Notes under the pieces: model-generated
What the model was told of the DNA's origin: nothing
Seen by the model: the letters and a program-made list of their open reading frames with translations, nothing else
Database searches by the model: none
Source of the DNA: Pseudomonadota bacterium
GTDB taxonomy: Bacteria; Pseudomonadota; Gammaproteobacteria; JAKAQQ01
DNA: 59,858 nt
Assembly (NCBI GenBank): GCA_021798795.1
Contig: JAJZBR010000002.1
Location: forward strand, 1 to 59,858
Direction of reading: 5' to 3'
Position numbers and translations under genes: made by a program
In this document: one piece after another, positions 1 to 59,858 of the stretch
How positions within the stretch are numbered: the stretch's first letter is position 1
How the letters are laid out: each line of letters begins with the position of its first letter

Positions 1-431
1 GGGTTCCCAACCCATAAACCTAAAAAACGCAGTTGACTTTGCCTCCCAGTCGGACAAAGCTAATCCCGACGCCGGTTTGCGGCGGTTCTCATAACCCCGG
101 AGGACCCCCCCATGGGTGAAGCAAAACGGAAGGTCGTGAAGGCTCTCAACCGGCCTGCCCCCGAGTTCTGACCGGGTCGGCATCCGCAATCTCTTTTTCG
201 GGACCTGCTCAACGTTCACGACCCGTTGCCCCCCGCGTGTTCGCAGAATCACCCTTGGGTGACCCCTTGCTTCGAAGGCTTCGGTCGCATCGTTACCTCT
301 ACAACCGCTCCAATGGCTACCGGCTTAAGCGACCCTCTGCCGGGTGGGTCTATCTCCCATTGAGAGAGCGCACGTTTTTGCGGCGCACGCAAACTCAGAC
401 TAAAACGGGGGAAGTCCAAATTCAAGCGCAC
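1..431 (-). other. ORF-poor, hairpin-dense segment. Best guess is the 5' domains of a group II intron (or another retroelement/IS-associated structured RNA), truncated by the window edge
   Basis: There is no credible ORF in 1-481. Three GTGCGC motifs lie on the minus strand (5' G at 431, 388, 373), resembling the GUGCG 5' boundary of bacterial group II introns. Many short stem-loops are present, e.g. CCTT-GCTTCG-AAGG at 265-278. An ATG at 15 (minus) runs off the window, as an intron-encoded ORF would. No domain V/VI is visible, so this is unproven. Confidence 0.3.
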
Positions 432-481
432 CCGCCACCGAGGTAGGGTTGGGAACGCTGTTCGGAGCAGATTCTGGGGGG

Positions 482-1132
482 CTATGGAGTCGATCGGGGG
501 GAGGGATCCCAACGTGAGGCTGGTTCGGTGCCAACCTTCTGCAAGCCGCGGGGCAAAATTTGATGCAGCACACCGGATTCGATATCAAAGTGGAATCCGC
601 GGATCATGAGCTGCGAATTCTGTGCGATCCAGGGAAAACTCGAAAGATTGGCGAGCGACACCCGGATACTCTCGTACTCGCAGAATTGCAGTGCTTTCGC
701 GGCATCGTGCGGATAGGTCAACCGGGCCTGGCGTTTGGCGGGTTCCGCGATTCGTACCCATGACTCCACAAAATCCGGTGCATCAGGAGGAGCACCGTTC
801 ATCAATGCGGCGATGCCGCCACAACCGGAGTGCCCGACAATCGCAACCTGCCTGACCTTGAGAACGCGAATGGCGAACTCGAGTGCAGCTGACGTTCCGT
901 GGTTGGCGGAATCCGGTGCATAGGGTGGCGCCAGATTGGCGATGTTGCGGATTACAAACATCTCTCCTGGGCGGCAATCGAAAATCAGCTCGGGAGCGAC
1001 TCGCGAATCACAGCAGGCGATCGCGAGGGTATGGGGTGTCTGTCCGGAGCGGGCCAGCGATTCAAATTCCTCCCGCCGGGTGGGCCATTGCTCCGTTTGA
1101 AAACGAAAGTAGCCGCATATGAGTTCATCCAT
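482..1132 (-). CDS. beta-class carbonic anhydrase
   Basis: 216 aa. Carries the beta-CA motifs CCDSRV and GHSGCGG, plus the conserved FVIRNIAN segment. Confidence 0.9.
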   Translation of the reverse strand: MDELICGYFRFQTEQWPTRREEFESLARSGQTPHTLAIACCDSRVAPELIFDCRPGEMFVIRNIANLAPPYAPDSANHGTSAALEFAIRVLKVRQVAIVGHSGCGGIAALMNGAPPDAPDFVESWVRIAEPAKRQARLTYPHDAAKALQFCEYESIRVSLANLSSFPWIAQNSQLMIRGFHFDIESGVLHQILPRGLQKVGTEPASRWDPSPRSTP

Positions 1133-1492
1133 CAGCGATCTCCAAGCGGAGCGATCAGGCGGCCCTTAAGAGGGGAAAGCAGTTGTCAGGAGATGAATCG
1201 AACGCAAAACTTTCCCCGCACGGATCGGATCGAAACCACATCATTGGGTTTATTACAACATATGGTAATGGATTTCTGGCAGGGAGACATGAGCCGCTGT
1301 CCGCACGTTTATGATCAGTCCATCACGCCGTGGCTGTCATGCCAGTTGCGCAAGGCACCTATTCTGTGGCATGGTGAAGCATCAGTGCCATGCCGCTCCA
1401 CGGCATTTCTCAATGGCGCGCCCACTGGCGTGTGTCGTAACTTTATTGTGGCCAGGTACGAAGCAGCTTCAGCTACTGGTCTGATCAGGCCG

Positions 1493-2479
1493 ATGATCCC
1501 TATGAAAATCACATTACTTTCGATCGCTGCCAGCTTCATGATGTGGGCTTCTCTATCCGTCGCAGCCGGTCTGCCGGTAGCCGTGACCACCATTCAATCC
1601 GCTCCTTGGCACAAGATCTTCCGTACGCTTGCACGGGTACGAAGCAACAACCAGATCACGCTGACGGCGCCGGTGGGCGGCCGGGTGCTCGGACCCTTCC
1701 AGCGGCCCGGTCTCGTGCATGCCGGTGCGACCCTGATGCGGATCGCTCCGGTCGGACTGCGCGCCCAGATTGCCGCGGCTCAGGCGCAGGAGCATTACGC
1801 GCAAACGAAGCTCCAACGCTACAGCCGGCTGCTCGCCCGTGGGCTTGTAGCGCGCGAGTTGGTTGACAACCTGAAACTGGCGCTCGCTCAGGCTCGGGGG
1901 CAACTGCGTTCACTCAAGGCCGAGGCTGCTGCCCAGATTCTCAAGGCACCCTTTTCGGGAACGCTTCGGTATCTCGTCGCTCCCGGTGCGATCGTTCCGA
2001 CCGCGCTTCCCATCATGACCCTGATGGGCCGAGGTCGAATCTGGATCGAAGCCCTGGTGCCTCCCGACCTCTCCAGGCAGATTCATGCAAATGGTCGTGT
2101 CTTCCTGACTACACGGCATTGGCGCGGAGCGGGAACCATCCGCAATATCGGCAATCGTGTGAGCCATTATGGGCTGGTTCGCGTTTACATCGATCTTCCT
2201 TTGGATGCACCCCTGCTGCCCGGTCAATGGCTCCACTGCAGGGTTCCAATCGATGCCGGACACGCGTTCCGCCTGCCGGTGAAAGCTATCGTCATGCACG
2301 GCGCTCGGAGTTTTGTGTACATCGTTGTGAAGGGGCATGCCCTGGCGGTGTCGATCCGGCTGCTTGCGAATCATCAAAGCGAAGCCTTCGTTCAGGGGGC
2401 GCTTCATGCGGGAGAAAAAGTGATCGTGACCGGCAATACACGCGTCAGTCCGGGGAGCGCGGTCGAGATCATTCACTGA
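1493..2479 (+). CDS. RND efflux periplasmic adaptor (membrane fusion protein, HlyD family)
   Basis: Signal/anchor MIPMKITLLSIAASFMMWASLSVAAG, a coiled-coil stretch (AQIAAAQAQEHYAQTKLQRY...) and a beta-barrel C-terminus. The stop overlaps the pump start (TGATG). The upstream part of ORF 899..2479 overlaps the CA gene and looks non-coding. The start could also be 1502. Confidence 0.8.
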   Translation: MIPMKITLLSIAASFMMWASLSVAAGLPVAVTTIQSAPWHKIFRTLARVRSNNQITLTAPVGGRVLGPFQRPGLVHAGATLMRIAPVGLRAQIAAAQAQEHYAQTKLQRYSRLLARGLVARELVDNLKLALAQARGQLRSLKAEAAAQILKAPFSGTLRYLVAPGAIVPTALPIMTLMGRGRIWIEALVPPDLSRQIHANGRVFLTTRHWRGAGTIRNIGNRVSHYGLVRVYIDLPLDAPLLPGQWLHCRVPIDAGHAFRLPVKAIVMHGARSFVYIVVKGHALAVSIRLLANHQSEAFVQGALHAGEKVIVTGNTRVSPGSAVEIIH

Positions 2480-5400
2480 TGCAACGTTATCTCGCATTCC
2501 TCTGGGCCAACCGGTTTACAGCCGTCCTGCTCCCGGCGTTGGTCTTTGCAGCGGGGTTTCTGGTCTATCACGCGCTGCCGAAAAGCATTTTCCCGGATGT
2601 TGCCTTCCCCAAGGTGGCCGTTCTGGTGCACACGGACAATCTGCCGGTCCGTTTCATGCTGCTCCAGGTGACGCGCCCGCTGGAGCAGGTGGCCAAGGGG
2701 GAACCCGGCGTTCGCCTCGTGCGCTCCCAGACCGGGAACGGCCTGACCAAGCTCCATGTCTACTTTGCAAGAGGGGTCAATCCCGAGATTGCCTATCTCA
2801 TGTTGCAGGCGCGACTTGCGGCTGTCCCCTTACCAACGGGTGCGATCATCAGCGAGCGGCTCATGATGCCCAACATCTATCCGTTGGCTGAATATGCCCT
2901 GGTATCCAATCGCGACGACAGTTCCGCCATGATGCCGACCTTTGCATTCGTGGTGCGGCCGGCTTTGCTGGGCCTGCCGGGTGTCTATGAGGTGAACGAC
3001 ACCGGCCGTGGCTGGCCCGAGGTAGATGTGAACCTCCGCCCCCGCCGCCTCGCGCAGTATCATCTCCGGGCATCGACCGTGACCCGCATCTTGAGGGCTG
3101 ACCAGGGCCCTTTCTTCTCGGGCGTTCTCAATATTTTTCACGAGCAGTTTCTTTTGGCAACCACGCCACGCCCGGCGACTCCGAAAAATCTGGCCGAACT
3201 GAACCTGCCGCTTGGGCGTCCCAGCGCGTCTGCCGCATCGACTCCCTCCGACGAACTTTCCGGTCCCGAGCCCCTGGTCTCTTCCACCGGAGCCGCCAGG
3301 TCGCGTCGTGCGCCGCTCGCGCTCGGGCAGATTGCCACGATCCATATCCGCCCGCCGCCCCTCGTGCGGGAGGCAGCGGTGGCTGGCTGGCGGCACGCGC
3401 TGATCATCGATGTTTCGGCGGATCGGGGAGTGAACGAGGTGGGTGTGGCCCGTGCGACGGCTGCCCGAATCGCACGTCTCAGATCCCATCTGCCAACCGG
3501 CATCCATCTCATTCCCATCTACAACCTGAGTCACCTCATCGAAACCAGCCTGCGGGACGTTTGGACAGCTCTTTTTCTCGGGAGTTTCATTGCCCTGCTC
3601 GTGGTGCTGATCTTTCTCGGCCGGTGGGATGCGGCATTGGCGACACTGACCGTGGTACCACTCTCGGTGGCCTGCACCCTTCTCGTTTTGCATGCTTTCG
3701 GGTTCGGGATCAATATCATGACCCTGGGTGGCATTACTGCCGCGATCGGCGCACTGGTCGATCACGCCATCGTCGTCATGGAACGTGGACTTCATGGGCC
3801 CCGCGAAGGCCACGCGTCCGAGCGCCGCCAGCACGCTTTGATGCGTGTGGGAGAGATTCTGCCCTTGATGACGATGGCGACGATCACCTCCTGCGTGATT
3901 TTCATACCGCTCATCTTCCTTTCGGGAACGATCGGCTTGTTGTTCCGCGATATGGCATTCGCCGTGATTCTGGCGCTCATTACCTCGCAGATCGTTGCGC
4001 TGGTTCTGACCCCTCTTTTCACCATCTGGATTGCCCAACGGCCCCGCCGGCGTCACCGGCTTCCGGGCGAACAGGCACTCCGACGGGGATATGGCATCCT
4101 CCTCATTGGGGGGATGCGGAAACCCTGGCTTGCCATCCCGGTCATCCTGATCCTGATCGGGGGCGCGTTACTCGCCATCGTCAATCTCCCGACGGCTTTT
4201 CTGCCGCATTGGGACGAGGGAATCTTTGTCGTGCCATTTCGGACACCCGTTGGCAATGGGGTTCGTGAGACGACCCGAGTGGGCCGCGATCTCATGGCTG
4301 CGGCGATGCGGAATCCCAACGTCCGGCGCACCTCCCTTGTGATTGGCAGGGGATTCGGGAATCGCTATGCGACACCGAACAAGGGGGGTCTCGTCATTGT
4401 GCTCAAGAATCATCATGTAGACAGTACCCGGAATGTTATGACACAGTTGCGACATGTGTTCCGGGCGACGGCGCCGGACCTGACGACGCTTGAGACCATG
4501 CAGGTCATGATCAATCGCCTGGGCAATTTATCGGGCTCTCATGCCCCCCTCGAGATCCTCCTTTTTGGATCCGATTCGGGCGTGCTCAGGGCGGATGGCC
4601 GACGCCTCTTCTCGGCGCTGCACCGGAGTCATGATTTTGAATCGCTCGTTTTCAAGTCTCCCTCAGCCGGTCCCGAACTCAGGGTCTCACCCAAAACCCT
4701 GGCTTCGCTTTATGGGCTGACCCCCTTGGCTATCGCCCATTCGCTGAAGACCGATTTCTGGGGGCGTCGGGCAGGTTTCCTCACCCAGGGTGAGCAGATT
4801 CTACCCATCCGTGTCAGGGTCATGCCCTTTTCACCGACTGGACCCGGAAACCTCGGACGCGTGCCGTTGCGTCTGCCGGGTGGAACCTATACGACCTTAA
4901 ATCGCGTGGCACACGTTCACCTGCAAGGGATCGTGCCCTATATTACGCACCAGAACCTTGTGCCGTATTCATTGATCAAACTCGATCCGAAGCCAGGCGA
5001 GGGCTTGAGTGTGGCCGCTGTCCGGGCGCAAAAAATCATTGCGTCGATGCACTTCCCATCCGGCATCAGCCCGGTCATCGGCGGGTATTACCGGCAACAG
5101 AAGAAAAGTTTCCAGCAAATGGCACTCATACTGAGCGGAGCACTCTCCCTGCTGCTCATTCTCCTGGGATTCCAGTTCAGCAGCTTTCGTGCTGCGGTTT
5201 CGGCACTTTTGGCCACGGCACTTGCGGGGACCGGGGCATTTTTGGCCTTGTGGGTGACCGGCATCAACCTGGACAGTACCGCTTTTCTCGGTGTTTTGCT
5301 GGTTTTTGCCATTGGTGTCAACAACGTCATTCTCATTTTTGCCCGTGCACACCAACTGGGTGGCGCGTCCCCTGCGGCCATTCACGTGGCCTGGGCCGCG

Positions 5401-5634
5401 CGCCAGCGCCTGCGGCCCATTCTCATGACCATGCTGGCTGATGTGCTCGGATTCCTGCCACTTGCAATTGGCATCGGGCATGGGACCGACCTGCTCAAAC
5501 CTCTCGCGGTTGCGGTCATGGGGGGGCTCACACTGAGTGCCTTGATGTCCCTTTGGCTTGCCCCTGTGATCTATGCACTCTTGCGGGGATCTTCACGGTC
5601 TGTCCCCTTCATCGCCCGGGCGGATCCGCACTGA
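2479..5634 (+). CDS. RND family efflux transporter, inner-membrane permease (AcrB/CzcA superfamily)
   Basis: 1051 aa from MQRYLAFLWANRF, with the typical 12-TM, two-large-loop layout. It is translationally coupled to the adaptor. No outer-membrane factor gene is adjacent. Confidence 0.88.
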   Translation: MQRYLAFLWANRFTAVLLPALVFAAGFLVYHALPKSIFPDVAFPKVAVLVHTDNLPVRFMLLQVTRPLEQVAKGEPGVRLVRSQTGNGLTKLHVYFARGVNPEIAYLMLQARLAAVPLPTGAIISERLMMPNIYPLAEYALVSNRDDSSAMMPTFAFVVRPALLGLPGVYEVNDTGRGWPEVDVNLRPRRLAQYHLRASTVTRILRADQGPFFSGVLNIFHEQFLLATTPRPATPKNLAELNLPLGRPSASAASTPSDELSGPEPLVSSTGAARSRRAPLALGQIATIHIRPPPLVREAAVAGWRHALIIDVSADRGVNEVGVARATAARIARLRSHLPTGIHLIPIYNLSHLIETSLRDVWTALFLGSFIALLVVLIFLGRWDAALATLTVVPLSVACTLLVLHAFGFGINIMTLGGITAAIGALVDHAIVVMERGLHGPREGHASERRQHALMRVGEILPLMTMATITSCVIFIPLIFLSGTIGLLFRDMAFAVILALITSQIVALVLTPLFTIWIAQRPRRRHRLPGEQALRRGYGILLIGGMRKPWLAIPVILILIGGALLAIVNLPTAFLPHWDEGIFVVPFRTPVGNGVRETTRVGRDLMAAAMRNPNVRRTSLVIGRGFGNRYATPNKGGLVIVLKNHHVDSTRNVMTQLRHVFRATAPDLTTLETMQVMINRLGNLSGSHAPLEILLFGSDSGVLRADGRRLFSALHRSHDFESLVFKSPSAGPELRVSPKTLASLYGLTPLAIAHSLKTDFWGRRAGFLTQGEQILPIRVRVMPFSPTGPGNLGRVPLRLPGGTYTTLNRVAHVHLQGIVPYITHQNLVPYSLIKLDPKPGEGLSVAAVRAQKIIASMHFPSGISPVIGGYYRQQKKSFQQMALILSGALSLLLILLGFQFSSFRAAVSALLATALAGTGAFLALWVTGINLDSTAFLGVLLVFAIGVNNVILIFARAHQLGGASPAAIHVAWAARQRLRPILMTMLADVLGFLPLAIGIGHGTDLLKPLAVAVMGGLTLSALMSLWLAPVIYALLRGSSRSVPFIARADPH

Positions 5635-5750
5635 AGGAATCCGGTCGGGTCCCGGTCACTTGGGTGACGAACGGAACCGGCTGACCAAAGTCCGGCGGGT
5701 ACCCCGCGAGCCTGCCCGGCCAGGCGGACGGAGGTTGCCGCACACCGGGT

Positions 5751-5921
5751 GACCCGGATCCATTCAGGAGCATTGATCTGAAGAAGGCCCACTTCGTCAT
5801 GACTGTCAAGGACAACCAGTCCACGCTGCGCGGCCAACGCTCTGACCGGAACCTTCTCTGGAAGCTGTCTCACAATCCCGCTCGACTCCCTATTCTGCGC
5901 CTCGTTTCGAGCTTAGTTTGA
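5751..5921 (+). pseudogene. DDE transposase internal fragment (IS4/ISAs1-like), a remnant
   Basis: The frame reads ...DPDPFRSIDLKKAHFVMTVKDNQSTLRGQ..., matching the conserved (A/G)HY(L/F)xxVKxNQPTL block of IS4-type transposases. No start, no N-terminal or C-terminal domains and no inverted repeats were recognised. Confidence 0.4.
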
Positions 5922-6152
5922 GGTTGCCTCTGTTTTTCGGATACCCCTGTAGCACCCGTACGGCCAGTTTTTGCTGAGCGAGCCAGGCAGCATAACCCCA
6001 GCCGGAACCTGAGCAGGCGGTCATGGCGGTTTGGCTTGGGCAACATAAGGAGGGCTGGATTCGCACCTGATAAATTATCCGGGGAAAACCGCTCTCACCC
6101 AGCCAGATTCACGCCAGTTTGGACAGCAGTGGTATGCCTATCATGTTACAAA

Positions 6153-6584
6153 CTACTCGCCCGCCTCCGCGGGGCGCCAGGGTTCGAGGCGGATTTCCGC
6201 GCGGACTTCCGCGCTGAGACTCGCGCTCACGGAGCAATATCTCTCGTGCGAAAGCTGGACGGCGCGCTGGAAGGCCGTCTCCGTCACATCCGGGCCGGAT
6301 CCGATATGCCGTACGGTGATTGTCTCAAAACGGCGCGGATGCTCAATCGCCCGGATTCCCTCCACCTCGATTCGATACCGTGCAAGCGGCGCGCGTTTCT
6401 TGCGCATGATGTCGACGACATCGATTCCGGTACAACCACCCAGGGCTGCCAAGAGAATCTCCATCGGTTTGAGGTTCTGCGCGGGATCACTTCCGTCGAG
6501 ATCGAGGGAGAGCCCTTGATCGTTGAAGGCGCGAAAACGACGTTCATCCAGGTATTCGACTCGAATGTGATGCAGGTCAGACAT
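6153..6584 (-). CDS. OsmC family peroxiredoxin-like protein
   Basis: 143 aa from MSDLHHIRV, with GAGGAG 6 nt upstream. OsmC signatures are present: LLAALGGCTGIDVV and ERYCSVS, the two conserved Cys. Confidence 0.85.
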   Translation of the reverse strand: MSDLHHIRVEYLDERRFRAFNDQGLSLDLDGSDPAQNLKPMEILLAALGGCTGIDVVDIMRKKRAPLARYRIEVEGIRAIEHPRRFETITVRHIGSGPDVTETAFQRAVQLSHERYCSVSASLSAEVRAEIRLEPWRPAEAGE

Positions 6585-6610
6585 GGCAGCCTCCTCGATG
6601 TTGCGTGGCG

Positions 6611-7054
6611 TTACGGAGGAGGCGGGCCGACAACTTCCGTCCAGCCTCCCGAACAACTCGTCACGAAGGGATAGAATCCGGGCGGGCTCAGGCAGTACCA
6701 ACGCGAGAGCGATGGGGTACCCGTGAGCGGAGTCGCAAAAAAATCAGGCGCTGGCGTGTCGGTCAAGGGGATCGGTCCCGAACCGTAGTACGGCGGATAG
6801 GGTTCAAATGGCGTGAGATAGAAGTACCAGCGGTGCTGGCTCCGCCACCACCATCCATAGCGTCCGTGATGCCAGCCTTTTTTCCATTGGCCGTGTATCC
6901 AGCCTCGGGGTACCCGGAGTCCGGGGCGAGTGGTTTTGAGTGGTGTGTGGAGGGCAACCGGGAGTGGATGCGCAACCGCTCCACACCCAATTCCCAAAAG
7001 CAGAGGCAAAACCCACACGTGCGGGCGGAGATGCCCTCGGAGGGCAGTCATCAT
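6611..7054 (-). CDS. hypothetical secreted Trp/Pro-rich protein with a C-terminal WYCxxPxGFYPFVxxCxGGW motif
   Basis: Signal-like N-terminus MMTALRGHLRPHVWVLPLLLGIGCGAVA. W/H/Y-rich centre (GWHHGRYGWWWRSQHRWYFY). The C-terminal two-Cys motif is common in small proteobacterial periplasmic proteins. Lies 27 nt upstream of OsmC on the same strand. The start is uncertain (7054 vs 7135). Confidence 0.55.
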   Translation of the reverse strand: MMTALRGHLRPHVWVLPLLLGIGCGAVAHPLPVALHTPLKTTRPGLRVPRGWIHGQWKKGWHHGRYGWWWRSQHRWYFYLTPFEPYPPYYGSGPIPLTDTPAPDFFATPLTGTPSLSRWYCLSPPGFYPFVTSCSGGWTEVVGPPPP

Positions 7055-7253
7055 TCGTCGTGGACGCGTTGGCCCGTACCGTGCCTTCAAAGCCCGCAGG
7101 AGCATCATCTTTGCCTCCCGCTTGGGTTTAACCAAGCTTTGATGATTCTACCGCGAATGATCCCGAACGGGCCGAGTTTCGCTTGTCGCTCGCAAGAGTA
7201 ATGAGAAGGCGCGGGATTCGGTCGGAATCGTGGCACCGGTTGGGCGGGAGGGT

Positions 7254-8903
7254 TCACGGGGTCGGCGCATATCCCCAGTAGCGAACCCACGACTCGAGGA
7301 CGGGGAGAATGGGCGCGAGTTCGGTTTGATAGTTGCGCCAGCGGCCGATGCTGTCGGTATAAAGCGGGCGGGCGACCTGATCGTAGCTCGGGGTTCCGAT
7401 CCGCACGCCCCGGATGGAGCGATGGGGTTCCGCCATTTCGGGAGCAAAGCGTACTCCCAGAAAATCCGCAAGATTCCTGAGAGAGGACTCGGGATGTTCG
7501 AGCAGGTGCTCGTAGGGCTGGATCCGTATCCTCGATTCGGGCAGGATTTGCTCACGGGCCAGTCTGAGCAGGGTCATGACCCGATCGTAATACCGCGCGG
7601 TACCGGCGAGCGACCAGAACTGGCGCATGGCCGGATTGGGGGCGAATACCTGTAGAAAGCAGCTGATGCAGACATCGCGCGGATCCCGTACGGCAACCAC
7701 GAAGCGGGCCTCGGGAAGAAGCAGGTGGAGCCAGAGCGCGTAGATGCTGTTCAGGGGGAGTTTATCCACGACCTGAGCGTCTGGGCCACTCATGCGCGAT
7801 CGGACCTGCCGGATGGCGGAGGCGAGCGGGGTCTGGACGAGTGGATGGGAGAGGGGGTCATGGGCCCCCTGGTCCAGAAGTTCGACCAGGGCGCCGAGAG
7901 AGGCCGCGAAGGGGTTGTCTTCTTCCAACACTGTAATATCCGGGTGGGCTGCAAGCATCCGGTCGAGCAAGGTGGTGCCCGAACGCGGGAATCCGACCAG
8001 AAAAACCAGATGGTGTCCTCTTTCGGCGGGAGCATGGATAGGATGGGAGCCGGTTAGACGCATCTTGGGGGCATGCTGAATCAGGCGTTCGACTGTTGCG
8101 ATGCCATAGGGGCCGTTTTGCGTGCGGCCCGCATCGAGATGTGCCAGGTGGAGATGGCCCACCGCTGCTGCCCGGAAGGCATCCGGGTAACGGCCGAGAC
8201 CATCCAGCGCCCGGACCTGGCGCCCGGCGATGACCGCCGCGTTGATGGGTGAGGGGTGCTCGCGGGCGAGAGCATCCAATCCGGCGAGCGCCTGCTCGAA
8301 CCGTTCCTGACGCAGATCGAGCTGAGCCTCGACCAGGCGGGCCAGGACATGGCTGGGATCCCGGGCACGCACCCGGGCGATCCAGTGACGGGCCTCCTCC
8401 GGCTGGTTGCTTTCCTCGAGGAGGGCCGCAAGGTGGGCTGCCGCTTCGAGGTGGTTTGGAGCCTGTTTGAGACAAGCGGCGTAGGCGGCCTGGGCCGCCT
8501 GGATGTCGCCGAGTTCTTCGAGTGCACGTGCGTGGTTGAAGCGGCCATCGATATGATCGGGCATCCGTACCAAAAGCCGGTCATAGCAGTCCCGGGCCTC
8601 CCGCCAGCGACCCCCATCCGAGAGGGCGACACCCAGGGCAAAAAGAATCGTGGTTGAACCCGGGTTGAGGCCGAGTGCCTGATCGAGGGCATCCGCCGCC
8701 TCGTCGGGCTTTTGGTGTTTAAGGAGTGCGAGACCGAGCAGTTCCAGGGCGGGTGCCGAAGGGCCCGTGTCCGCAAGGAGTGCGCGGACCCGAAGGAGCG
8801 TTTCCTCGACGTGACCCGCCTCGTAGCACCCGGCGGCTTCGAGGAGACGTTTTTCAGTCTCGGGACTGAGCTTTTCCGGAAAGGGCATCCGCGCTCCAGT
8901 CAA
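7254..8903 (-). CDS. TPR-repeat protein fused to a sulfotransferase domain
   Basis: The N-terminal ~260 aa are Ala/Leu-rich TPR-like repeats. The C-terminal half has the PAPS-binding 5'-PSB-like motif [13 protein letters not shown] and RDPRDVCIS. The start (8903 or 8888) overlaps the tdh 3' end. Confidence 0.8.
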
Positions 8904-9915
8904 GGATTACCTTTCCCGATTGCCCCGTGCGCATGACTTCGAACGCCTGTTCAAAATCATGTACCGGAAATGTATGGGTCAGGACCGGCTCGACGTCGAG
9001 CCCGCTTTGCAGCATGGCAGCAACCTTGTACCAGGTTTCGAAAATCTCGCGGCCATAGATGCCTTTGAGATGCAGGCCTCTGAAGATGATGGTATTCCAG
9101 TCGATCGTGAAGTCTCCGGAGGCGATTCCCAAAAGTGCCACCGAACCGCCGTTGCGCATCGAGGACAGAAGGAGTCGGATCGCCTCCGCCTGGCCTGACA
9201 TTTCGAGTCCCACATCGAAACCCTCGGTGAGACCCAGTTTTTTCATCGTCTCGGGAAGCGTCTCCTGTCTGATGTTGATCGCCGCCGTGGCCCCAAGCTG
9301 TCGGGCCAGATTCAGGCGGTAATCGTTCACATCCGTGACGACGATGTGACGCGCACCCACATGCCGGGCGATCGCCGCTGCCATCACGCCGATCGGGCCG
9401 GCCCCTGTGATCAGCACGTCTTCACCTACGAGATCGAAACTCAAAGCCGTGTGAGCGGCGTTGCCCAGCGGATCCAGAAACGACGCGATCCGGTCCGGGA
9501 TCGCATCCGGCAGGGGAAACACGTTCGTGGCCGGGAGGGTGAGCAACTCAGCGAAGCAGCCGGTGCGCTGGACGCCGAGACCGACGGTGTTCGGGCAGAG
9601 ATGGCGTCGGCCGGCCCGACAGTTGCGACAGTGACCACAGGTGATATGCCCCTCGCCCGAGACGCGCTGTCCGATGGACAGACCATGGACTTCGCTACCG
9701 ATTCCCTCGATCACCCCCACGAACTCGTGTCCGGTCGTGAGCGGGACGGGGACGGTTTTCCGGGCCCAGGCGTCCCATTCATAGATGTGGATGTCGGTTC
9801 CACAGATGGCGGTCTTCTGGGTGCGGATCAGCACATCATTCGGCCCGACGGTGGGTTCCGGAACGGATTCGAGCCAGAGCCCGGGCCGGGATTCTTTTTT
9901 GACCAGTGCTTTCAT
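8854..9915 (-). CDS. tdh: L-threonine 3-dehydrogenase
   Basis: 353 aa. Zn-ADH motifs [14 protein letters not shown] and GAGPIG, with an end resembling GQSGKVIL as in Tdh. Located immediately downstream of kbl. Confidence 0.93.
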
Positions 9916-9927
9916 GAAGACGGTGTC

Positions 9928-11115
9928 CTATAAAACGCCGACCCGGCGTCCGGCTCGTTCGAAGGCTTCGAGCGCCCGGTCGAGATCAGCGGCATTGTGG
10001 GCGGCAGAAACCTGGGTCCGGATCCGTGCCTGGTCCTTGGGAACGACCGGGAACGAGAACCCGATCGCATAGACTCCTTCCTCAAGGAGCGCTTGTGCCA
10101 TCTTCTGGGCCCGGTGCGCGTCACGAAGCAGGATCGGAATGATGGGGTGGGTTCCAGCCACGAGTTCGAATCCGAGCGCCGTGAGCCCGGCCCGGAAACG
10201 TGCTGCATTCGCGTGCAGGCGCACCCTGGGTGCCGGGTCGCTCTGGATGAGTTCGAGGGCGGCCATTGCTGCGGCCACGATCACCGGGGGAAGGCTGTTC
10301 GAGAACAGGTAGGGGCGCGAGCGCTGGCGCAGCCAGTCGATGACCGGAGCGGAGGATGCGGTATATCCGCCGCTCGCTCCGCCCAGGGCCTTGCCGAGGG
10401 TTCCGGTCAGGATATGAATCCGGTCCGGGACACCCTGTTTTTCCGGCGTCCCGCGTCCACCGGGTCCCATGAAACCGACCGCATGGGAGTCATCAACCAT
10501 GACGAGTGCGTCATAGCGTTCGGCCAGTTCCGAGATGCCGCGCAGGTCGGCTTCAACCCCATCCATCGAGAAAACTCCGTCCGTCACGATCATCCGGAAT
10601 CGAGCCTGGCGGGATTGCTTGAGTTCACCCTCCAGTGCGTCGAGATCGCGGTTGGGGTAACGCAGGCGACGGGCCTTGGACAGACGAATGCCATCGATCA
10701 GGCTGGCATGATTCAGGGCATCGCTGATCACCACGTCCTCTTCACCGAGCAGGGTCTCGAACAGTCCGCCATTGGCGTCGAAGCAGGAGGAGTAGAGAAT
10801 ACTCGCGGAGCAGCCCAGGAAATCGGCAAGCCGGCGCTCGAGATCGATATGGAGATCCTGGGTCCCGCAGATGAACCGAACCGAGGCCAGGCCATAACCA
10901 TAACGCGTGAGCGCCGCCTGGGCATGGGCAATCAGGGTGGGATGGTTTGCCAGCCCCAGATAATTATTGGCACAAAGATTGATCAGTTCGCGGCCGTCCG
11001 CGAGCCGGACCCGTGCGCCCTGGGGCGAAGCCAGGACCCTTTCGGATTTATGGAGTCCTTCGGCATCAAGGTCGGCGAGCGCCTGGTTCAGGTGAATTTC
11101 TAGGGCATGCGCCAC
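9928..11115 (-). CDS. kbl: 2-amino-3-ketobutyrate CoA ligase (glycine C-acetyltransferase)
   Basis: 395 aa. Alpha-oxoamine synthase motifs NNYLGL, DDSHAVG and [14 protein letters not shown] (PLP lysine). kbl-tdh order as in E. coli. Confidence 0.93.
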
Positions 11116-11205
11116 GGGGGATTCCCCAAAAATGGAATTCTACTACGAGCGCCGGGACGGATTGGCATGGCCAGACTATAATTCAGGAAACGGGACCCGG
11201 CTGGT

Positions 11206-12909
11206 TTGTCCTTGGATTCAACAAAACGCCACTTTCAGTCCCCATCCCACAGGTTATGGGGTGTCTGTGCCCTGTTCCTCCTCTTCTCCGTGACCTGGTT
11301 CGGGACCATCGGGCATCGTGCGCTCTTCCAGACCGATGAAGGACGTTACGCCGAGATCTCGCGCGAGATGGTGCAGTCCGGAAACTGGCTGACGCCCCGC
11401 CTCGACGGATTCAAATATTTTGAAAAACCGGCGCTTCAGTACTGGGCGACGGCGCTCAGCTTCACGCTTTTCGGTGAACACACCTGGTCTGCCAGGCTCT
11501 ATAGCGCCGTGACCGGTTTCCTCACGCTGCTTCTCATCGGCTGGGCCGGATACCGGTTATGGGGCGTGTGGTCGGGCTGGTTCGCCTTTTGTGTGGCGGC
11601 AAGCAGCCTCTATCTCGTCATCATGGCCCATTTCAACACCCTGGACATCGGGGTGACGTTCTGGATGACCCTCAATCTCGTGAGTTTTCTCCTGGCCCAA
11701 TCGGAACCGGATCGCATTGCGCGCCGGAGGGCCTATATGTACGTGAGTTGGGCGGCTTCTGCTCTTGCGGTCATGAGCAAGGGATTGATCGGTGTCGTCC
11801 TGCCCGGAGCCGTACTATTGCTCTACGTCCTGGCCGTGCGGGATGTCCGCATCCTCAAGCGGCTGCATTACTACGGGGGGGTGACGCTCTTCGTGCTGAT
11901 CGGGGTTCCCTGGTTTTTCTGGGTCACGGTTCACAATCCCGAGTTTTTCCACTATTTCTTTATCTACCAGCATTTTGACCGCTATCTCAGCGGCAGTGCA
12001 CACCGCCCGGGTCCCATCTGGTATTTTCTGCCGATCCTCCTGCTCGGTGTCCTGCCCTGGGTGCGCGAAGCCTCACGCGTCATCCGGGCAGGCTTCAGGA
12101 GACCTTTGCGGGAGGCCGATGGGCGGGTCGACGCCGCCTGGCTGCTCTGGCTTTATGCGGTCTTTATTTTCGTGTTCTTCTCGTTTTCGAGTTCCAAACT
12201 CCCGAGTTACATTCTTCCGATCATGCCTGCCGTGGCGCTCCTGATCGGTCGAGAGCTTGCGGCCATGGACGCGCATCGACTCCTCGCGGCGATCCTGATC
12301 GGGGGCGGGCTCGGCTCGGCCGGTCTTTTGGCCACGCCCTTTTGGATCTCCTCGATCCACTCGTCGTCTGCTTTGGACTATATGCGTTTCGAGCCGGGAC
12401 TCCTTGCCGTGTTTGCCTGCCTTTTGATTTTTTCTGCAGCTGGGTTCTGGTTGTGGCGGCGGGGCGGGTCGACGGGGGCGATCGTGACGGTTTTGGCATG
12501 CGGATGGTTCTTCGCAGTTTCGGGCCTCAACTGGAGCGCCCAGGCACTTGATCCGATCTATTCGACCCGTGCGTTCGCGAAGAGTCTCGGTCCCTGGAAT
12601 CAACCCTCCCGACCCTTCTACATCGTGGCCAACTACCAGCAGTCCCTCCCTTTCTACCTCAGGCGGACCGTGACCTTGGTCGACTGGCAGGGAGAGATCG
12701 GTTACGGCATCAATCTGGCCCGGGTGGCCGGCCACCTTGACGACAGCCGGTTCATACCCACCCTATCCCGCTTCCACCGCATCTGGCTGGCCGAGCCCAA
12801 AGCCGTCGCAATTCTCGAGAAGCCGCTTTACCGAAGACTCCGCAAGGCCGGCTGGCCCCTCCGGGTGGTGGCGTCCAACATCCGCCGGGTGGCGGTGGTG
12901 CATCCATGA
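11206..12909 (+). CDS. arnT: undecaprenyl phosphate-alpha-L-Ara4N transferase (GT83/PMT_2 family)
   Basis: 567 aa polytopic protein. The N-terminal FQTDEGRYAEISREMVQSGNWLTPRLDGFKYFEKPALQYW aligns with E. coli ArnT WQPDETRYAEISREM...YFEKP. The only in-frame start upstream of TM1 is TTG at 11206. Confidence 0.85.
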   Translation: MSLDSTKRHFQSPSHRLWGVCALFLLFSVTWFGTIGHRALFQTDEGRYAEISREMVQSGNWLTPRLDGFKYFEKPALQYWATALSFTLFGEHTWSARLYSAVTGFLTLLLIGWAGYRLWGVWSGWFAFCVAASSLYLVIMAHFNTLDIGVTFWMTLNLVSFLLAQSEPDRIARRRAYMYVSWAASALAVMSKGLIGVVLPGAVLLLYVLAVRDVRILKRLHYYGGVTLFVLIGVPWFFWVTVHNPEFFHYFFIYQHFDRYLSGSAHRPGPIWYFLPILLLGVLPWVREASRVIRAGFRRPLREADGRVDAAWLLWLYAVFIFVFFSFSSSKLPSYILPIMPAVALLIGRELAAMDAHRLLAAILIGGGLGSAGLLATPFWISSIHSSSALDYMRFEPGLLAVFACLLIFSAAGFWLWRRGGSTGAIVTVLACGWFFAVSGLNWSAQALDPIYSTRAFAKSLGPWNQPSRPFYIVANYQQSLPFYLRRTVTLVDWQGEIGYGINLARVAGHLDDSRFIPTLSRFHRIWLAEPKAVAILEKPLYRRLRKAGWPLRVVASNIRRVAVVHP

Positions 12910-13277
12910 GTTGGGTCGCGTTCCTTTTGATCCTGACCGGCGTCCTCCTCAATGCCATCGCCCAGCTTTTGCTCAAGGCGGCGGTTCGGGGCATGGGACC
13001 CATTGGACTTTCGGCCCCCCTGCTCGTGCGCGCCGGCTGGATGCTTGCCCAGAATCCCTATATCCTGGGGGGGCTCGCCTGCTATGCGACGAGCCTCGTG
13101 GTCTGGATCCTCGCCCTGTCCCGGGTCGAGGTCAGCCTGGCTTATCCGATGCTGTCCCTGGGGTATATCGTGACCGCACTCGGTGCCTGGGCCATTTTTT
13201 CCGAACGCTTGGGTCCGGTTCAGTGGGCGGGAATCTGTGTCATCATTCTGGGCGTTGCGCTGCTTGCGCGGGGTTGA
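12906..13277 (+). CDS. small EamA/SMR-like membrane protein, ArnE/ArnF-type flippase subunit
   Basis: 123 aa with 4 TM segments. An ATGA overlap joins it to the arnT stop. Only one such subunit is present. Confidence 0.7.
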   Translation: MSWVAFLLILTGVLLNAIAQLLLKAAVRGMGPIGLSAPLLVRAGWMLAQNPYILGGLACYATSLVVWILALSRVEVSLAYPMLSLGYIVTALGAWAIFSERLGPVQWAGICVIILGVALLARG

Positions 13278-13280
13278 ATC

Positions 13281-14420
13281 ATGGCGGATCCGTTTCTCCC
13301 CTTTACCCGACCGACCTTCGATGAGGCCACCCTAGAAGGGGTCATCGACACGCTCCGATCGGGGTGGGTGACATCGGGTCCCCGGGTTATCGAGCTCGAA
13401 GGCGCGCTCGAAAGGTATCTCGGCGGCGGGCGTCGTGTCCTTCTGTTTGGACACGCGACCGGCGCGCTCGAAGAGGCGCTTCGAGTGCTTGAGGTGGGAC
13501 CCGGTGACGAGGTCATCGTCCCGGCCATGACCTTCGCGGCGAGCGCCAATGTCGTGCTGCGGGTGGGAGCGACTCCGGTTTTTGTGGATGTTGATCTCAC
13601 GACCCGCAATCTGACCCTCGATGCGGTAGAGGCCGCCCGTACGGATCGTACCCGGGCCGTGATGCCGGTTCATTTCGCAGGGTTACCCGTCGATCTCGAT
13701 CCGCTCTACAGCTGGGCGCGCGGCTGCGGGATCTGCCTGGTTGAGGATGCAGCCCATGCCATCGGTGCCCGCTACCGGGGGAGAGCCATCGGGAGTTTTG
13801 GCGACCTGGTCTGTTTCAGCTTCCACGCAAACAAAAACATGACCACGATCGAGGGTGGCGCGATTTCCCTGCCTCTGGATCGTCCCGAATGGATCGCGCG
13901 CCTCGAACGGCTGCGTTTCCACGGCCTCAGAAAAAACACGGATGGTAGCTATGACATCGAGGAGGCCGCAGGCAAGCACAATCTATCCGACGTGGCGGCG
14001 CGGGTCGGCCTTGGACAGCTTACGCATCTCGACGCTTTCAATCAGCTCCGGCGCAGTCTCGCGGAGCGCTATTTCGAGAGACTGGAGTCGAATCCCTGGG
14101 ATCTCGGCCTGCCCGCCCGGGGTGATTCCGGGCATGCCTGGCACATGTTCACGCTCCGGATCCCATTCGAGTCCCTGGGTTTCGATCGCACCGAGTTTCA
14201 ATCCCGCATGCGCGCGCACGGGATCGGCGTGGGCATGCATTACCCGGCGCTCCCCCCGCTCACGCTCTACCGGAAGCGGTGCCGGTGGCAGCCCGGGCAG
14301 TTCCCGAATGCGGAGCGGATCGGGCGGGAGACCGTGACCCTGCCCCTTTTCCCGGCCATGGGGGTCTCGGATGTCGACCGGGTCGTCGATGCCATCGGAC
14401 AGGCGCTTGGGAGCCCCTGA
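13281..14420 (+). CDS. arnB: UDP-4-amino-4-deoxy-L-arabinose--oxoglutarate aminotransferase (DegT/DnrJ/EryC1 family)
   Basis: 379 aa. N-terminal FLPFTRP and SGWVTSGP, and FSFHANKNMTTIEGG (PLP lysine). Confidence 0.9.
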   Translation: MADPFLPFTRPTFDEATLEGVIDTLRSGWVTSGPRVIELEGALERYLGGGRRVLLFGHATGALEEALRVLEVGPGDEVIVPAMTFAASANVVLRVGATPVFVDVDLTTRNLTLDAVEAARTDRTRAVMPVHFAGLPVDLDPLYSWARGCGICLVEDAAHAIGARYRGRAIGSFGDLVCFSFHANKNMTTIEGGAISLPLDRPEWIARLERLRFHGLRKNTDGSYDIEEAAGKHNLSDVAARVGLGQLTHLDAFNQLRRSLAERYFERLESNPWDLGLPARGDSGHAWHMFTLRIPFESLGFDRTEFQSRMRAHGIGVGMHYPALPPLTLYRKRCRWQPGQFPNAERIGRETVTLPLFPAMGVSDVDRVVDAIGQALGSP

Positions 14421-14428
14421 GGAACCCC

Positions 14429-15382
14429 ATGCGAACCTCTGATCGAGATCTTTCGGTCGTGATCCCCGTCTACAACGAAGAGGCCAGTCTCCCGACCCTT
14501 TTCGAGCGTCTGTATCCGGTTTTGGCGCGCCAGGGCGGATCCTATGAGGTGGTTTTCGTGGACGATGGCAGCCGCGACCGCTCGGCCGCATTGCTCCGCC
14601 AGGTTTTCGCGTCCTATCCCGATGTGACTCGGGTCATCCTTTTTCAGTCGAATTTCGGCCAGCATGCGGCCATTCTGGCCGGTTTTGAATATGCCCGCGG
14701 ACAGCGCGTCATCACCCTTGATGCCGATCTCCAGAACCCCCCGGAGGAGATCCCGCGGCTGCTTCAGGCCATGGACCAAGGTCACGACTATGTGGGGACC
14801 ATCCGGCGCACGCGCCACGACCATCTGTGGCGCAAAGCCGCGTCGCGCGTCATGAACCGGGTGCGCGAGCGCATCACCCGGATCCATATGACGGATCAGG
14901 GTTGCATGCTCCGCGCCTACGATCGCACGATTGTGGATGCCGTGAACCAATGTGAGGAAATTCACACATTCATTCCGGCCCTCGCCTATCTCTTTGCCAC
15001 ACGACCGACCGAGATCGAGGTCGACCACCACGAACGGGTAGCCGGCCAGTCCAAGTACTCGCTCTACAAGCTCATTCGGCTCAACTTCGATCTCGTGACC
15101 GGATTTTCCCTGGTTCCCCTGCAGTTTTTTTCACTTTTCGGGATCGGGCTTGCCCTCTCATCCGGAATTCTTGTCTTGTATCTTGCTATCCAACGGATTT
15201 TCATGGGTCCCCAGGTCGAGGGCGTCTTCACGCTGTTTGGGATCGTGCTGTTCCTGATTGGCGTGCTCTTGTTCGGCATTGGTCTGCTCGGGGAGTACAT
15301 TGGACGGATCTACCAGCAGGTGCAGAAGCGCCCCCGTTATCTCATTGGGGCTATTCTCGGGAAACCGGAATCCGGAGCATGA
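14429..15382 (+). CDS. arnC: undecaprenyl-phosphate 4-deoxy-4-formamido-L-arabinose transferase (GT2)
   Basis: Start MRTSDRDLSVVIPVYNEE, a DDGSRD motif and two C-terminal TM helices. The longer ORF from 14279 overlaps arnB and is rejected. Confidence 0.9.
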   Translation: MRTSDRDLSVVIPVYNEEASLPTLFERLYPVLARQGGSYEVVFVDDGSRDRSAALLRQVFASYPDVTRVILFQSNFGQHAAILAGFEYARGQRVITLDADLQNPPEEIPRLLQAMDQGHDYVGTIRRTRHDHLWRKAASRVMNRVRERITRIHMTDQGCMLRAYDRTIVDAVNQCEEIHTFIPALAYLFATRPTEIEVDHHERVAGQSKYSLYKLIRLNFDLVTGFSLVPLQFFSLFGIGLALSSGILVLYLAIQRIFMGPQVEGVFTLFGIVLFLIGVLLFGIGLLGEYIGRIYQQVQKRPRYLIGAILGKPESGA

Positions 15383-16296
15383 CCCGGGCGGTCGTCTTTG
15401 CCTACCAGGAGGTGGGCGTACGGGGGCTCGCGGTACTCCTCGACCAGGGAATCGAGGTTCCTTTGGTTGTCACCCATCCGGATCTCGCAGGAGAGAACCG
15501 CTGGTTTGCGGACGTCTCCGAGTTTGCGAAGCAGGCCGGAGTGCGTGTGATGACACCGGAGCGGGAAGATTTGGGAGCGATCCTTCCGGATTTGGTCCGG
15601 CTCGAACCGGATTTCATTTTTTCGTTCTATTACCGCCACTTGATTCCGGTACCGCTCCTCTCAGTCGCCCGGCGCGGGGCACTCAATCTCCACGGATCGC
15701 TCCTGCCGCGCTACCGCGGTCGGGCTCCGGTCAACTGGGCGCTTCTTCGGGGTGAACGGGAGACCGGCGCGAGTCTCCATTACATGGTTGAACGGGCGGA
15801 TGCGGGAGATCTCGTCGACCAGATGGCCGTCCCGATACTGGCCACAGACCAGGCGTGCGAGGTCGCGCGCAAAGTGGCCTGGGCTGCGGAGATGGTCCTT
15901 TACCGGAGTCTGCCTGCGCTGGTTGCCGGAACGGCCCATGCGCGCCCGCTCCCGATTCTGCCGGGTGAATATTTTGGCAGGCGGCGTCCGGAAGACGGCC
16001 GGATCGACTGGAGCCGGTCGGCCTGGGAGGTTCACAACCTCATCCGGGCCGTGGCGCCGCCCTTTCCGGGCGCGTTCAGCGACTGCGGGGGCGCGAGGCT
16101 CTGGATCGATTGCGCCCGGGTCGATCCGGATCCGGCCCGCCATCCGGGTCCGGTGCTCTACACGGAGCAGGATCGGCTCTTCGCCGATTGTGGGGACGGG
16201 CGGAGAATCCAGGTGTTAAAATATCGCTGGAGCGGAGTGGATGCAAAGGCCATATCCGCACCCGCGACACCCCTCGTGCTCGGAGAACTCCCGTGA
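15379..16296 (+). CDS. arnA: UDP-L-Ara4N formyltransferase (stand-alone ArnA N-terminal domain)
   Basis: 305 aa. Formyltransferase motif HGSLLPRYRGRAPVNWAL. ATGA overlap with arnC and GTGA overlap with the next gene. Confidence 0.88.
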   Translation: MTRAVVFAYQEVGVRGLAVLLDQGIEVPLVVTHPDLAGENRWFADVSEFAKQAGVRVMTPEREDLGAILPDLVRLEPDFIFSFYYRHLIPVPLLSVARRGALNLHGSLLPRYRGRAPVNWALLRGERETGASLHYMVERADAGDLVDQMAVPILATDQACEVARKVAWAAEMVLYRSLPALVAGTAHARPLPILPGEYFGRRRPEDGRIDWSRSAWEVHNLIRAVAPPFPGAFSDCGGARLWIDCARVDPDPARHPGPVLYTEQDRLFADCGDGRRIQVLKYRWSGVDAKAISAPATPLVLGELP

Positions 16297-17345
16297 AAAA
16301 AATCCTGATTCTCGGGGTGAATGGCTTCATCGGCCATCACCTGAGCCAGCGGATCCTGAGCGGGACGGATTGGGAGGTTTTCGGAATGGACATGTTCTCG
16401 GAGCGGATCTCCGGCATGCTCGATCATCCCCGGTTCCATTTCTTCGAGGGCGACATCACGATCAACCGGGAGTGGGTGGAATACCACGTCAAGAAATGCG
16501 ATGTGGTCCTGCCGCTCGTGGCCATCGCCACTCCGGCCGCCTATGTACGTGAACCGCTCAAGGTCTTCAGCCTCGATTTCGAGGCGAACCTGCCGATCAT
16601 CCGCCAGTGCGTGCGCTACCGGAAGCGGATCATCTTTCCATCCACCTCCGAAGTCTACGGCATGTGCCCGGATGCCGCCTTCGATCCTTATGAGTCGACG
16701 CTTGTTCTGGGTCCCATCCCGAAGCAGCGCTGGATCTACAGCAGTTCGAAGCAGTTGCTCGACCGGGTGATCTGGGCGTACGGGATCGAGGAGCAGCTCG
16801 ATTTCACCCTCATTCGCCCCTTCAACTGGATCGGGCCGGGTCTCGACAGCATTCATGCGGCAAAAGAAGGCAGCTCCCGGGTCGTGACCCAGTTTCTCGG
16901 TCATATCGTGCGGGGCGAGGATATTCGTCTGGTCGATGGCGGCGCGCGGCGACGCGCCTATACCTATATCGACGACGGCATCGACGCACTCATGCGGATC
17001 ATTCACAATGCGAACGGAGCCGCGAGCCGGCGCATCTACAACATCGGCAATCCTGACAATCAGTACTCGGTTCGGGAGCTCGCGGAGCTCATGCTCAAAC
17101 TGGCCAAAGGCTATCCCGAATATGCACCCTCTGCCGCACGGGTGAAACTGGTCGAGGTTCGCGCCGCCGACTATTACGGAGAAGGTTATCAGGACATCGA
17201 CAATCGCGTACCCTCGATCGAGCATACCCGTCGTGAGCTCGGGTGGAAACCTGAAATCAGTCTCGAAGTCGCGCTTCAGCGAATCTTCGAGGCGTACCGC
17301 GGGGATGTGAACCAGGCCGGACAGCTCGTCAGTGAGGGTGACTGA
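16293..17345 (+). CDS. arnA: UDP-glucuronate oxidative decarboxylase (stand-alone ArnA C-terminal SDR domain)
   Basis: GTG start at 16293 (VKKILILGVNGFIGHHL Rossmann motif) and YSSSK catalytic motif. 350 aa. Confidence 0.88.
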   Translation: MKKILILGVNGFIGHHLSQRILSGTDWEVFGMDMFSERISGMLDHPRFHFFEGDITINREWVEYHVKKCDVVLPLVAIATPAAYVREPLKVFSLDFEANLPIIRQCVRYRKRIIFPSTSEVYGMCPDAAFDPYESTLVLGPIPKQRWIYSSSKQLLDRVIWAYGIEEQLDFTLIRPFNWIGPGLDSIHAAKEGSSRVVTQFLGHIVRGEDIRLVDGGARRRAYTYIDDGIDALMRIIHNANGAASRRIYNIGNPDNQYSVRELAELMLKLAKGYPEYAPSAARVKLVEVRAADYYGEGYQDIDNRVPSIEHTRRELGWKPEISLEVALQRIFEAYRGDVNQAGQLVSEGD

Positions 17346-17355
17346 CCGTCCTCCC

Positions 17356-18312
17356 ATGCGTGTGGCACTCAAGGTCGATGTGGATACCCTGCGCGGAACA
17401 CGGGTCGGCGTTCCGGCTCTCCAGCAATTGTTCCGGGATGCGGGCGCCGACGCCACCTTTCTGTTCTCAGTGGGACCGGATCATACGGGGCGTGCACTGA
17501 GGCGTGTCTTCCGGCGGGGATTCCTGGGCAAGGTCAAACGTACTTCGATCGTTCGCAACTACGGTTTGGGTACGCTGCTTTATGGGACCCTCCTGCCCGG
17601 TCCGCGGGTGGGCCGTCGGGCGGGTGCAATCATGCGCGCGACGCACGCGCTCGGTTTCGAGGTAGGCCTCCATGCCTACGATCACGTCCGCTGGCAGGAT
17701 TTTGTGACCCATCGCGGCGAGGGCTGGACCTTCCGTGAGTTCGCGCGTGGGGGCGACGCCTTTCAATCGGTGTTCGGATTTCGGCCGCAAACAGCCGGTG
17801 CCGCGGGCTGGCAAATGAATGTCCATGCGTTTGCGGCCGAGGAAGCGGCGGGCCTCCGTTACGCGAGCGACTGCCGCGGATCCGGGCCTTTTTATCCCAT
17901 GATCGAAGGACGTGTGTTCCGCTGCCTCCAGATCCCATCGACCCTGCCGACCCTGGACGAGCTTATCGGGCGCCATGGAATCCGGGAAGCGGCACTGGCC
18001 GGAGTCCTCTTCGAGGCGAGTCAGAGGCGTGCGGGCGACCAGGTCTTCACGCTCCATGCCGAGCTTGAGGGGATCCGCTACCGTGCGGCACTGGAACGCC
18101 TGCTTGCGCTCTGGCGGGAGGCGGGAGTCTCCTGCATGAGCCTCGGCTCGTTCTACCGAGGATTGGATCTCACCCGCGTTCCCGTCTGTGAAATCCGGAT
18201 GGGGAGCGTCCCCGGCCGCAGTGGCCGATTGGTTCGCCAGGGGCCGGTACGCGACCCGGTCCGGACGGCGGGCGCGTCCGGGGAACCTATTCCGCTTTCA
18301 GCCTTTCTATGA
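17356..18312 (+). CDS. arnD: 4-deoxy-4-formamido-L-arabinose-phosphoundecaprenol deformylase
   Basis: MRVALKVDVDTLRGTRVGVPALQQLF...FLFSVGPD aligns with the E. coli ArnD N-terminus (LRIDVDTFRGTREGVP...FFSVGPD). Confidence 0.88.
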   Translation: MRVALKVDVDTLRGTRVGVPALQQLFRDAGADATFLFSVGPDHTGRALRRVFRRGFLGKVKRTSIVRNYGLGTLLYGTLLPGPRVGRRAGAIMRATHALGFEVGLHAYDHVRWQDFVTHRGEGWTFREFARGGDAFQSVFGFRPQTAGAAGWQMNVHAFAAEEAAGLRYASDCRGSGPFYPMIEGRVFRCLQIPSTLPTLDELIGRHGIREAALAGVLFEASQRRAGDQVFTLHAELEGIRYRAALERLLALWREAGVSCMSLGSFYRGLDLTRVPVCEIRMGSVPGRSGRLVRQGPVRDPVRTAGASGEPIPLSAFL

Positions 18313-18327
18313 TGTGGAGCCTACCCG

Positions 18328-19572
18328 ATGAATGCAAACCTGATTGAGCCGCCGCCGGGCGGCCGGAAGATTCGTTATGAAAGCGGCCGGCTGATCGTTC
18401 CGGATGAACCCTGGGTTGGATACGTCGAAGGCGACGGGATCGGAGTGGATATCACGCCCCCGTGCCTGCGGATCTGGAATGCGGCCGTCAAAAAAGCCTA
18501 TGGCGGCCGGCGGAGCATTCACTGGGTCGAGTTGTTTCTCGGGGAAAAAGCGGCAAAGCGCTATGCCGGACAGTATTTCCCAGACGAGACACTCCGGTGG
18601 ATGAAAGAGCTTTGGGTATCGATCAAAGGCCCCCTCACAACTCCGGTTGGCGGAGGGTTTCGCTCGCTCAACGTGAGTCTGCGCCAGGCGCTCGATCTTT
18701 ATGCCTGTCTCCGTCCGGTTCGCTATTACCGGGGAGTTCCCTCGCCGCTGCGCGAGCCGGAGCGGATCGATGTCGTTTTGTTCCGGGAGAATACCGAGGA
18801 TGTCTACGCCGGTATCGAGTACGCCGCAGGCTCCCCCGAGAACGAGAAGCTGGCCCACTTCCTCCGGAGCGAGCTCAAGGCCCAGTTTTTCGAAGGTGCG
18901 GGTCTCGGTGTCAAGCCCATCTCCCGCTTCGGCACCGAGCGGCTGGTGCGCAAAGCCATCGAGTACGCGATCGCGCACAAGCGCCGGAGCGTGACGCTCG
19001 TCCACAAGGGCAACATCATGAAGTATACCGAGGGTGCCTTCCGGGCCTGGGGATATGAACTCGCGCAACGCGAATTCGGCTCCGTGACGGTTTCGGAAGA
19101 AGCGGCTGCCCGCCTGCCGGGCGGAGTGGCGCCCGAGGGACAGATCATCATCAAGGATCGGATTGCGGACATCATGTTCCAGATGATGCTGCTCCGCCCG
19201 GATGAGTTCGACGTGATTGCGACGCCGAACCTGAACGGAGATTATCTTTCGGATGCGATCGCAGCCGAAGTCGGCGGCATGGGAATTGCCCCTGGCGCCA
19301 ATATCGGTGATGGCGTAGCCGTCTTTGAAGCGACCCACGGGAGCGCACCCAAGCATGCGGGTAAAAACATCGTCAATCCGGGCTCACTGCTCTTCTCCGG
19401 CGTGCTCCTGCTCGAATACCTGGGCTGGGACGAGGCGGCGGAGAAAATTCACTTGGCCTACGAGAAGACGCTCGCTGACCGGATCGTGACCTATGATTTT
19501 GCCCGCCTCATGACCGATGCCCGCGAAGTGTCAACCAGCGCTTTCGCGGATGCCTTGATCGAACGGCTCTGA
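18328..19572 (+). CDS. icd: NADP-dependent isocitrate dehydrogenase
   Basis: 414 aa. Typical dimeric IDH blocks: YVEGDGIG, NLNGDYLSD and GSAPKHAGKNIVNP. Confidence 0.94.
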   Translation: MNANLIEPPPGGRKIRYESGRLIVPDEPWVGYVEGDGIGVDITPPCLRIWNAAVKKAYGGRRSIHWVELFLGEKAAKRYAGQYFPDETLRWMKELWVSIKGPLTTPVGGGFRSLNVSLRQALDLYACLRPVRYYRGVPSPLREPERIDVVLFRENTEDVYAGIEYAAGSPENEKLAHFLRSELKAQFFEGAGLGVKPISRFGTERLVRKAIEYAIAHKRRSVTLVHKGNIMKYTEGAFRAWGYELAQREFGSVTVSEEAAARLPGGVAPEGQIIIKDRIADIMFQMMLLRPDEFDVIATPNLNGDYLSDAIAAEVGGMGIAPGANIGDGVAVFEATHGSAPKHAGKNIVNPGSLLFSGVLLLEYLGWDEAAEKIHLAYEKTLADRIVTYDFARLMTDAREVSTSAFADALIERL

Positions 19573-19586
19573 GGCTCGGGCGGCGC

Positions 19587-22500
19587 ATGAACATGAATAC
19601 TGAGGGTGATCCGATGGATTCCACCTCCCCACCCACACGCGGCTTCATCGAGGAACCCGGACGGCCCTTCTTTGCCGGCTGGGAGAGCCTCGAAGATGAT
19701 TTTCTCGCGGATGAGAAGACCCTGGTCCGAGGGCTCCTCGACTCGGCCGCCCTCGACCCCGCCCTGCGTGAACGGGCACGTATCCGGGCATTGCGCTGGG
19801 TGCACGCGGTGCGCGACCGAAAAAGCCATCTCCGCATCGGGATCGAGGATCTCTTAACCGAGTACGATCTCTCGACCGAGGAGGGGATTGTCCTCATGTG
19901 CCTGGCCGAGGCCCTGATCCGCATTCCCGATCGGGCGACGGCGGATCGGCTGATCCAGGACAAAATCGGCGGGGCAAGCTGGAGTCAGCATGTCGGTGCG
20001 AACAGCTCCTGGCTCGTCAACGCCGCAAGCTGGGGGCTTTTGATCACGGGCGCCCTGGTGCGTATCGAGGAGCCTTCGGACAAGAAGGCCTGGACCCTGT
20101 TCAAGGGATGGGTGACCCGGGCCAGTGAGCCCGTCGTCCGGAGTGCCCTCGTGCGTGCCATGAAGATCATGGGCAGCCAGTTTGTCATGGGAACCACGAT
20201 TGATGAGGCGCTCGCGCAGGCTGCCTCCCAGCGCGATGGGGGTCACCTTTTTTCATTTGACATGCTGGGTGAGGCCGCCCTGACTCCGGCTGACGCAGAC
20301 GGTTACTGGGACGCTTATGCGCGGGCGATTGATGCGGTCGGACGCCGGAGCGGGTCGACTTTGGGCATCGAAGCGGATACGGTGAGCATCAAGCTCTCGG
20401 CACTCCATCCCCGCTTTGAGTTCGGCCAGTCCGATCGGGTGCTGCCCGATCTCTGCGAGCGGGTGACCCGTCTCACCGAGCGTGCCCGGGATGCCGGGAT
20501 CGGGATCACGATCGATGCCGAGGAAGCCCATCGGCTCGAACTCGGATTGGCCGTCTTTGAGCAGGTCTACCGCGCCCCGTGTCTTCGGGATTACCCCGTT
20601 CTGGGACTGGCCATCCAGGCGTATGGCAAACGCGTCGGGCGGATCATCGATGGTCTCAGAGATCTTTCCCGGAGTGAGGGCAAACGGATTCCGGTCCGGC
20701 TCGTCAAAGGCGCTTACTGGGACAGCGAAATCAAATGGGCCCAGCAGGAGGGTCTCGCGGGCTACCCGGTCTTGACCCGCAAGGCGTATACGGATCTTTC
20801 CTATCTCTCCGCAGCCCGCCGTCTGTTTGCCGCGGAGCATCTCTATCCACAGTTCGCGACCCACAATGCGCTCACGCTTGCCATGCTGATCGAACTTGCC
20901 GGTGGTCGGCACGCGTTTGAGTGCCAGCGCCTGTTTGGGATGGGTGAGAGCCTCTATCAGGCCGCCCGCGAGGATCCCGACTTCGGGGCGCCGTGCCGGA
21001 TTTACGCCCCGTGCGGGGCTTATCGCGAACTTCTGCCCTACCTCGTCCGGCGGCTTCTCGAAAACGGAGCCAATACGTCCTTTGTCCACCGGATCGCCGA
21101 TCCCCGGGTGCCCCCCGAGGAGATTGTGGCCGACCCTATCGAACAGGTACTCGCGAGCGGGGGTGCGCCCCATCCGGGCATTGCGCTTCCACGTGAACTC
21201 TACCTTCCTGAACGACTGAATTCGCGTGGGTTGAATCGGTCCAGCCGGCGCGAGTGGCGCGCGCTCAAGAGGGAAATGGAGGAGGCGCTTCAAGGCCCCC
21301 TCCCAGAGGCCCGCCCCCAGATCGGAGGTGAGGCAGCAGCCGGCCTGGGGCGCAGGCTCTTCAATCCAGCCGATCGCGACGAGGCGGTCGGGATGGTCTA
21401 CGAAGCCGATCCCGCGCTTGTTGATCAGGCCGTGATGCGCGCGCGCGATGGGCAGCCGGCCTGGAACCGGTTACGGGGATGCGCCCGCGCCCTGATCCTC
21501 GAACGGGCCGCCGATCGCCTCGAAGCCGAGCGTGGGCGTCTCGTTGCGCTCGTGGTACGGGAAGCGGGCAAGACGGTCCCGGATGCGCTGGGCGAGGTGC
21601 GCGAGGCAGCCGATGCCTTGCGCTACTATGCATCCCGGGCCCGCGTGGATTTCGAAGAACCGAAACGGCTCCCAGGCCCGACGGGAGAGCGCAACGAACT
21701 CTGGCTCGAGGGGAGGGGCGTATTCGCCTGTATCAGTCCTTGGAATTTTCCACTGGCGATTTTTACAGCCCAGATCGGTGGTGCGCTCGCGGCAGGCAAT
21801 GCCGTCGTCGCCAAGCCAGCCGAGCAGACGCCACTCGTCGCTGCCCAGGCTGTGCGGATCCTGCATGAATCCGGTGTGCCGGGTGACGTACTCGGGTTTT
21901 TGCCGGGAGATGGACCCTCGGTCGGAGGACCGCTCACGATCCACCCGGGGCTTGCGGGCGTTGCCTTCACCGGATCAACCGATACCGCCTGGTTGATCCA
22001 GCGGGCGCTCGCTTCCCGTGAAGGCGCGCTGCCGGTCCTCATAGCCGAAACGGGCGGTGTCAACGCCATGATCGTCGACAGCACAGCACTCCCCGAACAG
22101 GTTGTGACGGATGTCGTCCAATCCGCTTTTCTGTCAGCCGGGCAGCGTTGCTCGGCGCTACGCATCCTTTGCCTGCAGGAGGAGATTGCGGAGCGGGTTC
22201 TCACCATGCTCGCGGGTCATCTGGCTACCCTCTCGCTTGGGGATCCCGGATGGATCACGACGGACATCGGACCCGTGATCGACGAGGACGCCCGCGCGCG
22301 ACTGGCGCATCACCGGGAAACCATTCAGGGGGTGGGCCGTCTCATCTACGAAATGCCCCTTCCAGCAGGATGTGCCCGGGGAACCTTCTTCGCGCCTTGC
22401 ATCATCGAACTCGACTCGGTGAAGGATCTGCCGGGGGAGATCTTTGGTCCGATCCTCCACGTCATCCGGTTCGCCTCCCACAGGCTCGACTCGCTCATCC

Positions 22501-22808
22501 GGGAGATCAATGAGACAGGCTATGGCCTCACGCTCGGCATCCATTCACGGATCGACCGGGGCGTGCGAGAGATAGTCTCCGGAACGCATTGCGGCAATAC
22601 CTATGTCAACCGCAACATGGTCGGGGCGGTGATGGGTGTGCAGCCATTCGGCGGACAGGGTCTGTCCGGAACCGGCCCCAAGGCGGGCGGTCCGAACTAT
22701 CTCAACCGGTTTGCCGTCGAGCGGGTTCTGACCATCAATATCGCAGCAGTCGGCGGCAATGCCACGCTCCTTAATCTCTCCGAGGAATCGGCTTCGAAAA
22801 CGCACTAG
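19587..22808 (+). CDS. putA: bifunctional proline dehydrogenase / L-glutamate gamma-semialdehyde dehydrogenase
   Basis: 1073 aa. PRODH barrel block (FSFDMLGEAALT, VKGAYWD) followed by an ALDH domain (ISPWNFPLAI, ETGGVNA, GQRCSA). No N-terminal ribbon-helix-helix domain is evident. Confidence 0.93.
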   Translation: MNMNTEGDPMDSTSPPTRGFIEEPGRPFFAGWESLEDDFLADEKTLVRGLLDSAALDPALRERARIRALRWVHAVRDRKSHLRIGIEDLLTEYDLSTEEGIVLMCLAEALIRIPDRATADRLIQDKIGGASWSQHVGANSSWLVNAASWGLLITGALVRIEEPSDKKAWTLFKGWVTRASEPVVRSALVRAMKIMGSQFVMGTTIDEALAQAASQRDGGHLFSFDMLGEAALTPADADGYWDAYARAIDAVGRRSGSTLGIEADTVSIKLSALHPRFEFGQSDRVLPDLCERVTRLTERARDAGIGITIDAEEAHRLELGLAVFEQVYRAPCLRDYPVLGLAIQAYGKRVGRIIDGLRDLSRSEGKRIPVRLVKGAYWDSEIKWAQQEGLAGYPVLTRKAYTDLSYLSAARRLFAAEHLYPQFATHNALTLAMLIELAGGRHAFECQRLFGMGESLYQAAREDPDFGAPCRIYAPCGAYRELLPYLVRRLLENGANTSFVHRIADPRVPPEEIVADPIEQVLASGGAPHPGIALPRELYLPERLNSRGLNRSSRREWRALKREMEEALQGPLPEARPQIGGEAAAGLGRRLFNPADRDEAVGMVYEADPALVDQAVMRARDGQPAWNRLRGCARALILERAADRLEAERGRLVALVVREAGKTVPDALGEVREAADALRYYASRARVDFEEPKRLPGPTGERNELWLEGRGVFACISPWNFPLAIFTAQIGGALAAGNAVVAKPAEQTPLVAAQAVRILHESGVPGDVLGFLPGDGPSVGGPLTIHPGLAGVAFTGSTDTAWLIQRALASREGALPVLIAETGGVNAMIVDSTALPEQVVTDVVQSAFLSAGQRCSALRILCLQEEIAERVLTMLAGHLATLSLGDPGWITTDIGPVIDEDARARLAHHRETIQGVGRLIYEMPLPAGCARGTFFAPCIIELDSVKDLPGEIFGPILHVIRFASHRLDSLIREINETGYGLTLGIHSRIDRGVREIVSGTHCGNTYVNRNMVGAVMGVQPFGGQGLSGTGPKAGGPNYLNRFAVERVLTINIAAVGGNATLLNLSEESASKTH

Positions 22809-22850
22809 GCCGCCGCAAATTCAATTGCGGGAATGAGCTAGACTAGAGTC

Positions 22851-24212
22851 ATGTACAGTGTTTTCGAGTTATTCAAGGTCGGTATCGGACCGTCGAGTTC
22901 ACATACCGTGGGCCCCATGCGGGCGGCACGGGCGTTTCTCCTGGGTCTTCACGAACGTCCCGAATGGAACACGGTGTGCCAGGTTTATTGCGAGCTTTAT
23001 GGTTCACTCGCGCTCACCGGGCGCGGCCACGGCACCGACAAGGCGGTTCTGCTCGGATTCGAAGGGGAGGATCCGGGCGAGATCGATCCGGATACGATTG
23101 CTTCGCGGCTCGAGCGGATCCGGAGCACGCGAACGCTCCGTCTCCTCGGCGAAAAAGAGATTGCCTTCGATGAACCCATGGAACTTCTTTTCCATCCGGA
23201 AGCTCTTCTCCCGCGACACAGCAATGGCATGCGCTTCACTGCCGTGACCGAATCCGGTGCGCGGGTGACCGAGGAGTTTTATTCGATCGGGGGCGGATTC
23301 ATTCTCAAGGCCGATGATCCGGATCCTGGGGCGGGCGGTCTGCTCCCCGGGGCGCCCTATCCCTACCACTCGGGCGCGGAGCTTCTCGCGCTTGTCACGC
23401 GCGAGAGATGCTCGATACCCGATCTCATTCTCGCGAACGAATGTTCGATCCGAAGCGCGGGTGAGGTGGATGCGGCGCTCGACCGGCTCTGGAGCGCGTT
23501 CCAGTCCTGTGTCACTCGAGGGCTCCATGCCGATGGCATTCTCCCGGGCGGGCTCAAGGTCGTCCGGCGGGCCCCTGTGCTGTACCGGAGGCTCGAGCGT
23601 GCCCGCGAACGCGATGATTTCGACCTCATGGACTGGGTCAACGCCTACGCCCTTGCAGTCAACGAGGAAAATGCGGCCGGGGGCCGCGTGGTGACTGCTC
23701 CAACCAATGGTGCCGCAGGCATCATTCCGGCTGTTCTGCACTACTACCGGTTCCACGTGAAGGGCGGGAACGATCTCGGTATCCGCCGCTTCCTGCTCAC
23801 GGCTGGCGGGATCGGCATCCTCTACAAGCTGAACGCCTCGATTTCGGGGGCCGAGATGGGCTGCCAGGGCGAGGTGGGCGTCGCCTGTTCCATGGCTGCA
23901 GCCGGTCTCACGGCGGCCTTGGGCGGCAGCGCGACCCAGATCGAAAATGCGGCTGAAATCGGGATGGAACACAACCTGGGGTTGACCTGTGATCCGGTCG
24001 GCGGGCTCGTTCAGATTCCCTGCATCGAACGCAATGCGATCGGAGCCATCAAGGCGATCAACGCCCAGCGGCTCGCACTTGGAGGCGATGGTGAGCATCG
24101 GGTGTCGCTCGATCAGGTGATTGCGACCATGCGCGAGACCGGGCTCGACATGCAGAACAAGTACAAGGAGACATCTAAGGGTGGACTTGCGGTCAACGTG
24201 ATCGAGTGCTGA
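22851..24212 (+). CDS. sdaA: L-serine ammonia-lyase (L-serine dehydratase, single-chain Fe-S type)
   Basis: 453 aa. N-terminal [19 protein letters not shown] and the C-terminal alpha-domain CIERNA motif. Confidence 0.93.
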
Positions 24213-24828
24213 CTCCCTCGTGCGGAGGATCCACTCGGGTTTGCCTGGAGCGGGTCTTTTGGGCGACCCAGATCGTGAGGGCCCGATCGAACGCATGATC
24301 CAGTGAGGCGAATCCGGCAACCGCGCCCGAGACGCCGGGTGGCGCGCGTTGGCTCAGGATGAAGATGTGGTGGATCTGCCAATCCTGGTCCAGGGGACGC
24401 GCGAGCGTGGCATCGATCGCCATCCGGACCCGTGCGCTTTGAGGAGACGTGAAGTCCTCTTCCCAGACGGACAAGGTGAGTTTGAGAACATACCGGGCGA
24501 CCCCTTCTCGACTGAGAGCCGAGAACCGATTTCTCAACCTTGTGTTGAGAAGCCGGATAGGTGATCCGAGCCAGGCGACTTGTGGGTACACCCGGAGTTC
24601 GTGTGGATGATGGTAGAGCAACCGGTAATGGATCCCGCGCCCGGCCATGCCGACTCCAGGCTTGAGGCCCGCGAATGCAAGGGGCGGAAGCATCGGACCG
24701 TGGTAGTGGCGTCCGTGCGGGGGACCGAAGTCGAGCATGCGGGGAGGGGGTGGCAGCTTCGGCCAGAGGCTACAGGCTGACAGGAGGGACAGAAGCCCTC
24801 CCCAGACGAGGGTGTGGCGCAGTCTCAT
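24193..24828 (-). CDS. ABC-type transport auxiliary lipoprotein (DUF330/PqiC-like) of the MCE operon
   Basis: Start MRLRHTLVWGGLLSLLSAC (lipobox LLSAC), with AGGAGG 7 nt upstream. It is the last gene of the mlaE/mlaF/mce string. Its 3' end overlaps the sdaA 3' end by 20 nt (convergent). Confidence 0.75.
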   Translation of the reverse strand: MRLRHTLVWGGLLSLLSACSLWPKLPPPPRMLDFGPPHGRHYHGPMLPPLAFAGLKPGVGMAGRGIHYRLLYHHPHELRVYPQVAWLGSPIRLLNTRLRNRFSALSREGVARYVLKLTLSVWEEDFTSPQSARVRMAIDATLARPLDQDWQIHHIFILSQRAPPGVSGAVAGFASLDHAFDRALTIWVAQKTRSRQTRVDPPHEGVSTRSR

Positions 24829-24900
24829 GAATGATCCTCCTGGTTTCGGAAGATATGCTTGGTGCATCTCGCAGGTGAGGAAGTTGGCATCACGTGATGT

Positions 24901-25800
24901 CTAGTGTCGATGGGCGCTTGCACCCGGGTGTGGTCCGCGCGGCTCACTTCGGTGCCCGAGGAGCCAAGCCTGCGGGTTTTGCTCGAGTGTGCGGCTTAAT
25001 GCGGAGAGATGCGATGCCATCCCGCTCAGTTCATCTAGGGTCCGGTTGAGCTTCGGGAGTGTCCCGATCGCGAGCGTGCGTTCGAGTGCCCCGGTTTCGC
25101 CGAGCGTGCGCCGGACGGCTTTCGGGATGGCTTGGCTGTTTCGAACGAGTGTTTGGGCCGAGTCCATGAGATGGTTGAGCGCCCGTTCGGTTCCGGGAAG
25201 GGAACGGGCGGTCTCGCCGAGGTGGTGCTCGATTCTCACAACGAGCGCGAGGCTCCGGTTCAGATTGGCGAGCGATTCCTGGATCGCACGCTCGTTTGCA
25301 GGTGACAGAAGTTTTTCGAGGCGTCTCGTGACGACCACCAGGTTTTGGGCGCTGATCGCGCCGCTTGCGAGGAGCGTGGACTCGGGAGCTGGCGTCATCC
25401 AGAGCGTGCGAGGATAGGGGTGCGGCAGTTGATAGGGACCGTGGAGGGCTTGGACAGGTGGCGTGAGCGCAATCATGGCGGAAGAGGATAGAAGGCCCAG
25501 CGCAAGTTCGGCCCGGGTGCCCGGGACGAGCGGTGTGTCTTTCCGGATGGCAACTCCGATCTCGATCAGGTTCAGGTTTTTTGGGTCAAAGCCGATATGG
25601 GTCACGTGTCCTGCGGCAATCCCGCGATAGAGTACCGGCGCCCCCGTCACGAGGCCTGTGACCGAACCCCGGGTCAGGATCGTGAGCGGACGCATCGGCT
25701 GGGATTTGACTCCCGCAAGCCAGTCCGCCAGAACAATCAATCCCGCCGTGAGTCCGAGTACGAACAGGGCACTCAAGATGGCATACTTTTGGCGTTTCAT
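24901..25800 (-). CDS. MCE (MlaD-like) substrate-binding protein
   Basis: 299 aa. N-terminal TM anchor followed by the MCE domain (VTGLVTGAPVLYRGIAAGHVTHIGF). ATGA-type overlap with the ATPase gene. Confidence 0.85.
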   Translation of the reverse strand: MKRQKYAILSALFVLGLTAGLIVLADWLAGVKSQPMRPLTILTRGSVTGLVTGAPVLYRGIAAGHVTHIGFDPKNLNLIEIGVAIRKDTPLVPGTRAELALGLLSSSAMIALTPPVQALHGPYQLPHPYPRTLWMTPAPESTLLASGAISAQNLVVVTRRLEKLLSPANERAIQESLANLNRSLALVVRIEHHLGETARSLPGTERALNHLMDSAQTLVRNSQAIPKAVRRTLGETGALERTLAIGTLPKLNRTLDELSGMASHLSALSRTLEQNPQAWLLGHRSEPRGPHPGASAHRH

Positions 25801-26543
25801 GGGTTGGTTTCCTCATCCAGCCGGAAAAACGCGCGGATGCGCGGATCCCGTGATTGCTCGAGGTTGTCGATGCGGCCTTCCGCCAGCAGGCGTCCCTCGC
25901 CCACGATGATAACCCGGTGACAGAGCCGCTTGAGTGCGCGGAGATCATGACTGATCATGAGAACCGTGATGCCCAGGTTTTTCTGGAGATTCAGAACGAC
26001 GGCGATAAACGCGTCCGAGACGATTGGATCCAGGCCTGATGTCGGCTCGTCGAGCAGAAGCAGCTCGGGCTCAATGACGAGACAGCGCGCCAGTGCCACG
26101 CGCGTCACCATCCCGCCTGAGAGTTCGGAAGGCATGAGCGGCGCCGTTTCTGGAGCAAGTCCCGCGAGCGAAAGCGCGAGGCAGACCATCGGCTGGATCC
26201 AGGAGTCCTCCAGTCCCCGTTCGTTAAGCGGCAACGCCACGTTTTCAAATACGGTGAGCGAACTGAACAGCGCGCCACCCTGGAAGAGAACGCCGATGCG
26301 TTGCCTGAGATGCTGGCGACTCGCGTGAGGAAGCTGGTTGAGTCGTTCACCGAAAATCCGGATTTCGCCCTGAGCGGGCTGGTTCAGTCCGATCAGGTGG
26401 CGAAGCAGTGTCGTCTTGCCGCTGCCGGAGGCGCCGACCAAGCCCACGATCTCGCCCGGTAGAACGTTGAATCCGACGCCGGTCAAAATCGGTTTTCCGT
26501 CGTAGTCCACTTCGACATTTTCAAAGGAGACAGCCGGTTCCAT
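25797..26543 (-). CDS. ABC transporter ATP-binding protein (MlaF-like)
   Basis: Start MEPAVSFENVEV. Walker A GASGSGKTT, signature LSGGM and Walker B LLLLDEP. Lies 4 nt after the permease stop. Confidence 0.9.
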   Translation of the reverse strand: MEPAVSFENVEVDYDGKPILTGVGFNVLPGEIVGLVGASGSGKTTLLRHLIGLNQPAQGEIRIFGERLNQLPHASRQHLRQRIGVLFQGGALFSSLTVFENVALPLNERGLEDSWIQPMVCLALSLAGLAPETAPLMPSELSGGMVTRVALARCLVIEPELLLLDEPTSGLDPIVSDAFIAVVLNLQKNLGITVLMISHDLRALKRLCHRVIIVGEGRLLAEGRIDNLEQSRDPRIRAFFRLDEETNP

Positions 26544-26547
26544 CGTG

Positions 26548-27678
26548 CTAGAACCCAACGCGCTGGAAGAGGACTGCCGCCAGGGCATCCAGCGCAATTA
26601 CGAGCGTGATCGCGAGAACGACCGAGCGGGTGGTTTCCTGGCCCAGGCTCCCGGCATCCGCGCGGACCTCCCACCCAAGATGGGTGGCCACAAGTCCGAT
26701 GATCACTCCGAAGCAGAGCCCTTTGATGACCCCGAACCAGAGGTTCACGATCGGGACAATCTGTGGTAAGGCACGCACCAGGGCCGGGAAGGAGGTGTGG
26801 AGCGTGAGCGCCGCGGCACCGAGCCCGCTCGCGAGACCGAAAAAATCGCTCCAGCCGACCAAAAGCGGCATGACGACCGCGAGCGCCACGAGTCGCGGAA
26901 ACAGGAGACGGTAAGCGGGATCCACTCCCATTGCACGCAAGGCGTCGATTTCCCCTCGGATCTTCATGACACCGAGTTCGGCCGTGATAGCGGAACCCGA
27001 ACGCCCGGCCACGAGGATGGCAGCCAGCATCGGGCCGAGCTCGCGCAGAACGGAAATCCCGATGATGAACACGAGGTAGCTCCGGAGGGCGAATCCCTGG
27101 AGCTGGAGGCCTGCGAGGTAGCCGATCACGATCCCGATCAGGGAACCCACGAGTGCCACGATCCCGATCCCCTTCACGCCGATCTCGTAGATTTCGCGGC
27201 TGATTCCGGCCCAGGGTACTTTCTGAGGCCGGATCAGGCTTGAGGCGAGCTGGCGCAGGAATAGGGCAAACAGGTTGATGAGTAGTCCCACTGTCGCGAG
27301 CACGCCTCCCAGGGTTTCGACGATCCAACGAGTGGGTCTTAACCAGACATGGAGAGGATCTCCTGTTTTCTGGAGCAGGCAGGGTGGGGTATGCTCCCAT
27401 CGTGCAAACAGGCTCGCCTGGGCGGGAGTCTGGATTAAGGAGACTGGCTGAGCCTGGATCCAGGTCTCACGGAGTACCAGGGCGCCGAAATGGTCGAGGG
27501 TCGCAGCCTCAAGGTTCCAGGGGGCTTCCCGATAGCGCGAAGCGAGGCGGCTCACTTCCTGTTCCATTGTCTTCAGCCGCTTCCGATCGGCCAAGGTCTT
27601 CAGGGTCCAGGAACCCTGGACTCGGATTTCTGCCTGGCCATTGACGTGAACGGTCGCTGCCAATCTAGGTTCTGACAT
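26548..27678 (-). CDS. MlaE-family ABC permease with an N-terminal STAS-like extension
   Basis: 376 aa. The ~110-aa soluble N-terminus (HVNGQAEIRVQGSWTLKTL...) is followed by the MlaE permease core. Confidence 0.85.
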   Translation of the reverse strand: MSEPRLAATVHVNGQAEIRVQGSWTLKTLADRKRLKTMEQEVSRLASRYREAPWNLEAATLDHFGALVLRETWIQAQPVSLIQTPAQASLFARWEHTPPCLLQKTGDPLHVWLRPTRWIVETLGGVLATVGLLINLFALFLRQLASSLIRPQKVPWAGISREIYEIGVKGIGIVALVGSLIGIVIGYLAGLQLQGFALRSYLVFIIGISVLRELGPMLAAILVAGRSGSAITAELGVMKIRGEIDALRAMGVDPAYRLLFPRLVALAVVMPLLVGWSDFFGLASGLGAAALTLHTSFPALVRALPQIVPIVNLWFGVIKGLCFGVIIGLVATHLGWEVRADAGSLGQETTRSVVLAITLVIALDALAAVLFQRVGF

Positions 27679-28082
27679 GATAACGGCACGCTCCTTGGGT
27701 TGTCCGATCCCGGATCCTCGAATGATACCGCTTCAGGCGGATCGGAGCACCGGGATCGATGGGCGATCTGTGAAAAAAATTGCATCGCGAACAGGTTTTT
27801 CGCGAAAAGATTCCAGATGACCCGGTTTGGGCAGAAACAGAGTTGGGAAACCAGTGAATGGGTCTCACTCGAGCCCGGATAACCGGGAGGGTGCAGGATG
27901 CGGGGCGAGCACGGTACGAGTGATCGCATGGCAAACTCCCCTCGATGGGATCGGAATCCCGGACGCGAGACTCCGATACCTCGATTGGAGTTGGGTCGTC
28001 GGTCTGAAATCGCTTACAATAAAACCACTTCGATTCTGCCCGTCGCGGGTGTACTCAAGGACCATCCCGGGTTGGAACACGT

Positions 28083-28155
28083 GCCGCAGTAACTCAGTTG
28101 GTAGAGTAGCTGATTCGTAATCAGCAAGTCGGAGGTTCGACTCCTCTCTGCGGCA
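28083..28155 (+). tRNA. tRNA-Thr (anticodon CGU)
   Basis: Hand-folded 73-nt cloverleaf. Acceptor GCCGCAG/CTGCGGC plus discriminator A. D arm ACTC-AGTTGGTA-GAGT. Anticodon arm GCTGA-TTCGTAA-TCAGC. T arm GGAGG-TTCGACT-CCTCT. No encoded CCA. Confidence 0.9.
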
Positions 28156-28270
28156 TCATTTCAAGCGTGAGGTCACGCCGATCGATTCGCGTGATCATAG
28201 TCTTCGACGATGGAGAACGACTCGGGGCCCGCGTGTGCCTTTGTGTGATGCCGGGATCAGACGGGGTAGC

Positions 28271-30292
28271 TTAACGCTTCAGGTAACCGGTCACCCACTC
28301 GTCGATCGCACGGTAGTAGAGCTCAAGTTCAACGGGTTTCTGTGGGAGATGGTAGGCGCCCGGGATCCCGATGAACTTCACCGGAATGTGCCGGCTTGCG
28401 AGCGCGTGATAGAGTGCGAACGATTCGGTGATCGGCACCGTGATATCAGCGGTGCCGGAGAGAATGAGTGTCGGTGTCGTGATCTGACTGGCATAGGTGA
28501 TCGGCGAACCGGTGCGATAAAGAGCCGCACTGTTCGGATCCCACGGATTGCCTCCAAGCGATGCGCGTGTCCACGCCATGTTGCCGGCACCGGAGAGTTC
28601 ATACTCCTGTGTCCAGTCGACGACCCCATCGGCCACCACCGCACAACGCCAGAAGTGTTGATGGGTGATCAGCCAGGCCGTCATGTAGCCACCATAAGAG
28701 TGCCCAACCACTGCGATGCGTGAGCGATTGACGATCCCTTGGCCATCCAGCATCCTGATGCCCGAGATCACGTCGCGATCCGGGCCCGCACCGGGGTCAC
28801 GATAAATCGCATGTTCATGCGCGTTGCCCAGATTGTCGCTGCCACGATAGTTGGGTTCAAAAACAAGATAACCGCGTGCCGCGAACAGATCGCGCAGGGG
28901 TCCGATCTCGCCCGAATCGAAATTCTCCGTTGATGCCGCTTCGGGACCTCCGTGAAGATAGACCACAAGCGGGTAGCGTTTGCCGCTTCGGTAAGTAATG
29001 GGATACGTGAGAATACCGTCATTGATTTGCCCGTCTGGCGCATGCCAGGTGACTTCGATGCTCCGGGGGTAGGCAAAGGTCGAGAAGGTCCGGTTGAATG
29101 CTGTCAAGGCGACCGGCCGGCTGTTCATGGTGCGCAGCAGATAAAGTTCAGGCGGTTGTGCGGCGTTGTCGGCGACAAATGCGAGCTCTCCCTGCGCCGA
29201 CACCGCAACGAGCGACGGATTGAGTCTGCCAAGCGCGAGTGCGTGCGCGGGTCCATGCAGGGGTTGGAGAAAGATACGGGTCCCGACGTGATCGTTGACG
29301 ACGGCAACCAGTCCGCGTCCATCCGTAAGCCATGCGTATTCGGAATAGACATCGCGGTTCATATCTGCACTGACATCACGTCCGCGCTGGCCAGGCTTCG
29401 GGATGACATAGATATCCATATCGCTGACCGGGCCGGGTCCGTGAGGGTATAGGTAGGCAATTGCATCGCCGTCCGGTGCAAACTCGGGGGTGTATTCATA
29501 GGTGCGATGGGTGGTGACGAGACGGACGGAACCGGTAGCGACATTGACTGTCGCGATCGTGGTCTTGTCAGTATCACTCGCGTCGGCATCGATCTGTCGG
29601 GTGAAGACGAGCCATTTGCCGTTTTGCGACCAAGCGGGCGCCGTGATTGACCCGGCAAAGGGTGGTGGGTTCTCCAGGACACTGGTGGGACCAAAAGTCA
29701 GCTGCCGTGCAGTACCGGTTTTGACTGACAGCAGCCAGATATGCGAAGGCGCGGGTGCGTGCGTGATTTGGTAGTCGTCATCATGAATGACGAAAAGATC
29801 ATGATGCATGCGCGCGTCTTTCTTGCTGACCAGTGGGTTGTCGGGCGTGACCAAGGCAATGGTGTCGCCGTCCGGGCTCCAGGAAAACTGCTCGACACCG
29901 TTGTGTGCGTCACTGATGCAGTGGGGCGTGCCACCGTTCACGGAAATGACATAGATCTGGGGTTTCTGCTTCGAGACTTTGGCTATGAAGGCGATGGTGC
30001 GACCGTCGGGTGACCAGCGTGGCATCTTGAGATCTCGCATGCCACGAACCAGTGCCTCCGGTTTCCCGCCGCGGGTGTCGACTACGCGAAGCGTCGTGTC
30101 GTATCGGTCATGCACGAAGTCGGGCTTGATCGTGAGGAAGGCAATGCGCTTGCCATCTGGCGAAAACTGTGGCGAAGCCAGTTTCACCAGTGCCCGATAA
30201 GCCTTGAGATGGATCGGCGCGGTGCGCGCCTGCGCACAGAGCGGGATGAACAGAAGAATTGCAACAGGCCAGCATGCAAGATAACGCCTCAT
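28271..30292 (-). CDS. S9 family serine peptidase (prolyl oligopeptidase/acylaminoacyl-peptidase type) with an N-terminal beta-propeller
   Basis: Signal peptide MRRYLACWPVAILLFIPLCAQA. TolB-like propeller repeats (SPDGKRIAF, SPDGRTIAF, SPDGDTIAL). Catalytic GHSYGGYM nucleophile elbow, GTADITV and YH. Confidence 0.88.
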   Translation of the reverse strand: MRRYLACWPVAILLFIPLCAQARTAPIHLKAYRALVKLASPQFSPDGKRIAFLTIKPDFVHDRYDTTLRVVDTRGGKPEALVRGMRDLKMPRWSPDGRTIAFIAKVSKQKPQIYVISVNGGTPHCISDAHNGVEQFSWSPDGDTIALVTPDNPLVSKKDARMHHDLFVIHDDDYQITHAPAPSHIWLLSVKTGTARQLTFGPTSVLENPPPFAGSITAPAWSQNGKWLVFTRQIDADASDTDKTTIATVNVATGSVRLVTTHRTYEYTPEFAPDGDAIAYLYPHGPGPVSDMDIYVIPKPGQRGRDVSADMNRDVYSEYAWLTDGRGLVAVVNDHVGTRIFLQPLHGPAHALALGRLNPSLVAVSAQGELAFVADNAAQPPELYLLRTMNSRPVALTAFNRTFSTFAYPRSIEVTWHAPDGQINDGILTYPITYRSGKRYPLVVYLHGGPEAASTENFDSGEIGPLRDLFAARGYLVFEPNYRGSDNLGNAHEHAIYRDPGAGPDRDVISGIRMLDGQGIVNRSRIAVVGHSYGGYMTAWLITHQHFWRCAVVADGVVDWTQEYELSGAGNMAWTRASLGGNPWDPNSAALYRTGSPITYASQITTPTLILSGTADITVPITESFALYHALASRHIPVKFIGIPGAYHLPQKPVELELYYRAIDEWVTGYLKR

Positions 30293-30441
30293 CGGAGCGC
30301 TTCCCATTTCTACGGTGGGGTTCATAGCTTAGGCGGCCTGTCGAAGTGGTGTCAATACGGGCAGAGGATTTTTCAGGCATACGACTTCGTGATCCCGGTC
30401 GGTATAATTCACTTCCTTGGAGTTGAAAAGACCGGGGTGTC

Positions 30442-31008
30442 ATGCGCGGAACAGGAAGATGCTTTGGCGTAGCGAGCTTGCTGCTTCTTGGTGCCTGTAC
30501 ACTTTCCGGGGCATTCCAGTCACCCGTGGCCGACTCAGAAGTTCAGCACGCGATCCATGCGTTTACTCGCAGATACCCGTGGATGCGGGATGTACTCCGA
30601 CACGCTTACGCGTATGCCGTGTTTCCTGCGATTCGGGCCTCACGAGTTGTGCTGAAGGGCGGATATGGGCTCGGCCAGGTCTTCCGGGGCGGTCAGGTTG
30701 TCGGTACGGCCAGCCTCACACAGGCGGCACCCGGATTCCAGGTCGGTGGTGAGCCCTACCGCGAACTCGTTGTTTTCCTGGATCGTAAATCCTTTGCCCG
30801 CTTCGTGCGGAACCGGTTTCACCTCTCCGCCGATGCTTTCACACATACCGTGAGCTCATGCGCTTCATGCCGGACCACTGCTTGCTACGGATCGCCTGTG
30901 GTCCCGATTCGACCCGCTCGTGCCATTCAAGTATGGACAATGATCAAAGGTGATCTTTGCGTGACGATCTCGGTCGCGGACCAGTCGTTTCTGTATGCCC
31001 CCGACTGA
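30442..31008 (+). CDS. SYLF (YSC84/DUF500) domain lipoprotein, divergent copy A
   Basis: Lipobox LLLGAC. Paralogous to 32178..32789 (HAYAYAVFP, GLGQVF, GTAS.TQ, GGE.YRE). Several conserved Gly are replaced by Cys/Asp/Ser, so it may be decaying. Confidence 0.6.
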   Translation: MRGTGRCFGVASLLLLGACTLSGAFQSPVADSEVQHAIHAFTRRYPWMRDVLRHAYAYAVFPAIRASRVVLKGGYGLGQVFRGGQVVGTASLTQAAPGFQVGGEPYRELVVFLDRKSFARFVRNRFHLSADAFTHTVSSCASCRTTACYGSPVVPIRPARAIQVWTMIKGDLCVTISVADQSFLYAPD

Positions 31009-31040
31009 TCGATAGCCCACATACCGTGAGAGCAGCAAGG

Positions 31041-31340
31041 CTGTGGAAGACGCTCGAGTGCTGGTGGGCCCACGCGGGACTGAGCCATTCGCCACGCACG
31101 CTGCTCGAGGAGCTCGCGCGCATTCATGCCCACGATGTCATTCAGCCTACACCAGAACTCCGGGCGGTTCGGCTGTGCCGCATCACATAACCCGATTCCG
31201 TGCAGGCGGTACTCCTGGATCGTTTGGGTCTGGTGTTGCCGAAGCGTATCCGGCTGCCCGAGGTCGATGTGGCGACGCCCACGACACGCATCATGGCTGA
31301 AACAAGAGGTAGTGCCGACTTTTATACCCTAAGTCATTGA
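31041..31340 (+). pseudogene. IS1634/IS4-type transposase C-terminal fragment with an in-frame stop
   Basis: The frame reads ...SPRTLLEELARIHAHDVIQPTPELRAVRLCRIT*PDSVQAVLLDRLGLVLPKRIRLP..., the characteristic C-terminal block (..LRLRCVTRPD..Q..LLD.LGL.LP) of this transposase family. It is interrupted by TAA at 31188 and lacks the whole catalytic region. Confidence 0.5.
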
Positions 31341-32177
31341 TTCGCAGTTACCTCAAAGTCGATTCTGCGCAGGTTGGGCTAATGTGGTTCGCTACACCTT
31401 CATCGCAGTGGACTGGCACTACCTACTCCTTGCCGGTCTCCCGGCGGACGTTCACATCATATTGGCACAGGGGGGCCAGTGGAGCGACTTGTTAGATATT
31501 TGGGCTATTGGGCAGGTCGTACCGGCATCGTCTGTTCCGACCCAAACGTAACGGAGGTCATCATGATGACGCAGCGTGTTGTGAGCAGAATGGGCAACGA
31601 TCGGAGAACCCTCGAACGGGCTAGGAGGCATCCGGAAACGGCATGATCCTCGACGCTAGAGCGAGGCAGCGCCACGACAGATCACTTCTCATGCGGTACC
31701 CAATCCGCGTATATCAGACAGAGCAATCGTCGTTATGCCGTCCGTTCCGCTCTCAACACACTGACTACTGAACCGAGACGTCATGAAACGATTTAAAACG
31801 TAGGGCTTGACAGGTCAATACCGATCAGCCCAACGAAACCTTTTTCTCGAAGCAGGAGCGGATCCCATCGAGATGCTTCCATCATGCTCGCGAAGCACTT
31901 GAGAGACTTCATCCGGCTCCATTTCGTAGCTGAAACGGGATGCCGATGGCATCCAGCCTGACCTTTGCAGAGCCCTGATTGGCTGGTTCGCATGTGACCA
32001 TCATCCGGGTATTGTGGAAAGTCCTGACGGGCACGGTGCCGTGGACATTCCGCTACGAACGCGCGTGATCGCGCCTCCGGTTTACCCGATCGCAGGAGAG
32101 TCTTCTTTGCGGTTGGCATGGCAGGATCGCATGCCGAGGCCTATAATCACTCATCAGGGTCATATGAGGGTTGAGTC

Positions 32178-32789
32178 ATGCGTCGAATCCGGATGATTGC
32201 ATGGGCGGCTTTGCCGCTTTTGCTCGGTGCCTGTGCGACATCGAGTACATTCAAGACGTCGTCAGCCAATGCAGAGGTCAAAAGCACCATACTGGTCTTT
32301 ACTCATGCCGACCCTAAAATCGGTTCCTACCTGCAGCATGCCTATGGCTACGCAGTATTTCCAACGATTGGGAAAGGCGGATTCATTGTGGCGGGCGCAC
32401 GAGGGTTGGGGCAGGTCTTTCAGGGTGGCCATGAGGTTGGCACGGCGAGCGTCACGCAGGTATCCGTTGGGTTCCTCATCGGTGGCGAAGCCTACCGCGA
32501 GATTATTTGTTTCATGGGGCCCAAAACATTCAAGAAATTTACGAGTGGACGTTTCACCCTGTCTGCAAAAGCCGAAGCAACCGCTATTACCGCGGGTGCG
32601 TCGGCCAGCGCAGGATATGGAGCGGGCCAGTATAGCTCACGGGTCGGAGCATCCGTTCCCAACCATGGACGCCAGCTCATCCGGACAAATCTGCCCGCGC
32701 ATGGTTACCGCGTGTTCACGATGCCCAAAGGCGGTCTTTATGCTGGGGTTTCAGTCGCGGGGCAATCGTTCTCCTATACCCCCAACTAA
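32178..32789 (+). CDS. SYLF (YSC84/DUF500) domain lipoprotein, copy B
   Basis: 203 aa. Lipobox LLLGAC. Canonical Gly-rich SYLF blocks: FPTIGKGGFIVAGARGLGQV, GFLIGGEAY and GGLYAGVSVAGQS. Confidence 0.8.
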   Translation: MRRIRMIAWAALPLLLGACATSSTFKTSSANAEVKSTILVFTHADPKIGSYLQHAYGYAVFPTIGKGGFIVAGARGLGQVFQGGHEVGTASVTQVSVGFLIGGEAYREIICFMGPKTFKKFTSGRFTLSAKAEATAITAGASASAGYGAGQYSSRVGASVPNHGRQLIRTNLPAHGYRVFTMPKGGLYAGVSVAGQSFSYTPN

Positions 32790-32868
32790 GATCGATACCG
32801 TATGCCGGGGCGACTGTTCGTCCGGATCGAGATCCGGTTCCAGGTCGCCCCCGATCCGGACGGGTCGC

Positions 32869-34422
32869 TCACTCCCGCGTGGATGCCAGGATAAATCGGT
32901 CAATATTTTCTTCGAGCGCGTGGCGTGAGTCGCGACTGATGTAGAGCACGTGCCCGCTGTAGTAGAACCTGAGATGGACATGATTCCGGAGCGCTTGCGG
33001 CAATCCCAGGTGATCCATCGTGTACATGGTCGCATAGAACGGAGTCCCCATGTCGAAGTAGCCACTGTTCACGAGCAGCTCAAGATGGGGATTCGTGATC
33101 ATCGCACGCTCAAGATCCGGGGCGACGTTCGGATAGCCGAGCGCGCGCGCGCCGGGAAAGAAAAAGGCAGGCTGATGCTTCCACTTCCAGAACCTGAGAG
33201 CCTTATCGCTCAGCATGGTGTAGTGTCTTCTGGAATGGTAATGCAGCACGTTTTCCACATACCAGTTGTAAGCATCCGTGAGCGGACCGTTGATCGCATC
33301 CGACATCGTTGAGTAGAGCGGCGCAGGCAGCATCGGAACGAGTTTGTAGTTATCGTAGCGGGCATCCAGTCGTCCGGTCTGTTTGTTTTCCGAGTTGAGG
33401 AGAAGGCCTTGGAACTCGGATCCGGTGATACGGAGGTCGGCGCGGCGCCAGAGATGGGCGGGAATGCTGGTGTAGCGGACGAGTTTGGCGATGACCTGGC
33501 TTTTGACCTCCGGATTCAGGGTATCTCCCATCATGAGGGCGTGGGCATAGGCGCCGGTTGCGAAGTGCTCGACCCGTTTGAGGAAGGCGGGCAGGTTTTT
33601 GGGCCGGGGGTTGAGTCGGTGGTGGTACCAGGCGACTGCAGCTTCGGAGGGCAAGTAGAGGATGTAGGGGAGGTCGTTGCCCGGGGCGAAGGAGGCGGTT
33701 TCGAAGTTGAGGATGGAGGAGAGGAGGATGACGCCGTTCAGCTGGACGCCGTGGTGCTGGAGGTAGTTTGAGAGAACGGCGGAGCGGGTGGTACCGTAAC
33801 TTTCGCCGAGGATGAACTTGGGTGAGTTCCAGCGGTTGAATTTGGTGAGGTAGCGCATGATGAAGGCGCCCACCGAATGGGCATCGGCATCAATGCCCCA
33901 GAACTGCTGGGGCTTCGCCTGACCGATCGTATGACTGAAGCCGGTGCCGACAGGATCAATGAAAACAAGATCCGTACGCCTGAGGATGCTGAGATGGTTG
34001 GGCAGGATGGCGTAGGGTGGGGCTTTTGCATAACCCGAATGTGGCGGGAGTGCGACCCGCATGGGACCCAACCCTCCAAAATCGACCCAGTTTGCGGCTG
34101 ATCCGGGTCCGCCGTTGTAGGCGAAGGTGATCGGGCGAAGACTTTCATTCCGGATATCTCTGCGCAGGTAGGCAATATAGAAGATGCTGGCAATGGGCTG
34201 CATCTTCGCGTTGCGCATGATGAGGGTACCGGCCCGCGCCGTATAACGGATGGTCTTGCCATTGATGACCACGCTGCCGTGGGTGATCACGGAGCGGGAA
34301 TGGATCGCGGGAGATAGGAAAGGCTTGGATGGGGCAGCTGTTGCATGGGCACGTGCCCAGGGGCACCAGAAGGCGGTCAGTGCGCCAAGAGCGATGAGCG
34401 GCAGTCGGGTGGGTCGGTTCAT
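32869..34422 (-). CDS. S10 family serine carboxypeptidase, downstream tandem copy
   Basis: 517 aa with a signal peptide. S10 motifs YNGGPGS and the GESYG nucleophile, plus a C-terminal SGH. GGAG 6 nt upstream of the ATG. Confidence 0.85.
   Translation of the reverse strand: MNRPTRLPLIALGALTAFWCPWARAHATAAPSKPFLSPAIHSRSVITHGSVVINGKTIRYTARAGTLIMRNAKMQPIASIFYIAYLRRDIRNESLRPITFAYNGGPGSAANWVDFGGLGPMRVALPPHSGYAKAPPYAILPNHLSILRRTDLVFIDPVGTGFSHTIGQAKPQQFWGIDADAHSVGAFIMRYLTKFNRWNSPKFILGESYGTTRSAVLSNYLQHHGVQLNGVILLSSILNFETASFAPGNDLPYILYLPSEAAVAWYHHRLNPRPKNLPAFLKRVEHFATGAYAHALMMGDTLNPEVKSQVIAKLVRYTSIPAHLWRRADLRITGSEFQGLLLNSENKQTGRLDARYDNYKLVPMLPAPLYSTMSDAINGPLTDAYNWYVENVLHYHSRRHYTMLSDKALRFWKWKHQPAFFFPGARALGYPNVAPDLERAMITNPHLELLVNSGYFDMGTPFYATMYTMDHLGLPQALRNHVHLRFYYSGHVLYISRDSRHALEENIDRFILASTRE
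33326..33926. repeat. 601-bp block identical to 34997..35597 (inside S10 copy 1)
   Basis: Base-by-base reading gives a constant offset of 1671 bp. Identity begins at 33326/34997 and ends at 33926/35597, and the encoded 200 aa are identical in both proteins. Confidence 0.9.
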
Positions 34423-34474
34423 GAAGTTCTCCGGGATACGCGTGCGTGACTTCCGTCCGTCGGCGACGATCGGT

Positions 34475-34503
34475 AAAAAAAACCCGGGGCGAGATGCCCC
34501 GGG
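34475..34503 (-). terminator. rho-independent terminator after the upstream S10 gene
   Basis: The minus strand reads CCCGGGGC-ATCTC-GCCCCGGG followed by T8, and begins 37 nt after the stop at 34540. Confidence 0.85.
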
Positions 34504-34539
34504 TTGATTTGTGTTTCCACTCCGTGCAGCTTGAGTAGG

Positions 34540-36084
34540 TCAGTCGTGGGCTGCCATACGGATGAAGTGATCCAGGTTGGCGTGTAGCTCGTTAAGCGAG
34601 GCATGGTGGAGGTAGAGCATGTGCCCGCAATAATAGAACTTGAGGTGCACGTGGCTCTGGAGCGCTTTCGGGAGTCCCAGGTGCTCCATCGTGTAGACCG
34701 TTGCGAAGAACGGCGTACCGAGATCGAAGTAGCCGTTGTTCACGAGCAGCTCAAGATGGGGATTCGTGACCATCGCACGCTCAAGATCCGGGGCCACATT
34801 GGGATAACCGGGCCAGCCGCCCCCGAGCGTCGGAATCGCAGGATTGTGCTTCCAGATCCAGCTTCGATTGACCGCGTAGTTCAGGATGTCGTAATGGTGG
34901 CGAGTGTGATAGTGCAGGATGTTCTGGACATACCAGTTGAACGCGCCAGTGAATGCCCCGTCGATGGCCGAGGTCATCGTTGAATAGACGGGCAAGGGCA
35001 GCATCGGAACGAGTTTGTAGTTATCGTAGCGGGCATCCAGTCGTCCGGTCTGTTTGTTTTCCGAGTTGAGGAGAAGGCCTTGGAACTCGGATCCGGTGAT
35101 ACGGAGGTCGGCGCGGCGCCAGAGATGGGCGGGAATGCTGGTGTAGCGGACGAGTTTGGCGATGACCTGGCTTTTGACCTCCGGATTCAGGGTATCTCCC
35201 ATCATGAGGGCGTGGGCATAGGCGCCGGTTGCGAAGTGCTCGACCCGTTTGAGGAAGGCGGGCAGGTTTTTGGGCCGGGGGTTGAGTCGGTGGTGGTACC
35301 AGGCGACTGCAGCTTCGGAGGGCAAGTAGAGGATGTAGGGGAGGTCGTTGCCCGGGGCGAAGGAGGCGGTTTCGAAGTTGAGGATGGAGGAGAGGAGGAT
35401 GACGCCGTTCAGCTGGACGCCGTGGTGCTGGAGGTAGTTTGAGAGAACGGCGGAGCGGGTGGTACCGTAACTTTCGCCGAGGATGAACTTGGGTGAGTTC
35501 CAGCGGTTGAATTTGGTGAGGTAGCGCATGATGAAGGCGCCCACCGAATGGGCATCGGCATCAATGCCCCAGAACTGCTGGGGCTTCGCCTGACCGAGCA
35601 TGCGGCTATAGCCTGTGCCTACGGGATCGATGAAGACGATGTCGGTTCGATTGAGGATACTGTCAGGATTCTTGACGATGGGGTAGGGGGGAGGGGGGGA
35701 CGATTGGGCATTGGTTGGAACCGCAACGCGCCAGGGACCGATGCCGCCCAGATGGAGCCAGACCGTCGATGAACCGGGTCCGCCGTTATACGCGAAAGTG
35801 ATAGGCCGATCCTGTTCATTTGAAATTCCATCGCGCGTATAGGCTACATAGAAGATGCTTGCAATGGGCTGCATCTTCGCGTTGCGCATGATGAGGGTAC
35901 CGGCCCGCGCCGTATAACGGATGGTCTTGCCGTTGATGACCACGCTGCCATGGGTGACCACAGAACGGGAATGGGCGGGTTTGGGAGCCATGGGCATGGG
36001 CTTGGCCATGGCGACTGGAGCGAGCAGGCAGCCAGACAAAATGCCAGCTCCGATGAAAGATATGCTAAATATGAATCTTTTCAT
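34540..36084 (-). CDS. S10 family serine carboxypeptidase, upstream tandem copy
   Basis: 514 aa. Signal/lipobox-like N-terminus MKRFIFSISFIGAGILSGC. YNGGPGSS, GESYG and CGH motifs. Confidence 0.85.
   Translation of the reverse strand: MKRFIFSISFIGAGILSGCLLAPVAMAKPMPMAPKPAHSRSVVTHGSVVINGKTIRYTARAGTLIMRNAKMQPIASIFYVAYTRDGISNEQDRPITFAYNGGPGSSTVWLHLGGIGPWRVAVPTNAQSSPPPPYPIVKNPDSILNRTDIVFIDPVGTGYSRMLGQAKPQQFWGIDADAHSVGAFIMRYLTKFNRWNSPKFILGESYGTTRSAVLSNYLQHHGVQLNGVILLSSILNFETASFAPGNDLPYILYLPSEAAVAWYHHRLNPRPKNLPAFLKRVEHFATGAYAHALMMGDTLNPEVKSQVIAKLVRYTSIPAHLWRRADLRITGSEFQGLLLNSENKQTGRLDARYDNYKLVPMLPLPVYSTMTSAIDGAFTGAFNWYVQNILHYHTRHHYDILNYAVNRSWIWKHNPAIPTLGGGWPGYPNVAPDLERAMVTNPHLELLVNNGYFDLGTPFFATVYTMEHLGLPKALQSHVHLKFYYCGHMLYLHHASLNELHANLDHFIRMAAHD
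34997..35597. repeat. 601-bp block identical to 33326..33926 (inside S10 copy 2)
   Basis: See the partner repeat. A second near-identical block, 34177..34285 vs 35848..35956, has about 4 mismatches and includes a 71-bp exact run. Confidence 0.9.
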
Positions 36085-36301
36085 AGGGTTCCCCCATGTT
36101 CTTTAAAAGGTAGATTAAGTCGACATACAAATATGTCGGTGTGTTGGATCATGGCGCGCGGGAAAAGTTCCGAAAAGATAAGTGAATACGCTTGAGTTGG
36201 ATTGGTGCAACAAGGAGTGATATTGGGTTCTGGAGACCCGAATCTGTTCCATGTAAGGTAGTGCGGTAAACCCAGCGAGCCGAAAAGGCATCTAAAAGGG
36301 T

Positions 36302-36877
36302 ATGGAAGACACATGCTCCCCTCTGGACAGCTTTGGGAACCAGGCCGAATGTCGTGGTGCCCAAGAAGAACTCGTCTATCGCGCAAGGCAAGGCGATGTT
36401 TCGTCATTTGAGAAACTCTACCGACTCCATATCGGGCATGTCTATGCTTTGTGTCTGCGCCTGTCGGGCGAGGTCCATAGTGCTGAAGAATGCACCCAGG
36501 AAGCGTTTATCCACGCGTGGCAGTCCATGGGCCGCTTTCGCGGGGAAGCGGCGTTTGGTTCCTGGCTCTACCGGATCGCCGTGAACACCGTTTTGGCGCG
36601 TTACCGTGCAGAGCTGCGCCGAAGTCTTTCGTTTGCGCCGGCAGACACAGATGAAGCGGAACGGGTTCCAAGTAGCGATGCTCCACTTGAGCTGGCACTC
36701 GATCTGGACCGGACGATCCGCGAGCTTCCATTGGGTGCCCGGGTTGTATTCGTCCTGCATGATATCGAAGGCTATGGACATCCCGAGATCGCATCCATGA
36801 CGCACCTCGCGGTCGGGACCTCAAAAGCGCATCTGCATCGCGCGCGCCGGATTTTGCGGAGACGACTCGTCCCATGA
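36302..36877 (+). CDS. ECF-type sigma-70 family RNA polymerase sigma factor
   Basis: 191 aa. Region 2 (FEKLYRLHIGHVYALCLRL...QEAFIHAW...FGSWLYRIAVN) and a region 4 HTH (HPEIASMTHLAVGTSKAHLHRARRIL). Confidence 0.88.
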   Translation: MEDTCSPLDSFGNQAECRGAQEELVYRARQGDVSSFEKLYRLHIGHVYALCLRLSGEVHSAEECTQEAFIHAWQSMGRFRGEAAFGSWLYRIAVNTVLARYRAELRRSLSFAPADTDEAERVPSSDAPLELALDLDRTIRELPLGARVVFVLHDIEGYGHPEIASMTHLAVGTSKAHLHRARRILRRRLVP

Positions 36878-37398
36878 CTGACCTGTGGGAGGATGAGGGT
36901 CGAAAAGTTGCCGAAGCGGTGCGGGGTGCCCTCCGCACGCTTGCCCCGGAACGCGATCTATGGCCGGATATCTCCCGAAAGCTGGCACCCAGGCGATCCG
37001 GATGGGTTAGAGGCTCTCTTGCAATTGCCGCAGCGGTCGTTCTGATGGCAGTGGGAGTTTGGTGGGCCCCTGCGGGGAACTGGTTGCAGCGGGGGCCCCC
37101 TGCGGGCAGGAGTACCGCCGCCTTCGCGGAGAAAGTCGTGAACCGGAGAGACCCATCGATGGATCTTGTCTGGCGCGCAGCGCACGATCCATACTTGCCG
37201 TATGCCACGCGGTCAGTCCTGATCTCCAATCTGCTCATTCTTCATCATGCGCAACTTGCGCTCGCTCGGGCCATGACCCGCCATCCGGATACTCCTGGCC
37301 TGAGTGATCTCATGATCCATCTCGAGAGCGAGCGAGCAAGATTCATGACGAGCGTCGAAGAAGCCCAAATCCAATCCAACCCGAGGATCATGTTATGA
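36874..37398 (+). CDS. putative single-pass anti-sigma factor (non-zinc type)
   Basis: 174 aa. ATGA overlap with the sigma gene. Short cytoplasmic N-terminus, one TM (SLAIAAAVVLMAVGVWW) and a periplasmic tail. No Cys/His zinc motif. Called by position and topology only. Confidence 0.55.
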   Translation: MTDLWEDEGRKVAEAVRGALRTLAPERDLWPDISRKLAPRRSGWVRGSLAIAAAVVLMAVGVWWAPAGNWLQRGPPAGRSTAAFAEKVVNRRDPSMDLVWRAAHDPYLPYATRSVLISNLLILHHAQLALARAMTRHPDTPGLSDLMIHLESERARFMTSVEEAQIQSNPRIML

Positions 37399-38321
37399 AA
37401 ACGTCGATATCAACGCACTGGTTATCTCCGTCCACGCGTGTCTGGGCTCTGATCGGGGCATCCTGGTTCCTCATCCACATGCCCATGGCACACTCGCGTC
37501 CCATCAATCTGACCCATGCGGCAACTCCGATGGAGCGGGTTCTGATCAACAATACCGCCGGCTCGGTTACGGTTTATGGCTGGAAACGGGATGCCGTACA
37601 CGTCTCGGGCACGCTGGGTGCGGGGAGTGAACGTCTGGCCGTTCATGCCCGTAAGGGCTGGATCCGGATCCGTGTGGTGCTCCCGGAGTATGCGATGAAC
37701 GTCCGGGGCACGCATCTCGTCGTGGATGTGCCGATTGCAAGCCGCCTGGTTGTGAAGACGGTAAGCGCCGAGATCCAAGCAAGCGGGCTTGCGGGAGTTG
37801 CGCACCTGAAGAGTGTCAGCGGGAACGTGCTGCTTCAATCCCAGTCCCATGTGATCACGGTGAAATCTGTGAGTGGGACCGTTCGCATCGCCGGATCTGC
37901 CCCGCTTGCCAGGATCCGTGCGCAAACCGTGAGTGGTGGGGTCTCGTTCCAGGCGATCCGCGGCTGGGTGCGGGCGAGCAGTGTGAGTGGTTCGATCCAG
38001 GCGTCGGATCATTTGCGTATGACCCGTGCGTTACTCCATTCAACCTCTGGAAATGTCCGGTTCGATGGACCCGTGCTTAGCCAGGGTCGGTATGTCCTGA
38101 CCAGCGTGAGTGGGGATATCGACGTACTTTTGAGTCCACATCCGGACGCACGTTTCTACGTGTCCACTTTGAGCGGCAGCATCAGAAACAACTTTGGTCC
38201 GAGCGCGCGCCGACAAAGCGCGTACGGACCCGGCCGGATCCTTGATTTTGTGAGTGGCAAGCACGGCGCATCTGTGAAGATCCATACCCTGAGCGGCGAT
38301 ATTACTCTGCGTGTGCGCTAA
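37395..38321 (+). CDS. DUF4097-type beta-helical repeat protein (putative exported)
   Basis: 308 aa with a signal-like N-terminus. Contains about 9 repeats of (V/T/L)SG(N/T/G/S/D)(V/I)xxxx (VSGNVLLQS, VSGTVRIAG, VSGGVSFQA, VSGSIQAS, TSGNVRFDG, VSGDIDVLL, LSGSIRNNF, LSGDITLRV). ATGA overlap with the anti-sigma gene. Confidence 0.8.
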   Translation: MKTSISTHWLSPSTRVWALIGASWFLIHMPMAHSRPINLTHAATPMERVLINNTAGSVTVYGWKRDAVHVSGTLGAGSERLAVHARKGWIRIRVVLPEYAMNVRGTHLVVDVPIASRLVVKTVSAEIQASGLAGVAHLKSVSGNVLLQSQSHVITVKSVSGTVRIAGSAPLARIRAQTVSGGVSFQAIRGWVRASSVSGSIQASDHLRMTRALLHSTSGNVRFDGPVLSQGRYVLTSVSGDIDVLLSPHPDARFYVSTLSGSIRNNFGPSARRQSAYGPGRILDFVSGKHGASVKIHTLSGDITLRVR

Positions 38322-38430
38322 CTCCCTTACGCACCCGGCGTGTGCTTCCGAACGTATCGGATCCGGTTTTCAACCTGCCGATGACGTGCGTTCGGACGTT
38401 CGGTACCCGCTTCGTGATCGGGTGTCGTGA

Positions 38431-38580
38431 TTACAAGTAGTCACGAACGATGCGCCAGCCCCAATACACGCCCAGGATGGAACCCAATCCGGAGACTATC
38501 CATGCGCCCATGACACCGAGATACGATCCCAGCCACCAGCCGAGAAGGCCGAAGAGCGTTGCAAAAATGAAGATCAGCAT
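38431..38580 (-). CDS. 49-aa hydrophobic small protein (two predicted TM segments)
   Basis: Hand-translated: MLIFIFATLFGLLGWWLGSYLGVMGAWIVSGLGSILGVYWGWRIVRDYL*. It is below the ORF-track cutoff and no homology is claimed. Confidence 0.35.
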   Translation of the reverse strand: MLIFIFATLFGLLGWWLGSYLGVMGAWIVSGLGSILGVYWGWRIVRDYL

Positions 38581-38755
38581 CCGGGTCAAGGGTTCTTGTC
38601 CTCATGGGATCCAAGGTGGGGTCTATTATGCCTGCCCCGTTTGGATCCGCCCATGATACGGGTTCAGACGGTGCGCAGTATGACCCGTGTCAGGAGGGGC
38701 GAAATCTTGCCCGGCCCGCATTTTTGGACGCAGGAGCGCCGGGTTACCGGATTGC

Positions 38756-40864
38756 TCATTCGTGGCAACCGCCACTGCACGTACCATCATTTTGTTCACC
38801 AGATGGTGGATGGTCGAGTTCCCTACGCAGCAGGGATTCCAGATGGGAGCAATACTCCGCAACGTAATCGATTTGATTGACTGAATCTCGGAGCCAGGGA
38901 TTCATCAGCGTGTGTCGCAGAACGAAAATCGAGTTCGTGTCCAGCACACCGGGTTGGTTCGGTCCGATCAAACCCAAAGCGTTGAGGATCCGACTGCGCT
39001 CGGTGGGCGCGAGTGAATCCGGATAAAGCAGCGTTGAGGAGCTGAAAAACTGTTGTGCCTGAAGCGGACGGGCCCGATCGACGCGGAGATGGGCGTACAC
39101 ACGGTATGCAAACGCGTTCATATGCCGGGCACTTGTGTTTCCCGCAGGATTAAAAGCGACGCAGAGCAGATTGGAATCGGGTTCAAAAGGAATGTGGACA
39201 TGGATCAGTCCCGCCAGACGTTCGGCCATGTTTTTCATGAGGTCATAGAGATGTTCGGTTGCCTGGATGCTCAGTTGGGGCAACTGGCCCAGATGGGCAT
39301 GATCCAACGGTAACGTTCGATGCGTCACATATACGGCCGCTGCTGCAGCACCGGGTTTGGATCCTTCGAGAATGAAGCGGCCGAGTTCCCGGAATCGTTC
39401 CCGGTAGGTTTGGTTGATGCGGTGTTCGGGATCCGTGAAGATGTACGGTACATCCTCCGCGACTGAATTCGTCATCCGGTGATCGCGGCAAACAAAAGCA
39501 CCACCCGAACCGTAGGGCAGGTAACCGAGCTTGTGGGGATCCACTGTCACCGAATCGACGGCCGAGAGAGCGGCGACCGCTTCATAAACCCGCGCTGATG
39601 GAAAGTAGTGGAACGCCTGCCGCACCTGCTCGCGTGGGCGCAGGTCACCGGATTCTTCACGAAATAGGCTGGCCAGATAGCCGCCCCACGCGGCGTCCAC
39701 ATGGACAGCAAAGCCAAGTCCCTTTTGGTTCCAGGCATTTCGCAAACGCACGATTTCGTGTATGGGATCCAATGTTCCGTATTCCGTGGTTCCCAGGATG
39801 CCGACCACGGCGAGAACCGGCACGTGCTGACTGGCACAGGTGGACAGGGTTTGCTCGAGCGCGTCCGTATCCATGCGCATACCATCCGTCGGCATCAGGC
39901 GGAGATGATTGTGCCCGAGCCCCAGGAGCTTACAGGCTTTTCTCCAGGAGTAATGGGCTGTTTGCGCGATCAGGATCACAGGAGGCTTGAGTGCTCCCCG
40001 GGCGTGATGAAAATCAATACATCCGAGTGTCTCGATCCGGTTGGACTCAAGTGCTTCGAGAAATGCGCGCAGCTTTGCAGTGTCCCCCTGCATTTGATCG
40101 CGACACGTTTCCGCAAGGGCGATCGCGCTGTCAACCGAAAGGTTGAACAGCTCCCAATCGTCATAGGATTGCAGCAGACGCCCGTTGAATGTCACTTCGA
40201 GATGGCACACATTGACCGCGGTCTGAATCGCCAATGGCAGGTATTTCAAGGCACGCAGAATCCAGAGCGCTTCGTAGTTTGCAACAGTTCCTCCTGATGT
40301 CAGGTGGCCAAATGCGCAGTTCGGTGCCGCCTCATCGTGGGGAAAACCCAGCATGCGCGCCAGTTGCAGGCCGACGTCGATTTCGAGATCGATCGTGCCA
40401 GCTGATGCATCGCTTGAAACGTTGTTCGGGTTATAGGGGATCGTGATCATCTGGGCGAGCAGCCCGGGCAGCAATGGGTCAGAGACCATGTGCCCCATAT
40501 AGCGTGGACTGGATAGGGGCGTCGATCGCTTGAGACGTGCGGTCAGCATCTGTAGTTCATGGCGCAGTCGAGACACAAAATCGACATAGGCCGCATCCTG
40601 CTGTGCAAACGGCGGGATGGGAGGTGGGTCGTCGGGGTGGAAGTTGCGGCGCCAATAAATATGATCGCGTAGCAGCTCGACCAGAAGACGTTCGAAGAGA
40701 TCGTTGTTCTCGGCATAGGCACCCAAGAAACATGCGTTCAGAAATGAAGCATCTGGTTTCATAGCGGGTTCCATTGGTTTGACAGGCATGGGATCAGGCG
40801 GTGCCGCCGCTTCGGAAGGGCTTCGAAATGGACCGCGAACGGGGCCATTTCTTTCATCGCGCAT
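38756..40864 (-). CDS. large group II PLP-dependent decarboxylase-like enzyme (tyrosine/aromatic amino acid decarboxylase-like fold)
   Basis: Motifs HIYWRRNFHPDD, HLTSGGTVANYEALW, HVDAAWGG and VDPHKLGY (PLP lysine). The chosen start ATG 40864 lies 1 nt after the chorismate mutase stop (TGAGATG). Alternative starts are 40789, 40774 and 40762. The tail is Cys-rich (GTCSGGCHE). Confidence 0.8.
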   Translation of the reverse strand: MRDERNGPVRGPFRSPSEAAAPPDPMPVKPMEPAMKPDASFLNACFLGAYAENNDLFERLLVELLRDHIYWRRNFHPDDPPPIPPFAQQDAAYVDFVSRLRHELQMLTARLKRSTPLSSPRYMGHMVSDPLLPGLLAQMITIPYNPNNVSSDASAGTIDLEIDVGLQLARMLGFPHDEAAPNCAFGHLTSGGTVANYEALWILRALKYLPLAIQTAVNVCHLEVTFNGRLLQSYDDWELFNLSVDSAIALAETCRDQMQGDTAKLRAFLEALESNRIETLGCIDFHHARGALKPPVILIAQTAHYSWRKACKLLGLGHNHLRLMPTDGMRMDTDALEQTLSTCASQHVPVLAVVGILGTTEYGTLDPIHEIVRLRNAWNQKGLGFAVHVDAAWGGYLASLFREESGDLRPREQVRQAFHYFPSARVYEAVAALSAVDSVTVDPHKLGYLPYGSGGAFVCRDHRMTNSVAEDVPYIFTDPEHRINQTYRERFRELGRFILEGSKPGAAAAAVYVTHRTLPLDHAHLGQLPQLSIQATEHLYDLMKNMAERLAGLIHVHIPFEPDSNLLCVAFNPAGNTSARHMNAFAYRVYAHLRVDRARPLQAQQFFSSSTLLYPDSLAPTERSRILNALGLIGPNQPGVLDTNSIFVLRHTLMNPWLRDSVNQIDYVAEYCSHLESLLRRELDHPPSGEQNDGTCSGGCHE

Positions 40865-40865
40865 C

Positions 40866-41222
40866 TCAACCGGGCTCAGCATCTTCGATTCCTGGATGCA
40901 TGTCCGCCAGGTGTTCAACCTGCCCGGTGTCTACACTGCCCGCCATCTGCAGGGAGTTTTGGAGTACGGCTGAAACGATCCTGCTCGTGGCTGCAGGATT
41001 GAGACGGTAGCGTTCGGCCGAGGCTCTACAACGGGCAAAGATCTCGAGCTCACGTTCCGGACTGCGTGCGGGCAGGCCGATGAGTTTCTTGATGTCCTGT
41101 GCCTGCTCAACCAGCTCACTTCTGAGTTTCAATAATAAAACCAGTCGGTCGTCTAACCGGTCAATCCGGCGCCGTATTGCATTGAGACGGTCTCGTTGTG
41201 CGGGTTGCGAGGATGGGGTCAT
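40866..41222 (-). CDS. monofunctional chorismate mutase (AroQ class)
   Basis: 118 aa. LNAIRRRIDRLDDRLVLLLKLRSELVEQAQDIKK...PERELEI matches the AroQ helix 1/2 pattern (R..ID.lD..ll.Ll..R....... K). No signal peptide. Confidence 0.85.
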   Translation of the reverse strand: MTPSSQPAQRDRLNAIRRRIDRLDDRLVLLLKLRSELVEQAQDIKKLIGLPARSPERELEIFARCRASAERYRLNPAATSRIVSAVLQNSLQMAGSVDTGQVEHLADMHPGIEDAEPG

Positions 41223-41386
41223 CTGCGTACGCCGGATCGCTATGGGACAGTGGACGTCAGGGCGAAGGTTCGGGATGGGCCATGTCCGGTCGCGCCGGGC
41301 AATCCCGTTTGACGAGTGATTGTGGACCTGTGCTGATCTTTTGCATATGACCTAGATCAAGGCGTGACCGTCGTACGCCGGATAGC

Positions 41387-41896
41387 ATGAAAGATATGGT
41401 TCTGCGCGCGTTTCTGAAACGCTTGGGTGATGGCGTGCCCATGCTCCCGGCAAGAGTCCTGAACTGGGGAAGCCGGATGCCCGCTCCGCTCAGAAATGCA
41501 CTCGTGGAACAGATTTTCAACTATGCGCTGAGAAAACCATTGGCGGCTGGCACCTTCGACTTCCTGTCGGATCAAGCTGTTTCGGTCGTTGCGTCGGATG
41601 CTGATTATGGAATATCGCTGACCTGTCACAAACGCCTTTTGCGCTTGCTGCCGAGTGGGTGTGCGGATACCACGATCACAGCATCGACACTTGATCTCCT
41701 TCGGATGGCAGCTGGCCAGGTTGATGCAGATAGTCTGTTCTTTCGCCAGCAGCTTACGATCCGCGGGAATGTGGCGCTCGGTCTCGAAACCAAAAATGCA
41801 CTCGATGGAATCGACCGTGATGACTTGCCGTTTCCGGTCTGGTCCGTACTGAGAGGAGCCGAGACGCTGTTCAGACGCATGGAGCAGACGAGGTGA
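41387..41896 (+). CDS. ubiT: SCP2-domain ubiquinone biosynthesis accessory factor UbiT (YhbT)
   Basis: 169 aa. Aligns with E. coli UbiT, including the ...DADSLFFRQQLTIRGNVALGLETKNALD block (E. coli DPDTLFFQRRLVIEGDTELGLYVKNLMD). Confidence 0.88.
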   Translation: MKDMVLRAFLKRLGDGVPMLPARVLNWGSRMPAPLRNALVEQIFNYALRKPLAAGTFDFLSDQAVSVVASDADYGISLTCHKRLLRLLPSGCADTTITASTLDLLRMAAGQVDADSLFFRQQLTIRGNVALGLETKNALDGIDRDDLPFPVWSVLRGAETLFRRMEQTR

Positions 41897-42761
41897 TGAT
41901 GCCCGCCTGCTCCAGCCAATAACCGTCGCATTCCGGGGCGCCGATCAGATCAGCTACCTCTGGTATATTTCCCCTGTCCAATGCCACACGGGCCCGGTGT
42001 AGCAACGCGGGAGTGTTACTGGCATCCGGGCTGATTCTGAGAATGCCGACTCCAGCGTGGGCAGCCTCGCGCCAGTAGGGCAGAAGGTTTACAATCCGCG
42101 CGGATTGAGTTTGAAGCCCATTCAGGGTCAGAAAGGGCTGCCCTTCCTGGGTTTCAACCGCCATTCCGGAGGGATAGCGTCCGCAGATGAAATGGCAATG
42201 ATCCCGGGTGTAGCCATGTGCCCGTGCGGTAAAACAGCGGGCCGAGTAGGCAAGTGGCATCCGGCCCAGTGTAAAAAGCTCGGTTTCCAAGTGATCCGAA
42301 CCTAGCATCCGGATCATGGTGGCCAGTGCGGCACCCGATATCTCGAGAGGCGGAATCCAGCGGAAGAGCCCCAGATCCCGTAGTTGTGCCAGCGTCCGTT
42401 CATTGTAAACATTCAGTGAAGCGCCTGCGACAAACGGAAGACCGTTTTCCATGAGCATGTGAACAGCCGCTGCATCATTGGCTTCCACCAGAAACTCTCC
42501 ATTGCTGCAGACCCGCTCGATCTGCGAGAGTTCAGATTCTGCTTCGACAACGGTCAAGGTGGACAGGACAATCTCTTTGCCGCGATCCTTCAGCATGCGT
42601 CCGATCTCAAGCCACTGCATCCAGCCCAGACTGCGCCGTTTTGAGCATACGGTCTCGCCGAGATAGACAATGTCAACAGGTGCTTCAGCGATATCATTAT
42701 AGAAGGCAAGAAGCTGATCGTTGTTCCAGTGATAACCAACCGGGCCAAGCGCAAGACGCAT
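41871..42761 (-). CDS. ubiV: U32-family O2-independent ubiquinone hydroxylase subunit UbiV (YhbV)
   Basis: MRLALGPVGYHWN...VYLGETVCSKRR...LPLAYSARCFTAR aligns with E. coli UbiV (MKYSLGPVLWYWP...IYLGEAVCSKRR...LPLAYSARCFTAR). The start could be 42782. Confidence 0.9.
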   Translation of the reverse strand: MRLALGPVGYHWNNDQLLAFYNDIAEAPVDIVYLGETVCSKRRSLGWMQWLEIGRMLKDRGKEIVLSTLTVVEAESELSQIERVCSNGEFLVEANDAAAVHMLMENGLPFVAGASLNVYNERTLAQLRDLGLFRWIPPLEISGAALATMIRMLGSDHLETELFTLGRMPLAYSARCFTARAHGYTRDHCHFICGRYPSGMAVETQEGQPFLTLNGLQTQSARIVNLLPYWREAAHAGVGILRISPDASNTPALLHRARVALDRGNIPEVADLIGAPECDGYWLEQAGIITSSAPCV

Positions 42762-42772
42762 AGGGGATTCGC

Positions 42773-43768
42773 TCAACGCCATACCCGGGCGTAAGCGCCC
42801 AGTGTCGTCTGTTGCCCTTCCGAAAGTTTGCCCAGGGCTTGTACCCACGCGCTCTCGGGCACGAAGTGCACCGGATCCCTTTGGCAGGCATCCAGTGCAG
42901 CACGCCAGGTTCGGACCACTTGGGCAATATATGCTGGACTGCGCTGTCGGCCTTCGAGCTTGATCGCCTCTATGCCGAGCGCAGCCAGTTTGGGCAAGAT
43001 ATCCAATGTGTTGAGGCTGGTTGGTTCTTCAAAGACATGGCGGATCCGGTTCTCGACACGAAATCGTCCCTTGCAGATTGTCGGGTAACCCGCAGCTTCC
43101 TCCGGTGCGAAACGGTCGATCAGAATGCCCGCAACACGCGTTTCCAGTCCCCCTGGGGTCGGTATCCAAGCCACGCTTTCGGCGGGAGAACAGGCACCAT
43201 AGTTGTTGGGGGAATGCCCACAGGCATAGGATGACAGCAGACAACGCCCCTCGGCCATGATGCAGAGACTGCCAAATCCGAACACTTCAAGCGGGACGAC
43301 GTCGTGTTCAGCAAGCCGCGCGATCTGGGTCAATGAGAGCACGCGGGGAAGCACTGCACGGCGAATGTTGAACAGATCCCGGTAAAGCCGGAGCGCGCGC
43401 CAATTCGTGGCGGAGGCCTGTACGGAAAGGTGCAGGCGGAGATCCGGGTAGGTCCGAGATGCGTAACCGAGGACCGCAAGATCGGCTGCTATGAGTGCAG
43501 AGACATTCGCTTCGGCGGCCTGGTCTACGGCGGCCTTCCAGTCAGCCCATTTGCCGGCACGCGCATAGGTATTGATGGCAACGTATATCTGAGCCTGAAA
43601 CCGTTTGGCTGTCTCGACGACTTCGTGGAGCTGCGCCGGTGCAAAGTTGAGCCCGGGAAAGTTACGCGCGTTGGTTGCATCGCGCAAGCCGAGATAGACG
43701 GCATCTGCGCCGGCTTCCAAAGCCGCTTTCAGGGAGCCGGGGCTGCCGGCAGGTGCAACAAGATCCAT
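42773..43768 (-). CDS. ubiU: U32-family O2-independent ubiquinone hydroxylase subunit UbiU (YhbU)
   Basis: 331 aa, near full-length collinear with E. coli UbiU (GADAVY.GL.D.TNAR.F.GLNF, FGSLCIM.EGRC.LSSY, GYPT.CKGR, EEPTSLNTL, IEGRQRSPAY, TTLGAY). Confidence 0.93.
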   Translation of the reverse strand: MDLVAPAGSPGSLKAALEAGADAVYLGLRDATNARNFPGLNFAPAQLHEVVETAKRFQAQIYVAINTYARAGKWADWKAAVDQAAEANVSALIAADLAVLGYASRTYPDLRLHLSVQASATNWRALRLYRDLFNIRRAVLPRVLSLTQIARLAEHDVVPLEVFGFGSLCIMAEGRCLLSSYACGHSPNNYGACSPAESVAWIPTPGGLETRVAGILIDRFAPEEAAGYPTICKGRFRVENRIRHVFEEPTSLNTLDILPKLAALGIEAIKLEGRQRSPAYIAQVVRTWRAALDACQRDPVHFVPESAWVQALGKLSEGQQTTLGAYARVWR

Positions 43769-43794
43769 TGGCGGATGCGGTTGGACACCCTACC

Positions 43795-43836
43795 ATTGTA
43801 AAAGCCGAAGTTGGGAGGATGCTTGATACGGATCAA
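43795..43836 (-). promoter_or_regulatory. class II FNR/CRP-family dependent promoter for ubiU-ubiV
   Basis: A perfect palindrome TTGAT-ACGG-ATCAA lies at 43823..43836. On the minus strand a TACAAT -10 hexamer (43800..43795) sits 32 bp from the box centre. This is the spacing expected for a -41.5 site, and predicts a TSS about 20 nt upstream of the ubiU ATG (43768). Confidence 0.7.
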
Positions 43837-43916
43837 GGAAATCACGAGCCTAGACTCCTTTCTGACTTTGGTGGCCCGGATGGTTGCATCAGGTGCCGTG
43901 ATAGGTGACGCACGGC

Positions 43917-44573
43917 CTATCCTGAAAATCCCCACCGGGGTGTGAGATCGTGTTCAACGTCCAGATGGTCGAGGGTGCGAGCGACGACGAAATCGACGAG
44001 GCGGTCAACTGACAGGGGGGGATGATAAAAGCCCGGGCAGGCCGGAAGCATCACGACTCCGGATTGCGACAAATGGAGCATGTGTGTGAGGTGAATACAG
44101 CTCAAAGGGGTTTCTCTGGGTACCAGAACGAGCTTGCGGCGCTCTTTGATCATGACATCAGCGGCCCGTTCGAGCAAGGTATGGCTCGCACCGGTCGCGA
44201 TGGCTGCAAGCATGCCCATGCTGCATGGACAGATGGCCATTGCATCTACGCGGGCCGATCCACTGGCCATCGGCGCCGTCCACTGCCGTTCACCGAAAAC
44301 ACGCAGATGCCCGCGTGCATCGGTGATCGGGGCGAAGTGTGTGTTCAGTATTCGTTCGATTGCAAGCGGTTCATCGGGCAGGGTCAGTTCCGTTTCCATT
44401 GCCATGACCGTTCGTGCCGAATCGGTCACGACCACGTGAACTTCACGGTTGGCGATGAGTAATCGTTCAATGAGTCTCAGGCCGTAAATGGTTCCTGATG
44501 CGCCACTCAGTCCTACCACAACGGGTGACCGATCACCTGATCGTACATGCGATTCCAGGCGTCTGGTACTCAC
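43917..44573 (-). CDS. ubiX: flavin prenyltransferase UbiX
   Basis: The GTG start overlaps the ubiD stop (GTGA). VVVGLSGASGTIYGLRLIE, PCSMG and typical UbiX length (218 aa). The longer ORF to 44648 lies inside ubiD. Confidence 0.9.
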   Translation of the reverse strand: MSTRRLESHVRSGDRSPVVVGLSGASGTIYGLRLIERLLIANREVHVVVTDSARTVMAMETELTLPDEPLAIERILNTHFAPITDARGHLRVFGERQWTAPMASGSARVDAMAICPCSMGMLAAIATGASHTLLERAADVMIKERRKLVLVPRETPLSCIHLTHMLHLSQSGVVMLPACPGFYHPPLSVDRLVDFVVARTLDHLDVEHDLTPRWGFSG

Positions 44574-46036
44574 CCGAGTTCGAGATCTGACCAGAGACGA
44601 TCGATGCGTGCGACGATCTCGGGGTCTTTGATGATCGGACGTCCCCATGTGCGGCTCGTTTCGCCCGGACCCTTGTTCGTGGCATCCACTCCGAGCTTGG
44701 ATCCGAGCCCGGTAGTTGCCGATGTGAAATCCAGATTGTCGACGGGAGTCGCATCCATGCAGAAAATGTCACGCTTCGGGTCCACGCGGGTACTTAATAC
44801 CCAGAGAACATCCTTCCAGTTGCGAACGTCGATATCGTCGTCCGTGATGATCACGTACTTGGTATAAAGAAACTGGCGCAGAAAGCTCCAGATGCCAAAC
44901 ATGACCCGCCTGGCCTGGCCTGGATACTCCTTACGGATGCTCACACAGGCCATCCGGTAGCTGCAGGCTTCGGGAGGAAGATAGAAGTCGATGATTTCCG
45001 GAAACTGACGTTTGAGGATCGGGATAAAAAGCTCGTTCAGAGCGGCCGCTAGGACGGATGGCTCATCCGGAGGGCGCCCGGTATGGGTGGCGTGAAAGAT
45101 GGGGTCATCGCGATGGGTGAGCCGGGTAACGGTCATGACCGGATAGGGGGCCACCTCGTCATAGTAGCCGGTATGGTCACCGAACGGACCTTCGACAGCC
45201 GTATCATCCGGGTGGATGAAGCCTTCGAGGACAATCTCGGCCTGCGCCGGAACACTGAGATCGTGGGACAGACAGGGGGCAATCTCCGTACGGGATCCTC
45301 TCAGCAGGCCAGCGAAAGCATACTCCGAGAAATGGTCGGGAATCGGCATCGCTGCGGCGATCAGCATCGCGGGATCTGCACCAATTGCTACGGCGACCGG
45401 GAAGGGTTTGTCCGGATGGGCCCCGCGCCATGCCCTGAAATCCAGTGCGCCCCCGCGGTGGGGCAGCCAACGCATGATCAGGCGGTTGTGGTCGATGACC
45501 TGCTGGCGGTAGACCCCAACGTTGAGTCGCTCGCGAACTGGTCCCCGCGTTACTGTCAAACCCCAGGTGATCAAGGGTCCAGCATCGCCTGGCCAACTGG
45601 TGACCAGTGGCAGGCGGCTTAAATCCACGTCGTTTCCTGTTAGTTGATGCGTTTGACAAGCCGGACGATGGATCCGGCGCAGAGGCATTTTGAGCGCACC
45701 CCGCATCAGTTCCAGGTGGCCGAGTATATCCGCCAGACCCTGAGGTGGTTCCGGCTCGCGATAGAGGGCCAGTCGCTCGCCGAACTCGCGCAGATCCCCG
45801 ATTGTGCGGCGTCCGAGTGCCCTTGCCACCCGGTCGGGTGTCCCGAGGAGATTCGTCAGGACCGGCAGGGTCTGCCCCACGGGCCGTGTAAAGAGCAAGG
45901 CAGGCCCTCCTCGCTTCAAGACCCGGTCAGAGATCTCAGTAATTTCGAACTGAGGATCGATGGGGACGTCGATCTTTTTTAGTTCCCCGCACTGATTGAG
46001 CTCATCAACAAAGGATCGCAAGCTGTTCAGGGACAT
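44570..46036 (-). CDS. ubiD: 4-hydroxy-3-polyprenylbenzoate decarboxylase UbiD
   Basis: 488 aa. N-terminal LRSFVDELNQCGELKKIDVPIDP.FEITEI.DRVLK.GGPALLF and the prFMN-binding core typical of UbiD. Confidence 0.92.
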   Translation of the reverse strand: MSLNSLRSFVDELNQCGELKKIDVPIDPQFEITEISDRVLKRGGPALLFTRPVGQTLPVLTNLLGTPDRVARALGRRTIGDLREFGERLALYREPEPPQGLADILGHLELMRGALKMPLRRIHRPACQTHQLTGNDVDLSRLPLVTSWPGDAGPLITWGLTVTRGPVRERLNVGVYRQQVIDHNRLIMRWLPHRGGALDFRAWRGAHPDKPFPVAVAIGADPAMLIAAAMPIPDHFSEYAFAGLLRGSRTEIAPCLSHDLSVPAQAEIVLEGFIHPDDTAVEGPFGDHTGYYDEVAPYPVMTVTRLTHRDDPIFHATHTGRPPDEPSVLAAALNELFIPILKRQFPEIIDFYLPPEACSYRMACVSIRKEYPGQARRVMFGIWSFLRQFLYTKYVIITDDDIDVRNWKDVLWVLSTRVDPKRDIFCMDATPVDNLDFTSATTGLGSKLGVDATNKGPGETSRTWGRPIIKDPEIVARIDRLWSDLELG

Positions 46037-46047
46037 CTGGACGAGCT

Positions 46048-47970
46048 TCAGCTTGCGATGCGTGTTGCAACGGCGAAACGGGAGGAGTCAATGCCAGGCA
46101 TCAGGGGTTTGTCCCACTCGATGCTGATGCGATCACCGGCGTGTCTCAGCCGATCCATCCACTGTCCAATATGTACGTGATGACTAATCGGCGCATCCTT
46201 GAACTCAAGGACCAGTGTGAGAGTCCGAAATCTCCGCAGCAGACGGTTCATCAGGTTCAGGGCAGACTTCAGGTCTGCGGACTGGCAGGATCTTCCAACG
46301 ACCATGCGAAGCCGCACCGGTCTGGATAGACGCTCAAATTGAATCCTGAAGATTCCATTAGCGGTCGGTTCCTGGAGCTTGCGGAGAAGTTGGACGACGT
46401 GTCTTTCGATCGACAGTCGTTCGCGGAATGTTGGGTGGCAGACGTAACGCCTGGCATATTCCCGGATGGAGAAGCCAGCGGCCCAATCTTGGCAGGCATC
46501 TGGCCAGAGCGATGGGCGCACATGACCGAGGCTCCATACGAATCGCGCGCCGCAGACCACTCCGCTCCTCAGGATTCCACGGATAGCCAGCCGCCAGAGG
46601 GTGCGCCCGGCATGACGCTCGTTCGCGTGATGCCGGAATGAATGATGGTTTTTGCGATAAAAACGGAACTTGTTGCGGATACGCATGGCCATCGCACGAT
46701 AACTCGTCAGACGTTCATAGAGGGCCGCGTAGCCGACGGTGAGTTCATCATAGGTCATGCCGAGGGGCACAATGTTTGTCTGCCCGCCGGTATTGTCCCC
46801 GGGTTGCACATGGGCCCGCAGTCGATTCTCCCGTCTCAGCCGTTCGTAAAGCGGTGTCCGTGGTACGGCCGTGAGAAGACCCAGCATGGCAACCTGGATG
46901 CCCGATGCTTCAATAAAATGGTACTGGCGCTCAAACGTTTTGACCGAATCATGATCAAAGCCCACGATGAAACCGCTGAACACGTCGATTCCGTTCTGGT
47001 AAAAGGCGCGGACGGCATCCAGCAGGCTACCCCTCAGGTTCTGTTTTTTCCCTGTCTCGGCCAGGCTTTCCGTTTCGGGTGTTTCGATGCCGAGGAAGAC
47101 CCAATGAAATCCGGCAGCGCGGACCCTGGAGAGAAGCTCACGGTCGGTTGCGAGATTGACCGATACCTCGGTACCAAACGAGAACGGGTAATTGTGGCAT
47201 CGCTGGTATTCTGTTAGAAACTCGAGCAAGGCCAGGGCACGTGGCCGATGTCCAATCAGGTTATCGTCAACGAAGAACACGTTGTGGACGCCATATCGGC
47301 GCAGGAGGTCGAGTTCGTCATGAATCTGTTCAAGGGTTTTGGTCCGTGGTTTCCGGCCAAAAAGAACGGGAATGTCGCAGAACTCACATTGATAAGGACA
47401 TCCCCGTGAGAACTGCAGGCTGGCTGTCGTGTAGGAAGAAAACTTGATCAGGTCGTAACGCGGCGTCGGCGAATGCCGGAGATCGACCGGGACTGCCTGG
47501 TGATAGCGTCTGGCTGCTATACCCTGTTCGAAATCGCGGCAGAACGCTGGCCAGATCAGTTCGGCCTCACCAATTATCAAGGTATCCACAAGCCCCTCAT
47601 AGGATGAGGGCGACAAGGAGACATAGCTCCCGCCAGCCACGACATGGTAGCCTTTCTCGCGATAGTACCCGAGGAGTTCCCTTTGGCGTGGAAACTGGAC
47701 AGCCATCCCGCCGATGCCGACAATATCCGCATCCGGATCCAGCGGCAGGGGCTCAATGTTTTCGTCACAGATTGCGATGTCCCAGTGGGCTGGAGTCAGC
47801 GCGGCAAGGGTCGCGAGTCCGAGGGGTGGGTTGATCGCCCGTTTGTCCGAGAGCACTTCGCGGAGCGCCCAGCGGAAGCTCCAGAAGCTTTCCGGAGAAC
47901 GGGGATTGACCAGAACCAGGCGTATCGGTCGTTTGGGAAGAAGTTTGGGATCGATCGGGTGCACGAACAT
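46048..47970 (-). CDS. B12-binding-domain radical SAM protein with DUF4070-like C-terminal region (function unknown)
   Basis: 640 aa. N-terminal cobalamin-binding-like segment (DIVGIGGMAVQFPRQRELLGYYREKGYHVVAGG) and radical SAM motif FSRGCPYQCEFCD (CX3CX2C). About 230 aa of C-terminal extension. The stop lies 11 nt before the ubiD start. Confidence 0.85.
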   Translation of the reverse strand: MFVHPIDPKLLPKRPIRLVLVNPRSPESFWSFRWALREVLSDKRAINPPLGLATLAALTPAHWDIAICDENIEPLPLDPDADIVGIGGMAVQFPRQRELLGYYREKGYHVVAGGSYVSLSPSSYEGLVDTLIIGEAELIWPAFCRDFEQGIAARRYHQAVPVDLRHSPTPRYDLIKFSSYTTASLQFSRGCPYQCEFCDIPVLFGRKPRTKTLEQIHDELDLLRRYGVHNVFFVDDNLIGHRPRALALLEFLTEYQRCHNYPFSFGTEVSVNLATDRELLSRVRAAGFHWVFLGIETPETESLAETGKKQNLRGSLLDAVRAFYQNGIDVFSGFIVGFDHDSVKTFERQYHFIEASGIQVAMLGLLTAVPRTPLYERLRRENRLRAHVQPGDNTGGQTNIVPLGMTYDELTVGYAALYERLTSYRAMAMRIRNKFRFYRKNHHSFRHHANERHAGRTLWRLAIRGILRSGVVCGARFVWSLGHVRPSLWPDACQDWAAGFSIREYARRYVCHPTFRERLSIERHVVQLLRKLQEPTANGIFRIQFERLSRPVRLRMVVGRSCQSADLKSALNLMNRLLRRFRTLTLVLEFKDAPISHHVHIGQWMDRLRHAGDRISIEWDKPLMPGIDSSRFAVATRIAS

Positions 47971-47992
47971 CTATCGGACATATCTTGCGCTT

Positions 47993-48034
47993 ATTGTGAG
48001 AGATCACACGCATCCACTGCTTGACACAAATCAA
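47993..48034 (-). promoter_or_regulatory. FNR-like box and -10 element upstream of the radical SAM-ubiD-ubiX unit
   Basis: TTGAC-ACAA-ATCAA at 48021..48034 matches 9/10 of the consensus. CACAAT on the minus strand (47998..47993) is again 32 bp from the box centre, which is 57.5 bp upstream of the ATG at 47970. Confidence 0.5.
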
Positions 48035-48154
48035 GCTCGCTCAGCGCCAAGGTTTAGATTTGACCAGACAGTGGATGGGGCCGGAAGGATAGCGCACGAT
48101 CCCCTATAATCTTACTGGATCGAGTCTCTATTTTATCTATGACCGGGAGTCTGC

Positions 48155-50128
48155 GTGAGTCCCTCCTCCGAGCTTCGTTTTTCGCTTTCCGACCTCGACC
48201 CTGCCGTTCATCCCGGTGAGGATTTCTATTCATACGCCAATGGCGGATGGTGCCGCGCCCACCCTATTCCTGCGGATTACAGCCGCTGGGGCACATTTCT
48301 CGCACTTGATCGCAGGAACCGTGAGCAGCTCCGTGACTTGCTGGAGGGGGCCCGGAACACGCCGGATGCGCCAGTAGGATCGCCCACGCAACTGGTCGGC
48401 GACTGGTATGCCGCCGCCATGGACGAGCAGACGATCGAGCAGGCAGGTTGGGATCCGCTTCGGACGTTTCTCGACGCCATCGGTTCCACCTCCGGTCCCT
48501 CCAATCTCTGGACACTTGTGGCCCATCTTCAAAAGTCGGGTACGAATCCCTTTTTCGAGCTCGGTGTGCAGCAGGATGCAAAGGACAGCACGCGGATGAT
48601 CGCGGTCGTCTACCAGGGAGGACTCGGTCTTCCGGAGCGTGATTATTATCTCGATCCCGATCCCTTTTTTGATCGGGCGCGGGAGGCTTATGTTTGCTAT
48701 CTCGCGACCCTTCTGGATCTCTGGCAGGGGGCGGATCCGATGCATCGGGAGCAGGCCCGGGCGGTTTTTGCGTTCGAGCGGGAACTCGCCCTGGTATCTA
48801 TGACCCCAGCCGAGCAGCGGGATCCTTGGGCGATCTACCACCCGCGCTCCGTGGAGGCGCTTGCGGGAGAGATCCCGGAGGTCGGCTGGTACGATCTTTT
48901 TCGCGCTCACGACCTGCCGCAGGAGTTCCCGGTCAATCTCGCGCAACCGGCATTTTTTGCGCGCCTCGGGCAGTTGGTCGCAGAGACCGATCCCCTCTGC
49001 ATCAACCGCTATCTCGCTCTGCAACTCCTGGCCGGCTTTGCACCTGCGCTCTCGTCTGCATGGGTCGATGCACACTTCCAGTTCGCGAAGGCGCTTACGG
49101 GAACCGAGCAGATTCAGCCTCGCTGGCTTCGCGTCGGCCGGGCGCTCGATGCCGGGATCGGATTTGCATTGGGCAAGCTTTATGTGGCCCGATACTTTCC
49201 GCCTGCTTCACGTGAGCGGACAGAGGCGATCTTCGAGCAGGTCCGGCGTACGTTCCGGGATCGGATCAGCCGTCTCGGGTGGATGAGCGAGGGGACACGT
49301 GTTCGCGCGCTCGAGAAGCTTGATCGGATGGGCACCCGGATCGGTTATCCCGATCGTTTTCGGGACTACCCGGGATTGGTCATCGACCGACGCTCCTATG
49401 TTTTGAACCTGTGCCGGGCACAAGCCCATGCGCTCGCCTATGACCTCTCCAAGATCGGTCGCCCGGTCGATCCGGAGGAGTGGTTCATGACGCCACAGAC
49501 GGTGAATGCGTACTATCATCCGGCGAAGAACGAGATGGTGTTCCCGGCGGGCATTCTGCAGCCACCCTTTTTTGATCCGGACATGCCTGAGGCCTATAAC
49601 TACGGTGCGATCGGTGCGGTGATCGGACATGAAATGACCCACGGCTTTGACGATCAGGGGCGCAAGTACGATGCTTCGGGCAACGTTTTTGACTGGTGGA
49701 CGCCAGGGGACGAGAAGGGTTTTGAGGAACGGATCAAAGACCTCCGGATCCAGCTTCAGAAGGCCCGGTTCAAGGATGGTCTCACCCTCAATCCCGAGCT
49801 ACTGATGGGCGAGTTCATCGCCGATATCGGTGGCGTGAATCTCGCCTTTGAGGCCATGCTGCGGGCGGGGATCGCGCCGGATGCACCCTCGGCGTTTGCG
49901 GACCTCACGCACCGGCAGCTTTTTTTTCTGGCTTTCGCCCACTTGTGGGCGGGCAATGTGCGCGATGACACGCTGAGACTCATGCTGGCGAGCGATCCCC
50001 ACCCCCCCGCGACCGTCCGGGTCAACGAGACCCTTCGGAACGTCCGGGCCTTTGCCGGTGCCTTTCCCATTCTGCCCGAAGCCCCTCTCTATCCGGCCCA
50101 CCCGATCGATCCCTGGGGCGGGATGTAG
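48155..50128 (+). CDS. M13 family zinc metallopeptidase (PepO/neprilysin-like)
   Basis: 657 aa with a GTG start. Motifs VNAYYHP, HEMTHGFDDQGR (HExxH) and GEFIADIGG (ExxxD). No obvious signal peptide. Confidence 0.88.
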   Translation: MSPSSELRFSLSDLDPAVHPGEDFYSYANGGWCRAHPIPADYSRWGTFLALDRRNREQLRDLLEGARNTPDAPVGSPTQLVGDWYAAAMDEQTIEQAGWDPLRTFLDAIGSTSGPSNLWTLVAHLQKSGTNPFFELGVQQDAKDSTRMIAVVYQGGLGLPERDYYLDPDPFFDRAREAYVCYLATLLDLWQGADPMHREQARAVFAFERELALVSMTPAEQRDPWAIYHPRSVEALAGEIPEVGWYDLFRAHDLPQEFPVNLAQPAFFARLGQLVAETDPLCINRYLALQLLAGFAPALSSAWVDAHFQFAKALTGTEQIQPRWLRVGRALDAGIGFALGKLYVARYFPPASRERTEAIFEQVRRTFRDRISRLGWMSEGTRVRALEKLDRMGTRIGYPDRFRDYPGLVIDRRSYVLNLCRAQAHALAYDLSKIGRPVDPEEWFMTPQTVNAYYHPAKNEMVFPAGILQPPFFDPDMPEAYNYGAIGAVIGHEMTHGFDDQGRKYDASGNVFDWWTPGDEKGFEERIKDLRIQLQKARFKDGLTLNPELLMGEFIADIGGVNLAFEAMLRAGIAPDAPSAFADLTHRQLFFLAFAHLWAGNVRDDTLRLMLASDPHPPATVRVNETLRNVRAFAGAFPILPEAPLYPAHPIDPWGGM

Positions 50129-50135
50129 CCTCCGT

Positions 50136-51095
50136 TCAGGAACGCTTGCGGGGCCGTCCCCGGGTTGGAGGCGGGACATGGCCGGTTGCGACGTGCGGGG
50201 CTGCCGTGGCGCAGTTTTTTTGCTGGTCGTCGAAAAAAATATCGGCTCCGAATGCTTCGAGGAAAGGGGCTTTGTCACGACCGCCCAGGAAGAACATCTC
50301 ATCGATCCTGATTTTCCAGGCCCTGAGGGTCCGGATGACCCGCTCGTGGGCAGGAGCGGCACGGGCCGTGACAAGAGCTGTCCGGATCGGTGCCGGATCC
50401 TTCGGGAAATCGGCCTGTACCTTGTGGAGCGTTGCGAGGAAGTTCTTGAAGGGGCCGCCCGGCAGAGGCTCCCGTGCGTGAGTGGTTTCCTGTTCGGAAA
50501 AAGCCGGCAATCCCTGTTCCCGGTAGATGCGCTCGGCCTCGTCGGAAAACAGGACGGCATCCCCGTCGAATGCGATCCGGAGCTCCGGGAACCGGCTTTC
50601 GCCTGCCGCACGGGGGATGATGGTCGCAGCCGCATGGCCGTTTTCGAGCGTCTGGCGGACGGCTTCGGCATCAGCCGAAAGAAACAGGTCGGCTGAGAAG
50701 GGCTGGATATAGGGGGCCGTTTCGTGTCCGCCGCTGAAGACAGCCTGCGTAATGTCTAGCCCGTAGTGACGGATCGAGTTGAACACGCGCAGTCCGGTAT
50801 CGGCGCTGTTACGGGAGAGCAGGATGATTTCGACATGCCGACGCCCGTCCGGTCCCGCATTGAGATTCAGGAGTTTCTCGACGAGCGGAAAGGCAACTCC
50901 CCGTGCCAGGATTTCCTCCTCATGGGTGACCTGGTAGCGGGCATAGGCTTCGACCCCCTCTGTTTCGAAAAGTCGATGGCTCTCCTCGAGATCGAAAAGG
51001 GCGCGGGAGGAAATCGCAACCACCATGGGTGCATCGTGGGGTGGCCTCTCAAGCCCCTCGGGCTGGGTCGGGGGAACTAAGGCTCGGGTGGACAT
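50136..51095 (-). CDS. 5'-nucleotidase family protein (cytosolic, HAD-unrelated '5-nucleotidase' family)
   Basis: 319 aa. VVAISSRALFDLEESH..F...G...Y and the C-terminal FFDDQ block are characteristic of this family. The assignment is from memory of the family pattern. Confidence 0.65.
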   Translation of the reverse strand: MSTRALVPPTQPEGLERPPHDAPMVVAISSRALFDLEESHRLFETEGVEAYARYQVTHEEEILARGVAFPLVEKLLNLNAGPDGRRHVEIILLSRNSADTGLRVFNSIRHYGLDITQAVFSGGHETAPYIQPFSADLFLSADAEAVRQTLENGHAAATIIPRAAGESRFPELRIAFDGDAVLFSDEAERIYREQGLPAFSEQETTHAREPLPGGPFKNFLATLHKVQADFPKDPAPIRTALVTARAAPAHERVIRTLRAWKIRIDEMFFLGGRDKAPFLEAFGADIFFDDQQKNCATAAPHVATGHVPPPTRGRPRKRS

Positions 51096-51280
51096 GGTTC
51101 AGACCCCCTTGGGCTGCGGTAAAACGCGCATCCCGGTGTGCGACGGTATCCGTATCCGGCAAGGGGTGCTCTGGCATGCGGCCTGTGCACAGGATCGGGC
51201 AGCATCGGTCACGATTGATCCCATCCGGTCATCGGGTCTTGGGTTATCATAACGTCACTGAGATCACCGTGGAGATCCTC

Positions 51281-52090
51281 ATGCCCATCATGCAGCAACA
51301 GTCCCATAACCCGACGCTCAAGAACGGTTTGCTCTCCCAATTCCCGGCTCAGCCCGCCGGGCAGACGATGACGCTCCAGGGCGCATTGAACAAGGTCCTG
51401 ATCAGCCTGGTTCTGGTCGTCATCTCCGCGCTTTATACCTGGAACCGCTATGTGGGTGCCCTGAATCTGTATCTCACGCATAATCCAGGCCAGCCCATAG
51501 CCCAAGCCGTCGCCCAGGCGATGGCTGCGACGAGCGTCTATCTCTGGGTCGGGCTGATCGCGGGACTGATTCTGGCCCTCGCCACCTCTTTCAAGCCTAT
51601 GTGGGCACCGGTCACGGCGCCACTCTACGCGATAGCCGAAGGGCTGTTTCTGGGTGCCATGTCGGCCATGTTCAATGCGAGCTATCCCGGGATTGTGATT
51701 CAAGCCGTGCTGCTGACCTTTGCCGTGATGGCCGTAATGTGGTTTCTGTACCGGAGTGGACTGATCCGTGTCACAAACAAGCTCCGGACCGGGATCATGG
51801 CTGCAACCGGCGGTGTTTTCCTGTTCTACCTCGTGACCTGGATCGTCGGGTTTTTCGGCGTCTCGACGCAGAATCTCTTTTTTGGAAGCCAGATCAGCAT
51901 CGTGATCAGTCTGGTCATCGTCGCCATCGCCGCCTTCAACCTGTTGCTCGATTTTGACCTCATCGCGAAAGGTGCGCAGTCAGGATGGCCCCACTATATG
52001 GAGTGGTATTCGGCTTTTGCGCTTACCGTGACCTTGGTCTGGCTCTATCTCGAGCTGCTCGCCCTGCTCGCCAATCTCAACTCACGCTGA
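51281..52090 (+). CDS. Bax inhibitor-1/YccA family membrane protein
   Basis: 269 aa from MPIMQQQ, with GGAG 7 nt upstream. Seven hydrophobic segments and a Q/N-rich N-terminus. The longer ORF from 51029 overlaps the divergent gene. Confidence 0.75.
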   Translation: MPIMQQQSHNPTLKNGLLSQFPAQPAGQTMTLQGALNKVLISLVLVVISALYTWNRYVGALNLYLTHNPGQPIAQAVAQAMAATSVYLWVGLIAGLILALATSFKPMWAPVTAPLYAIAEGLFLGAMSAMFNASYPGIVIQAVLLTFAVMAVMWFLYRSGLIRVTNKLRTGIMAATGGVFLFYLVTWIVGFFGVSTQNLFFGSQISIVISLVIVAIAAFNLLLDFDLIAKGAQSGWPHYMEWYSAFALTVTLVWLYLELLALLANLNSR

Positions 52091-52126
52091 GAGCGGGCTT
52101 CTTGCCGGACAAGCGGGAGCGGGCGC

Positions 52127-53494
52127 TCAGCGACTCGTGAGCGGAGAGAGTCGGGACACGCGCGCTCCGGCTTTGAGCTGCCGATAAGTCAGTTTTCCCA
52201 CGGCTGCACGGATGGCGTAACCGGCCACGACGCGCTCGACCCTCGCGCTGACCAGTGCGACGCGCGATGCCAGGAGTTCATGCTCGGCGTTGAGCACGTT
52301 GAGGAGCGTCTTGATTCCTTGCCGGTGTTCGGCCACCACGCCGTGGTAGGCGATGCGTTCGGCCGCAACCTGGGCCCTGAGCGCCCGGATTTGTGCGCCG
52401 GCGGTGATGTAGTTCTGCCATGCCTGTGTCGCTTCCGTGAGTGCCGCGCGCAAGACCACGTGCGCCCGTGCCTGTTGTTCGCGTAACCGGTCGCGCGCTA
52501 CGTGAACGCGTGCGCTCGTCACCCCGCCCGCATAGATCGGGACCGTCACATTGACGAGGAGGGCGGCCGTATTGAGGCGGGTAAATCCGAACTCGGGATT
52601 GTACGAACGCATATACTCGCCCACGAGCTCGACCGAGGGCTGAAATGCGCTGCGTACAGCTGAGATAGCAGCGCGCGCCGATCGAATGCCGTAACGAGCC
52701 ACGAGCACGGAGAAATTCTCGCTGGCCAGTGCTCGGGTTTCAGCGAGTGAGCGTGGCAGGGGCTGGATCCGCGCAGGCGGGATGAGGGTGCCGGGAGGAG
52801 ATCCCACGATCTCGGTGAATACCGAGTTCACGTTAGCCAGTTTGCCGGATGCGGAGATCACTGCGGCTTCTGCCTGGTCGAGACGGGCGCGCGCTTCCGC
52901 CAGATCGGTACGCGTGGCCTCGCCGTTGCGCAATCGTGCTTCCGTTGACTGGAGATGCTTCCTTAGCAGCACTTCGTTGCTCTGTTCCAGACGGAGGATC
53001 GCCTGGCTCCGATAGACGGAGCCATAAATCTCCGCTACCGCGAGAAAGGTGTGTTGCTCGGTTTCACGCATCGCGGCGAGCCTCGCAGAGACGCCGTTTT
53101 GTGCCTTGCGGATGGACGCACGGGTGCGGCCGCCCTGCCAGATCGGCTGTTCCACTTCAAGGCCATAGGCGTTTTCGTTGGCAGCCAAGCTCGCGTTCGA
53201 GAGGTGAAACAGGCTGGAGCTGATTCCCCATCGATCCCGGCCGAGGCTGCCCGCCAGGAAAACACGCGGACGGTCGCCACCCCGTGCCACGGCGATCTCG
53301 GAATTGGAGGCATCCAGGGCAGAGCGGGCTGCGCGTAGGTTCGGATTCGTGTGGTAGGCGAGGTAAAAGGCCTGGGCAAGCGTTTCCGCTCCGGCGAGGG
53401 GGCACCCGCAGACCAGGATGAGAGTCCATGCCACGACCCATACGGCGACGAACCGGCTCGGGATCAGTCGAAAATCCGGACGGCGCTTCGTCAT
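52127..53494 (-). CDS. TolC family outer membrane efflux protein
   Basis: Start MTKRRPDF. Signal region, then the LAQAFYLAYHTNPNLRAARSALDA motif, followed by duplicated coiled-coil/beta-barrel halves. Confidence 0.85.
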   Translation of the reverse strand: MTKRRPDFRLIPSRFVAVWVVAWTLILVCGCPLAGAETLAQAFYLAYHTNPNLRAARSALDASNSEIAVARGGDRPRVFLAGSLGRDRWGISSSLFHLSNASLAANENAYGLEVEQPIWQGGRTRASIRKAQNGVSARLAAMRETEQHTFLAVAEIYGSVYRSQAILRLEQSNEVLLRKHLQSTEARLRNGEATRTDLAEARARLDQAEAAVISASGKLANVNSVFTEIVGSPPGTLIPPARIQPLPRSLAETRALASENFSVLVARYGIRSARAAISAVRSAFQPSVELVGEYMRSYNPEFGFTRLNTAALLVNVTVPIYAGGVTSARVHVARDRLREQQARAHVVLRAALTEATQAWQNYITAGAQIRALRAQVAAERIAYHGVVAEHRQGIKTLLNVLNAEHELLASRVALVSARVERVVAGYAIRAAVGKLTYRQLKAGARVSRLSPLTSR

Positions 53495-53630
53495 GGGTTG
53501 GCTTCCAGCATTGGCTTCAGGGGGTCCAACGCGAGTATCGGGCCCGAAATTGTACCTTGCATCGAGTCTTTTGTCCGCAAGGGAGGGGTTCCGCACTCCC
53601 CGTCCAGCAGAAGCGGCCGGTCAGCAGGTT

Positions 53631-54137
53631 TTATCGTTTGAGCAAACTCCAGACAAATAGCACGGCCCCAATGGTGATTGCGGAATCCGCGATGTTGAAC
53701 GCAGGGTAGTACCAGCCGTTCACGTGTAGCAGAATGAAATCAATGACATGCCCGTGTACCACGCGGTCGATGGCGTTGCCGAGTGCGCCTCCGAGAGTGA
53801 GGCTTAATGCGATGGGTAACATCCGCGGCCGGCTGGGTAGCCGGAGGATCCAGTTGCCGATCACGACTGCAACGATTGCGACGATTGCGAGAAACAGATC
53901 GTTGCGCCACGCGCCGGGTCCGTTCATGAAACTGAAGGCTGCACCCCGGTTATAGATCCGGGTGAGCGTGAAAATCGGCAGGATACGGATCTGTCCGTAG
54001 GGAGGAAGCATTTGTTCGATCCGGAACTTGCTCCACTGGTCGAGGGCGATCACGAGAGCGCTCAGCAGGAAATACCGGGACTGGCCCCATGCGTTCCGTT
54101 TCGTGTTCGCTGCCTGTTCGAAGCTAGATGAATGCAC
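53631..54137 (-). CDS. lspA: lipoprotein signal peptidase II
   Basis: Motifs [18 protein letters not shown] and FNIADS. There is no in-frame ATG, and the GTG at 54137 overlaps the ileS 3' end by 14 nt. 168 aa. Confidence 0.88.
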
Positions 54138-56943
54138 GCCGCTCTCCGGAGCCGAACAGGTTTCCAAAGCAGCGCTCACAAAGATCGGGATGTTCGGGGT
54201 GCCCGCCCACATCCTCCCGATAATGCCAGCAGCGTCCGCAGCGTCTGCCCGGTGCCTGTTCGAGTTTGAGTCGGGCACCCGCGAGCCCGTCGATTTCTGA
54301 GGTATCCGGTGGGGCGGGAGACAGGGCGAGATCCACATGGGAGGTGAGGAAGAGAAAATGCAGTTCAGGCGCGAGGGGGGTCGCAGCCTTGTAGAGCTCT
54401 GTCGGCAGATAGAGACGGACGGCGGCTTCGAGGCTTTTCCCCATGCGACCCTCGCGCCGTTCGAGCTCGATCGCGCGGTTGATGGCATTGCGGACGAGAA
54501 GGAGGGGCTCGAAGGGCCATTGCGCGGCCTGATGCGAAAGATCCGGCAGATCTGGAAATGTCGAGAGCATGGCCGACTCGACTGTCCGTCCGGGAAGGTA
54601 GGCCCAGACCTCCTCCGCAGTGAACGGCAAAATCGGCGCCATCCAGTGGATCAGGCTCCGGGCGATCGAGAACAGGGTCTGCTGTGCCGAGCGCCGGGCC
54701 TGCGCAGGTGCTGGCAACGTGTAGAGCCGATCCTTGAGGACATCAAGGTAAAAACTGCCGAGATCGACGACACAGAAGTTGAGAAGTTTCTGGGTGATGG
54801 CATGAAAGGTGAAACTCTCGTAAGCGGCGCGGATCTCGAGATCGAGCCTGCGCACCCGCTCGAGGACCCACTGGTCGAGGGCGAGGGCCTCCTCGGGCGG
54901 GAAGGCGTGACAGGCCGGATCGAAGTCGCCGAGGTTGATCAGAATGAAGCGGAGCGTATTGCGCAGACGGCGGTAGGTCTCTGCACTCTGGTCGAGGATC
55001 GCATCCGAAACCGCGAGCTCGGATCGGTAATCGTTGCTTGCGACCCAAAGGCGCAACACGTCGGCACCCAGGCGGTCGGTCACAGCCTGGGGCGCGATGA
55101 CATTCCCCAATGATTTGGACATCTTGTGACCGTCCGGGTCGACGGTGAATCCATGTGTCAGAACCGCCCGATAAGGCGCCTGTCCATTCAGGGCAACGGA
55201 GGTGAGGAGGGAGGATTGAAACCAGCCGCGATGCTGGTCTGAGCCCTCGAGATAGAGATCGGCAGGCCATCCGAGTTCGGGGCGGAGCGCGAGGACGGTT
55301 CTATGCGTGAGCCCCGAATCGAGCCAGACATCGAGCACATCGTCTATGCGGTGGTAACCGCTGCGATCGATGGGAGTGGCCTCTGGATGGTCGAACGCGC
55401 TCAAACCCGCTTCGACACCATCCGATTCGATCCGCCCGGCCAGGGCATCGAGGAGATCGGCCGAACGGGGATGCAGTGCGCCGCTTTCGTTATCGACCCA
55501 GAGCGCGAGGGGCACTCCCCAGATCCGCTGGCGCGAAATGCACCAGTCCGGGCGATTGGCAACCATCTGGGTCATGCGTGCCTGCCCCCACTCCGGATGC
55601 CAGTGGACCGTAGTGATGGCCTCGAGGCTCAGGTCCCGGAGCGAACCCTCTTCGAGTGGAATGAACCATTGGGGCGTGGCGCGGAAAATGACGGGTGTCT
55701 TGTGCCTCCAGCAGTGCGGATAGCTGTGTGTCCACTCGGCTTGGTGAAGCAGTGTTCCGTGAGCGTTGAGGAGGGTTACGATCGCACCCGCGGCCTCGAA
55801 GATCGCAAGGCCGGCCAAGTGCTCCACATGTGGGCGAAAGTGCCCTTGGGGGTCGACCAGGTCATCGAGCGCAAGCCCGTAACGTTTGCCGAGCGCGTAG
55901 TCTTCGAGGCCGTGGGCCGGAGCCGTGTGGATGGCACCGGTACCCACATCGTGTTCGACATGCTCGCCGAGAACGACCGGTACTCGGCGCGGATAGAACG
56001 GGTGCTCGAGTTCGATGCCGGCCAGAGTCGCGCCCGCGAGTGTGCCCACTTGGGCAACCGGTTTCAATCCGTAACGTTTGAGTGTGGAATCCACGAGCGC
56101 TTCCAGGAGGATGAGACCCTCTTCACCCGTGGGCCCTTCGACTCTGAGACAGGCGTAACGTGCTTGGGGATCCAGGCAGACCGCGCGGTTCGCGGGCAGT
56201 GTCCAAGGCGTCGTGGTCCAGATTGGAATCGACCAGGCGAGGCCAGATCGGGTCGAATGACCAGCCGCAAGGACCGGAATCTGGAGCGGGTCTGACACGC
56301 GGAACCGGACATCCAGCGCAAGCGAGGTACGCGGGGCATATTCGACTTCGGCTTCCGCAAGCGCGGACTCGCAATCGAGGCACCAATGGACGGGTTTGGT
56401 CCCCCGGACGACCTCATGGTTACGCAAAAGTGAAGCGAGTGCCCGAAGTTCGGCTGCAACCTGGGGAGCATCCATGGTTCGATAGGGGTGTTCCCAGTCA
56501 CCTAGAACACCCAGCCGTTCGAAATCCGCGCGTTGTCCCCGGATCTGGGTTTCGGCGTAACGTCGGCAGGCGGCGCGAAAACTTGCGGGATCCATCTCCC
56601 GTTCCTTTTTGCCGAGTTCACGTTCGACCATGAGTTCAATCGGCAGTCCGTGACAATCCCAGCCGGGTACGAAGGGAGCGTCAAACCCCAAAAGTGTGCG
56701 CGAACGGACAACGATGTCCTTTAGGATCTTGTTGACCGCATGACCGATGTGGATCCGTCCATTGGCGTAGGGTGGACCATCCGCCAGGATGAACCGTGGC
56801 CGACCGGCGGATTGGGTGCGGATCTTCTCATAAAGATGTGTGTCCTGCCAGCGTTTCACGAGCAAGGGCTCGCGTTCCGGCAGGTTGGCCTTCATGGGAA
56901 ACGCGGTTTCCAGAAGGTTCAGGGTTTTTCGATAATCCCCCAC
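54124..56943 (-). CDS. ileS: isoleucine--tRNA ligase
   Basis: GTG start ([22 protein letters not shown], cf. E. coli [21 protein letters not shown]), preceded by GAGGAG. HIGH motif (RIHIGH), KMSKS and a C-terminal zinc-finger CxxC pair. Confidence 0.95.
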
Positions 56944-56948
56944 GGGGC

Positions 56949-57899
56949 TCACTCCTCGGATAGGTTGTGCGACTGGGATGCCAGAATCGAACGAGCCGCC
57001 TCGGCATCCGCGTCGATCGCACGGCGCAGCTTTTCCCAATCGTCGAAGCGGCGCTCTTCGCGCAGGAAGGCCACAAACTCGACCGTGATCAGCTGTCCGT
57101 AGAGGTCATCCGTCCAGTCGAACAGGTGCACCTCAAGCAACTCGGAGCCGTCATCCAGACCAGGCCGGGTTCCGAGACTGGCCACGCCATTGTAAGGGAG
57201 GGGCCCCACTCCGTGCACGCGTACGGCAAACACGCCCCGCACGGCGGCGCGGCGCCTTTGGGGGAGGAGATTGGCCGTGGGATAGCCGATTCTGCGGCCC
57301 CGGGCATGGCCGTGGATGACACGCCCCATCATCTCATAGGGACGTCCGAGCAGCCTCGCGGCGTCCCTGAGATCGCCTTGCGCAAGGGCCTTTCGGATGC
57401 GGGTGCTGCTGATCCGTTCGCCCTGGCTCCGTTCGGGTGTGACCACCCTGAGTGCGCGTCCGAGCGGGCTGAGCAGACGTTCGAGGGTTTCCACATCGCC
57501 CGTTCGCCGGTGTCCAAAGCGGAAGTTGTCGCCCACAGCGACCCCCTCCGCTCCGAGCGACTCGACGAGCATCGTGCGTACGAAATCCTGGGCTGACATG
57601 CCGGCAAGCTCGGTGCCGAATCGCAGAACCACAAGGTGATCCACGCCAAGCGGTTTGAGCGCCTCGATTTTTTCGCGCAGTGTCGTGAGCCGCTCCGGCG
57701 GAGGATTTTTGAAAACCTCTTGCGGAAGCGGTTCGAAGGTGAGCAGGGTGAGAGGCAGTCCATGCTCCGCTGCCAGAGCGCGTGCCACGCCGATCAAGGC
57801 CTGGTGTCCGCGGTGGATGCCATCGAAGCCGCCCACGGTCACGATGCTCGGTCCCTGGCACGATGCCGCGCGGTGAAGACGGAAGGCTGAATCCGTCAT
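56949..57899 (-). CDS. ribF: bifunctional riboflavin kinase / FMN adenylyltransferase
   Basis: Start MTDSAFRL, with an ATGA overlap with the murJ stop. Motifs [13 protein letters not shown] and the C-terminal kinase block GYPTANL. Confidence 0.92.
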
Positions 57900-59539
57900 G
57901 ATCCGTCTCGCGCTGGGGTACGGGCCGATGCGATCATCCGATAGAGCCTCCCCGGCCCGAGCCCCTGGATCCAAAGCATGGTCGCATAGATCAGAAACCC
58001 GGCGGCAATCAGGATCGACAGATGTCCGATCCGAATCCAGGCGGACCAGTGAAACCAGTGCCCGAGACGTCCCTCGAACCAGGCGAGGGCGCCCCCCATG
58101 ACGGCGATGGCCACGATCACCCGGAGGATCAACCAACGCCAGCCCGGGTTGAGATGCCATTTCCGGGAGCGCTGCAAGCCACGGGCCAGAAGTCCCGCAT
58201 TGAGAAGGGCGGCGAGCGAGGTGGAGAGAGCCAGCCCCGCGTGGGGGGCAGGCCAGCCCTCGACCACCCAGGGGATCACGATCAGGGCATTGAATGCGAG
58301 ATTGGCACCGATCGCCCAGAGTGCGATCCGGACCGGTGTGCGCGTGTCTTTCTGGGCGTAGAAGCCAGGTGCGAGGATCTTGACCGCCGTAAACCCGATC
58401 AGACCCAGGGCATAAGCCATGAGACTGGCCCGGGCCATCTCGGCGTCAAACCGGGTGAAGGCACCGTAGCGGAACAGGGTCACGATGAGTGGACCGGCGA
58501 GTACGCCGAGACCGATTGCAGCCGGCAGCGCAAGGAGCACGACCAAGCGCATGGCGGTATCGATGAGCTGTGAAAACTCTCCTGCCGACCGCTTGGCGTG
58601 GGCGCGGGTCAATCCCGGCAGGATGACGGTTCCGAGCGCGATGGCGAAGACTCCGAGTGGAAACTCCATGAGCCGATCGGAGTAGTAAAGCCAGCTCACG
58701 CTGCCTGGACTCAGGAAAGAGGCGATCGCGGTATCGACGAGGAGATTGATCTGCATGACCGATGCGCCCAAAAGGGCCGGCAGCATGAGGTGGAAAACCT
58801 GCTGGACGGATTCGTGCTTCCAGGCCCAGCGTGGCCGGGCCAGGAGTTTCAGCCGGCCGAGAAATGGCAGTTGGAAGAGAAACTGCAAAAATCCCGCGGC
58901 CAGTACGCCCCATCCGAGGGCCAATACCGGGATGGCAAAAAGCCGTGACAGCCAGAGCGCTGCGGCGATCAGGGACAGGTTGAGAAGAATGGGTGTCGCG
59001 GCAGGAACGGCAAAGCGGCCATGGACATTCATGGCGCCCGCAGCGAGCGCCGTGAGCGCGATGAAGAAAAGATAGGGAAAGGTGAGGCGCAACAGTTCCG
59101 TGGCGAGTCCGTGTGTCGCCGGATCATGCGCGAATCCGGGAGCAAAGAGGTCGATAAAGTAGGGTGCGAAGAGGATGCCGAGCGCACTGAAAATGAGCAG
59201 AATGATCCCGAGCGTACCGCTCGTTTCCGCGATCAGGCGCCGGGTCTCCTCATGTCCCTTTTGTGTGTGGATTTCACCCAAGACTGGAACAAATGCCTGG
59301 GAAAAAGCACCTTCGGCAAAAAGACGCCTGAAAAAGTTTGGAATCTTGAAGGCAACGAAGAAGGCATCCATGACCGGGCCCGCGCCAAAATATCGTGCCA
59401 GGATGACATCGCGGGCGAACCCAAGGATGCGGGAGAGAAAAGTAAACCCTCCAACCGTCGCCGTTGACTGGAGGAGGCGCTTCGCGCCCGATGACGTCAG
59501 GGGTTGGGTCGCCTCGGGGTCGGGAGTGGGTACGGACAT
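57896..59539 (-). CDS. murJ: lipid II flippase MurJ (MviN)
   Basis: 547 aa polytopic protein. N-terminal SRILGFARDVILARYFGAG...DAFFVAFKIPNFFRRLFAEGAFSQAFVPVL is the MurJ signature. Confidence 0.93.
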   Translation of the reverse strand: MSVPTPDPEATQPLTSSGAKRLLQSTATVGGFTFLSRILGFARDVILARYFGAGPVMDAFFVAFKIPNFFRRLFAEGAFSQAFVPVLGEIHTQKGHEETRRLIAETSGTLGIILLIFSALGILFAPYFIDLFAPGFAHDPATHGLATELLRLTFPYLFFIALTALAAGAMNVHGRFAVPAATPILLNLSLIAAALWLSRLFAIPVLALGWGVLAAGFLQFLFQLPFLGRLKLLARPRWAWKHESVQQVFHLMLPALLGASVMQINLLVDTAIASFLSPGSVSWLYYSDRLMEFPLGVFAIALGTVILPGLTRAHAKRSAGEFSQLIDTAMRLVVLLALPAAIGLGVLAGPLIVTLFRYGAFTRFDAEMARASLMAYALGLIGFTAVKILAPGFYAQKDTRTPVRIALWAIGANLAFNALIVIPWVVEGWPAPHAGLALSTSLAALLNAGLLARGLQRSRKWHLNPGWRWLILRVIVAIAVMGGALAWFEGRLGHWFHWSAWIRIGHLSILIAAGFLIYATMLWIQGLGPGRLYRMIASARTPARDGS

Positions 59540-59713
59540 TGAACGAGAGTGTACCGGGTGGAGCGATTGTCCGCCAGCGTCGTTGGGACCGCCGCCTTTC
59601 CCGGCGGGCGTGGTTCACACCTTGCGGATCCCGAGTGGGGTGGACTGCGCAGGTGCACTCTCGTGCCGGCCCCAAAGTGACATGTTCCAAAAGCGATGAG
59701 CCGGGCAAGCAGT

Positions 59714-59742
59714 TTGACAAATCCGGTCCGGGGGGCTAAGGT
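59714..59742 (+). promoter_or_regulatory. sigma-70-type promoter, rightward (divergent from murJ)
   Basis: Perfect -35 TTGACA (59714..59719), a 17-nt spacer and TAAGGT (59737..59742; 3/6 including T1, A2, T6). Confidence 0.45.
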
Positions 59743-59817
59743 GATCGAAAGCGCCGATTTGATACTCAGCTTGCGGGCGCTCAATAAATACGGCTAAAGC
59801 GGGGGATCCCAAGGGAA

Positions 59818-59849
59818 CCTGCTTAAGCGAAAGCTGAGCGGGTTTTTTT
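59818..59849 (+). terminator. intrinsic-terminator-like hairpin plus T7, in the leader of the next gene or at the end of a ~100-nt sRNA
   Basis: CCTGCT-(TA)-AGC-GAAA-GCT-(G)-AGCGGG (9 bp, GNRA loop), followed by TTTTTTT (59843..59849). An ATG at 59850 abuts the T-run. Confidence 0.5.
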
Positions 59850-59858
59850 ATGGCTGCC

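What the first reader, a model, noticed from the sequence alone, without database searches (positions are those of the whole stretch)
38756..41222. Chorismate mutase translationally coupled to a 700-aa PLP decarboxylase-like enzyme, divergent from ubiT: a possible prephenate supply and by-product module for U32 hydroxylases
A stand-alone AroQ chorismate mutase (no linked prephenate dehydratase or dehydrogenase) is followed 1 nt later (TGAGATG) by an unusually large group II PLP enzyme. The pair is transcribed divergently from ubiT, next to ubiU-ubiV. U32-family hydroxylases (RlhA, TrhP) are known to depend on prephenate. As I recall the literature, prephenate has been reported as the oxygen donor for the UbiU/UbiV anaerobic hydroxylations. 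A dedicated chorismate mutase beside ubiTUV would supply that co-substrate. The coupled PLP enzyme could process the aromatic by-product (a phenylpyruvate/phenylalanine-type compound) or make a head-group precursor from tyrosine. I know of no description of such a module.
Basis: partly seen in the sequence, partly recalled or inferred. Interest (0 to 1): 0.7.

Follow-up and report, generated by a model that had tools for sequence, protein, structure and literature searches.

The report
Chorismate mutase joins anaerobic ubiquinone genes
A small prephenate-making enzyme and a tyrosine-decarboxylase-like enzyme sit inside the gene set that lets bacteria make ubiquinone without oxygen and appear to be switched on with it, which fits the 2024 discovery that prephenate donates the oxygen atoms and points to an unstudied helper enzyme.

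Summary
On the minus strand, a 118-aa AroQ chorismate mutase (CM) gene abuts or overlaps a roughly 700-aa TyrDC-type PLP decarboxylase gene. The pair is divergent from ubiT, beside ubiU-ubiV, ubiX, ubiD and a B12-radical-SAM gene.

The CM link to ubiTUV is well supported:
- The same ubiU-ubiV/ubiT/CM-PLP core recurs with different flanks.
- In Lysobacterales-type loci, UbiT itself carries an N-terminal CM domain. All top 120 of 1196 hits to such a fusion have both domains.
- Some loci encode a prephenate-dehydrogenase-like protein fused to a CM domain just upstream of ubiU.
- I found no paper that mentions any of this.

The PLP family is not an orthologue of characterised TyrDC, but it keeps every catalytic residue. 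It is often in one operon with ubiD-ubiU-ubiV: 16 of 39 metagenome loci with enough flank. FNR-type boxes lie upstream of it about five times more often than background.

In the window, three promoters share one design: an FNR box, 22 nt, then YACAAT. They precede rSAM-ubiD-ubiX, ubiU-ubiV and CM-PLP.

Best reading: an FNR-controlled island for O2-independent ubiquinone synthesis with its own prephenate supply. The decarboxylase's role is unresolved. A Tyr/Phe sink is my tentative guess; disposal of the hydroxylation by-product is unlikely. This is a new variant of a known system.

The parts
38756..40882 (-). TyrDC-type group II PLP decarboxylase. It is 708 aa from the ATG at 40882, which has an AGGA Shine-Dalgarno-like sequence, or 702 aa from the ATG at 40864 in the TGAGATG junction.
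   Evidence: PF00282 plus PF21391, and TIGR03811 at 347 bits against a cut-off of 905. Best solved relatives are 5HSI and 7CWX (tyrosine decarboxylases) and 6EBN (E 1e-82 to 1e-88). Fold search puts the same three on top. Catalytic residues are kept.
40866..41222 (-). Stand-alone AroQ (CM_2) chorismate mutase, 118 aa.
   Evidence: PF01817 at 54 bits. It aligns to 1ECM, and R11, R28, K39, R51, E52 and S84 (E. coli numbering) are kept; D48 is S and Q88 is A. Orthologues occupy the same position in L001, L030 and L039.
41319..41360 (-). FNR-type class II promoter candidate for the CM-PLP operon: TTGATCTAGGTCAT, 22 nt, then CACAAT. It lies in the 164-bp ubiT/CM intergenic region.
   Evidence: The box and the CACAAT element are conserved in L001 and L030, and the box in L039.
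41387..41896 (+). ubiT, the SCP2 accessory factor. It is divergent from CM, and its 3' end overlaps ubiV by 26 nt.
   Evidence: NF047962 at 100 bits against a cut-off of 46.9; PF02036.
41871..42848 (-). ubiV. The gene caller's start gives 296 aa, beginning MRLALG.
   Evidence: NF047965 at 344 bits against 275. The CXnCX12CX3C cysteines are at 39, 176, 189 and 193 of the 296-aa form.
42773..43768 (-). ubiU.
   Evidence: NF047963 at 512 bits against 440. Cysteines at 169, 176, 193 and 232 are the same positions as the E. coli cluster ligands.
43795..43836 (-). FNR-type class II promoter candidate for ubiU-ubiV: TTGATCCGTATCAA (perfect consensus), 22 nt, then TACAAT.
43917..44648 (-). ubiX (flavin prenyltransferase).
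   Evidence: TIGR00421 at 191 bits against 109.
44570..46036 (-). ubiD.
   Evidence: UbiD_N, UbiD and UbiD_C domains; PRK10922 at 736 bits (cut-off 788) and TIGR00148 at 509 bits against 245.
46048..47970 (-). B12-binding-type radical SAM protein with DUF4070. It is the first gene of the ubiD-ubiX unit and its role is unknown.
   Evidence: PF04055 plus PF13282. Conserved in L001 and L030.
47993..48034 (-). FNR-type class II promoter candidate for rSAM-ubiD-ubiX: TTGATTTGTGTCAA, 22 nt, then CACAAT.
   Evidence: The same composite lies upstream of the rSAM gene in L001 and L030.

Best explanation
The window carries an island for O2-independent ubiquinone synthesis, apparently controlled by an FNR/Anr-type regulator. 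It has three co-designed transcription units (rSAM-ubiD-ubiX, ubiU-ubiV, CM-PLP) plus ubiT.

The small AroQ chorismate mutase converts chorismate to prephenate close to the UbiT-UbiU-UbiV machinery. This gives the two Fe-S hydroxylases their O-donor independently of the feedback-controlled PheA/TyrA mutases. That step is inferred from gene linkage, gene fusions and conserved catalytic residues, together with the published demonstration that prephenate is the O donor.

The co-transcribed TyrDC-like enzyme is a catalytically intact PLP-dependent decarboxylase of an aromatic-type L-amino acid. It is a recurrent, apparently anaerobically induced companion of ubiD/ubiUV. That linkage and the regulatory signal are shown here.

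Its job is not shown. My tentative commitment is that it decarboxylates tyrosine and/or phenylalanine, the end products of the prephenate branch. It would act as a sink that keeps Tyr/Phe from shutting down the shikimate pathway when four chorismate-derived molecules are needed per ubiquinone (one 4-hydroxybenzoate and three prephenate).
For: Genes and families:
- UbiU and UbiV keep the 4Fe-4S cysteines.

Published background:
- Prephenate is the O donor, and the CM domain of PheA alone restores anaerobic ubiquinone in an E. coli pheA tyrA double mutant (PMC10990095).
- UbiD/UbiX are essential only for the anaerobic route (bioRxiv 10.64898/2026.03.05.709815).
- E. coli ubiUV and one ubiT promoter are Fnr-activated (PMC10470549).

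CM linkage:
- The ubiU-ubiV / ubiT / CM-PLP core is kept in L001 and L030 (75-77% PLP identity) and in L039 (64%). In L039 the flanks differ: nadB-nadA on one side and fabB-fabA on the other.
- CM_2 plus SCP2 in one UbiT protein: L027 and L028 by Pfam. All 10 Lysobacterales-type loci with a complete ubiT gene show it, as does an independent gene call in L125. All top 120 of 1196 database hits carry both domains.
- PDH_N plus CM_2 in one ORF lies directly upstream of ubiU in L051 and L058.
- CM-only ORFs lie near the PLP gene in L073 and in L014, L023 and L031.
- R11, R28, K39, R51 and E52 are invariant in all these CMs.

PLP linkage:
- 10 of 34 genome loci and 24 of 80 metagenome loci hold a ubi gene. 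Of 39 metagenome loci with at least 5 kb downstream, 16 have ubiD/U/V within 5 kb.
- Start and stop codons overlap in PLP-PALP-ubiD.
- 13 of 33 PLP clusters at 75% identity (28 of them with adequate flanks) have ubi-linked members.
- At least six different gene orders occur.

Regulation:
- The composite 'FNR box, 22 nt, YACAAT' occurs exactly three times in the window, at the three promoters. It occurred 0 times in 100 shuffles, and it recurs at the orthologous promoters of L001 and L030.
- An FNR box with at most 1 mismatch lies within 510 nt upstream of the PLP gene in 35 of 108 loci, against about 6.5 expected.

Enzyme:
- K445, D390, H304, T360, D442, S502, the catalytic-loop Tyr474 and Y451 correspond to LbTDC K392, D328, H241, T298, D389, S440, Y420 and Y398. 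All but Y451 are invariant in the family; Y451 is nearly invariant.
- The top structural matches are TyrDC and an aromatic amino acid decarboxylase, with a gap of 18 orders of magnitude in E-value to the next tier.
- A divergent prephenate-dehydrogenase-like gene often follows the PLP gene, which points to the tyrosine branch.
Against: - No experiment bears on either protein.
- The stand-alone CM lacks D48 and Q88 of the E. coli enzyme. Its clade is tiny: 5 representatives at E <= 1e-10.
- E. coli and P. aeruginosa run the pathway without a dedicated CM or this decarboxylase.
- The PLP gene is far from any ubi gene in about 60% of loci with enough flank.
- In L042 and L043 it is co-operonic with RIC (ScdA) and a DGC-domain gene next to NnrS and an Rrf2 regulator. 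In Lysobacterales it follows nnrS, with hemN and fnr nearby. Membership of a general anaerobic/NO regulon would explain the linkage without any chemistry in common with ubiquinone.
- A prephenate-dehydrogenase-like partner would consume prephenate, which is odd for a supply module.
- The sink idea is a rationalisation. The by-product flux itself is negligible (my estimate).
- The FNR motif alone is not enriched window-wide (17 matches against 17.8 expected). The composite pattern was defined after seeing the three sites.
- Loci are phylogenetically clustered, mostly in Lysobacterales.
Confidence: 0.55

Rival explanations
1. The PLP decarboxylase is simply one member of a broad anaerobic / nitric-oxide-stress regulon (FNR, Dnr or NsrR type). 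Its product serves some other anaerobic need, such as pH or redox homeostasis, NO defence or amine production. Its position near ubi genes would then reflect regulon islands rather than shared chemistry. The CM could still serve UbiUV.
For: - FNR boxes lie upstream of the PLP gene even in loci with no ubi neighbour, for example L004, L008, L011, L012, L015, L017, L020, L024 and L029.
- A RIC(ScdA)-DGC-PLP operon sits beside an FNR-family gene, an Rrf2 regulator and NnrS in L042 and L043.
- nnrS, hemN and fnr lie upstream in many Lysobacterales loci.
- NrdDG lies nearby in L127, and NirK lies near the cluster in L125.
- About 60% of loci with flank lack ubi genes within 5 kb.
Against: - The PLP gene shares overlapping start and stop codons with the PALP gene and ubiD, so they form one operon.
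- In the window clade and in L039 it is paired with a chorismate mutase, not with stress genes.
- Prephenate-dehydrogenase-like and CM domains recur between it and ubiU.
- It is linked to ubi genes in at least six different arrangements.
Confidence: 0.28
2. CM, the PDH-like protein where present, and the decarboxylase form an anaerobic route from chorismate through prephenate and tyrosine to a ring precursor for the quinone. The precursor could be 4-hydroxybenzoate or an alternative head group. Another version is that the decarboxylase acts on an arogenate-type compound to make a modified O donor.
For: - The gene order PLP-(PALP)-(PDH-like +/- CM)-ubiD-ubiU-ubiV recurs.
- The pocket is TyrDC-like, with the family-specific residues W393 (invariant), H651 (invariant) and T652.
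- The source of 4-hydroxybenzoate is unknown in some UQ-producing bacteria that have neither UbiC nor XanB2 (bioRxiv 10.1101/2025.02.17.638619).
Against: - No known O2-free chemistry leads from tyramine to 4-hydroxybenzoate with the enzymes at hand.
- The window has no PDH-like or PALP gene.
- Many loci have PLP directly next to ubiD with neither partner.
- Relatives of Lysobacterales are known to have XanB2 (from my own knowledge, not checked here).
Confidence: 0.08
3. One reading: the PLP enzyme removes the aromatic by-product of the UbiUV reaction, phenylpyruvate via phenylalanine.
For: Phenylpyruvate is the proposed by-product (PMC10990095). The enzyme is of the aromatic amino acid decarboxylase type.
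Against: - The by-product has not been demonstrated experimentally; it is only proposed.
- The enzyme class does not accept keto acids.
- Three phenylpyruvate per ubiquinone is under 1% of the cell's phenylalanine demand (my own estimate from textbook values). Ordinary transamination into protein synthesis would absorb it.
- E. coli needs no such enzyme.
Confidence: 0.05
4. The gene encodes a classical biogenic-amine or acid-resistance tyrosine decarboxylase, unrelated to quinones.
For: It is homologous over its full length to Lactobacillus and Enterococcus TyrDC.
Against: - It scores 347 bits against the equivalog cut-off of 905 and is about 27-28% identical in structural alignment.
- No amino acid/amine antiporter gene lies next to it in the annotated loci I inspected.
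- It is linked to an FNR-type promoter and to ubi genes.
Confidence: 0.04

Closest known systems
O2-independent ubiquinone pathway UbiT/UbiU/UbiV of E. coli and P. aeruginosa, with prephenate as O donor (Pelosi 2019, PMC6747719; PNAS 2024, PMC10990095; Arias-Cartin 2023, PMC10470549)
   Same: - UbiT, UbiU and UbiV score above the NCBIfam equivalog cut-offs.
- The Fe-S cysteines are identical.
- ubiD and ubiX are present.
- FNR-type boxes lie at class II distance from the -10 elements, as at E. coli ubiUVp.

   Different: - Here a chorismate mutase gene is part of the locus. In relatives it is fused to UbiT or to a PDH-like protein.
- A TyrDC-like decarboxylase is co-transcribed with the CM gene.
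- In E. coli, prephenate comes from the housekeeping PheA/TyrA enzymes and no decarboxylase is involved.
- A B12-type radical SAM gene heads the ubiD-ubiX unit.
Tyrosine decarboxylases of Lactobacillus brevis (5HSI/5HSJ) and Enterococcus faecalis (7CWX), and the Psilocybe non-canonical aromatic amino acid decarboxylase (6EBN)
   Same: - Same three-domain architecture, including the TyrDC C-terminal domain.
- All PLP-binding and catalytic residues are kept, including the catalytic-loop Tyr.
- Best sequence and fold matches.

   Different: - Only about 27-28% identical in structural alignment.
- Far below the TIGR03811 cut-off.
- Pocket changes: Y331 to W, A585 to H (both invariant in the family), S586 to T.
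- No antiporter partner.
- Found in Gammaproteobacteria, under an FNR-type promoter, next to ubi genes.
- Substrate unknown.
AroQ chorismate mutases: the E. coli PheA CM domain (1ECM), small stand-alone AroQ proteins, and the CM-PDH T-protein TyrA
   Same: CM_2 fold. The cationic active-site residues R11', R28 and K39, together with R51, E52 and S84, are kept.
   Different: - D48 and Q88 are replaced in the stand-alone clade.
- The protein is not linked to a prephenate dehydratase or dehydrogenase in the window.
- Its partners are UbiT (adjacent or fused) and a decarboxylase.
- In L051 and L058 the domain order is PDH then CM, the reverse of TyrA.
The UbiT-UbiU gene fusion in Zymomonas mobilis, used as evidence for a shared function (Pelosi 2019)
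   Same: The same kind of Rosetta-stone argument: a fusion that ties a protein to UbiT.
   Different: The fusion partner here is a chorismate mutase domain. It is far more widespread, and no paper I could search mentions it.

Membership tests
AroQ (CM_2) chorismate mutase | Match to Pfam PF01817 above the gathering score | tested here: met
   54.3 bits against a cut-off of 27, covering residues 16-92.
AroQ (CM_2) chorismate mutase | Active-site residues of EcCM: R11', R28, K39, D48, E52, S84, Q88 | tested here: inconclusive
   R17, R34, K45, E58 and S90 correspond to R11, R28, K39, E52 and S84. D48 is S54 and Q88 is A94, with a Gln two residues earlier. In the UbiT-fused CMs, D48 and Q88 are kept but S84 is Ala.
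AroQ (CM_2) chorismate mutase | Catalyses chorismate to prephenate, rather than acting for example as an isochorismate-pyruvate lyase | not testable with these tools
   The CM models of NCBIfam score best, but all are below their cut-offs. The isochorismate lyase model scores lower: 24.9 bits against 46 for the best CM model.
Group II PLP decarboxylase, TyrDC subfamily | PF00282 plus the TyrDC C-terminal domain PF21391 | tested here: met
   76 bits and 29.9 bits, both above their cut-offs.
Group II PLP decarboxylase, TyrDC subfamily | Schiff-base Lys, Asp to the pyridine N, stacking His, and the catalytic-loop Tyr | tested here: met
   K445, D390, H304 and Y474 align with LbTDC K392, D328, H241 and Y420 and are invariant in 14 family members.
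Group II PLP decarboxylase, TyrDC subfamily | Equivalog-level similarity to characterised tyrosine decarboxylase (TIGR03811 cut-off) | tested here: not met
   347 bits against 905. It is a homologue, not an orthologue.
Group II PLP decarboxylase, TyrDC subfamily | Same fold as solved TyrDC | tested here: met
   The model has pTM 0.74. The top hits are 5HSJ and 7CWY at E about 1e-34, with TM-score 0.72-0.73 normalised by target length. The N-terminal 156 residues are modelled with low confidence.
Group II PLP decarboxylase, TyrDC subfamily | Tyrosine (or another aromatic amino acid) as substrate | not testable with these tools
   The pocket residues H125, M126, S128, Y451 and M654 are kept. W393, H651 and T652 differ.
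UbiT/UbiU/UbiV O2-independent ubiquinone pathway | All three proteins present and above the NCBIfam equivalog cut-offs | tested here: met
   UbiT 100.1 against 46.9; UbiU 512.5 against 440; UbiV 344 against 275.
UbiT/UbiU/UbiV O2-independent ubiquinone pathway | Four Cys ligands of the 4Fe-4S cluster in UbiU (C169, C176, C193, C232) and in UbiV (CXnCX12CX3C) | tested here: met
   UbiU has Cys at 169, 176, 193 and 232. UbiV has Cys at 39, 176, 189 and 193.
UbiT/UbiU/UbiV O2-independent ubiquinone pathway | The CM and PLP genes are functional parts of the pathway | not testable with these tools
   Only linkage, fusion and shared promoter design support this.
FNR/Anr-activated class II promoter | A TTGAT-N4-ATCAA box centred about 41.5 nt upstream of the transcription start | tested here: inconclusive
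   There are three boxes with 0, 1 and 2 mismatches. Each is followed after 22 nt by YACAAT, which places the box centre about 41-42 nt from a start 7 nt past the -10 element. The arrangement is conserved in L001 and L030. No transcription start or regulator data exist, and no FNR-family gene was found in the window.

The most novel reading that the evidence does not exclude
The TyrDC-like decarboxylase, together with its recurrent partners (a Cds1-like PALP enzyme and a divergent prephenate-dehydrogenase-like protein, sometimes fused to CM), is a so far unknown catalytic component of O2-independent ubiquinone synthesis in these lineages. It might convert a prephenate- or arogenate-derived amino acid into the actual co-substrate, or it might supply the ring precursor without oxygen. 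In parallel, the CM tethered to UbiT would channel prephenate directly into the UbiU-UbiV active site.
Probability: 0.15. Interest if true: 0.85.

Novelty: new variant of a known kind. Interest (0 to 1): 0.62.

Why it matters
Prephenate as a biological oxygen donor was shown only in 2024, by genetics and isotope labelling in E. coli. The chemistry remains open: the oxidant, the fate of the by-product, and how the co-substrate reaches a lipid-bound intermediate.

The loci studied here give independent evolutionary evidence for that discovery. A chorismate mutase has been recruited to ubiT at least three ways:
- as a neighbouring gene;
- as an N-terminal domain of UbiT, in more than a thousand database proteins;
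- as a domain fused to a prephenate-dehydrogenase-like protein upstream of ubiU.

This suggests local supply or channelling of prephenate. It also offers natural fusion proteins for biochemistry and structural work on the UbiTUV complex.

The work also flags an uncharacterised family of TyrDC-like enzymes that carries FNR-type promoter signals. Their operon partnership with ubiD/ubiUV is not predicted by the current pathway model. If the link is functional, the O2-independent pathway has lineage-specific extra steps. If it is not, the family is still a widespread, uncharacterised, probably anaerobically induced decarboxylase in soil and wastewater Gammaproteobacteria.

Tried and rejected
- **Orthology to characterised TyrDC or other decarboxylases: rejected.** All NCBIfam equivalogs score far below their cut-offs.
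- **Acid-resistance reading: rejected.** No antiporter gene lies in the annotated loci I inspected.
- **By-product disposal: judged unlikely.** The enzyme class does not fit and the flux is too small.
- **A plain FNR-box count in the window: not informative.** It gave 17 matches against 17.8 expected. Only the position of the sites, the composite design and their conservation carry weight.
- **Word-index homologue search with the CM: no yield.** It found only the query itself. The exhaustive search showed a tiny clade and then generic AroQ proteins. I therefore cannot claim that the stand-alone CM derives from the UbiT-fused CM; independent recruitment is more likely.
- **My first crude ORF clustering of neighbourhoods: superseded.** It was noisy in these high-GC loci, with spurious antisense ORFs. 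I replaced it with tblastn, HMM searches and independent gene calls.
- **Search for PALP, PDH-like, FNR-family, NnrS, HemN, RIC or DGC homologues in the window: none found**.
- **Terminator and sigma-70 scans around the operon: at chance level**.
- **One look-up (P0152): not on record**.
- **The 'Rhodothermales' locus (L003/L126): uninformative.** The contig is short and I could not verify its taxonomic assignment.
- **Structure prediction: added only fold confirmation.** The N-terminal domain is poorly modelled as a monomer.

Full report
**What is there**

The finding sits in a run of genes, all on the minus strand except ubiT. In order they are:
- a PLP enzyme (38756-40864 or 40882);
- a 118-aa chorismate mutase, CM (40866-41222);
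- ubiT on the plus strand (41387-41896);
- ubiV (41871-42848);
- ubiU (42773-43768);
- ubiX (43917-44648);
- ubiD (44570-46036);
- a B12-type radical SAM/DUF4070 gene (46048-47970).

Pfam and NCBIfam confirm every assignment. UbiT, UbiU and UbiV score above their equivalog cut-offs, and the CM scores above the Pfam CM_2 cut-off. The PLP protein carries the group II decarboxylase domain plus the TyrDC C-terminal domain.

UbiU has cysteines at exactly the four E. coli cluster-ligand positions, and UbiV has the CXnCX12CX3C motif.

The TGAGATG junction exists. However, an ATG 18 nt further upstream has a better Shine-Dalgarno sequence, and an independent gene caller chose it. With that start, the two genes overlap by 17 nt. 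Either way they form one operon.

The rest of the window is ordinary chromosome: RND efflux, arn genes, putA, mla-like genes, peptidases, and ileS-lspA-ribF-murJ. G+C content is 60%.

**The literature claim**

[quoted passage not shown] It also shows that the CM domain of PheA alone restores anaerobic ubiquinone in a pheA tyrA mutant. Phenylpyruvate is the proposed by-product, but this has not been demonstrated.

That paper does not mention a linked mutase, a gene fusion or a decarboxylase. No paper in the searchable library holds both 'UbiT' or 'YhbT' and 'chorismate mutase'. Pelosi 2019 reports only a UbiT-UbiU fusion in Zymomonas. The 2024 ISME J quinone survey says nothing on this point.

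**The chorismate mutase belongs with ubiT**

Four lines of evidence support this.

1. Conserved adjacency with changed flanks. L001 and L030 (PLP 75-77% identical) have the whole arrangement. L039 (64% identical) keeps only the ubiU-ubiV / ubiT / CM-PLP core, flanked by nadB-nadA and fabB-fabA.

2. Fusion to UbiT.
   - In Lysobacterales-type loci, UbiT carries an N-terminal CM_2 domain, with both Pfam domains above their cut-offs in L027 and L028.
   - All ten such loci with a complete ubiT gene show the fusion, and so does an independent gene call in L125.
   - A database search with one fusion returned 1196 hits, and all of the top 120 carry both domains. They come from Lysobacter, Arenimonas, Rhodanobacter, Thermomonas and others. 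JGI names some of them 'YhbT/chorismate mutase'.

3. Fusion to a prephenate-dehydrogenase-like protein. In L051 and L058, a single ORF directly upstream of ubiU combines a prephenate-dehydrogenase-like domain with a CM_2 domain.

4. CM-only ORFs near the PLP gene in L073 and in the Tahibacter-type loci.

The core residues R11, R28, K39, R51 and E52 are invariant in all of these CMs. The stand-alone clade has S or N at the D48 position and lacks Q88. The fused clade has A at the S84 position.

The stand-alone clade is tiny, with 5 representatives at E <= 1e-10. It is no closer to the fused CMs than to generic AroQ proteins. Recruitment therefore looks independent, which strengthens the functional argument.

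**The PLP enzyme**

Its best solved relatives are the tyrosine decarboxylases of L. brevis and E. faecalis and the Psilocybe aromatic amino acid decarboxylase, aligned over essentially the full length. A model with pTM 0.74 finds the same three at E about 1e-34, against 1e-16 for the next tier.

I mapped the residues studied in LbTDC (PMC4904194) through the alignment onto the 14-member family alignment.

Kept, and invariant in the family except where noted:
- the Schiff-base lysine K445;
- D390, H304, T360, D442 and S502;
- the essential catalytic-loop tyrosine Y474;
- Y451, H125, M126, S128 and M654 (Y451 and S128 are nearly invariant, at 90% or more).

Family-specific differences near the substrate:
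- W393 in place of Y331 (invariant);
- H651 in place of A585 (invariant);
- T652 in place of S586.

It is therefore a working decarboxylase with an aromatic-type pocket. It is not an orthologue of TyrDC: it scores 347 bits against a cut-off of 905. Its size is normal for this architecture.

**Linkage of the PLP family to ubi genes**

The family is large: 2893 hits at E <= 1e-10, mostly about 50% identical, from Lysobacterales and unclassified Gammaproteobacteria.

| Data set | Family loci | Loci with a ubi gene |
|---|---|---|
| Genome loci (36 fetched) | 34 | 10 |
| Metagenome loci | 80 | 24 |

Of 39 metagenome loci with at least 5 kb downstream of the PLP gene, 16 have ubiD, ubiU or ubiV within 5 kb. 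By my own arithmetic, chance would give well under 1%.

The commonest order is hemN, fnr, nnrS, (sirB), PLP, a Cds1-like PALP enzyme, (a PDH-like gene), ubiD, ubiU, ubiV, (fabB, fabA, nadA), CM-ubiT, DGC. PLP, PALP and ubiD have overlapping start and stop codons.

Other orders also occur:
- ubiUVT / fnr / (rrf2, nnrS) / RIC-DGC-PLP;
- PLP, P-type ATPase ... CM-ubiT ... ubiV, ubiU;
- ubiU, ubiV, ubiT, ubiD, fabA, fabB, PLP.

At 75% identity there are 33 PLP clusters, of which 28 have at least 5 kb of flank on one side. Thirteen clusters contain a ubi-linked member.

The link is therefore recurrent and not explained by one inherited arrangement. It is also not universal.

**Regulation**

In the window, three sites share one design: an FNR-type box, 22 nt, then YACAAT.

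| Coordinates (minus strand) | Box | -10-like element | Unit downstream |
|---|---|---|---|
| 48034-47993 | TTGATTTGTGTCAA | CACAAT | rSAM-ubiD-ubiX |
| 43836-43795 | TTGATCCGTATCAA | TACAAT | ubiU-ubiV |
| 41360-41319 | TTGATCTAGGTCAT | CACAAT | CM-PLP |

The geometry fits class II FNR promoters, like E. coli ubiUVp.

The composite pattern matches only these three places in 60 kb, and matched none in 100 shuffles. I defined the pattern after seeing the sites, so the independent support matters: it recurs at the orthologous rSAM and CM promoters of L001 and L030, where the intergenic DNA has otherwise diverged. The box is also present in L039 at a class II distance from a TATAAT element.

Across all loci, a box with at most one mismatch lies within 510 nt upstream of the PLP gene in 35 of 108 cases, against about 6.5 expected. 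This includes loci with no ubi neighbour. The decarboxylase family therefore looks anaerobically induced in general.

**How it most likely works**

Shown here or in published work:
- gene content, catalytic residues, linkage, fusions and promoter design (this work);
- the prephenate requirement of UbiUV;
- the anaerobic specificity of UbiD/UbiX.

Inferred:
- The CM makes prephenate at or near the UbiT-UbiU-UbiV complex. This makes supply independent of PheA/TyrA, which are feedback-controlled by Phe and Tyr (established knowledge).
- The decarboxylase is co-expressed with it.

Its role is the weak point. By-product disposal is unconvincing for three reasons: the enzyme class needs an amino acid, the flux is negligible, and E. 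coli does without it.

My tentative commitment is a Tyr/Phe sink. It would prevent end-product shut-down of the shikimate pathway when one ubiquinone costs four chorismate-derived molecules. This would also accommodate the PDH-like partner, which leads into the tyrosine branch.

The main rival is that the enzyme belongs to a wider anaerobic/NO regulon and has nothing chemically to do with quinones. The RIC-DGC-PLP operons, the nnrS/hemN/nrdDG/nirK neighbours and the ubi-free loci support that view.

A bolder reading is not excluded: the enzyme acts on an arogenate-type compound, or feeds a ring precursor.

**Verdict**

This is a new variant of a known system. Its value lies in two things. The CM-UbiT relationship gives independent evidence for the 2024 discovery, suggests channelling, and offers ready-made fusion proteins for study. 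And the locus exposes an uncharacterised enzyme family tied to the anaerobic ubiquinone genes.

Noticed in passing
window 46048-47970 (-), promoter 47993-48034: A B12-binding-type radical SAM protein with DUF4070 is the first gene of the ubiD-ubiX unit and has its own FNR-type promoter. The gene and the promoter design are kept in L001 and L030. Its role in anaerobic ubiquinone synthesis, if any, is unknown.
   Followed up: partly
L027 18717-19523 (-); L028 16661-17539 (+); L125 10001-10795; proteins P0121-P0240: UbiT proteins with an N-terminal chorismate mutase domain are widespread in Lysobacterales-type genomes: all top 120 of 1196 hits carry both domains. No paper I could search mentions them.
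   Followed up: yes
L051 5324-6388 (+); L058 13487-14539 (+): A single ORF combines a prephenate-dehydrogenase-like domain with a C-terminal CM_2 domain, the reverse of the TyrA domain order. It lies directly upstream of ubiU, in loci that also have a CM-UbiT fusion.
   Followed up: partly
L027 11856-12986 (+) and many other loci (for example L050, L053, L055, L125): A PALP-fold enzyme sits between the decarboxylase gene and ubiD, with overlapping stop and start codons. Its best match is the Cds1 L-cysteine desulfhydrase model: 456 bits against a cut-off of 600.
   Followed up: partly
L042 4590-7758; L043 9038-12166: In two more distant lineages the decarboxylase is the last gene of an operon with RIC (ScdA/hemerythrin, repair of iron centres) and a DGC-domain protein. 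The operon lies beside an FNR-family regulator, an Rrf2 regulator, NnrS and ubiUVT.
   Followed up: partly
window 41871-41896: ubiT (+) and ubiV (-) converge, and their 3' ends overlap by 26 nt. The same overlap appears in the gene calls of L037 and L039.
   Followed up: no
window 41383-41398: The FNR box in the ubiT/CM spacer is only about 33 nt from the annotated ubiT start. Read towards ubiT, it would place a TAGCAT -10-like element at 41383-41388 and a transcription start near the second ATG at 41396. This raises the possibility of a bidirectional site and a leaderless or shorter ubiT (my own reading).
   Followed up: no
window 32869-34422 (-) and 34540-36084 (-): These are two tandem S10 serine-carboxypeptidase-like paralogues (517 and 514 aa). 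Their central part appears identical at the DNA level, since identical antisense ORFs occur at 33409-33771 and 35080-35442. This suggests a recent duplication or gene conversion.
   Followed up: no
window 36302-38321 (+): An ECF sigma factor, a putative anti-sigma protein and a DUF4097 protein form a small unit that converges on the 3' end of the decarboxylase gene.
   Followed up: no
window 11206-17345 (+): An aminoarabinose lipid A modification cluster: an ArnT-like transferase, a DegT-type aminotransferase, a GT2 glycosyltransferase, a formyltransferase and an epimerase/dehydratase.
   Followed up: no
L125 5754-8632 (-); L127 1645-4674: Denitrification and anaerobiosis genes lie next to the cluster in related loci: a NirK-type copper nitrite reductase with SCO1, and the anaerobic ribonucleotide reductase NrdD/NrdG.
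   Followed up: no

What the first reader, a model, noticed from the sequence alone, without database searches (positions are those of the whole stretch)
38756..48034. 9.3-kb oxygen-independent ubiquinone supercluster
One contiguous locus holds ten elements: chorismate mutase, a PLP enzyme, ubiT, ubiV, ubiU, an FNR box, ubiX, ubiD, a B12 radical SAM enzyme and a second FNR-like box. In E. coli these functions are scattered (ubiTUV at one locus, ubiD and ubiX elsewhere, no dedicated chorismate mutase). The clustering, and its position at the far end of the accessory stretch that starts at tRNA-Thr, suggests a transferable module. Such a module would combine ring decarboxylation, O2-independent hydroxylation, co-substrate supply and two unassigned enzymes. 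This is the best candidate in the window for an undescribed extension of a known pathway.
Basis: inference. Interest (0 to 1): 0.75.

Follow-up and report, generated by a model that had tools for sequence, protein, structure and literature searches.

The report
FNR-controlled anaerobic ubiquinone gene cluster
One 9-kb stretch, apparently under a common low-oxygen switch, holds the genes for making the respiratory lipid ubiquinone without oxygen, an enzyme that makes the oxygen-donor molecule, and two enzymes of unknown role; the pathway is already known, and only the packaging and the two extra enzymes are new.

Summary

The eight genes form four transcription units: rSAM-ubiD-ubiX, ubiU-ubiV, ubiT, and CM-PLP. 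Each is preceded by an FNR box, 22 nt, then a -10-like hexamer. This is class II FNR geometry, and it is conserved in four genomes.

The core is the known O2-independent ubiquinone pathway. UbiD/X, UbiU/V and UbiT are joined by a monofunctional chorismate mutase that would supply prephenate, the published O donor of UbiUV. That role gains support from chorismate mutase-UbiT fusion proteins, which are widespread in Lysobacterales.

The full arrangement occurs only in close relatives. The ubiD/X-ubiTUV linkage is already published.

The PLP enzyme resembles tyrosine decarboxylase. Its family sits in anaerobic or denitrification islands: 24 of 47 loci lie within 10 kb of ubi genes. Its role is unknown.

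The DUF4070 radical SAM gene usually stands alone. It is linked to ubi genes in only one other lineage.

The "transferable island from tRNA-Thr" idea is not supported. There is no integrase and no att repeat, synteny is conserved, and the cluster has diverged as much as its housekeeping flanks. Only a GC3 dip remains.

Verdict: a new variant of a known system, of moderate interest.

The parts
48021..48034 (.). FNR-type box TTGACACAAATCAA (1 mismatch) upstream of the radical SAM gene. On the - strand it is followed by 22 nt and the -10-like hexamer CACAAT (47993-47998).
   Evidence: The box and CACAAT at the same spacing are conserved in L002 and L086.
46048..47970 (-). Radical SAM enzyme, 640 aa. 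It has an N-terminal Rossmann-type (B12-binding-like) domain, a radical SAM core with C191-x3-C195-x2-C198, DUF4070, and an unassigned C-terminal alpha/beta domain. It is the first gene of the rSAM-ubiD-ubiX unit, 11 nt from ubiD.
44570..46036 (-). ubiD, the prFMN-dependent 4-hydroxy-3-polyprenylbenzoate decarboxylase.
   Evidence: All three UbiD Pfam domains are present. TIGR00148 scores 508.6 (cutoff 244.85). The best family is NF008175, at 736.5 bits, just under its cutoff of 788.
43917..44573 (-). ubiX, flavin prenyltransferase, 218 aa. It has a GTG start overlapping the ubiD stop by 4 nt.
   Evidence: TIGR00421 scores 190.6 (cutoff 108.9) and NF004685 scores 189.4 (cutoff 188).
43823..43836 (.). 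Perfect FNR box TTGATACGGATCAA upstream of ubiU. On the - strand it is followed by 22 nt and the -10-like hexamer TACAAT (43795-43800). The box centre lies 61.5 nt before the ubiU ATG.
   Evidence: A perfect box at the same position occurs in L002, L086 and L003, with TATCAT, TATCCT and TATACT respectively.
42773..43768 (-). ubiU, the U32-family O2-independent hydroxylase subunit.
   Evidence: NF047963, 512.5 bits, cutoff 440.
41871..42761 (-). ubiV, the U32-family partner of UbiU, starting 11 nt after the ubiU stop.
   Evidence: NF047965, 344 bits, cutoff 275.
41387..41896 (+). ubiT, the SCP2-domain accessory factor, convergent with ubiV. The real start is probably a downstream ATG (41396 or 41441), because the -10-like hexamer TAGCAT (41383-41388) overlaps the first ATG.
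   Evidence: NF047962, 100.1 bits, cutoff 46.9.
41347..41360 (.). FNR-like box ATGACCTAGATCAA (2 mismatches) in the divergent CM/ubiT gap. It is flanked at 22 nt on both sides by -10-like hexamers: TAGCAT toward ubiT, and CACAAT (41319-41324, - strand) toward CM. This is a putative bidirectional FNR promoter.
   Evidence: The box, with 1 mismatch, and the hexamers are conserved in L002, L086 and L003.
40866..41222 (-). Monofunctional AroQ-class chorismate mutase, 118 aa. It is proposed as the dedicated prephenate supplier for UbiUV.
   Evidence: Catalytic-position residues R17, R34, K45, R57 and E58 are invariant with the CM domains of CM-UbiT fusions. CM lies next to ubiT in L001, L003 and L086.
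38756..40882 (-). Group II PLP-dependent decarboxylase-like enzyme, 708 aa, most similar to bacterial tyrosine decarboxylases. Its start overlaps the CM stop by 17 nt. Function unassigned.
   Evidence: invariant D-P-H-K PLP-lysine motif; E. faecalis TyrDC 7cwx, E = 2e-121.

Best explanation
The locus is a chromosomal, vertically inherited set of four transcription units. All four appear to be switched on by an FNR-type oxygen sensor. Together they supply the steps of ubiquinone synthesis that otherwise need O2.

Proposed roles of the core genes:
- UbiX makes prenyl-FMN for UbiD, which decarboxylates the prenylated 4-hydroxybenzoate ring. This is the only decarboxylation route known to work without O2.
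- UbiU-UbiV, helped by the lipid-binding UbiT, carry out the three ring hydroxylations using prephenate as the oxygen donor.
- The small chorismate mutase makes that prephenate locally, independent of the feedback-controlled Phe/Tyr enzymes.

Two further enzymes share the same promoters, and I treat both as co-regulated anaerobic enzymes not yet shown to act in the pathway.
- The tyrosine-decarboxylase-like PLP enzyme is translationally coupled to the chorismate mutase. It most likely decarboxylates an aromatic amino acid derived from the prephenate branch.
- The class-B-type radical SAM enzyme heads the ubiD-ubiX unit.

Shown here: gene identities, gene order, conservation, and promoter geometry. 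Inferred: FNR control, CM as prephenate supplier, and any role for the PLP and radical SAM enzymes.
For: - Family assignments reach curated cutoffs for UbiU, UbiV, UbiT, UbiX and the UbiD subfamily.
- Three FNR boxes each lie 22 nt from a -10-like hexamer on every gene-facing side. That places the box centre at about -41.5. Chance is about 2e-8. The geometry is conserved in L002, L086 and L003.
- Short gaps or overlaps within units: 11 nt, a 4-nt overlap, 11 nt, and a 17-nt overlap.
- Published background. Prephenate is the O donor of UbiUV, and a CM domain restores anaerobic UQ in E. coli (PMC10990095). [quoted passage not shown]
- CM is adjacent to ubiT in L001/L002, L086 and L003.
- CM is fused to UbiT in at least 8 Lysobacterales species loci. 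All 120 best database clusters matching such a fusion carry both domains.
- The CM catalytic residues are invariant.
- The whole arrangement and its flanks are conserved in relatives. Cluster genes are 50-86% identical to those relatives and flanking genes 63-94%.
Against: - There are no expression data, and no FNR gene lies in the window. Regulation is inferred from sequence only.
- UbiD scores just under the equivalog cutoff (736.5 against 788).
- CM is co-transcribed with the PLP enzyme, not with ubiUV. It could primarily feed that enzyme.
- Cluster GC3 is about 10 points below that of neighbouring housekeeping genes. This could indicate an old acquisition.
- PLP orthologues also occur in islands with no ubi gene within 10 kb.
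- Most radical SAM orthologues have no ubi neighbour.
Confidence: 0.75

Rival explanations
1. The PLP decarboxylase and/or the DUF4070 radical SAM enzyme are real, undescribed components of O2-independent ubiquinone synthesis. Possible roles include anaerobic oxidative maturation of prenyl-FMN for UbiD, an electron or radical partner for UbiUV, or processing of prephenate-derived products.
For: - The PLP gene is translationally coupled to CM here, and to ubiD in L018 (8-nt overlap).
- 24 of 47 PLP orthologue loci have ubi genes within 10 kb, in at least 9 different gene orders.
- The radical SAM gene heads ubiD-ubiX here. In L091 it heads an overlapping rSAM/YhcC-like rSAM/ubiU/ubiV array behind a perfect FNR box. 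That is one independent co-occurrence in about 237 kb of flank. My rough estimate of the chance expectation is about 0.02-0.06; this is inference, not a computed value.
- The physiological oxidant for prFMN maturation in anaerobes is unknown (PMC13040415). So is the electron acceptor of UbiUV (PMC10990095).
Against: - E. coli makes UQ anaerobically without either enzyme (my own knowledge of the E. coli gene set, together with PMC6747719).
- PLP orthologues also sit in nor/nir/nnrS/hemN islands with no ubi genes nearby (L008, L039, L053, L069, L171).
- 26 of the 28 radical SAM orthologue loci show no ubi gene and no conserved neighbourhood of any kind.
- Homologues about 50% identical are named from taxa not known to make UQ, e.g. 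Thermoanaerobaculia.
Confidence: 0.2
2. The stretch from tRNA-Thr (28.1 kb) to 48 kb is a horizontally acquired, transferable island, with the ubiquinone cluster as its cargo.
For: - GC is 0.573-0.580 across 28.2-48.0 kb, against 0.614 on both sides.
- The tetranucleotide correlation between the two outer flanks is 0.98. Cluster against flanks is 0.89.
- Cluster GC3 is 0.58-0.67 against 0.69-0.75.
- In L091 a similar cluster abuts a DDE transposase.
- ubi modules sit in different contexts in different lineages.
Against: - No integrase, transposase or other mobility gene lies in 28-48 kb.
- No tRNA-Thr fragment of 12 nt or more is repeated anywhere in the window.
- The S10 peptidase genes inside the stretch have normal GC3 (0.73-0.74).
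- The same flanks (M13 peptidase, 5'-nucleotidase, BaxI, OEP, lspA, ileS on one side; two S10 peptidases on the other) are found in L002 and L086.
- Identity to those relatives is similar for cluster and flank genes.
- Lower GC3 can also reflect weak codon bias in genes expressed only under anoxia.
Confidence: 0.12
3. CM and the PLP enzyme form a separate two-step branch. Chorismate goes to prephenate, then to an aromatic amino acid, then to an aromatic amine such as tyramine or phenylethylamine. This branch would be induced under anoxia or NO stress, unrelated to UbiUV, and merely parked beside ubiT.
For: - The CM-PLP operon has overlapping or closely spaced genes in the window, L001 and L003.
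- The PLP enzyme keeps the decarboxylase catalytic Lys/His/Tyr positions. Its best solved relatives are tyrosine decarboxylases.
- The PLP family is tied to NO/denitrification genes: nnrS, sirB, norB, scdA.
Against: - In Lysobacterales the CM domain is fused to UbiT, not to the PLP enzyme, and lies several kb from the PLP gene.
- Most PLP orthologue loci have no CM next to the gene.
- The published prephenate requirement of UbiUV gives CM a direct role (PMC10990095).
Confidence: 0.15

Closest known systems
E. coli ubiT / ubiU-ubiV (yhbTUV) locus, FNR-activated O2-independent ubiquinone hydroxylation (PMC6747719, PMC10470549, PMC11707229)
   Same: Orthologous UbiU, UbiV and UbiT pass the NCBIfam equivalog cutoffs. 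ubiV directly follows ubiU. FNR boxes lie upstream of ubiU and ubiT at activating distance.
   Different: Here ubiT is convergent with ubiV. The locus also carries ubiD, ubiX, a chorismate mutase, a PLP decarboxylase-like gene and a radical SAM gene, all behind FNR-type promoters. In E. coli these functions are elsewhere, or are provided by PheA/TyrA.
Hyphomicrobium denitrificans ubiXDTUV gene set (Hden_0564-0568), co-regulated with denitrification (PMC12423496); Magnetococcus marinus ubiTUV next to other ubi genes (PMC6747719)
   Same: The decarboxylation genes (ubiX, ubiD) are physically joined to ubiTUV as an anaerobic module. In the related Lysobacterales loci found here, the module sits among nor/nir/hemN/fabB genes, as it does in H. 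denitrificans.
   Different: The gene order differs. The window has no denitrification genes. The published descriptions mention no chorismate mutase, PLP decarboxylase or DUF4070 radical SAM gene.
Chorismate mutase-UbiT fusion proteins of Lysobacterales (Rhodanobacter, Dyella, Frateuria, Arenimonas). Databases name them 'UbiT' or 'lipid carrier protein YhbT/chorismate mutase'.
   Same: They show the same functional pairing of an AroQ chorismate mutase with UbiT. The catalytic residues are shared with the window CM.
   Different: In the window and in L001, L003 and L086 the two are separate, divergently transcribed genes sharing one FNR box. The window CM is only 26-31% identical to the fusion proteins in the alignment.
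Enterococcus faecalis / Lactobacillus brevis tyrosine decarboxylase (PDB 7cwx, 5hsi)
   Same: Full-length similarity (profile E = 2e-121). The TyrDC C-terminal domain is present. The PLP lysine motif and the neighbouring His and Tyr positions are conserved.
   Different: The window protein scores 346.7 against the TyrDC equivalog cutoff of 905.3, so it is a distinct family. It has no adjacent amino acid/amine antiporter. Its genomic context is anaerobic respiration and ubiquinone genes, not acid resistance.
Class B (cobalamin-domain) radical SAM enzymes: AprD4, OxsB, CysS, TokK, TsrM, MgmA; HpnP as a DUF4070-bearing lipid methylase (PMC10697835)
   Same: The window protein shares the N-terminal Rossmann-type domain plus radical SAM core with CxxxCxxC. 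The best sequence and fold matches are to these enzymes. It carries DUF4070, as HpnP does.
   Different: No curated family cutoff is reached; the best is 79.7 bits against 600. The best structural match, AprD4, is to my knowledge a dehydratase that does not use B12. The window protein has an extra C-terminal domain of about 100 aa with no family assignment. Its substrate is unknown.

Membership tests
O2-independent ubiquinone pathway (UbiT/UbiU/UbiV) | UbiU, UbiV and UbiT orthologues that reach the curated equivalog scores | tested here: met
   NF047963 512.5 (cutoff 440), NF047965 344 (cutoff 275), NF047962 100.1 (cutoff 46.9).
O2-independent ubiquinone pathway (UbiT/UbiU/UbiV) | ubiV immediately follows ubiU, and ubiT lies within 500 bp (PMC11707229) | tested here: met
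   11-nt gap between ubiU and ubiV. ubiT overlaps the end of ubiV by 26 nt on the opposite strand.
O2-independent ubiquinone pathway (UbiT/UbiU/UbiV) | FNR-binding site upstream of ubiU and/or ubiT | tested here: met
   a perfect box before ubiU and a 2-mismatch box before ubiT. Both are at class II spacing and are conserved in three relatives. Binding itself was not tested.
O2-independent ubiquinone pathway (UbiT/UbiU/UbiV) | Anaerobic UQ synthesis depends on these genes | not testable with these tools
   Needs genetics and quinone analysis.
UbiD/UbiX decarboxylase system | UbiD with its three domains, assigned to the polyprenyl-hydroxybenzoate clade | tested here: inconclusive
   all three Pfam domains are present and the subfamily model TIGR00148 is passed. 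The specific equivalog NF008175 is the best hit, but at 736.5 bits it is under the 788 cutoff.
UbiD/UbiX decarboxylase system | UbiX-family flavin prenyltransferase adjacent to UbiD | tested here: met
   TIGR00421 190.6 (cutoff 108.9). The start overlaps the ubiD stop.
AroQ (type II) chorismate mutase | CM_2 domain with the catalytic Arg/Arg/Lys/Arg-Glu residues | tested here: met
   PF01817 54.3 (cutoff 27). No NCBIfam equivalog cutoff is reached.
Tyrosine decarboxylase (TIGR03811, Enterococcus type) | Equivalog-level score | tested here: not met
   346.7 bits against a cutoff of 905.3. It is related, but not a member.
Group II PLP-dependent decarboxylases | Pyridoxal_deC domain with the conserved PLP-binding lysine | tested here: met
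   PF00282 75.9 (cutoff 27). D448-P-H-K451 is invariant in 13 family members.
Class B (B12-dependent) radical SAM enzymes | Radical SAM core with a CxxxCxxC cluster motif | tested here: met
   PF04055 68.9 (cutoff 29.5). C191, C195 and C198 are invariant.
Class B (B12-dependent) radical SAM enzymes | N-terminal cobalamin-binding domain that actually binds B12 | tested here: inconclusive
   PF02310 is not detected in the window protein at E<=1e-3. It is listed in the precomputed Pfam domains of most homologues but is marked only faint or weak for the three whose contigs were examined. The model shows a Rossmann-type N-terminal domain. The best fold matches are B12-domain radical SAM enzymes, led by AprD4. 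To my knowledge AprD4 does not use B12.
tRNA-associated genomic island | Integrase or other mobility gene next to the tRNA or within the stretch | tested here: not met
   the stretch holds an S9 peptidase, two S10 peptidases, an ECF sigma, a DUF4097 protein, and three ORFs without any Pfam match (one of them the putative anti-sigma). No integrase or transposase.
tRNA-associated genomic island | Direct repeat of the tRNA 3' end at the far border | tested here: not met
   no fragment of the tRNA-Thr of 12 nt or more recurs in the window.
tRNA-associated genomic island | Atypical composition relative to the flanks | tested here: met
   GC 0.573-0.580 against 0.614. Cluster GC3 is about 0.61 against about 0.71.
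tRNA-associated genomic island | Absent from, or differently placed in, related genomes | tested here: not met
   the same position and flanks occur in L002 and L086, with divergence similar to the flanking genes.

The most novel reading that the evidence does not exclude
The tyrosine-decarboxylase-like PLP enzyme and/or the DUF4070 radical SAM enzyme may be missing accessory factors of anaerobic ubiquinone synthesis. The YhcC-like radical SAM and SirB-like membrane proteins seen beside ubiUV/ubiD in other lineages may belong to the same group. Possible roles are the O2-free oxidative maturation of prenyl-FMN for UbiD, or the unidentified oxidant or electron outlet of the prephenate-dependent UbiUV hydroxylase. 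In addition, CM-UbiT pairing and fusion may mean that prephenate is made and delivered directly at the UbiT-UbiUV complex.
Probability: 0.2. Interest if true: 0.75.

Novelty: new variant of a known kind. Interest (0 to 1): 0.5.

Why it matters
O2-independent ubiquinone synthesis was discovered in 2019, and its oxygen donor, prephenate, in 2024. Two questions remain open: which oxidant or electron acceptor serves UbiUV, and how prenyl-FMN is matured for UbiD without O2.

This locus and its relatives give independent genomic support for the prephenate mechanism. A dedicated chorismate mutase shares a promoter region with ubiT, and elsewhere it is fused to UbiT. I found no paper in the searchable library that mentions UbiT together with chorismate mutase.

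The loci also yield a short list of co-regulated genes of unknown function that can be tested directly as missing factors: the TyrDC-like PLP enzyme, the DUF4070 radical SAM, a YhcC-like radical SAM, and SirB.

The locus further illustrates that some bacteria place every O2-replacing step of the pathway behind FNR promoters in one place.

Tried and rejected
- Generic sigma-70 promoter and terminator scan of 38.3-48.3 kb. Counts equalled the shuffle expectation, so it was uninformative.
- Rfam scan of 38.0-48.4 kb at E<=1. No riboswitch or other RNA family, so there is no B12 or SAM riboswitch before the radical SAM gene.
- Search for att-like repeats of tRNA-Thr. None found.
- Unsupervised ORF clustering around PLP orthologues. 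In these high-GC loci it was confounded by shadow ORFs. I replaced it with directed tblastn using annotated neighbours.
- Neighbourhood clustering around 28 radical SAM orthologues. No conserved neighbour in more than 4 loci, so context gave no functional clue.
- AlphaFold model of the radical SAM protein. Confidence was only moderate (pLDDT 69). The fold search confirmed the class-B-like architecture but gave no substrate clue.
- Literature searches for a PLP decarboxylase or chorismate mutase tied to UbiT/UbiU, and for tyrosine decarboxylase with nnrS and denitrification. All returned nothing.
- The idea that the radical SAM gene is consistently FNR-controlled. Support is only partial: 7 of 45 orthologues have a box within 330 bp upstream against 1.4 expected, including all three of the closest.
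- Organism identity could not be established. The closest contigs are unnamed Gammaproteobacteria MAGs and a mine-drainage metagenome.

Full report
**What is in the sequence**

On the minus strand lie:
- a 640-aa radical SAM/DUF4070 protein (46048-47970);
- ubiD (44570-46036);
- ubiX (43917-44573, GTG start overlapping the ubiD stop);
- ubiU (42773-43768);
- ubiV (41871-42761);
- a 118-aa AroQ chorismate mutase (40866-41222);
- a 708-aa group II PLP decarboxylase-like protein (38756-40882), whose start overlaps the chorismate mutase stop by 17 nt.

ubiT (41387-41896) is on the plus strand, convergent with ubiV. UbiU, UbiV, UbiT and UbiX exceed the curated NCBIfam cutoffs. UbiD passes the subfamily model, and its best hit is the polyprenyl-hydroxybenzoate decarboxylase model, just under that cutoff. 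The perfect FNR box at 43823-43836 and the one-mismatch box at 48021-48034 are real. A third, weaker box lies at 41347-41360, between chorismate mutase and ubiT.

**Regulation (inferred)**

The number of FNR-like 14-mers in the window is not above chance. Their geometry is. On every side of the three boxes that faces a gene, a -10-like hexamer sits exactly 22 nt from the box:
- TACAAT before ubiU;
- CACAAT before the radical SAM gene;
- CACAAT toward chorismate mutase;
- TAGCAT toward ubiT.

This spacing puts the box centre at about -41.5, the class II FNR activation position. Such hexamers occupy 0.63% of positions in the window, so four of six sides by chance is about 2e-8. The same boxes and hexamers are found at the same places in three other genomes (L002, L086, L003).

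The locus therefore reads as four FNR-dependent units: rSAM-ubiD-ubiX, ubiU-ubiV, ubiT, and CM-PLP. The last two share a bidirectional promoter. FNR sites upstream of ubiU and ubiT are already known to be general (PMC11707229). No FNR gene is in the window, and no riboswitch is present.

**Conservation of the arrangement**

The complete gene order recurs with the same flanks: M13 peptidase and 5'-nucleotidase on one side, two S10 peptidases on the other. It is found in a Gammaproteobacteria MAG (L001/L002) and in a mine-drainage metagenome contig (L086).

A more distant contig (L003, PLP 64% identical) keeps ubiU-ubiV-ubiT(convergent)-CM-PLP. It has different flanks (nadAB, fabAB) and lacks rSAM-ubiD-ubiX. 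The nine-kilobase "supercluster" is therefore lineage-specific, built from sub-modules that recur more widely.

**The chorismate mutase**

Prephenate is the published oxygen donor of UbiUV, and a chorismate mutase domain restores anaerobic UQ in E. coli pheA tyrA mutants (PMC10990095). Three findings here fit that.
- The CM gene shares a promoter region with ubiT in four genomes.
- In Lysobacterales the CM domain is fused to UbiT in a single protein of about 285 aa. L018:15305-16171 has CM_2 plus SCP2/UbiT. Single-HSP fusions occur in eight species loci. All 120 best 90%-identity clusters found with this protein carry both Pfam domains, from Rhodanobacter, Dyella, Frateuria, Arenimonas and others.
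- The residues at the catalytic positions of AroQ mutases are invariant between the window CM, its relatives and the fusions.

This is Rosetta-stone evidence that the CM serves the UbiTUV system. No paper in the searchable library mentions UbiT together with chorismate mutase.

**ubiD/ubiX**

Their presence in an anaerobic module is expected. UbiD/X are essential for UQ only without O2 in E. coli, because an O2-dependent alternative exists (bioRxiv 10.64898/2026.03.05.709815). H. denitrificans has a ubiXDTUV set co-regulated with denitrification (PMC12423496). This part of the finding is not new.

**The PLP enzyme**

It belongs to a well-populated family: 3106 homologues at E<=1e-10. The family has an invariant D-P-H-K PLP-lysine motif. 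Its closest solved relatives are the Enterococcus and Lactobacillus tyrosine decarboxylases (E = 2e-121), but it falls far below the TyrDC equivalog cutoff.

I fetched 80 species-representative loci and mapped neighbours. Of 47 orthologue loci with at least 10 kb of flank:
- 24 have ubiD, ubiUV or ubiT within 10 kb;
- 30 have hemN, fnr, norB, nnrS, sirB or nirK;
- 39 have one or the other.

The typical Lysobacterales island reads hemN-fnr-norB-nnrS-sirB-PLP-(Cds1-like PALP enzyme)-ubiD-ubiU-ubiV-(fabB)-(CM-ubiT)-nirK. In L018 the PLP gene overlaps ubiD by 8 nt.

Other lineages show different orders. L005 and L170 have ubiUVT-fnr-scdA-DGC-PLP. L171 has nirS/nor/sirB next to PLP. L169 has nothing related. 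Distant homologues (28-35% identical) in other phyla have no ubi neighbours.

The enzyme is thus a recurrent member of anaerobic/denitrification islands. It is often, but not always, beside ubi genes. My best guess is an aromatic amino acid decarboxylase expressed under anoxia. A direct role in UQ synthesis is possible but unproven.

**The radical SAM enzyme**

It has the CxxxCxxC motif, DUF4070 and a Rossmann-type N-terminal domain. The best sequence and fold matches are class B enzymes: AprD4, OxsB, CysS, TokK, TsrM and MgmA. B12 use is not established.

I fetched 80 metagenome loci for its homologues. The 28 full-length orthologues among them (at least 46% identical) share no conserved neighbourhood. 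Besides the close relative L086, only L091 links the gene to ubi genes. There it is striking: sirB, fnr, a perfect FNR box, then overlapping rSAM/YhcC-like rSAM/ubiU/ubiV, convergent ubiT, another FNR box, ubiD, and a transposase.

FNR boxes precede 7 of 45 orthologues against 1.4 expected, including the three closest. I read it as an anaerobically expressed enzyme whose link to UQ is suggestive but weak.

**Island hypothesis**

Between tRNA-Thr (28082-28157) and the cluster lie peptidases, hypothetical genes and an ECF sigma/anti-sigma/DUF4097 module, with no mobility genes. No fragment of the tRNA is repeated. To the right the cluster abuts M13 peptidase, 5'-nucleotidase, BaxI, OEP, lspA, ileS, ribF and murJ.

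Identity to L002/L086 is 50-86% for cluster genes and 63-94% for flanking genes, as expected for joint vertical descent. A compositional dip is real: GC 0.573 against 0.614, and GC3 about 0.61 against about 0.71. It could reflect an old acquisition or weak codon bias. I do not regard the module as demonstrably transferable.

**Verdict**

The locus is a new variant of the known O2-independent ubiquinone system. It is a compact set that appears FNR-controlled, joining decarboxylation, hydroxylation and dedicated prephenate supply. Two co-regulated enzymes of unknown role are reasonable but unproven candidates for open steps, namely the prFMN oxidant in anaerobes (PMC13040415) and the electron acceptor of UbiUV (PMC10990095).

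Noticed in passing
L018:15305-16171 (- strand); also L012, L017, L021, L022, L024, L037, L042: Single proteins of about 280-300 aa fuse an AroQ chorismate mutase domain to UbiT (SCP2). They are widespread in Lysobacterales: all 120 best database clusters carry both domains. I found no paper mentioning UbiT together with chorismate mutase.
   Followed up: yes
L005:2294-3211 and L091:9917-10903: A small YhcC-like radical SAM protein (Radical_SAM + Radical_SAM_C) lies immediately upstream of ubiU in two unrelated contigs, behind perfect FNR boxes. In L005 a PNPOx-like flavoprotein gene sits between it and ubiU.
   Followed up: partly
L037:11856-12986 and about 20 other Lysobacterales loci: A fold-type II PLP enzyme usually lies directly downstream of the PLP decarboxylase gene and upstream of ubiD. 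It is most similar to the L-cysteine desulfhydrase Cds1 model (455 bits, cutoff 600). There is no counterpart in the window.
   Followed up: partly
L019:9258-9788, L091:6129-6527, L005:1669-2049, L171:9462-9866: A SirB-family small membrane protein recurs right next to the PLP decarboxylase gene or ubiD in several lineages. It is absent from the window.
   Followed up: no
window 36302-38321: An ECF sigma factor, a putative anti-sigma protein and a DUF4097 protein lie between the cluster and the S10 peptidase genes. This module is missing at the same place in the relative L002, and its GC3 is lower (0.59-0.67).
   Followed up: partly
window 32869-36084: Two tandem paralogous S10 serine carboxypeptidase genes sit in a stretch with unusually strong positive GC skew (up to 0.23). 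They are conserved in L002 at 87-94% identity, higher than most neighbouring genes.
   Followed up: no
L003:5753-7047: In L003 the perfect FNR box before ubiU has -10-like hexamers at 22 nt on both sides. The other side faces nadA-nadB, suggesting a shared anaerobic promoter for quinolinate and ubiquinone genes. fabA-fabB lie just past the PLP gene. This recalls the fatty-acid genes next to ubiXDTUV in H. denitrificans.
   Followed up: no
L091:16929-17843: A DDE transposase gene lies at the edge of the L091 ubi/radical SAM cluster. It is the only mobility gene seen next to any of the clusters examined.
   Followed up: no
window 11206-17345: An arn-like lipid A aminoarabinose modification set lies upstream of the tRNA: ArnT-like transferase, DegT aminotransferase, GT2, formyltransferase and epimerase/dehydratase. 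It is unrelated to the finding.
   Followed up: no

What the first reader, a model, noticed from the sequence alone, without database searches (positions are those of the whole stretch)
46048..47970. Unassigned B12-binding radical SAM enzyme is the first gene of the ubiD-ubiX operon: candidate new component of anaerobic quinone biosynthesis
The 640-aa protein has a cobalamin-binding-like N-domain, the CX3CX2C radical SAM motif (CPYQCEFC), a DUF4070-like region and about 100 extra C-terminal residues. Its stop is 11 nt from the ubiD ATG, ubiD and ubiX overlap (GTGA), and ubiU-ubiV follow on the same strand. No known step of UbiD/UbiX decarboxylation or of the UbiT/U/V pathway needs a class B radical SAM enzyme, yet this one shares operon and FNR-type promoter geometry with them. 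Plausible roles are oxygen-independent C-methylation or other modification of the quinone ring or prenyl tail (giving a modified quinone), or maturation of a cofactor for UbiD/UbiU/UbiV. All of these are speculative.
Basis: inference. Interest (0 to 1): 0.8.

Follow-up and report, generated by a model that had tools for sequence, protein, structure and literature searches.

The report
Anaerobic radical SAM gene upstream of ubiD
An uncharacterised cobalamin-type radical SAM enzyme sits under an oxygen-sensing (FNR-type) promoter as the first gene of a ubiD-ubiX operon, and may be an unreported helper of oxygen-free ubiquinone synthesis, though its reaction is unknown.

Summary
Window 46048-47970 (minus strand) encodes a 640-aa protein with CPYQCEFC, Radical_SAM, DUF4070, a sub-threshold B12-binding N-domain and a family-specific C-terminal domain of about 130 aa. 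It matches no curated class B family. Its stop lies 11 nt before ubiD. ubiD/ubiX overlap, and ubiU-ubiV, ubiT and a chorismate mutase follow.

The window's only two exact FNR-type boxes lie upstream of this gene and of ubiU.

In the gene's own subfamily (at least 53% identity), 10 of 11 informative loci keep rSAM->ubiD with a -4 to +11 nt junction, while the surrounding genes are rearranged. All 12 loci carry the FNR box.

In the wider family, ubiU/ubiV is the most recurrent neighbour and ubiD the only recurrent immediate one, in at least five gene orders.

About 85-90% of orthologues are not ubi-linked, and many lie in phyla not known to make ubiquinone. No searched paper mentions the link.

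Verdict: a low-oxygen-regulon enzyme tied to the O2-independent ubiquinone module in several proteobacterial lineages.

Best specific guess (about 0.3): SAM-driven, O2-free activation of UbiD by oxidising prFMNH2. This is unproven.

The parts
48021..48034 (.). FNR/ANR-type box TTGACACAAATCAA (minus strand TTGATTTGTGTCAA), centred 57.5 nt upstream of the rSAM ATG
   Evidence: One of only two sites matching TTGAYN4ATCAA in the window (0.19 matches expected). A box at the equivalent place is present in all 12 subfamily loci.
47993..47998 (-). Candidate -10 hexamer CACAAT, at -12..-7 if the FNR box is centred at -41.5 (class II geometry); the implied transcription start is near 47986
   Evidence: Read from the sequence. 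This is inference, and the generic sigma-70 scan did not call it.
46048..47970 (-). 640-aa class B-type radical SAM protein: B12-binding-like domain (about 17-160), radical SAM core (186-352, C191/C195/C198), DUF4070 (372-508), family-specific alpha/beta C-terminal domain (about 505-640)
44570..46036 (-). ubiD (488 aa), starting 11 nt after the rSAM stop
   Evidence: Pfam UbiD_N/UbiD/UbiD_C. NCBIfam NF008175 scores 736.5 bits aligned 1-486.
43917..44573 (-). ubiX flavin prenyltransferase (218 aa, GTG start), overlapping the ubiD stop by 4 nt
43823..43836 (.). Second FNR-type box, the perfect palindrome TTGATACGGATCAA, centred 61.5 nt upstream of the ubiU ATG
   Evidence: An equivalent box lies upstream of ubiU in relatives. 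It agrees with published FNR sites upstream of ubiU (PMC11707229).
42773..43768 (-). ubiU (331 aa)
   Evidence: NF047963 scores 512.5 bits against a cut-off of 440.
41871..42761 (-). ubiV (296 aa)
   Evidence: NF047965 scores 344 bits against a cut-off of 275. Gene call.
41387..41896 (+). ubiT (SCP2 domain), convergent with ubiV
   Evidence: NF047962 scores 100.1 bits against a cut-off of 46.9.
40866..41222 (-). CM_2 chorismate mutase, which makes prephenate, the published O donor for UbiU/V
   Evidence: PMC10990095. CM_2 is present beside ubiUVT in all subfamily loci that extend far enough.

Best explanation
The gene encodes a functional class B-type radical SAM enzyme. It is switched on by an FNR/ANR-type regulator when oxygen is scarce and is co-translated with UbiD and UbiX. 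In this lineage it serves the O2-independent ubiquinone pathway. The most likely specific role is an oxygen-free activator of UbiD. UbiX makes reduced prenylated FMN (prFMNH2), and UbiD needs it oxidised to the iminium form. In vitro that step uses O2, and its physiological oxidant in anoxia is unknown. The proposal is as follows. The [4Fe-4S] cluster cleaves SAM. The 5'-deoxyadenosyl radical abstracts a hydrogen from the prenyl-derived ring of prFMNH2. Loss of one further electron then gives prFMN-iminium, so SAM replaces O2 as the oxidant. Shown here: domain architecture, family conservation, the 11-nt junction with ubiD, the FNR boxes, and recurrent linkage to ubiD and ubiUVT. Inferred: co-transcription, anaerobic induction, and any role in ubiquinone synthesis (about 0.55-0.6 overall). 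Speculative: the prFMN substrate and chemistry (about 0.3).
For: (1) In the gene's own subfamily, 10 of 11 informative loci have rSAM->ubiD with a junction of -4 to +11 nt. Meanwhile the flanks (M13 peptidase versus nadAB) and the order of ubiU/V/T/CM_2 differ (exception). (2) In another gammaproteobacterial clade ubiD is again the direct neighbour, but in other orientations: ubiD->rSAM in L012 and L022, convergent in L010. ubiD is the only immediate-neighbour family recurring in 3 or more of the 80 species-representative loci. (3) FNR-type boxes lie upstream of the gene in 12 of 12 subfamily loci. Across the first survey, 21 loci carry one, against about 1.1 expected. An accessory needed only without O2 should be regulated this way and should cluster with ubiUVT even where ubiD lies elsewhere, as in L035, L038, L044 and L052. 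(4) prFMN oxidative maturation is the one step of the 'O2-independent' route still known to use O2. [quoted passage not shown] Dedicated UbiD-activation helpers encoded beside ubiD/ubiX have precedent in PhdC and LpdD. (5) UbiD/UbiX-family enzymes are described as near-ubiquitous in microbes (PMC10865409 abstract). That fits the family's presence outside ubiquinone producers better than a ubiquinone-intermediate substrate does. (6) A 2026 preprint reports that the alternative decarboxylase needs O2, so anaerobic ubiquinone synthesis depends on UbiD/X.
Against: There is no biochemical or genetic evidence. E. coli makes ubiquinone anaerobically with UbiD/X, and I know of no such enzyme in it (established knowledge, not tested here), so it cannot be generally required. 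About 85-90% of orthologues are stand-alone. No UbiD-family gene was found within 10 kb in the 17 non-proteobacterial loci. In Betaproteobacteria the gene sits in ubiU-ubiV-ubiT operons without ubiD (L035, L044). Apart from the three cluster cysteines only one cysteine (C144) is invariant, so there is no obvious auxiliary Fe-S cluster of the kind radical SAM dehydrogenases use. The class B architecture and DUF4070, which is shared with hopanoid methylase HpnP, suggest methylation of a lipid rather than oxidation of a flavin.
Confidence: 0.3

Rival explanations
1. It is a general low-oxygen-regulon enzyme whose substrate has nothing to do with ubiquinone. It could be an O2-independent substitute for an oxygenase, as BchE is for AcsF, or a methylase of a lipid, tetrapyrrole or macromolecule common to many phyla. 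On this view it sits near ubi genes only because FNR-controlled genes cluster in 'anaerobic islands'.
For: Most orthologues are not ubi-linked. A large nested clade lies in phyla not known to make ubiquinone and has no conserved neighbour. Neighbours at unlinked proteobacterial loci are a low-O2 assortment: NirS, NirE/CysG-type methylases, NrdD, NarI, cbb3-type cytochrome, CtaA, hemerythrin and PAS sensors. FNR boxes are also present at ubi-unlinked loci.
Against: Island co-location does not explain overlapping or near-overlapping stop/start junctions with ubiD kept across rearrangements. Nor does it explain tight operons such as rSAM-ubiU-ubiV-(LplA/DUF116)-ubiT in L035 (gaps 13-59 nt) or ubiT->rSAM in L044 (33 nt). 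ubiU/V and ubiD outrank every other neighbour family.
Confidence: 0.3
2. It is a helper of the U32-family, prephenate-dependent hydroxylases (UbiU/UbiV and relatives). For example it could make or repair a cofactor, or carry out one hydroxylation or oxidation step by BchE-like chemistry.
For: All 15 ubi-linked loci of the genome and metagenome surveys and the first look-ups contain ubiU/V, but only 11 of them contain ubiD. In Betaproteobacteria the gene lies inside expanded ubiUV-T operons that also carry an LplA-DUF116 fusion. From my own knowledge, U32 proteins are widespread, which would fit the broad distribution of the family.
Against: Published work indicates that UbiU/V/T suffice in E. 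coli (knowledge; PMC6747719 and PMC10470549, listed). Where ubiD is in the cluster, the gene is next to ubiD, not ubiU/V, in 5 of 6 architectures. No U32 gene is adjacent in the non-proteobacterial loci.
Confidence: 0.15
3. The enzyme is a cobalamin-dependent C-methylase, or other modifier, of a prenylated ubiquinone intermediate, the quinone ring or the tail, and it produces a modified quinone under anoxia.
For: Methylation is the commonest class B chemistry. DUF4070 also occurs in the lipid methylase HpnP. CysS, a structural neighbour, alkylates a methoxy group on an aminobenzoate ring. The gene is adjacent to ubiD (the preceding step) and to ubiT (a lipid carrier).
Against: From established chemistry, the ubiquinone ring has no free carbon. 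Full-length orthologues at 45-50% identity occur in phyla not known to make ubiquinone. No such quinone turned up in the papers searched.
Confidence: 0.12

Closest known systems
Structurally characterised class B (B12-binding-domain) radical SAM enzymes: AprD4, OxsB, TsrM, TokK, CysS, MgmA
   Same: The architecture is the same: an N-terminal Rossmann-like B12-binding-type domain followed by a CX3CX2C radical SAM barrel. These are the best Foldseek hits (E 2.6e-20 to 1e-13) and the best PDB sequence hits.
   Different: Identity is only 13-22%. No curated family cut-off is approached. The protein has a DUF4070 helical region and a roughly 130-aa C-terminal domain found only in this family. Whether it binds cobalamin (TokK, CysS) or not (AprD4) is unknown.
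BchE, anaerobic Mg-protoporphyrin IX monomethyl ester cyclase
   Same: It is a class B radical SAM enzyme that replaces an O2-dependent enzyme under anoxia. This is the best functional analogy for an FNR-controlled class B enzyme.
   Different: TIGR02026 scores 56 bits against a cut-off of 481. The gene is not in a photosynthesis cluster. The substrate is unknown.
HpnP, HpnR and HpnJ hopanoid radical SAM enzymes
   Same: They are class B enzymes. HpnP shares DUF4070 and acts on a membrane lipid.
   Different: HpnR scores 53.7 against 650 and HpnJ 51.4 against 577.6. No hopanoid genes were seen nearby.
UbiD activation helpers PhdC (prFMN maturase) and LpdD (prFMNH2 chaperone)
   Same: They are accessory proteins encoded next to ubiD/ubiX-family genes that help produce active prFMN-UbiD. 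This is the role proposed here.
   Different: They are not homologous: Pfam finds only radical SAM-type domains here. PhdC needs O2 or ferricyanide as oxidant. The proposal here is SAM-dependent and oxygen-free, and it is untested.
UbiT/UbiU/UbiV O2-independent ubiquinone pathway
   Same: They share a locus and the same FNR-type control. The chorismate mutase alongside fits the prephenate O donor.
   Different: The published pathway papers read here do not mention a radical SAM enzyme. The pathway works without one in E. coli (knowledge). The rSAM family extends beyond Pseudomonadota.

Membership tests
Radical SAM superfamily | CX3CX2C motif that binds the SAM-cleaving [4Fe-4S] cluster | tested here: met
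   C191-x3-C195-x2-C198 (CPYQCEFC) in the translation. The three cysteines are invariant in 28 homologues.
Radical SAM superfamily | Pfam PF04055 above the gathering score | tested here: met
   68.9 bits against 29.5, residues 186-352.
Class B radical SAM enzymes | N-terminal Rossmann-like B12-binding-type domain fused to the radical SAM core | tested here: met
   PF02310 scores 27.9 bits (cut-off 32.1), E 2.3e-6, on residues 47-139. Most homologues have a PF02310 hit on record. The model has pLDDT 85.9, and its top PDB neighbours are all class B enzymes.
Class B radical SAM enzymes | Binds cobalamin and uses it in catalysis | not testable with these tools
   The best structural match, AprD4, has the domain but, from my knowledge, no cobalamin. 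Sequence alone cannot decide.
Named class B families (PhpK, HpnR, HpnJ, BchE, MCR glutamine methylase, AprD4, KedN5, BzaD, ladderane rSAM and others) | NCBIfam whole-protein score above the curated cut-off | tested here: not met
   The best score is 79.7 against 600 (PhpK). BchE scores 56.2 against 481, HpnR 53.7 against 650, and HpnJ 51.4 against 577.6.
O2-independent ubiquinone pathway (as an added component) | Conserved genomic linkage to ubiD/X or ubiU/V/T across rearranged loci | tested here: met
   10 of 11 subfamily loci are linked. There are 8-9 of 80 species-representative loci and 1 metagenome locus, in at least 5 gene orders. About 0.4 of 80 would be expected by chance (my estimate).
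O2-independent ubiquinone pathway (as an added component) | Shares FNR-type control with ubiUVT | tested here: met
   (sequence motifs only). FNR sites at ubiU/ubiT are published.
O2-independent ubiquinone pathway (as an added component) | Confined to ubiquinone-producing taxa and present wherever the pathway is | tested here: not met
   Full-length orthologues occur in Gemmatimonadota, Latescibacterota, Dadabacteria, Thermoanaerobaculia and others. Most loci are unlinked. Absence from E. coli and P. aeruginosa is from knowledge and was not tested.
O2-independent ubiquinone pathway (as an added component) | Required for anaerobic ubiquinone synthesis | not testable with these tools
   This needs a knockout and quinone LC-MS.
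prFMN maturases / UbiD chaperones (PhdC, LpdD) | Homology to those proteins | tested here: not met
   Pfam finds only radical SAM-type domains. The similarity proposed is of role, not of family.

The most novel reading that the evidence does not exclude
This family is a radical SAM, O2-independent maturase for prenylated FMN. It would use SAM instead of O2 to oxidise UbiX-made prFMNH2 to the active iminium cofactor of UbiD. That would answer how UbiD-family (de)carboxylases are activated in anoxic cells, and it would add a fourth anaerobic-specific factor to UbiT/U/V.
Probability: 0.3. Interest if true: 0.85.

Novelty: new variant of a known kind. Interest (0 to 1): 0.6.

Why it matters
The O2-independent ubiquinone pathway (UbiT/U/V with prephenate as O donor) was defined between 2019 and 2024 in E. 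coli and P. aeruginosa. This locus shows that environmental Proteobacteria repeatedly attach a further, FNR-controlled radical SAM enzyme to that module, most tightly to ubiD. None of the papers found and read mentions this.

If the enzyme serves UbiD, it would address an open question stated in the 2025 literature: what oxidises prFMNH2 in the absence of O2. That matters for anaerobic aromatic degradation and for biocatalytic use of UbiD carboxylases.

If it acts elsewhere, it is still a large, well-conserved family that is FNR-associated in Proteobacteria. It has a private C-terminal domain and no assigned reaction.

Tried and rejected
- **Orthology to characterised class B enzymes.** Hopanoid HpnP/R/J, BchE, PhpK, MCR methylases, AprD4, BzaD and the ladderane enzyme were rejected on NCBIfam cut-offs.
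- **Plasmid collection (tblastn).** It returned only paralogues below 45% identity that lack the C-terminal domain, in Rhizobium, Komagataeibacter and others. This was uninformative.
- **Fusions.** Longer homologues (P0041 at 805 aa, P0056 at 709 aa) only have low-complexity N-terminal extensions, probably mis-called starts.
- **C-terminal domain.**
  - It has no Pfam hit at E up to 10 in 10 homologues.
  - It has no PDB neighbour at E <= 0.001. The best matches are APOBEC-like folds at E 1e-2, and anti-sigma antagonist/STAS chains reach TM about 0.42-0.47. My STAS idea from the IDSS motif is therefore not supported.
  - An HMM search of 1.84 billion representatives found 236 hits at E <= 0.001. 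All matches listed end at the protein's C-terminus. The one checked is an N-terminally truncated piece of the same family, so no new architecture emerged.
- **Neighbour census of non-proteobacterial loci.** No theme emerged.
- **Metagenome scan.** Only 1 of about 45 orthologue loci is ubi-linked, though most contigs are short.
- **Literature.** No paper links a radical SAM enzyme to UbiD/X or UbiUVT.
- **Recent insertion.** GC content is uniform at 0.56-0.61 across the cluster.
- **Heme d1 link.** nirS/nirE neighbours occur only in some Burkholderiales loci and are seldom adjacent. I did not pursue this.
Full report
**Observation**

The ORF at 46048..47970 lies on the minus strand and encodes 640 aa from an ATG. 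It contains SRGCPYQCEFCDIP, with C191, C195 and C198.

Domain evidence:
- Pfam gives Radical_SAM (residues 186-352, 68.9 bits) and DUF4070 (residues 372-508, 47.1 bits), both well above their cut-offs.
- The B12-binding model is sub-threshold in this sequence. It scores 27.9 bits against 32.1, E 2.3e-6, when residues 1-180 are scanned alone.
- Most homologues have a PF02310 hit on record.
- An AlphaFold2 model built on 28 homologues has pLDDT 85.9 and pTM 0.88. It superposes best on the class B radical SAM enzymes AprD4, OxsB, MgmA, CysS, TsrM and TokK (sequence level).
- No curated NCBIfam family is approached. The best is PhpK at 79.7 bits against 600, with BchE at 56 against 481 and HpnR at 54 against 650.

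The last 130 residues or so form an alpha/beta domain.
- It has no Pfam match in ten homologues.
- It has no significant PDB neighbour.
- In 1.84 billion representative proteins it appears only at the C-terminus of this family or its fragments.

**Locus**

Downstream on the same strand:
- ubiD, 488 aa, starts 11 nt after the stop. The long start is backed by end-to-end alignment to the E. coli UbiD model and by gene calls in relatives.
- ubiX overlaps ubiD by 4 nt.
- After a 148-nt gap come ubiU and ubiV, both above NCBIfam equivalog cut-offs.

ubiT is convergent on the plus strand. A CM_2 chorismate mutase and a PLP-dependent decarboxylase follow.

Prephenate, the product of chorismate mutase, is the published oxygen donor for UbiU/V (PMC10990095). 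The whole block therefore reads as an O2-independent ubiquinone module. GC content is even across it.

**Regulation**

The FNR/ANR consensus TTGAYN4ATCAA occurs at only two places in 59.9 kb (3 strand-wise matches, 0.19 expected by chance).
- One is 48021-48034, centred 57.5 nt upstream of the radical SAM ATG.
- The other is 43823-43836, centred 61.5 nt upstream of the ubiU ATG.

With the first box at -41.5, a CACAAT hexamer falls at -12..-7, which is class II geometry (inference).

The second box agrees with the published finding that 87% of ubiTUV loci carry FNR sites upstream of ubiU or ubiT (PMC11707229).

The 11-nt junction leaves no room for a promoter or terminator, and none was found.

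I therefore read this as two FNR-type transcription units, rSAM-ubiD-ubiX and ubiU-ubiV, rather than one operon.

**Family and context**

The protein belongs to a large family. More than 7,700 of the 8,000 candidates scored reach E <= 1e-10, and full-length relatives share 45-72% identity. Mean column identity across 28 diverse members is 60%.

*The gene's own subfamily (at least 53% identity).* I could inspect 12 loci.
- Ten have rSAM->ubiD with a junction of -4 to +11 nt, usually followed by ubiX.
- ubiU, ubiV, ubiT and CM_2 lie within about 7 kb.
- The flanks differ (M13 peptidase versus nadA-nadB), and so do the order and orientation of U/V/T/CM_2.
- One locus is unlinked and one is cut by the contig end.
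- All twelve have an FNR-type box upstream of the gene, and nine show a second one upstream of ubiU.

*80 species-representative genome loci.*
- ubiU and ubiV are the most recurrent real neighbour families (9 loci, counting the window's own locus L002).
- ubiD is the only immediate neighbour recurring in three or more loci.
- The arrangements differ: U-V-T-D-rSAM; rSAM facing D; rSAM-T, then V-U-D on the other strand; U-V-T-rSAM; and rSAM-U-V-(LplA/DUF116)-T.
- Linked members are scattered over at least five proteobacterial subclades of a neighbour-joining tree.
- By my estimate, a 20-kb span in a genome of about 4 Mb would hold a given single-copy locus about 0.5% of the time. That gives about 0.4 of 80 by chance.

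*FNR boxes across the survey.* Boxes lie within 300 nt upstream of the gene in 21 loci, against about 1.1 expected from the density elsewhere in the same loci. Many of these loci are ubi-unlinked.

**Limits on the ubiquinone reading**

- Most orthologues are not next to ubi genes. This holds for about 70 of the 80 genome loci and for all but one of about 45 orthologous metagenome loci, though many of those contigs are short.
- A clade nested among the proteobacterial sequences lies in Gemmatimonadota, Latescibacterota, Dadabacteria, Thermoanaerobaculia and others. Its members are full-length and 45-50% identical. It shows no FNR box and no conserved neighbour.
- Unlinked proteobacterial loci sit among low-oxygen genes: nirS, nirE/cysG-type methylases, nrdD, narI, cbb3-type cytochrome, ctaA, hemerythrin and PAS sensors.
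- The published pathway was worked out in E. coli and P. aeruginosa, and the pathway papers read here never mention a radical SAM enzyme.
- The enzyme is therefore not a core component of the pathway. A ubiquinone-specific substrate is also hard to reconcile with its distribution.

**Mechanism**

The safe statement is this: it is an FNR-induced class B-type radical SAM enzyme that several proteobacterial lineages have wired into the O2-independent ubiquinone module. I put a real functional tie for the window's subfamily at about 0.55-0.6.

Within that, I favour activation of UbiD, at about 0.3 absolute. The reasons:
- The tightest and most repeated pairing is with ubiD.
- An accessory needed only without O2 should be FNR-controlled. 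It should also travel with ubiUVT when the housekeeping ubiD lies elsewhere.
- prFMNH2 oxidation is the one step of the route still tied to O2. Its anaerobic oxidant is explicitly unknown (PMC13040415).
- UbiD helpers encoded beside ubiD/ubiX have precedent (PhdC, LpdD).
- UbiD/UbiX enzymes are near-ubiquitous, which fits the family's wide distribution.
- A 2026 preprint reports that UbiD/X is the only decarboxylation route in anoxia in E. coli and that ubiD/X co-occurs with ubiUVT.

From my own knowledge, radical SAM enzymes can carry out two-electron oxidations with SAM as the oxidant.

Against this idea:
- E. coli manages without such an enzyme.
- Betaproteobacterial operons pair the gene with ubiUVT but not ubiD.
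- No UbiD gene is adjacent in non-proteobacterial loci.
- There is no sign of an auxiliary cluster, since C144 is the only other invariant cysteine.
- The DUF4070/class B make-up looks more like a lipid methylase such as HpnP.

Rivals and my estimates:
- An unrelated low-O2 enzyme: 0.3.
- A helper of U32 hydroxylases: 0.15.

**Novelty**

No paper in the searchable library links a radical SAM enzyme to UbiD/X, prFMN maturation or UbiUVT. I class this as a new variant of a known kind. The scaffold is a recognisable class B one, but it has a private C-terminal domain, no assigned reaction, and an unreported, regulated association with anaerobic ubiquinone genes.

Noticed in passing
window 40866-41222 (-): A small CM_2 chorismate mutase sits beside ubiT/ubiUV. 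It is present next to ubiUVT in every subfamily locus that extends far enough (L084, L085, L088, L090, L091, L173-L175). This is independent genomic support for prephenate as the UbiU/V oxygen donor.
   Followed up: partly
window 38756-40882 (-): A 708-aa PLP-dependent decarboxylase resembles tyrosine decarboxylase (TIGR03811, 347 bits against a cut-off of 905). It overlaps the end of the chorismate mutase gene and is conserved only in the closest relatives (L084, L085). Its role is unknown.
   Followed up: no
L035:13880-15601; L052:5130-7067; L009:2776-4491: A fusion of a lipoate-protein-ligase-like catalytic domain with DUF116 lies between ubiV and ubiT in two betaproteobacterial operons. 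In a third locus it lies directly beside the radical SAM gene. This is a second unreported passenger of ubiUVT loci.
   Followed up: partly
L044:6458-7477 (also L038:200-1174, L052:2590-3564); L044:3444-5513: A TIGR01212 MnmL/YtqA tRNA-modification radical SAM gene lies immediately upstream of ubiU in three Betaproteobacteria. In L044 an anaerobic ribonucleotide reductase gene (nrdD) precedes it, forming an 'anaerobic island'.
   Followed up: partly
L088, L090, L091, L173-L176 (upstream of the rSAM gene): nadA-nadB are transcribed divergently from the radical SAM gene and share the intergenic region that holds the FNR box. A Crp/FNR-family regulator gene lies about 5 kb upstream in several of these loci (L090, L091, L174, L176), and a further FNR-type box lies just downstream of it. 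In this clade the box centre is only 41.5 nt from the annotated ATG, so either the transcript is leaderless or the start is mis-called.
   Followed up: no
window 41871-41896 and 41347-41360: ubiT and ubiV converge, and their 3' ends overlap by 26 nt. A degenerate FNR-like site (ATGACCTAGATCAA, 2 mismatches) begins 40 nt upstream of the ubiT ATG.
   Followed up: partly
window 44570-46036 (-): The gene calls on record for this contig start ubiD 46 codons too late (442 aa). That creates a false 150-nt gap after the radical SAM gene. The 488-aa start aligns end to end with the E. coli UbiD model.
   Followed up: yes
L019:8134-9705 and 10001-11842: Two paralogous copies of the radical SAM gene lie in tandem in one betaproteobacterial MAG.
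   Followed up: no
L068-L083; plasmid hits H2-H28: A sister family of about 520 aa shares about 40% identity and lacks the C-terminal domain. It occurs in Mycobacterium, Planctomycetes, Rhizobium megaplasmids and Komagataeibacter plasmids, with its own conserved neighbours in Mycobacterium. It is also uncharacterised.
   Followed up: no
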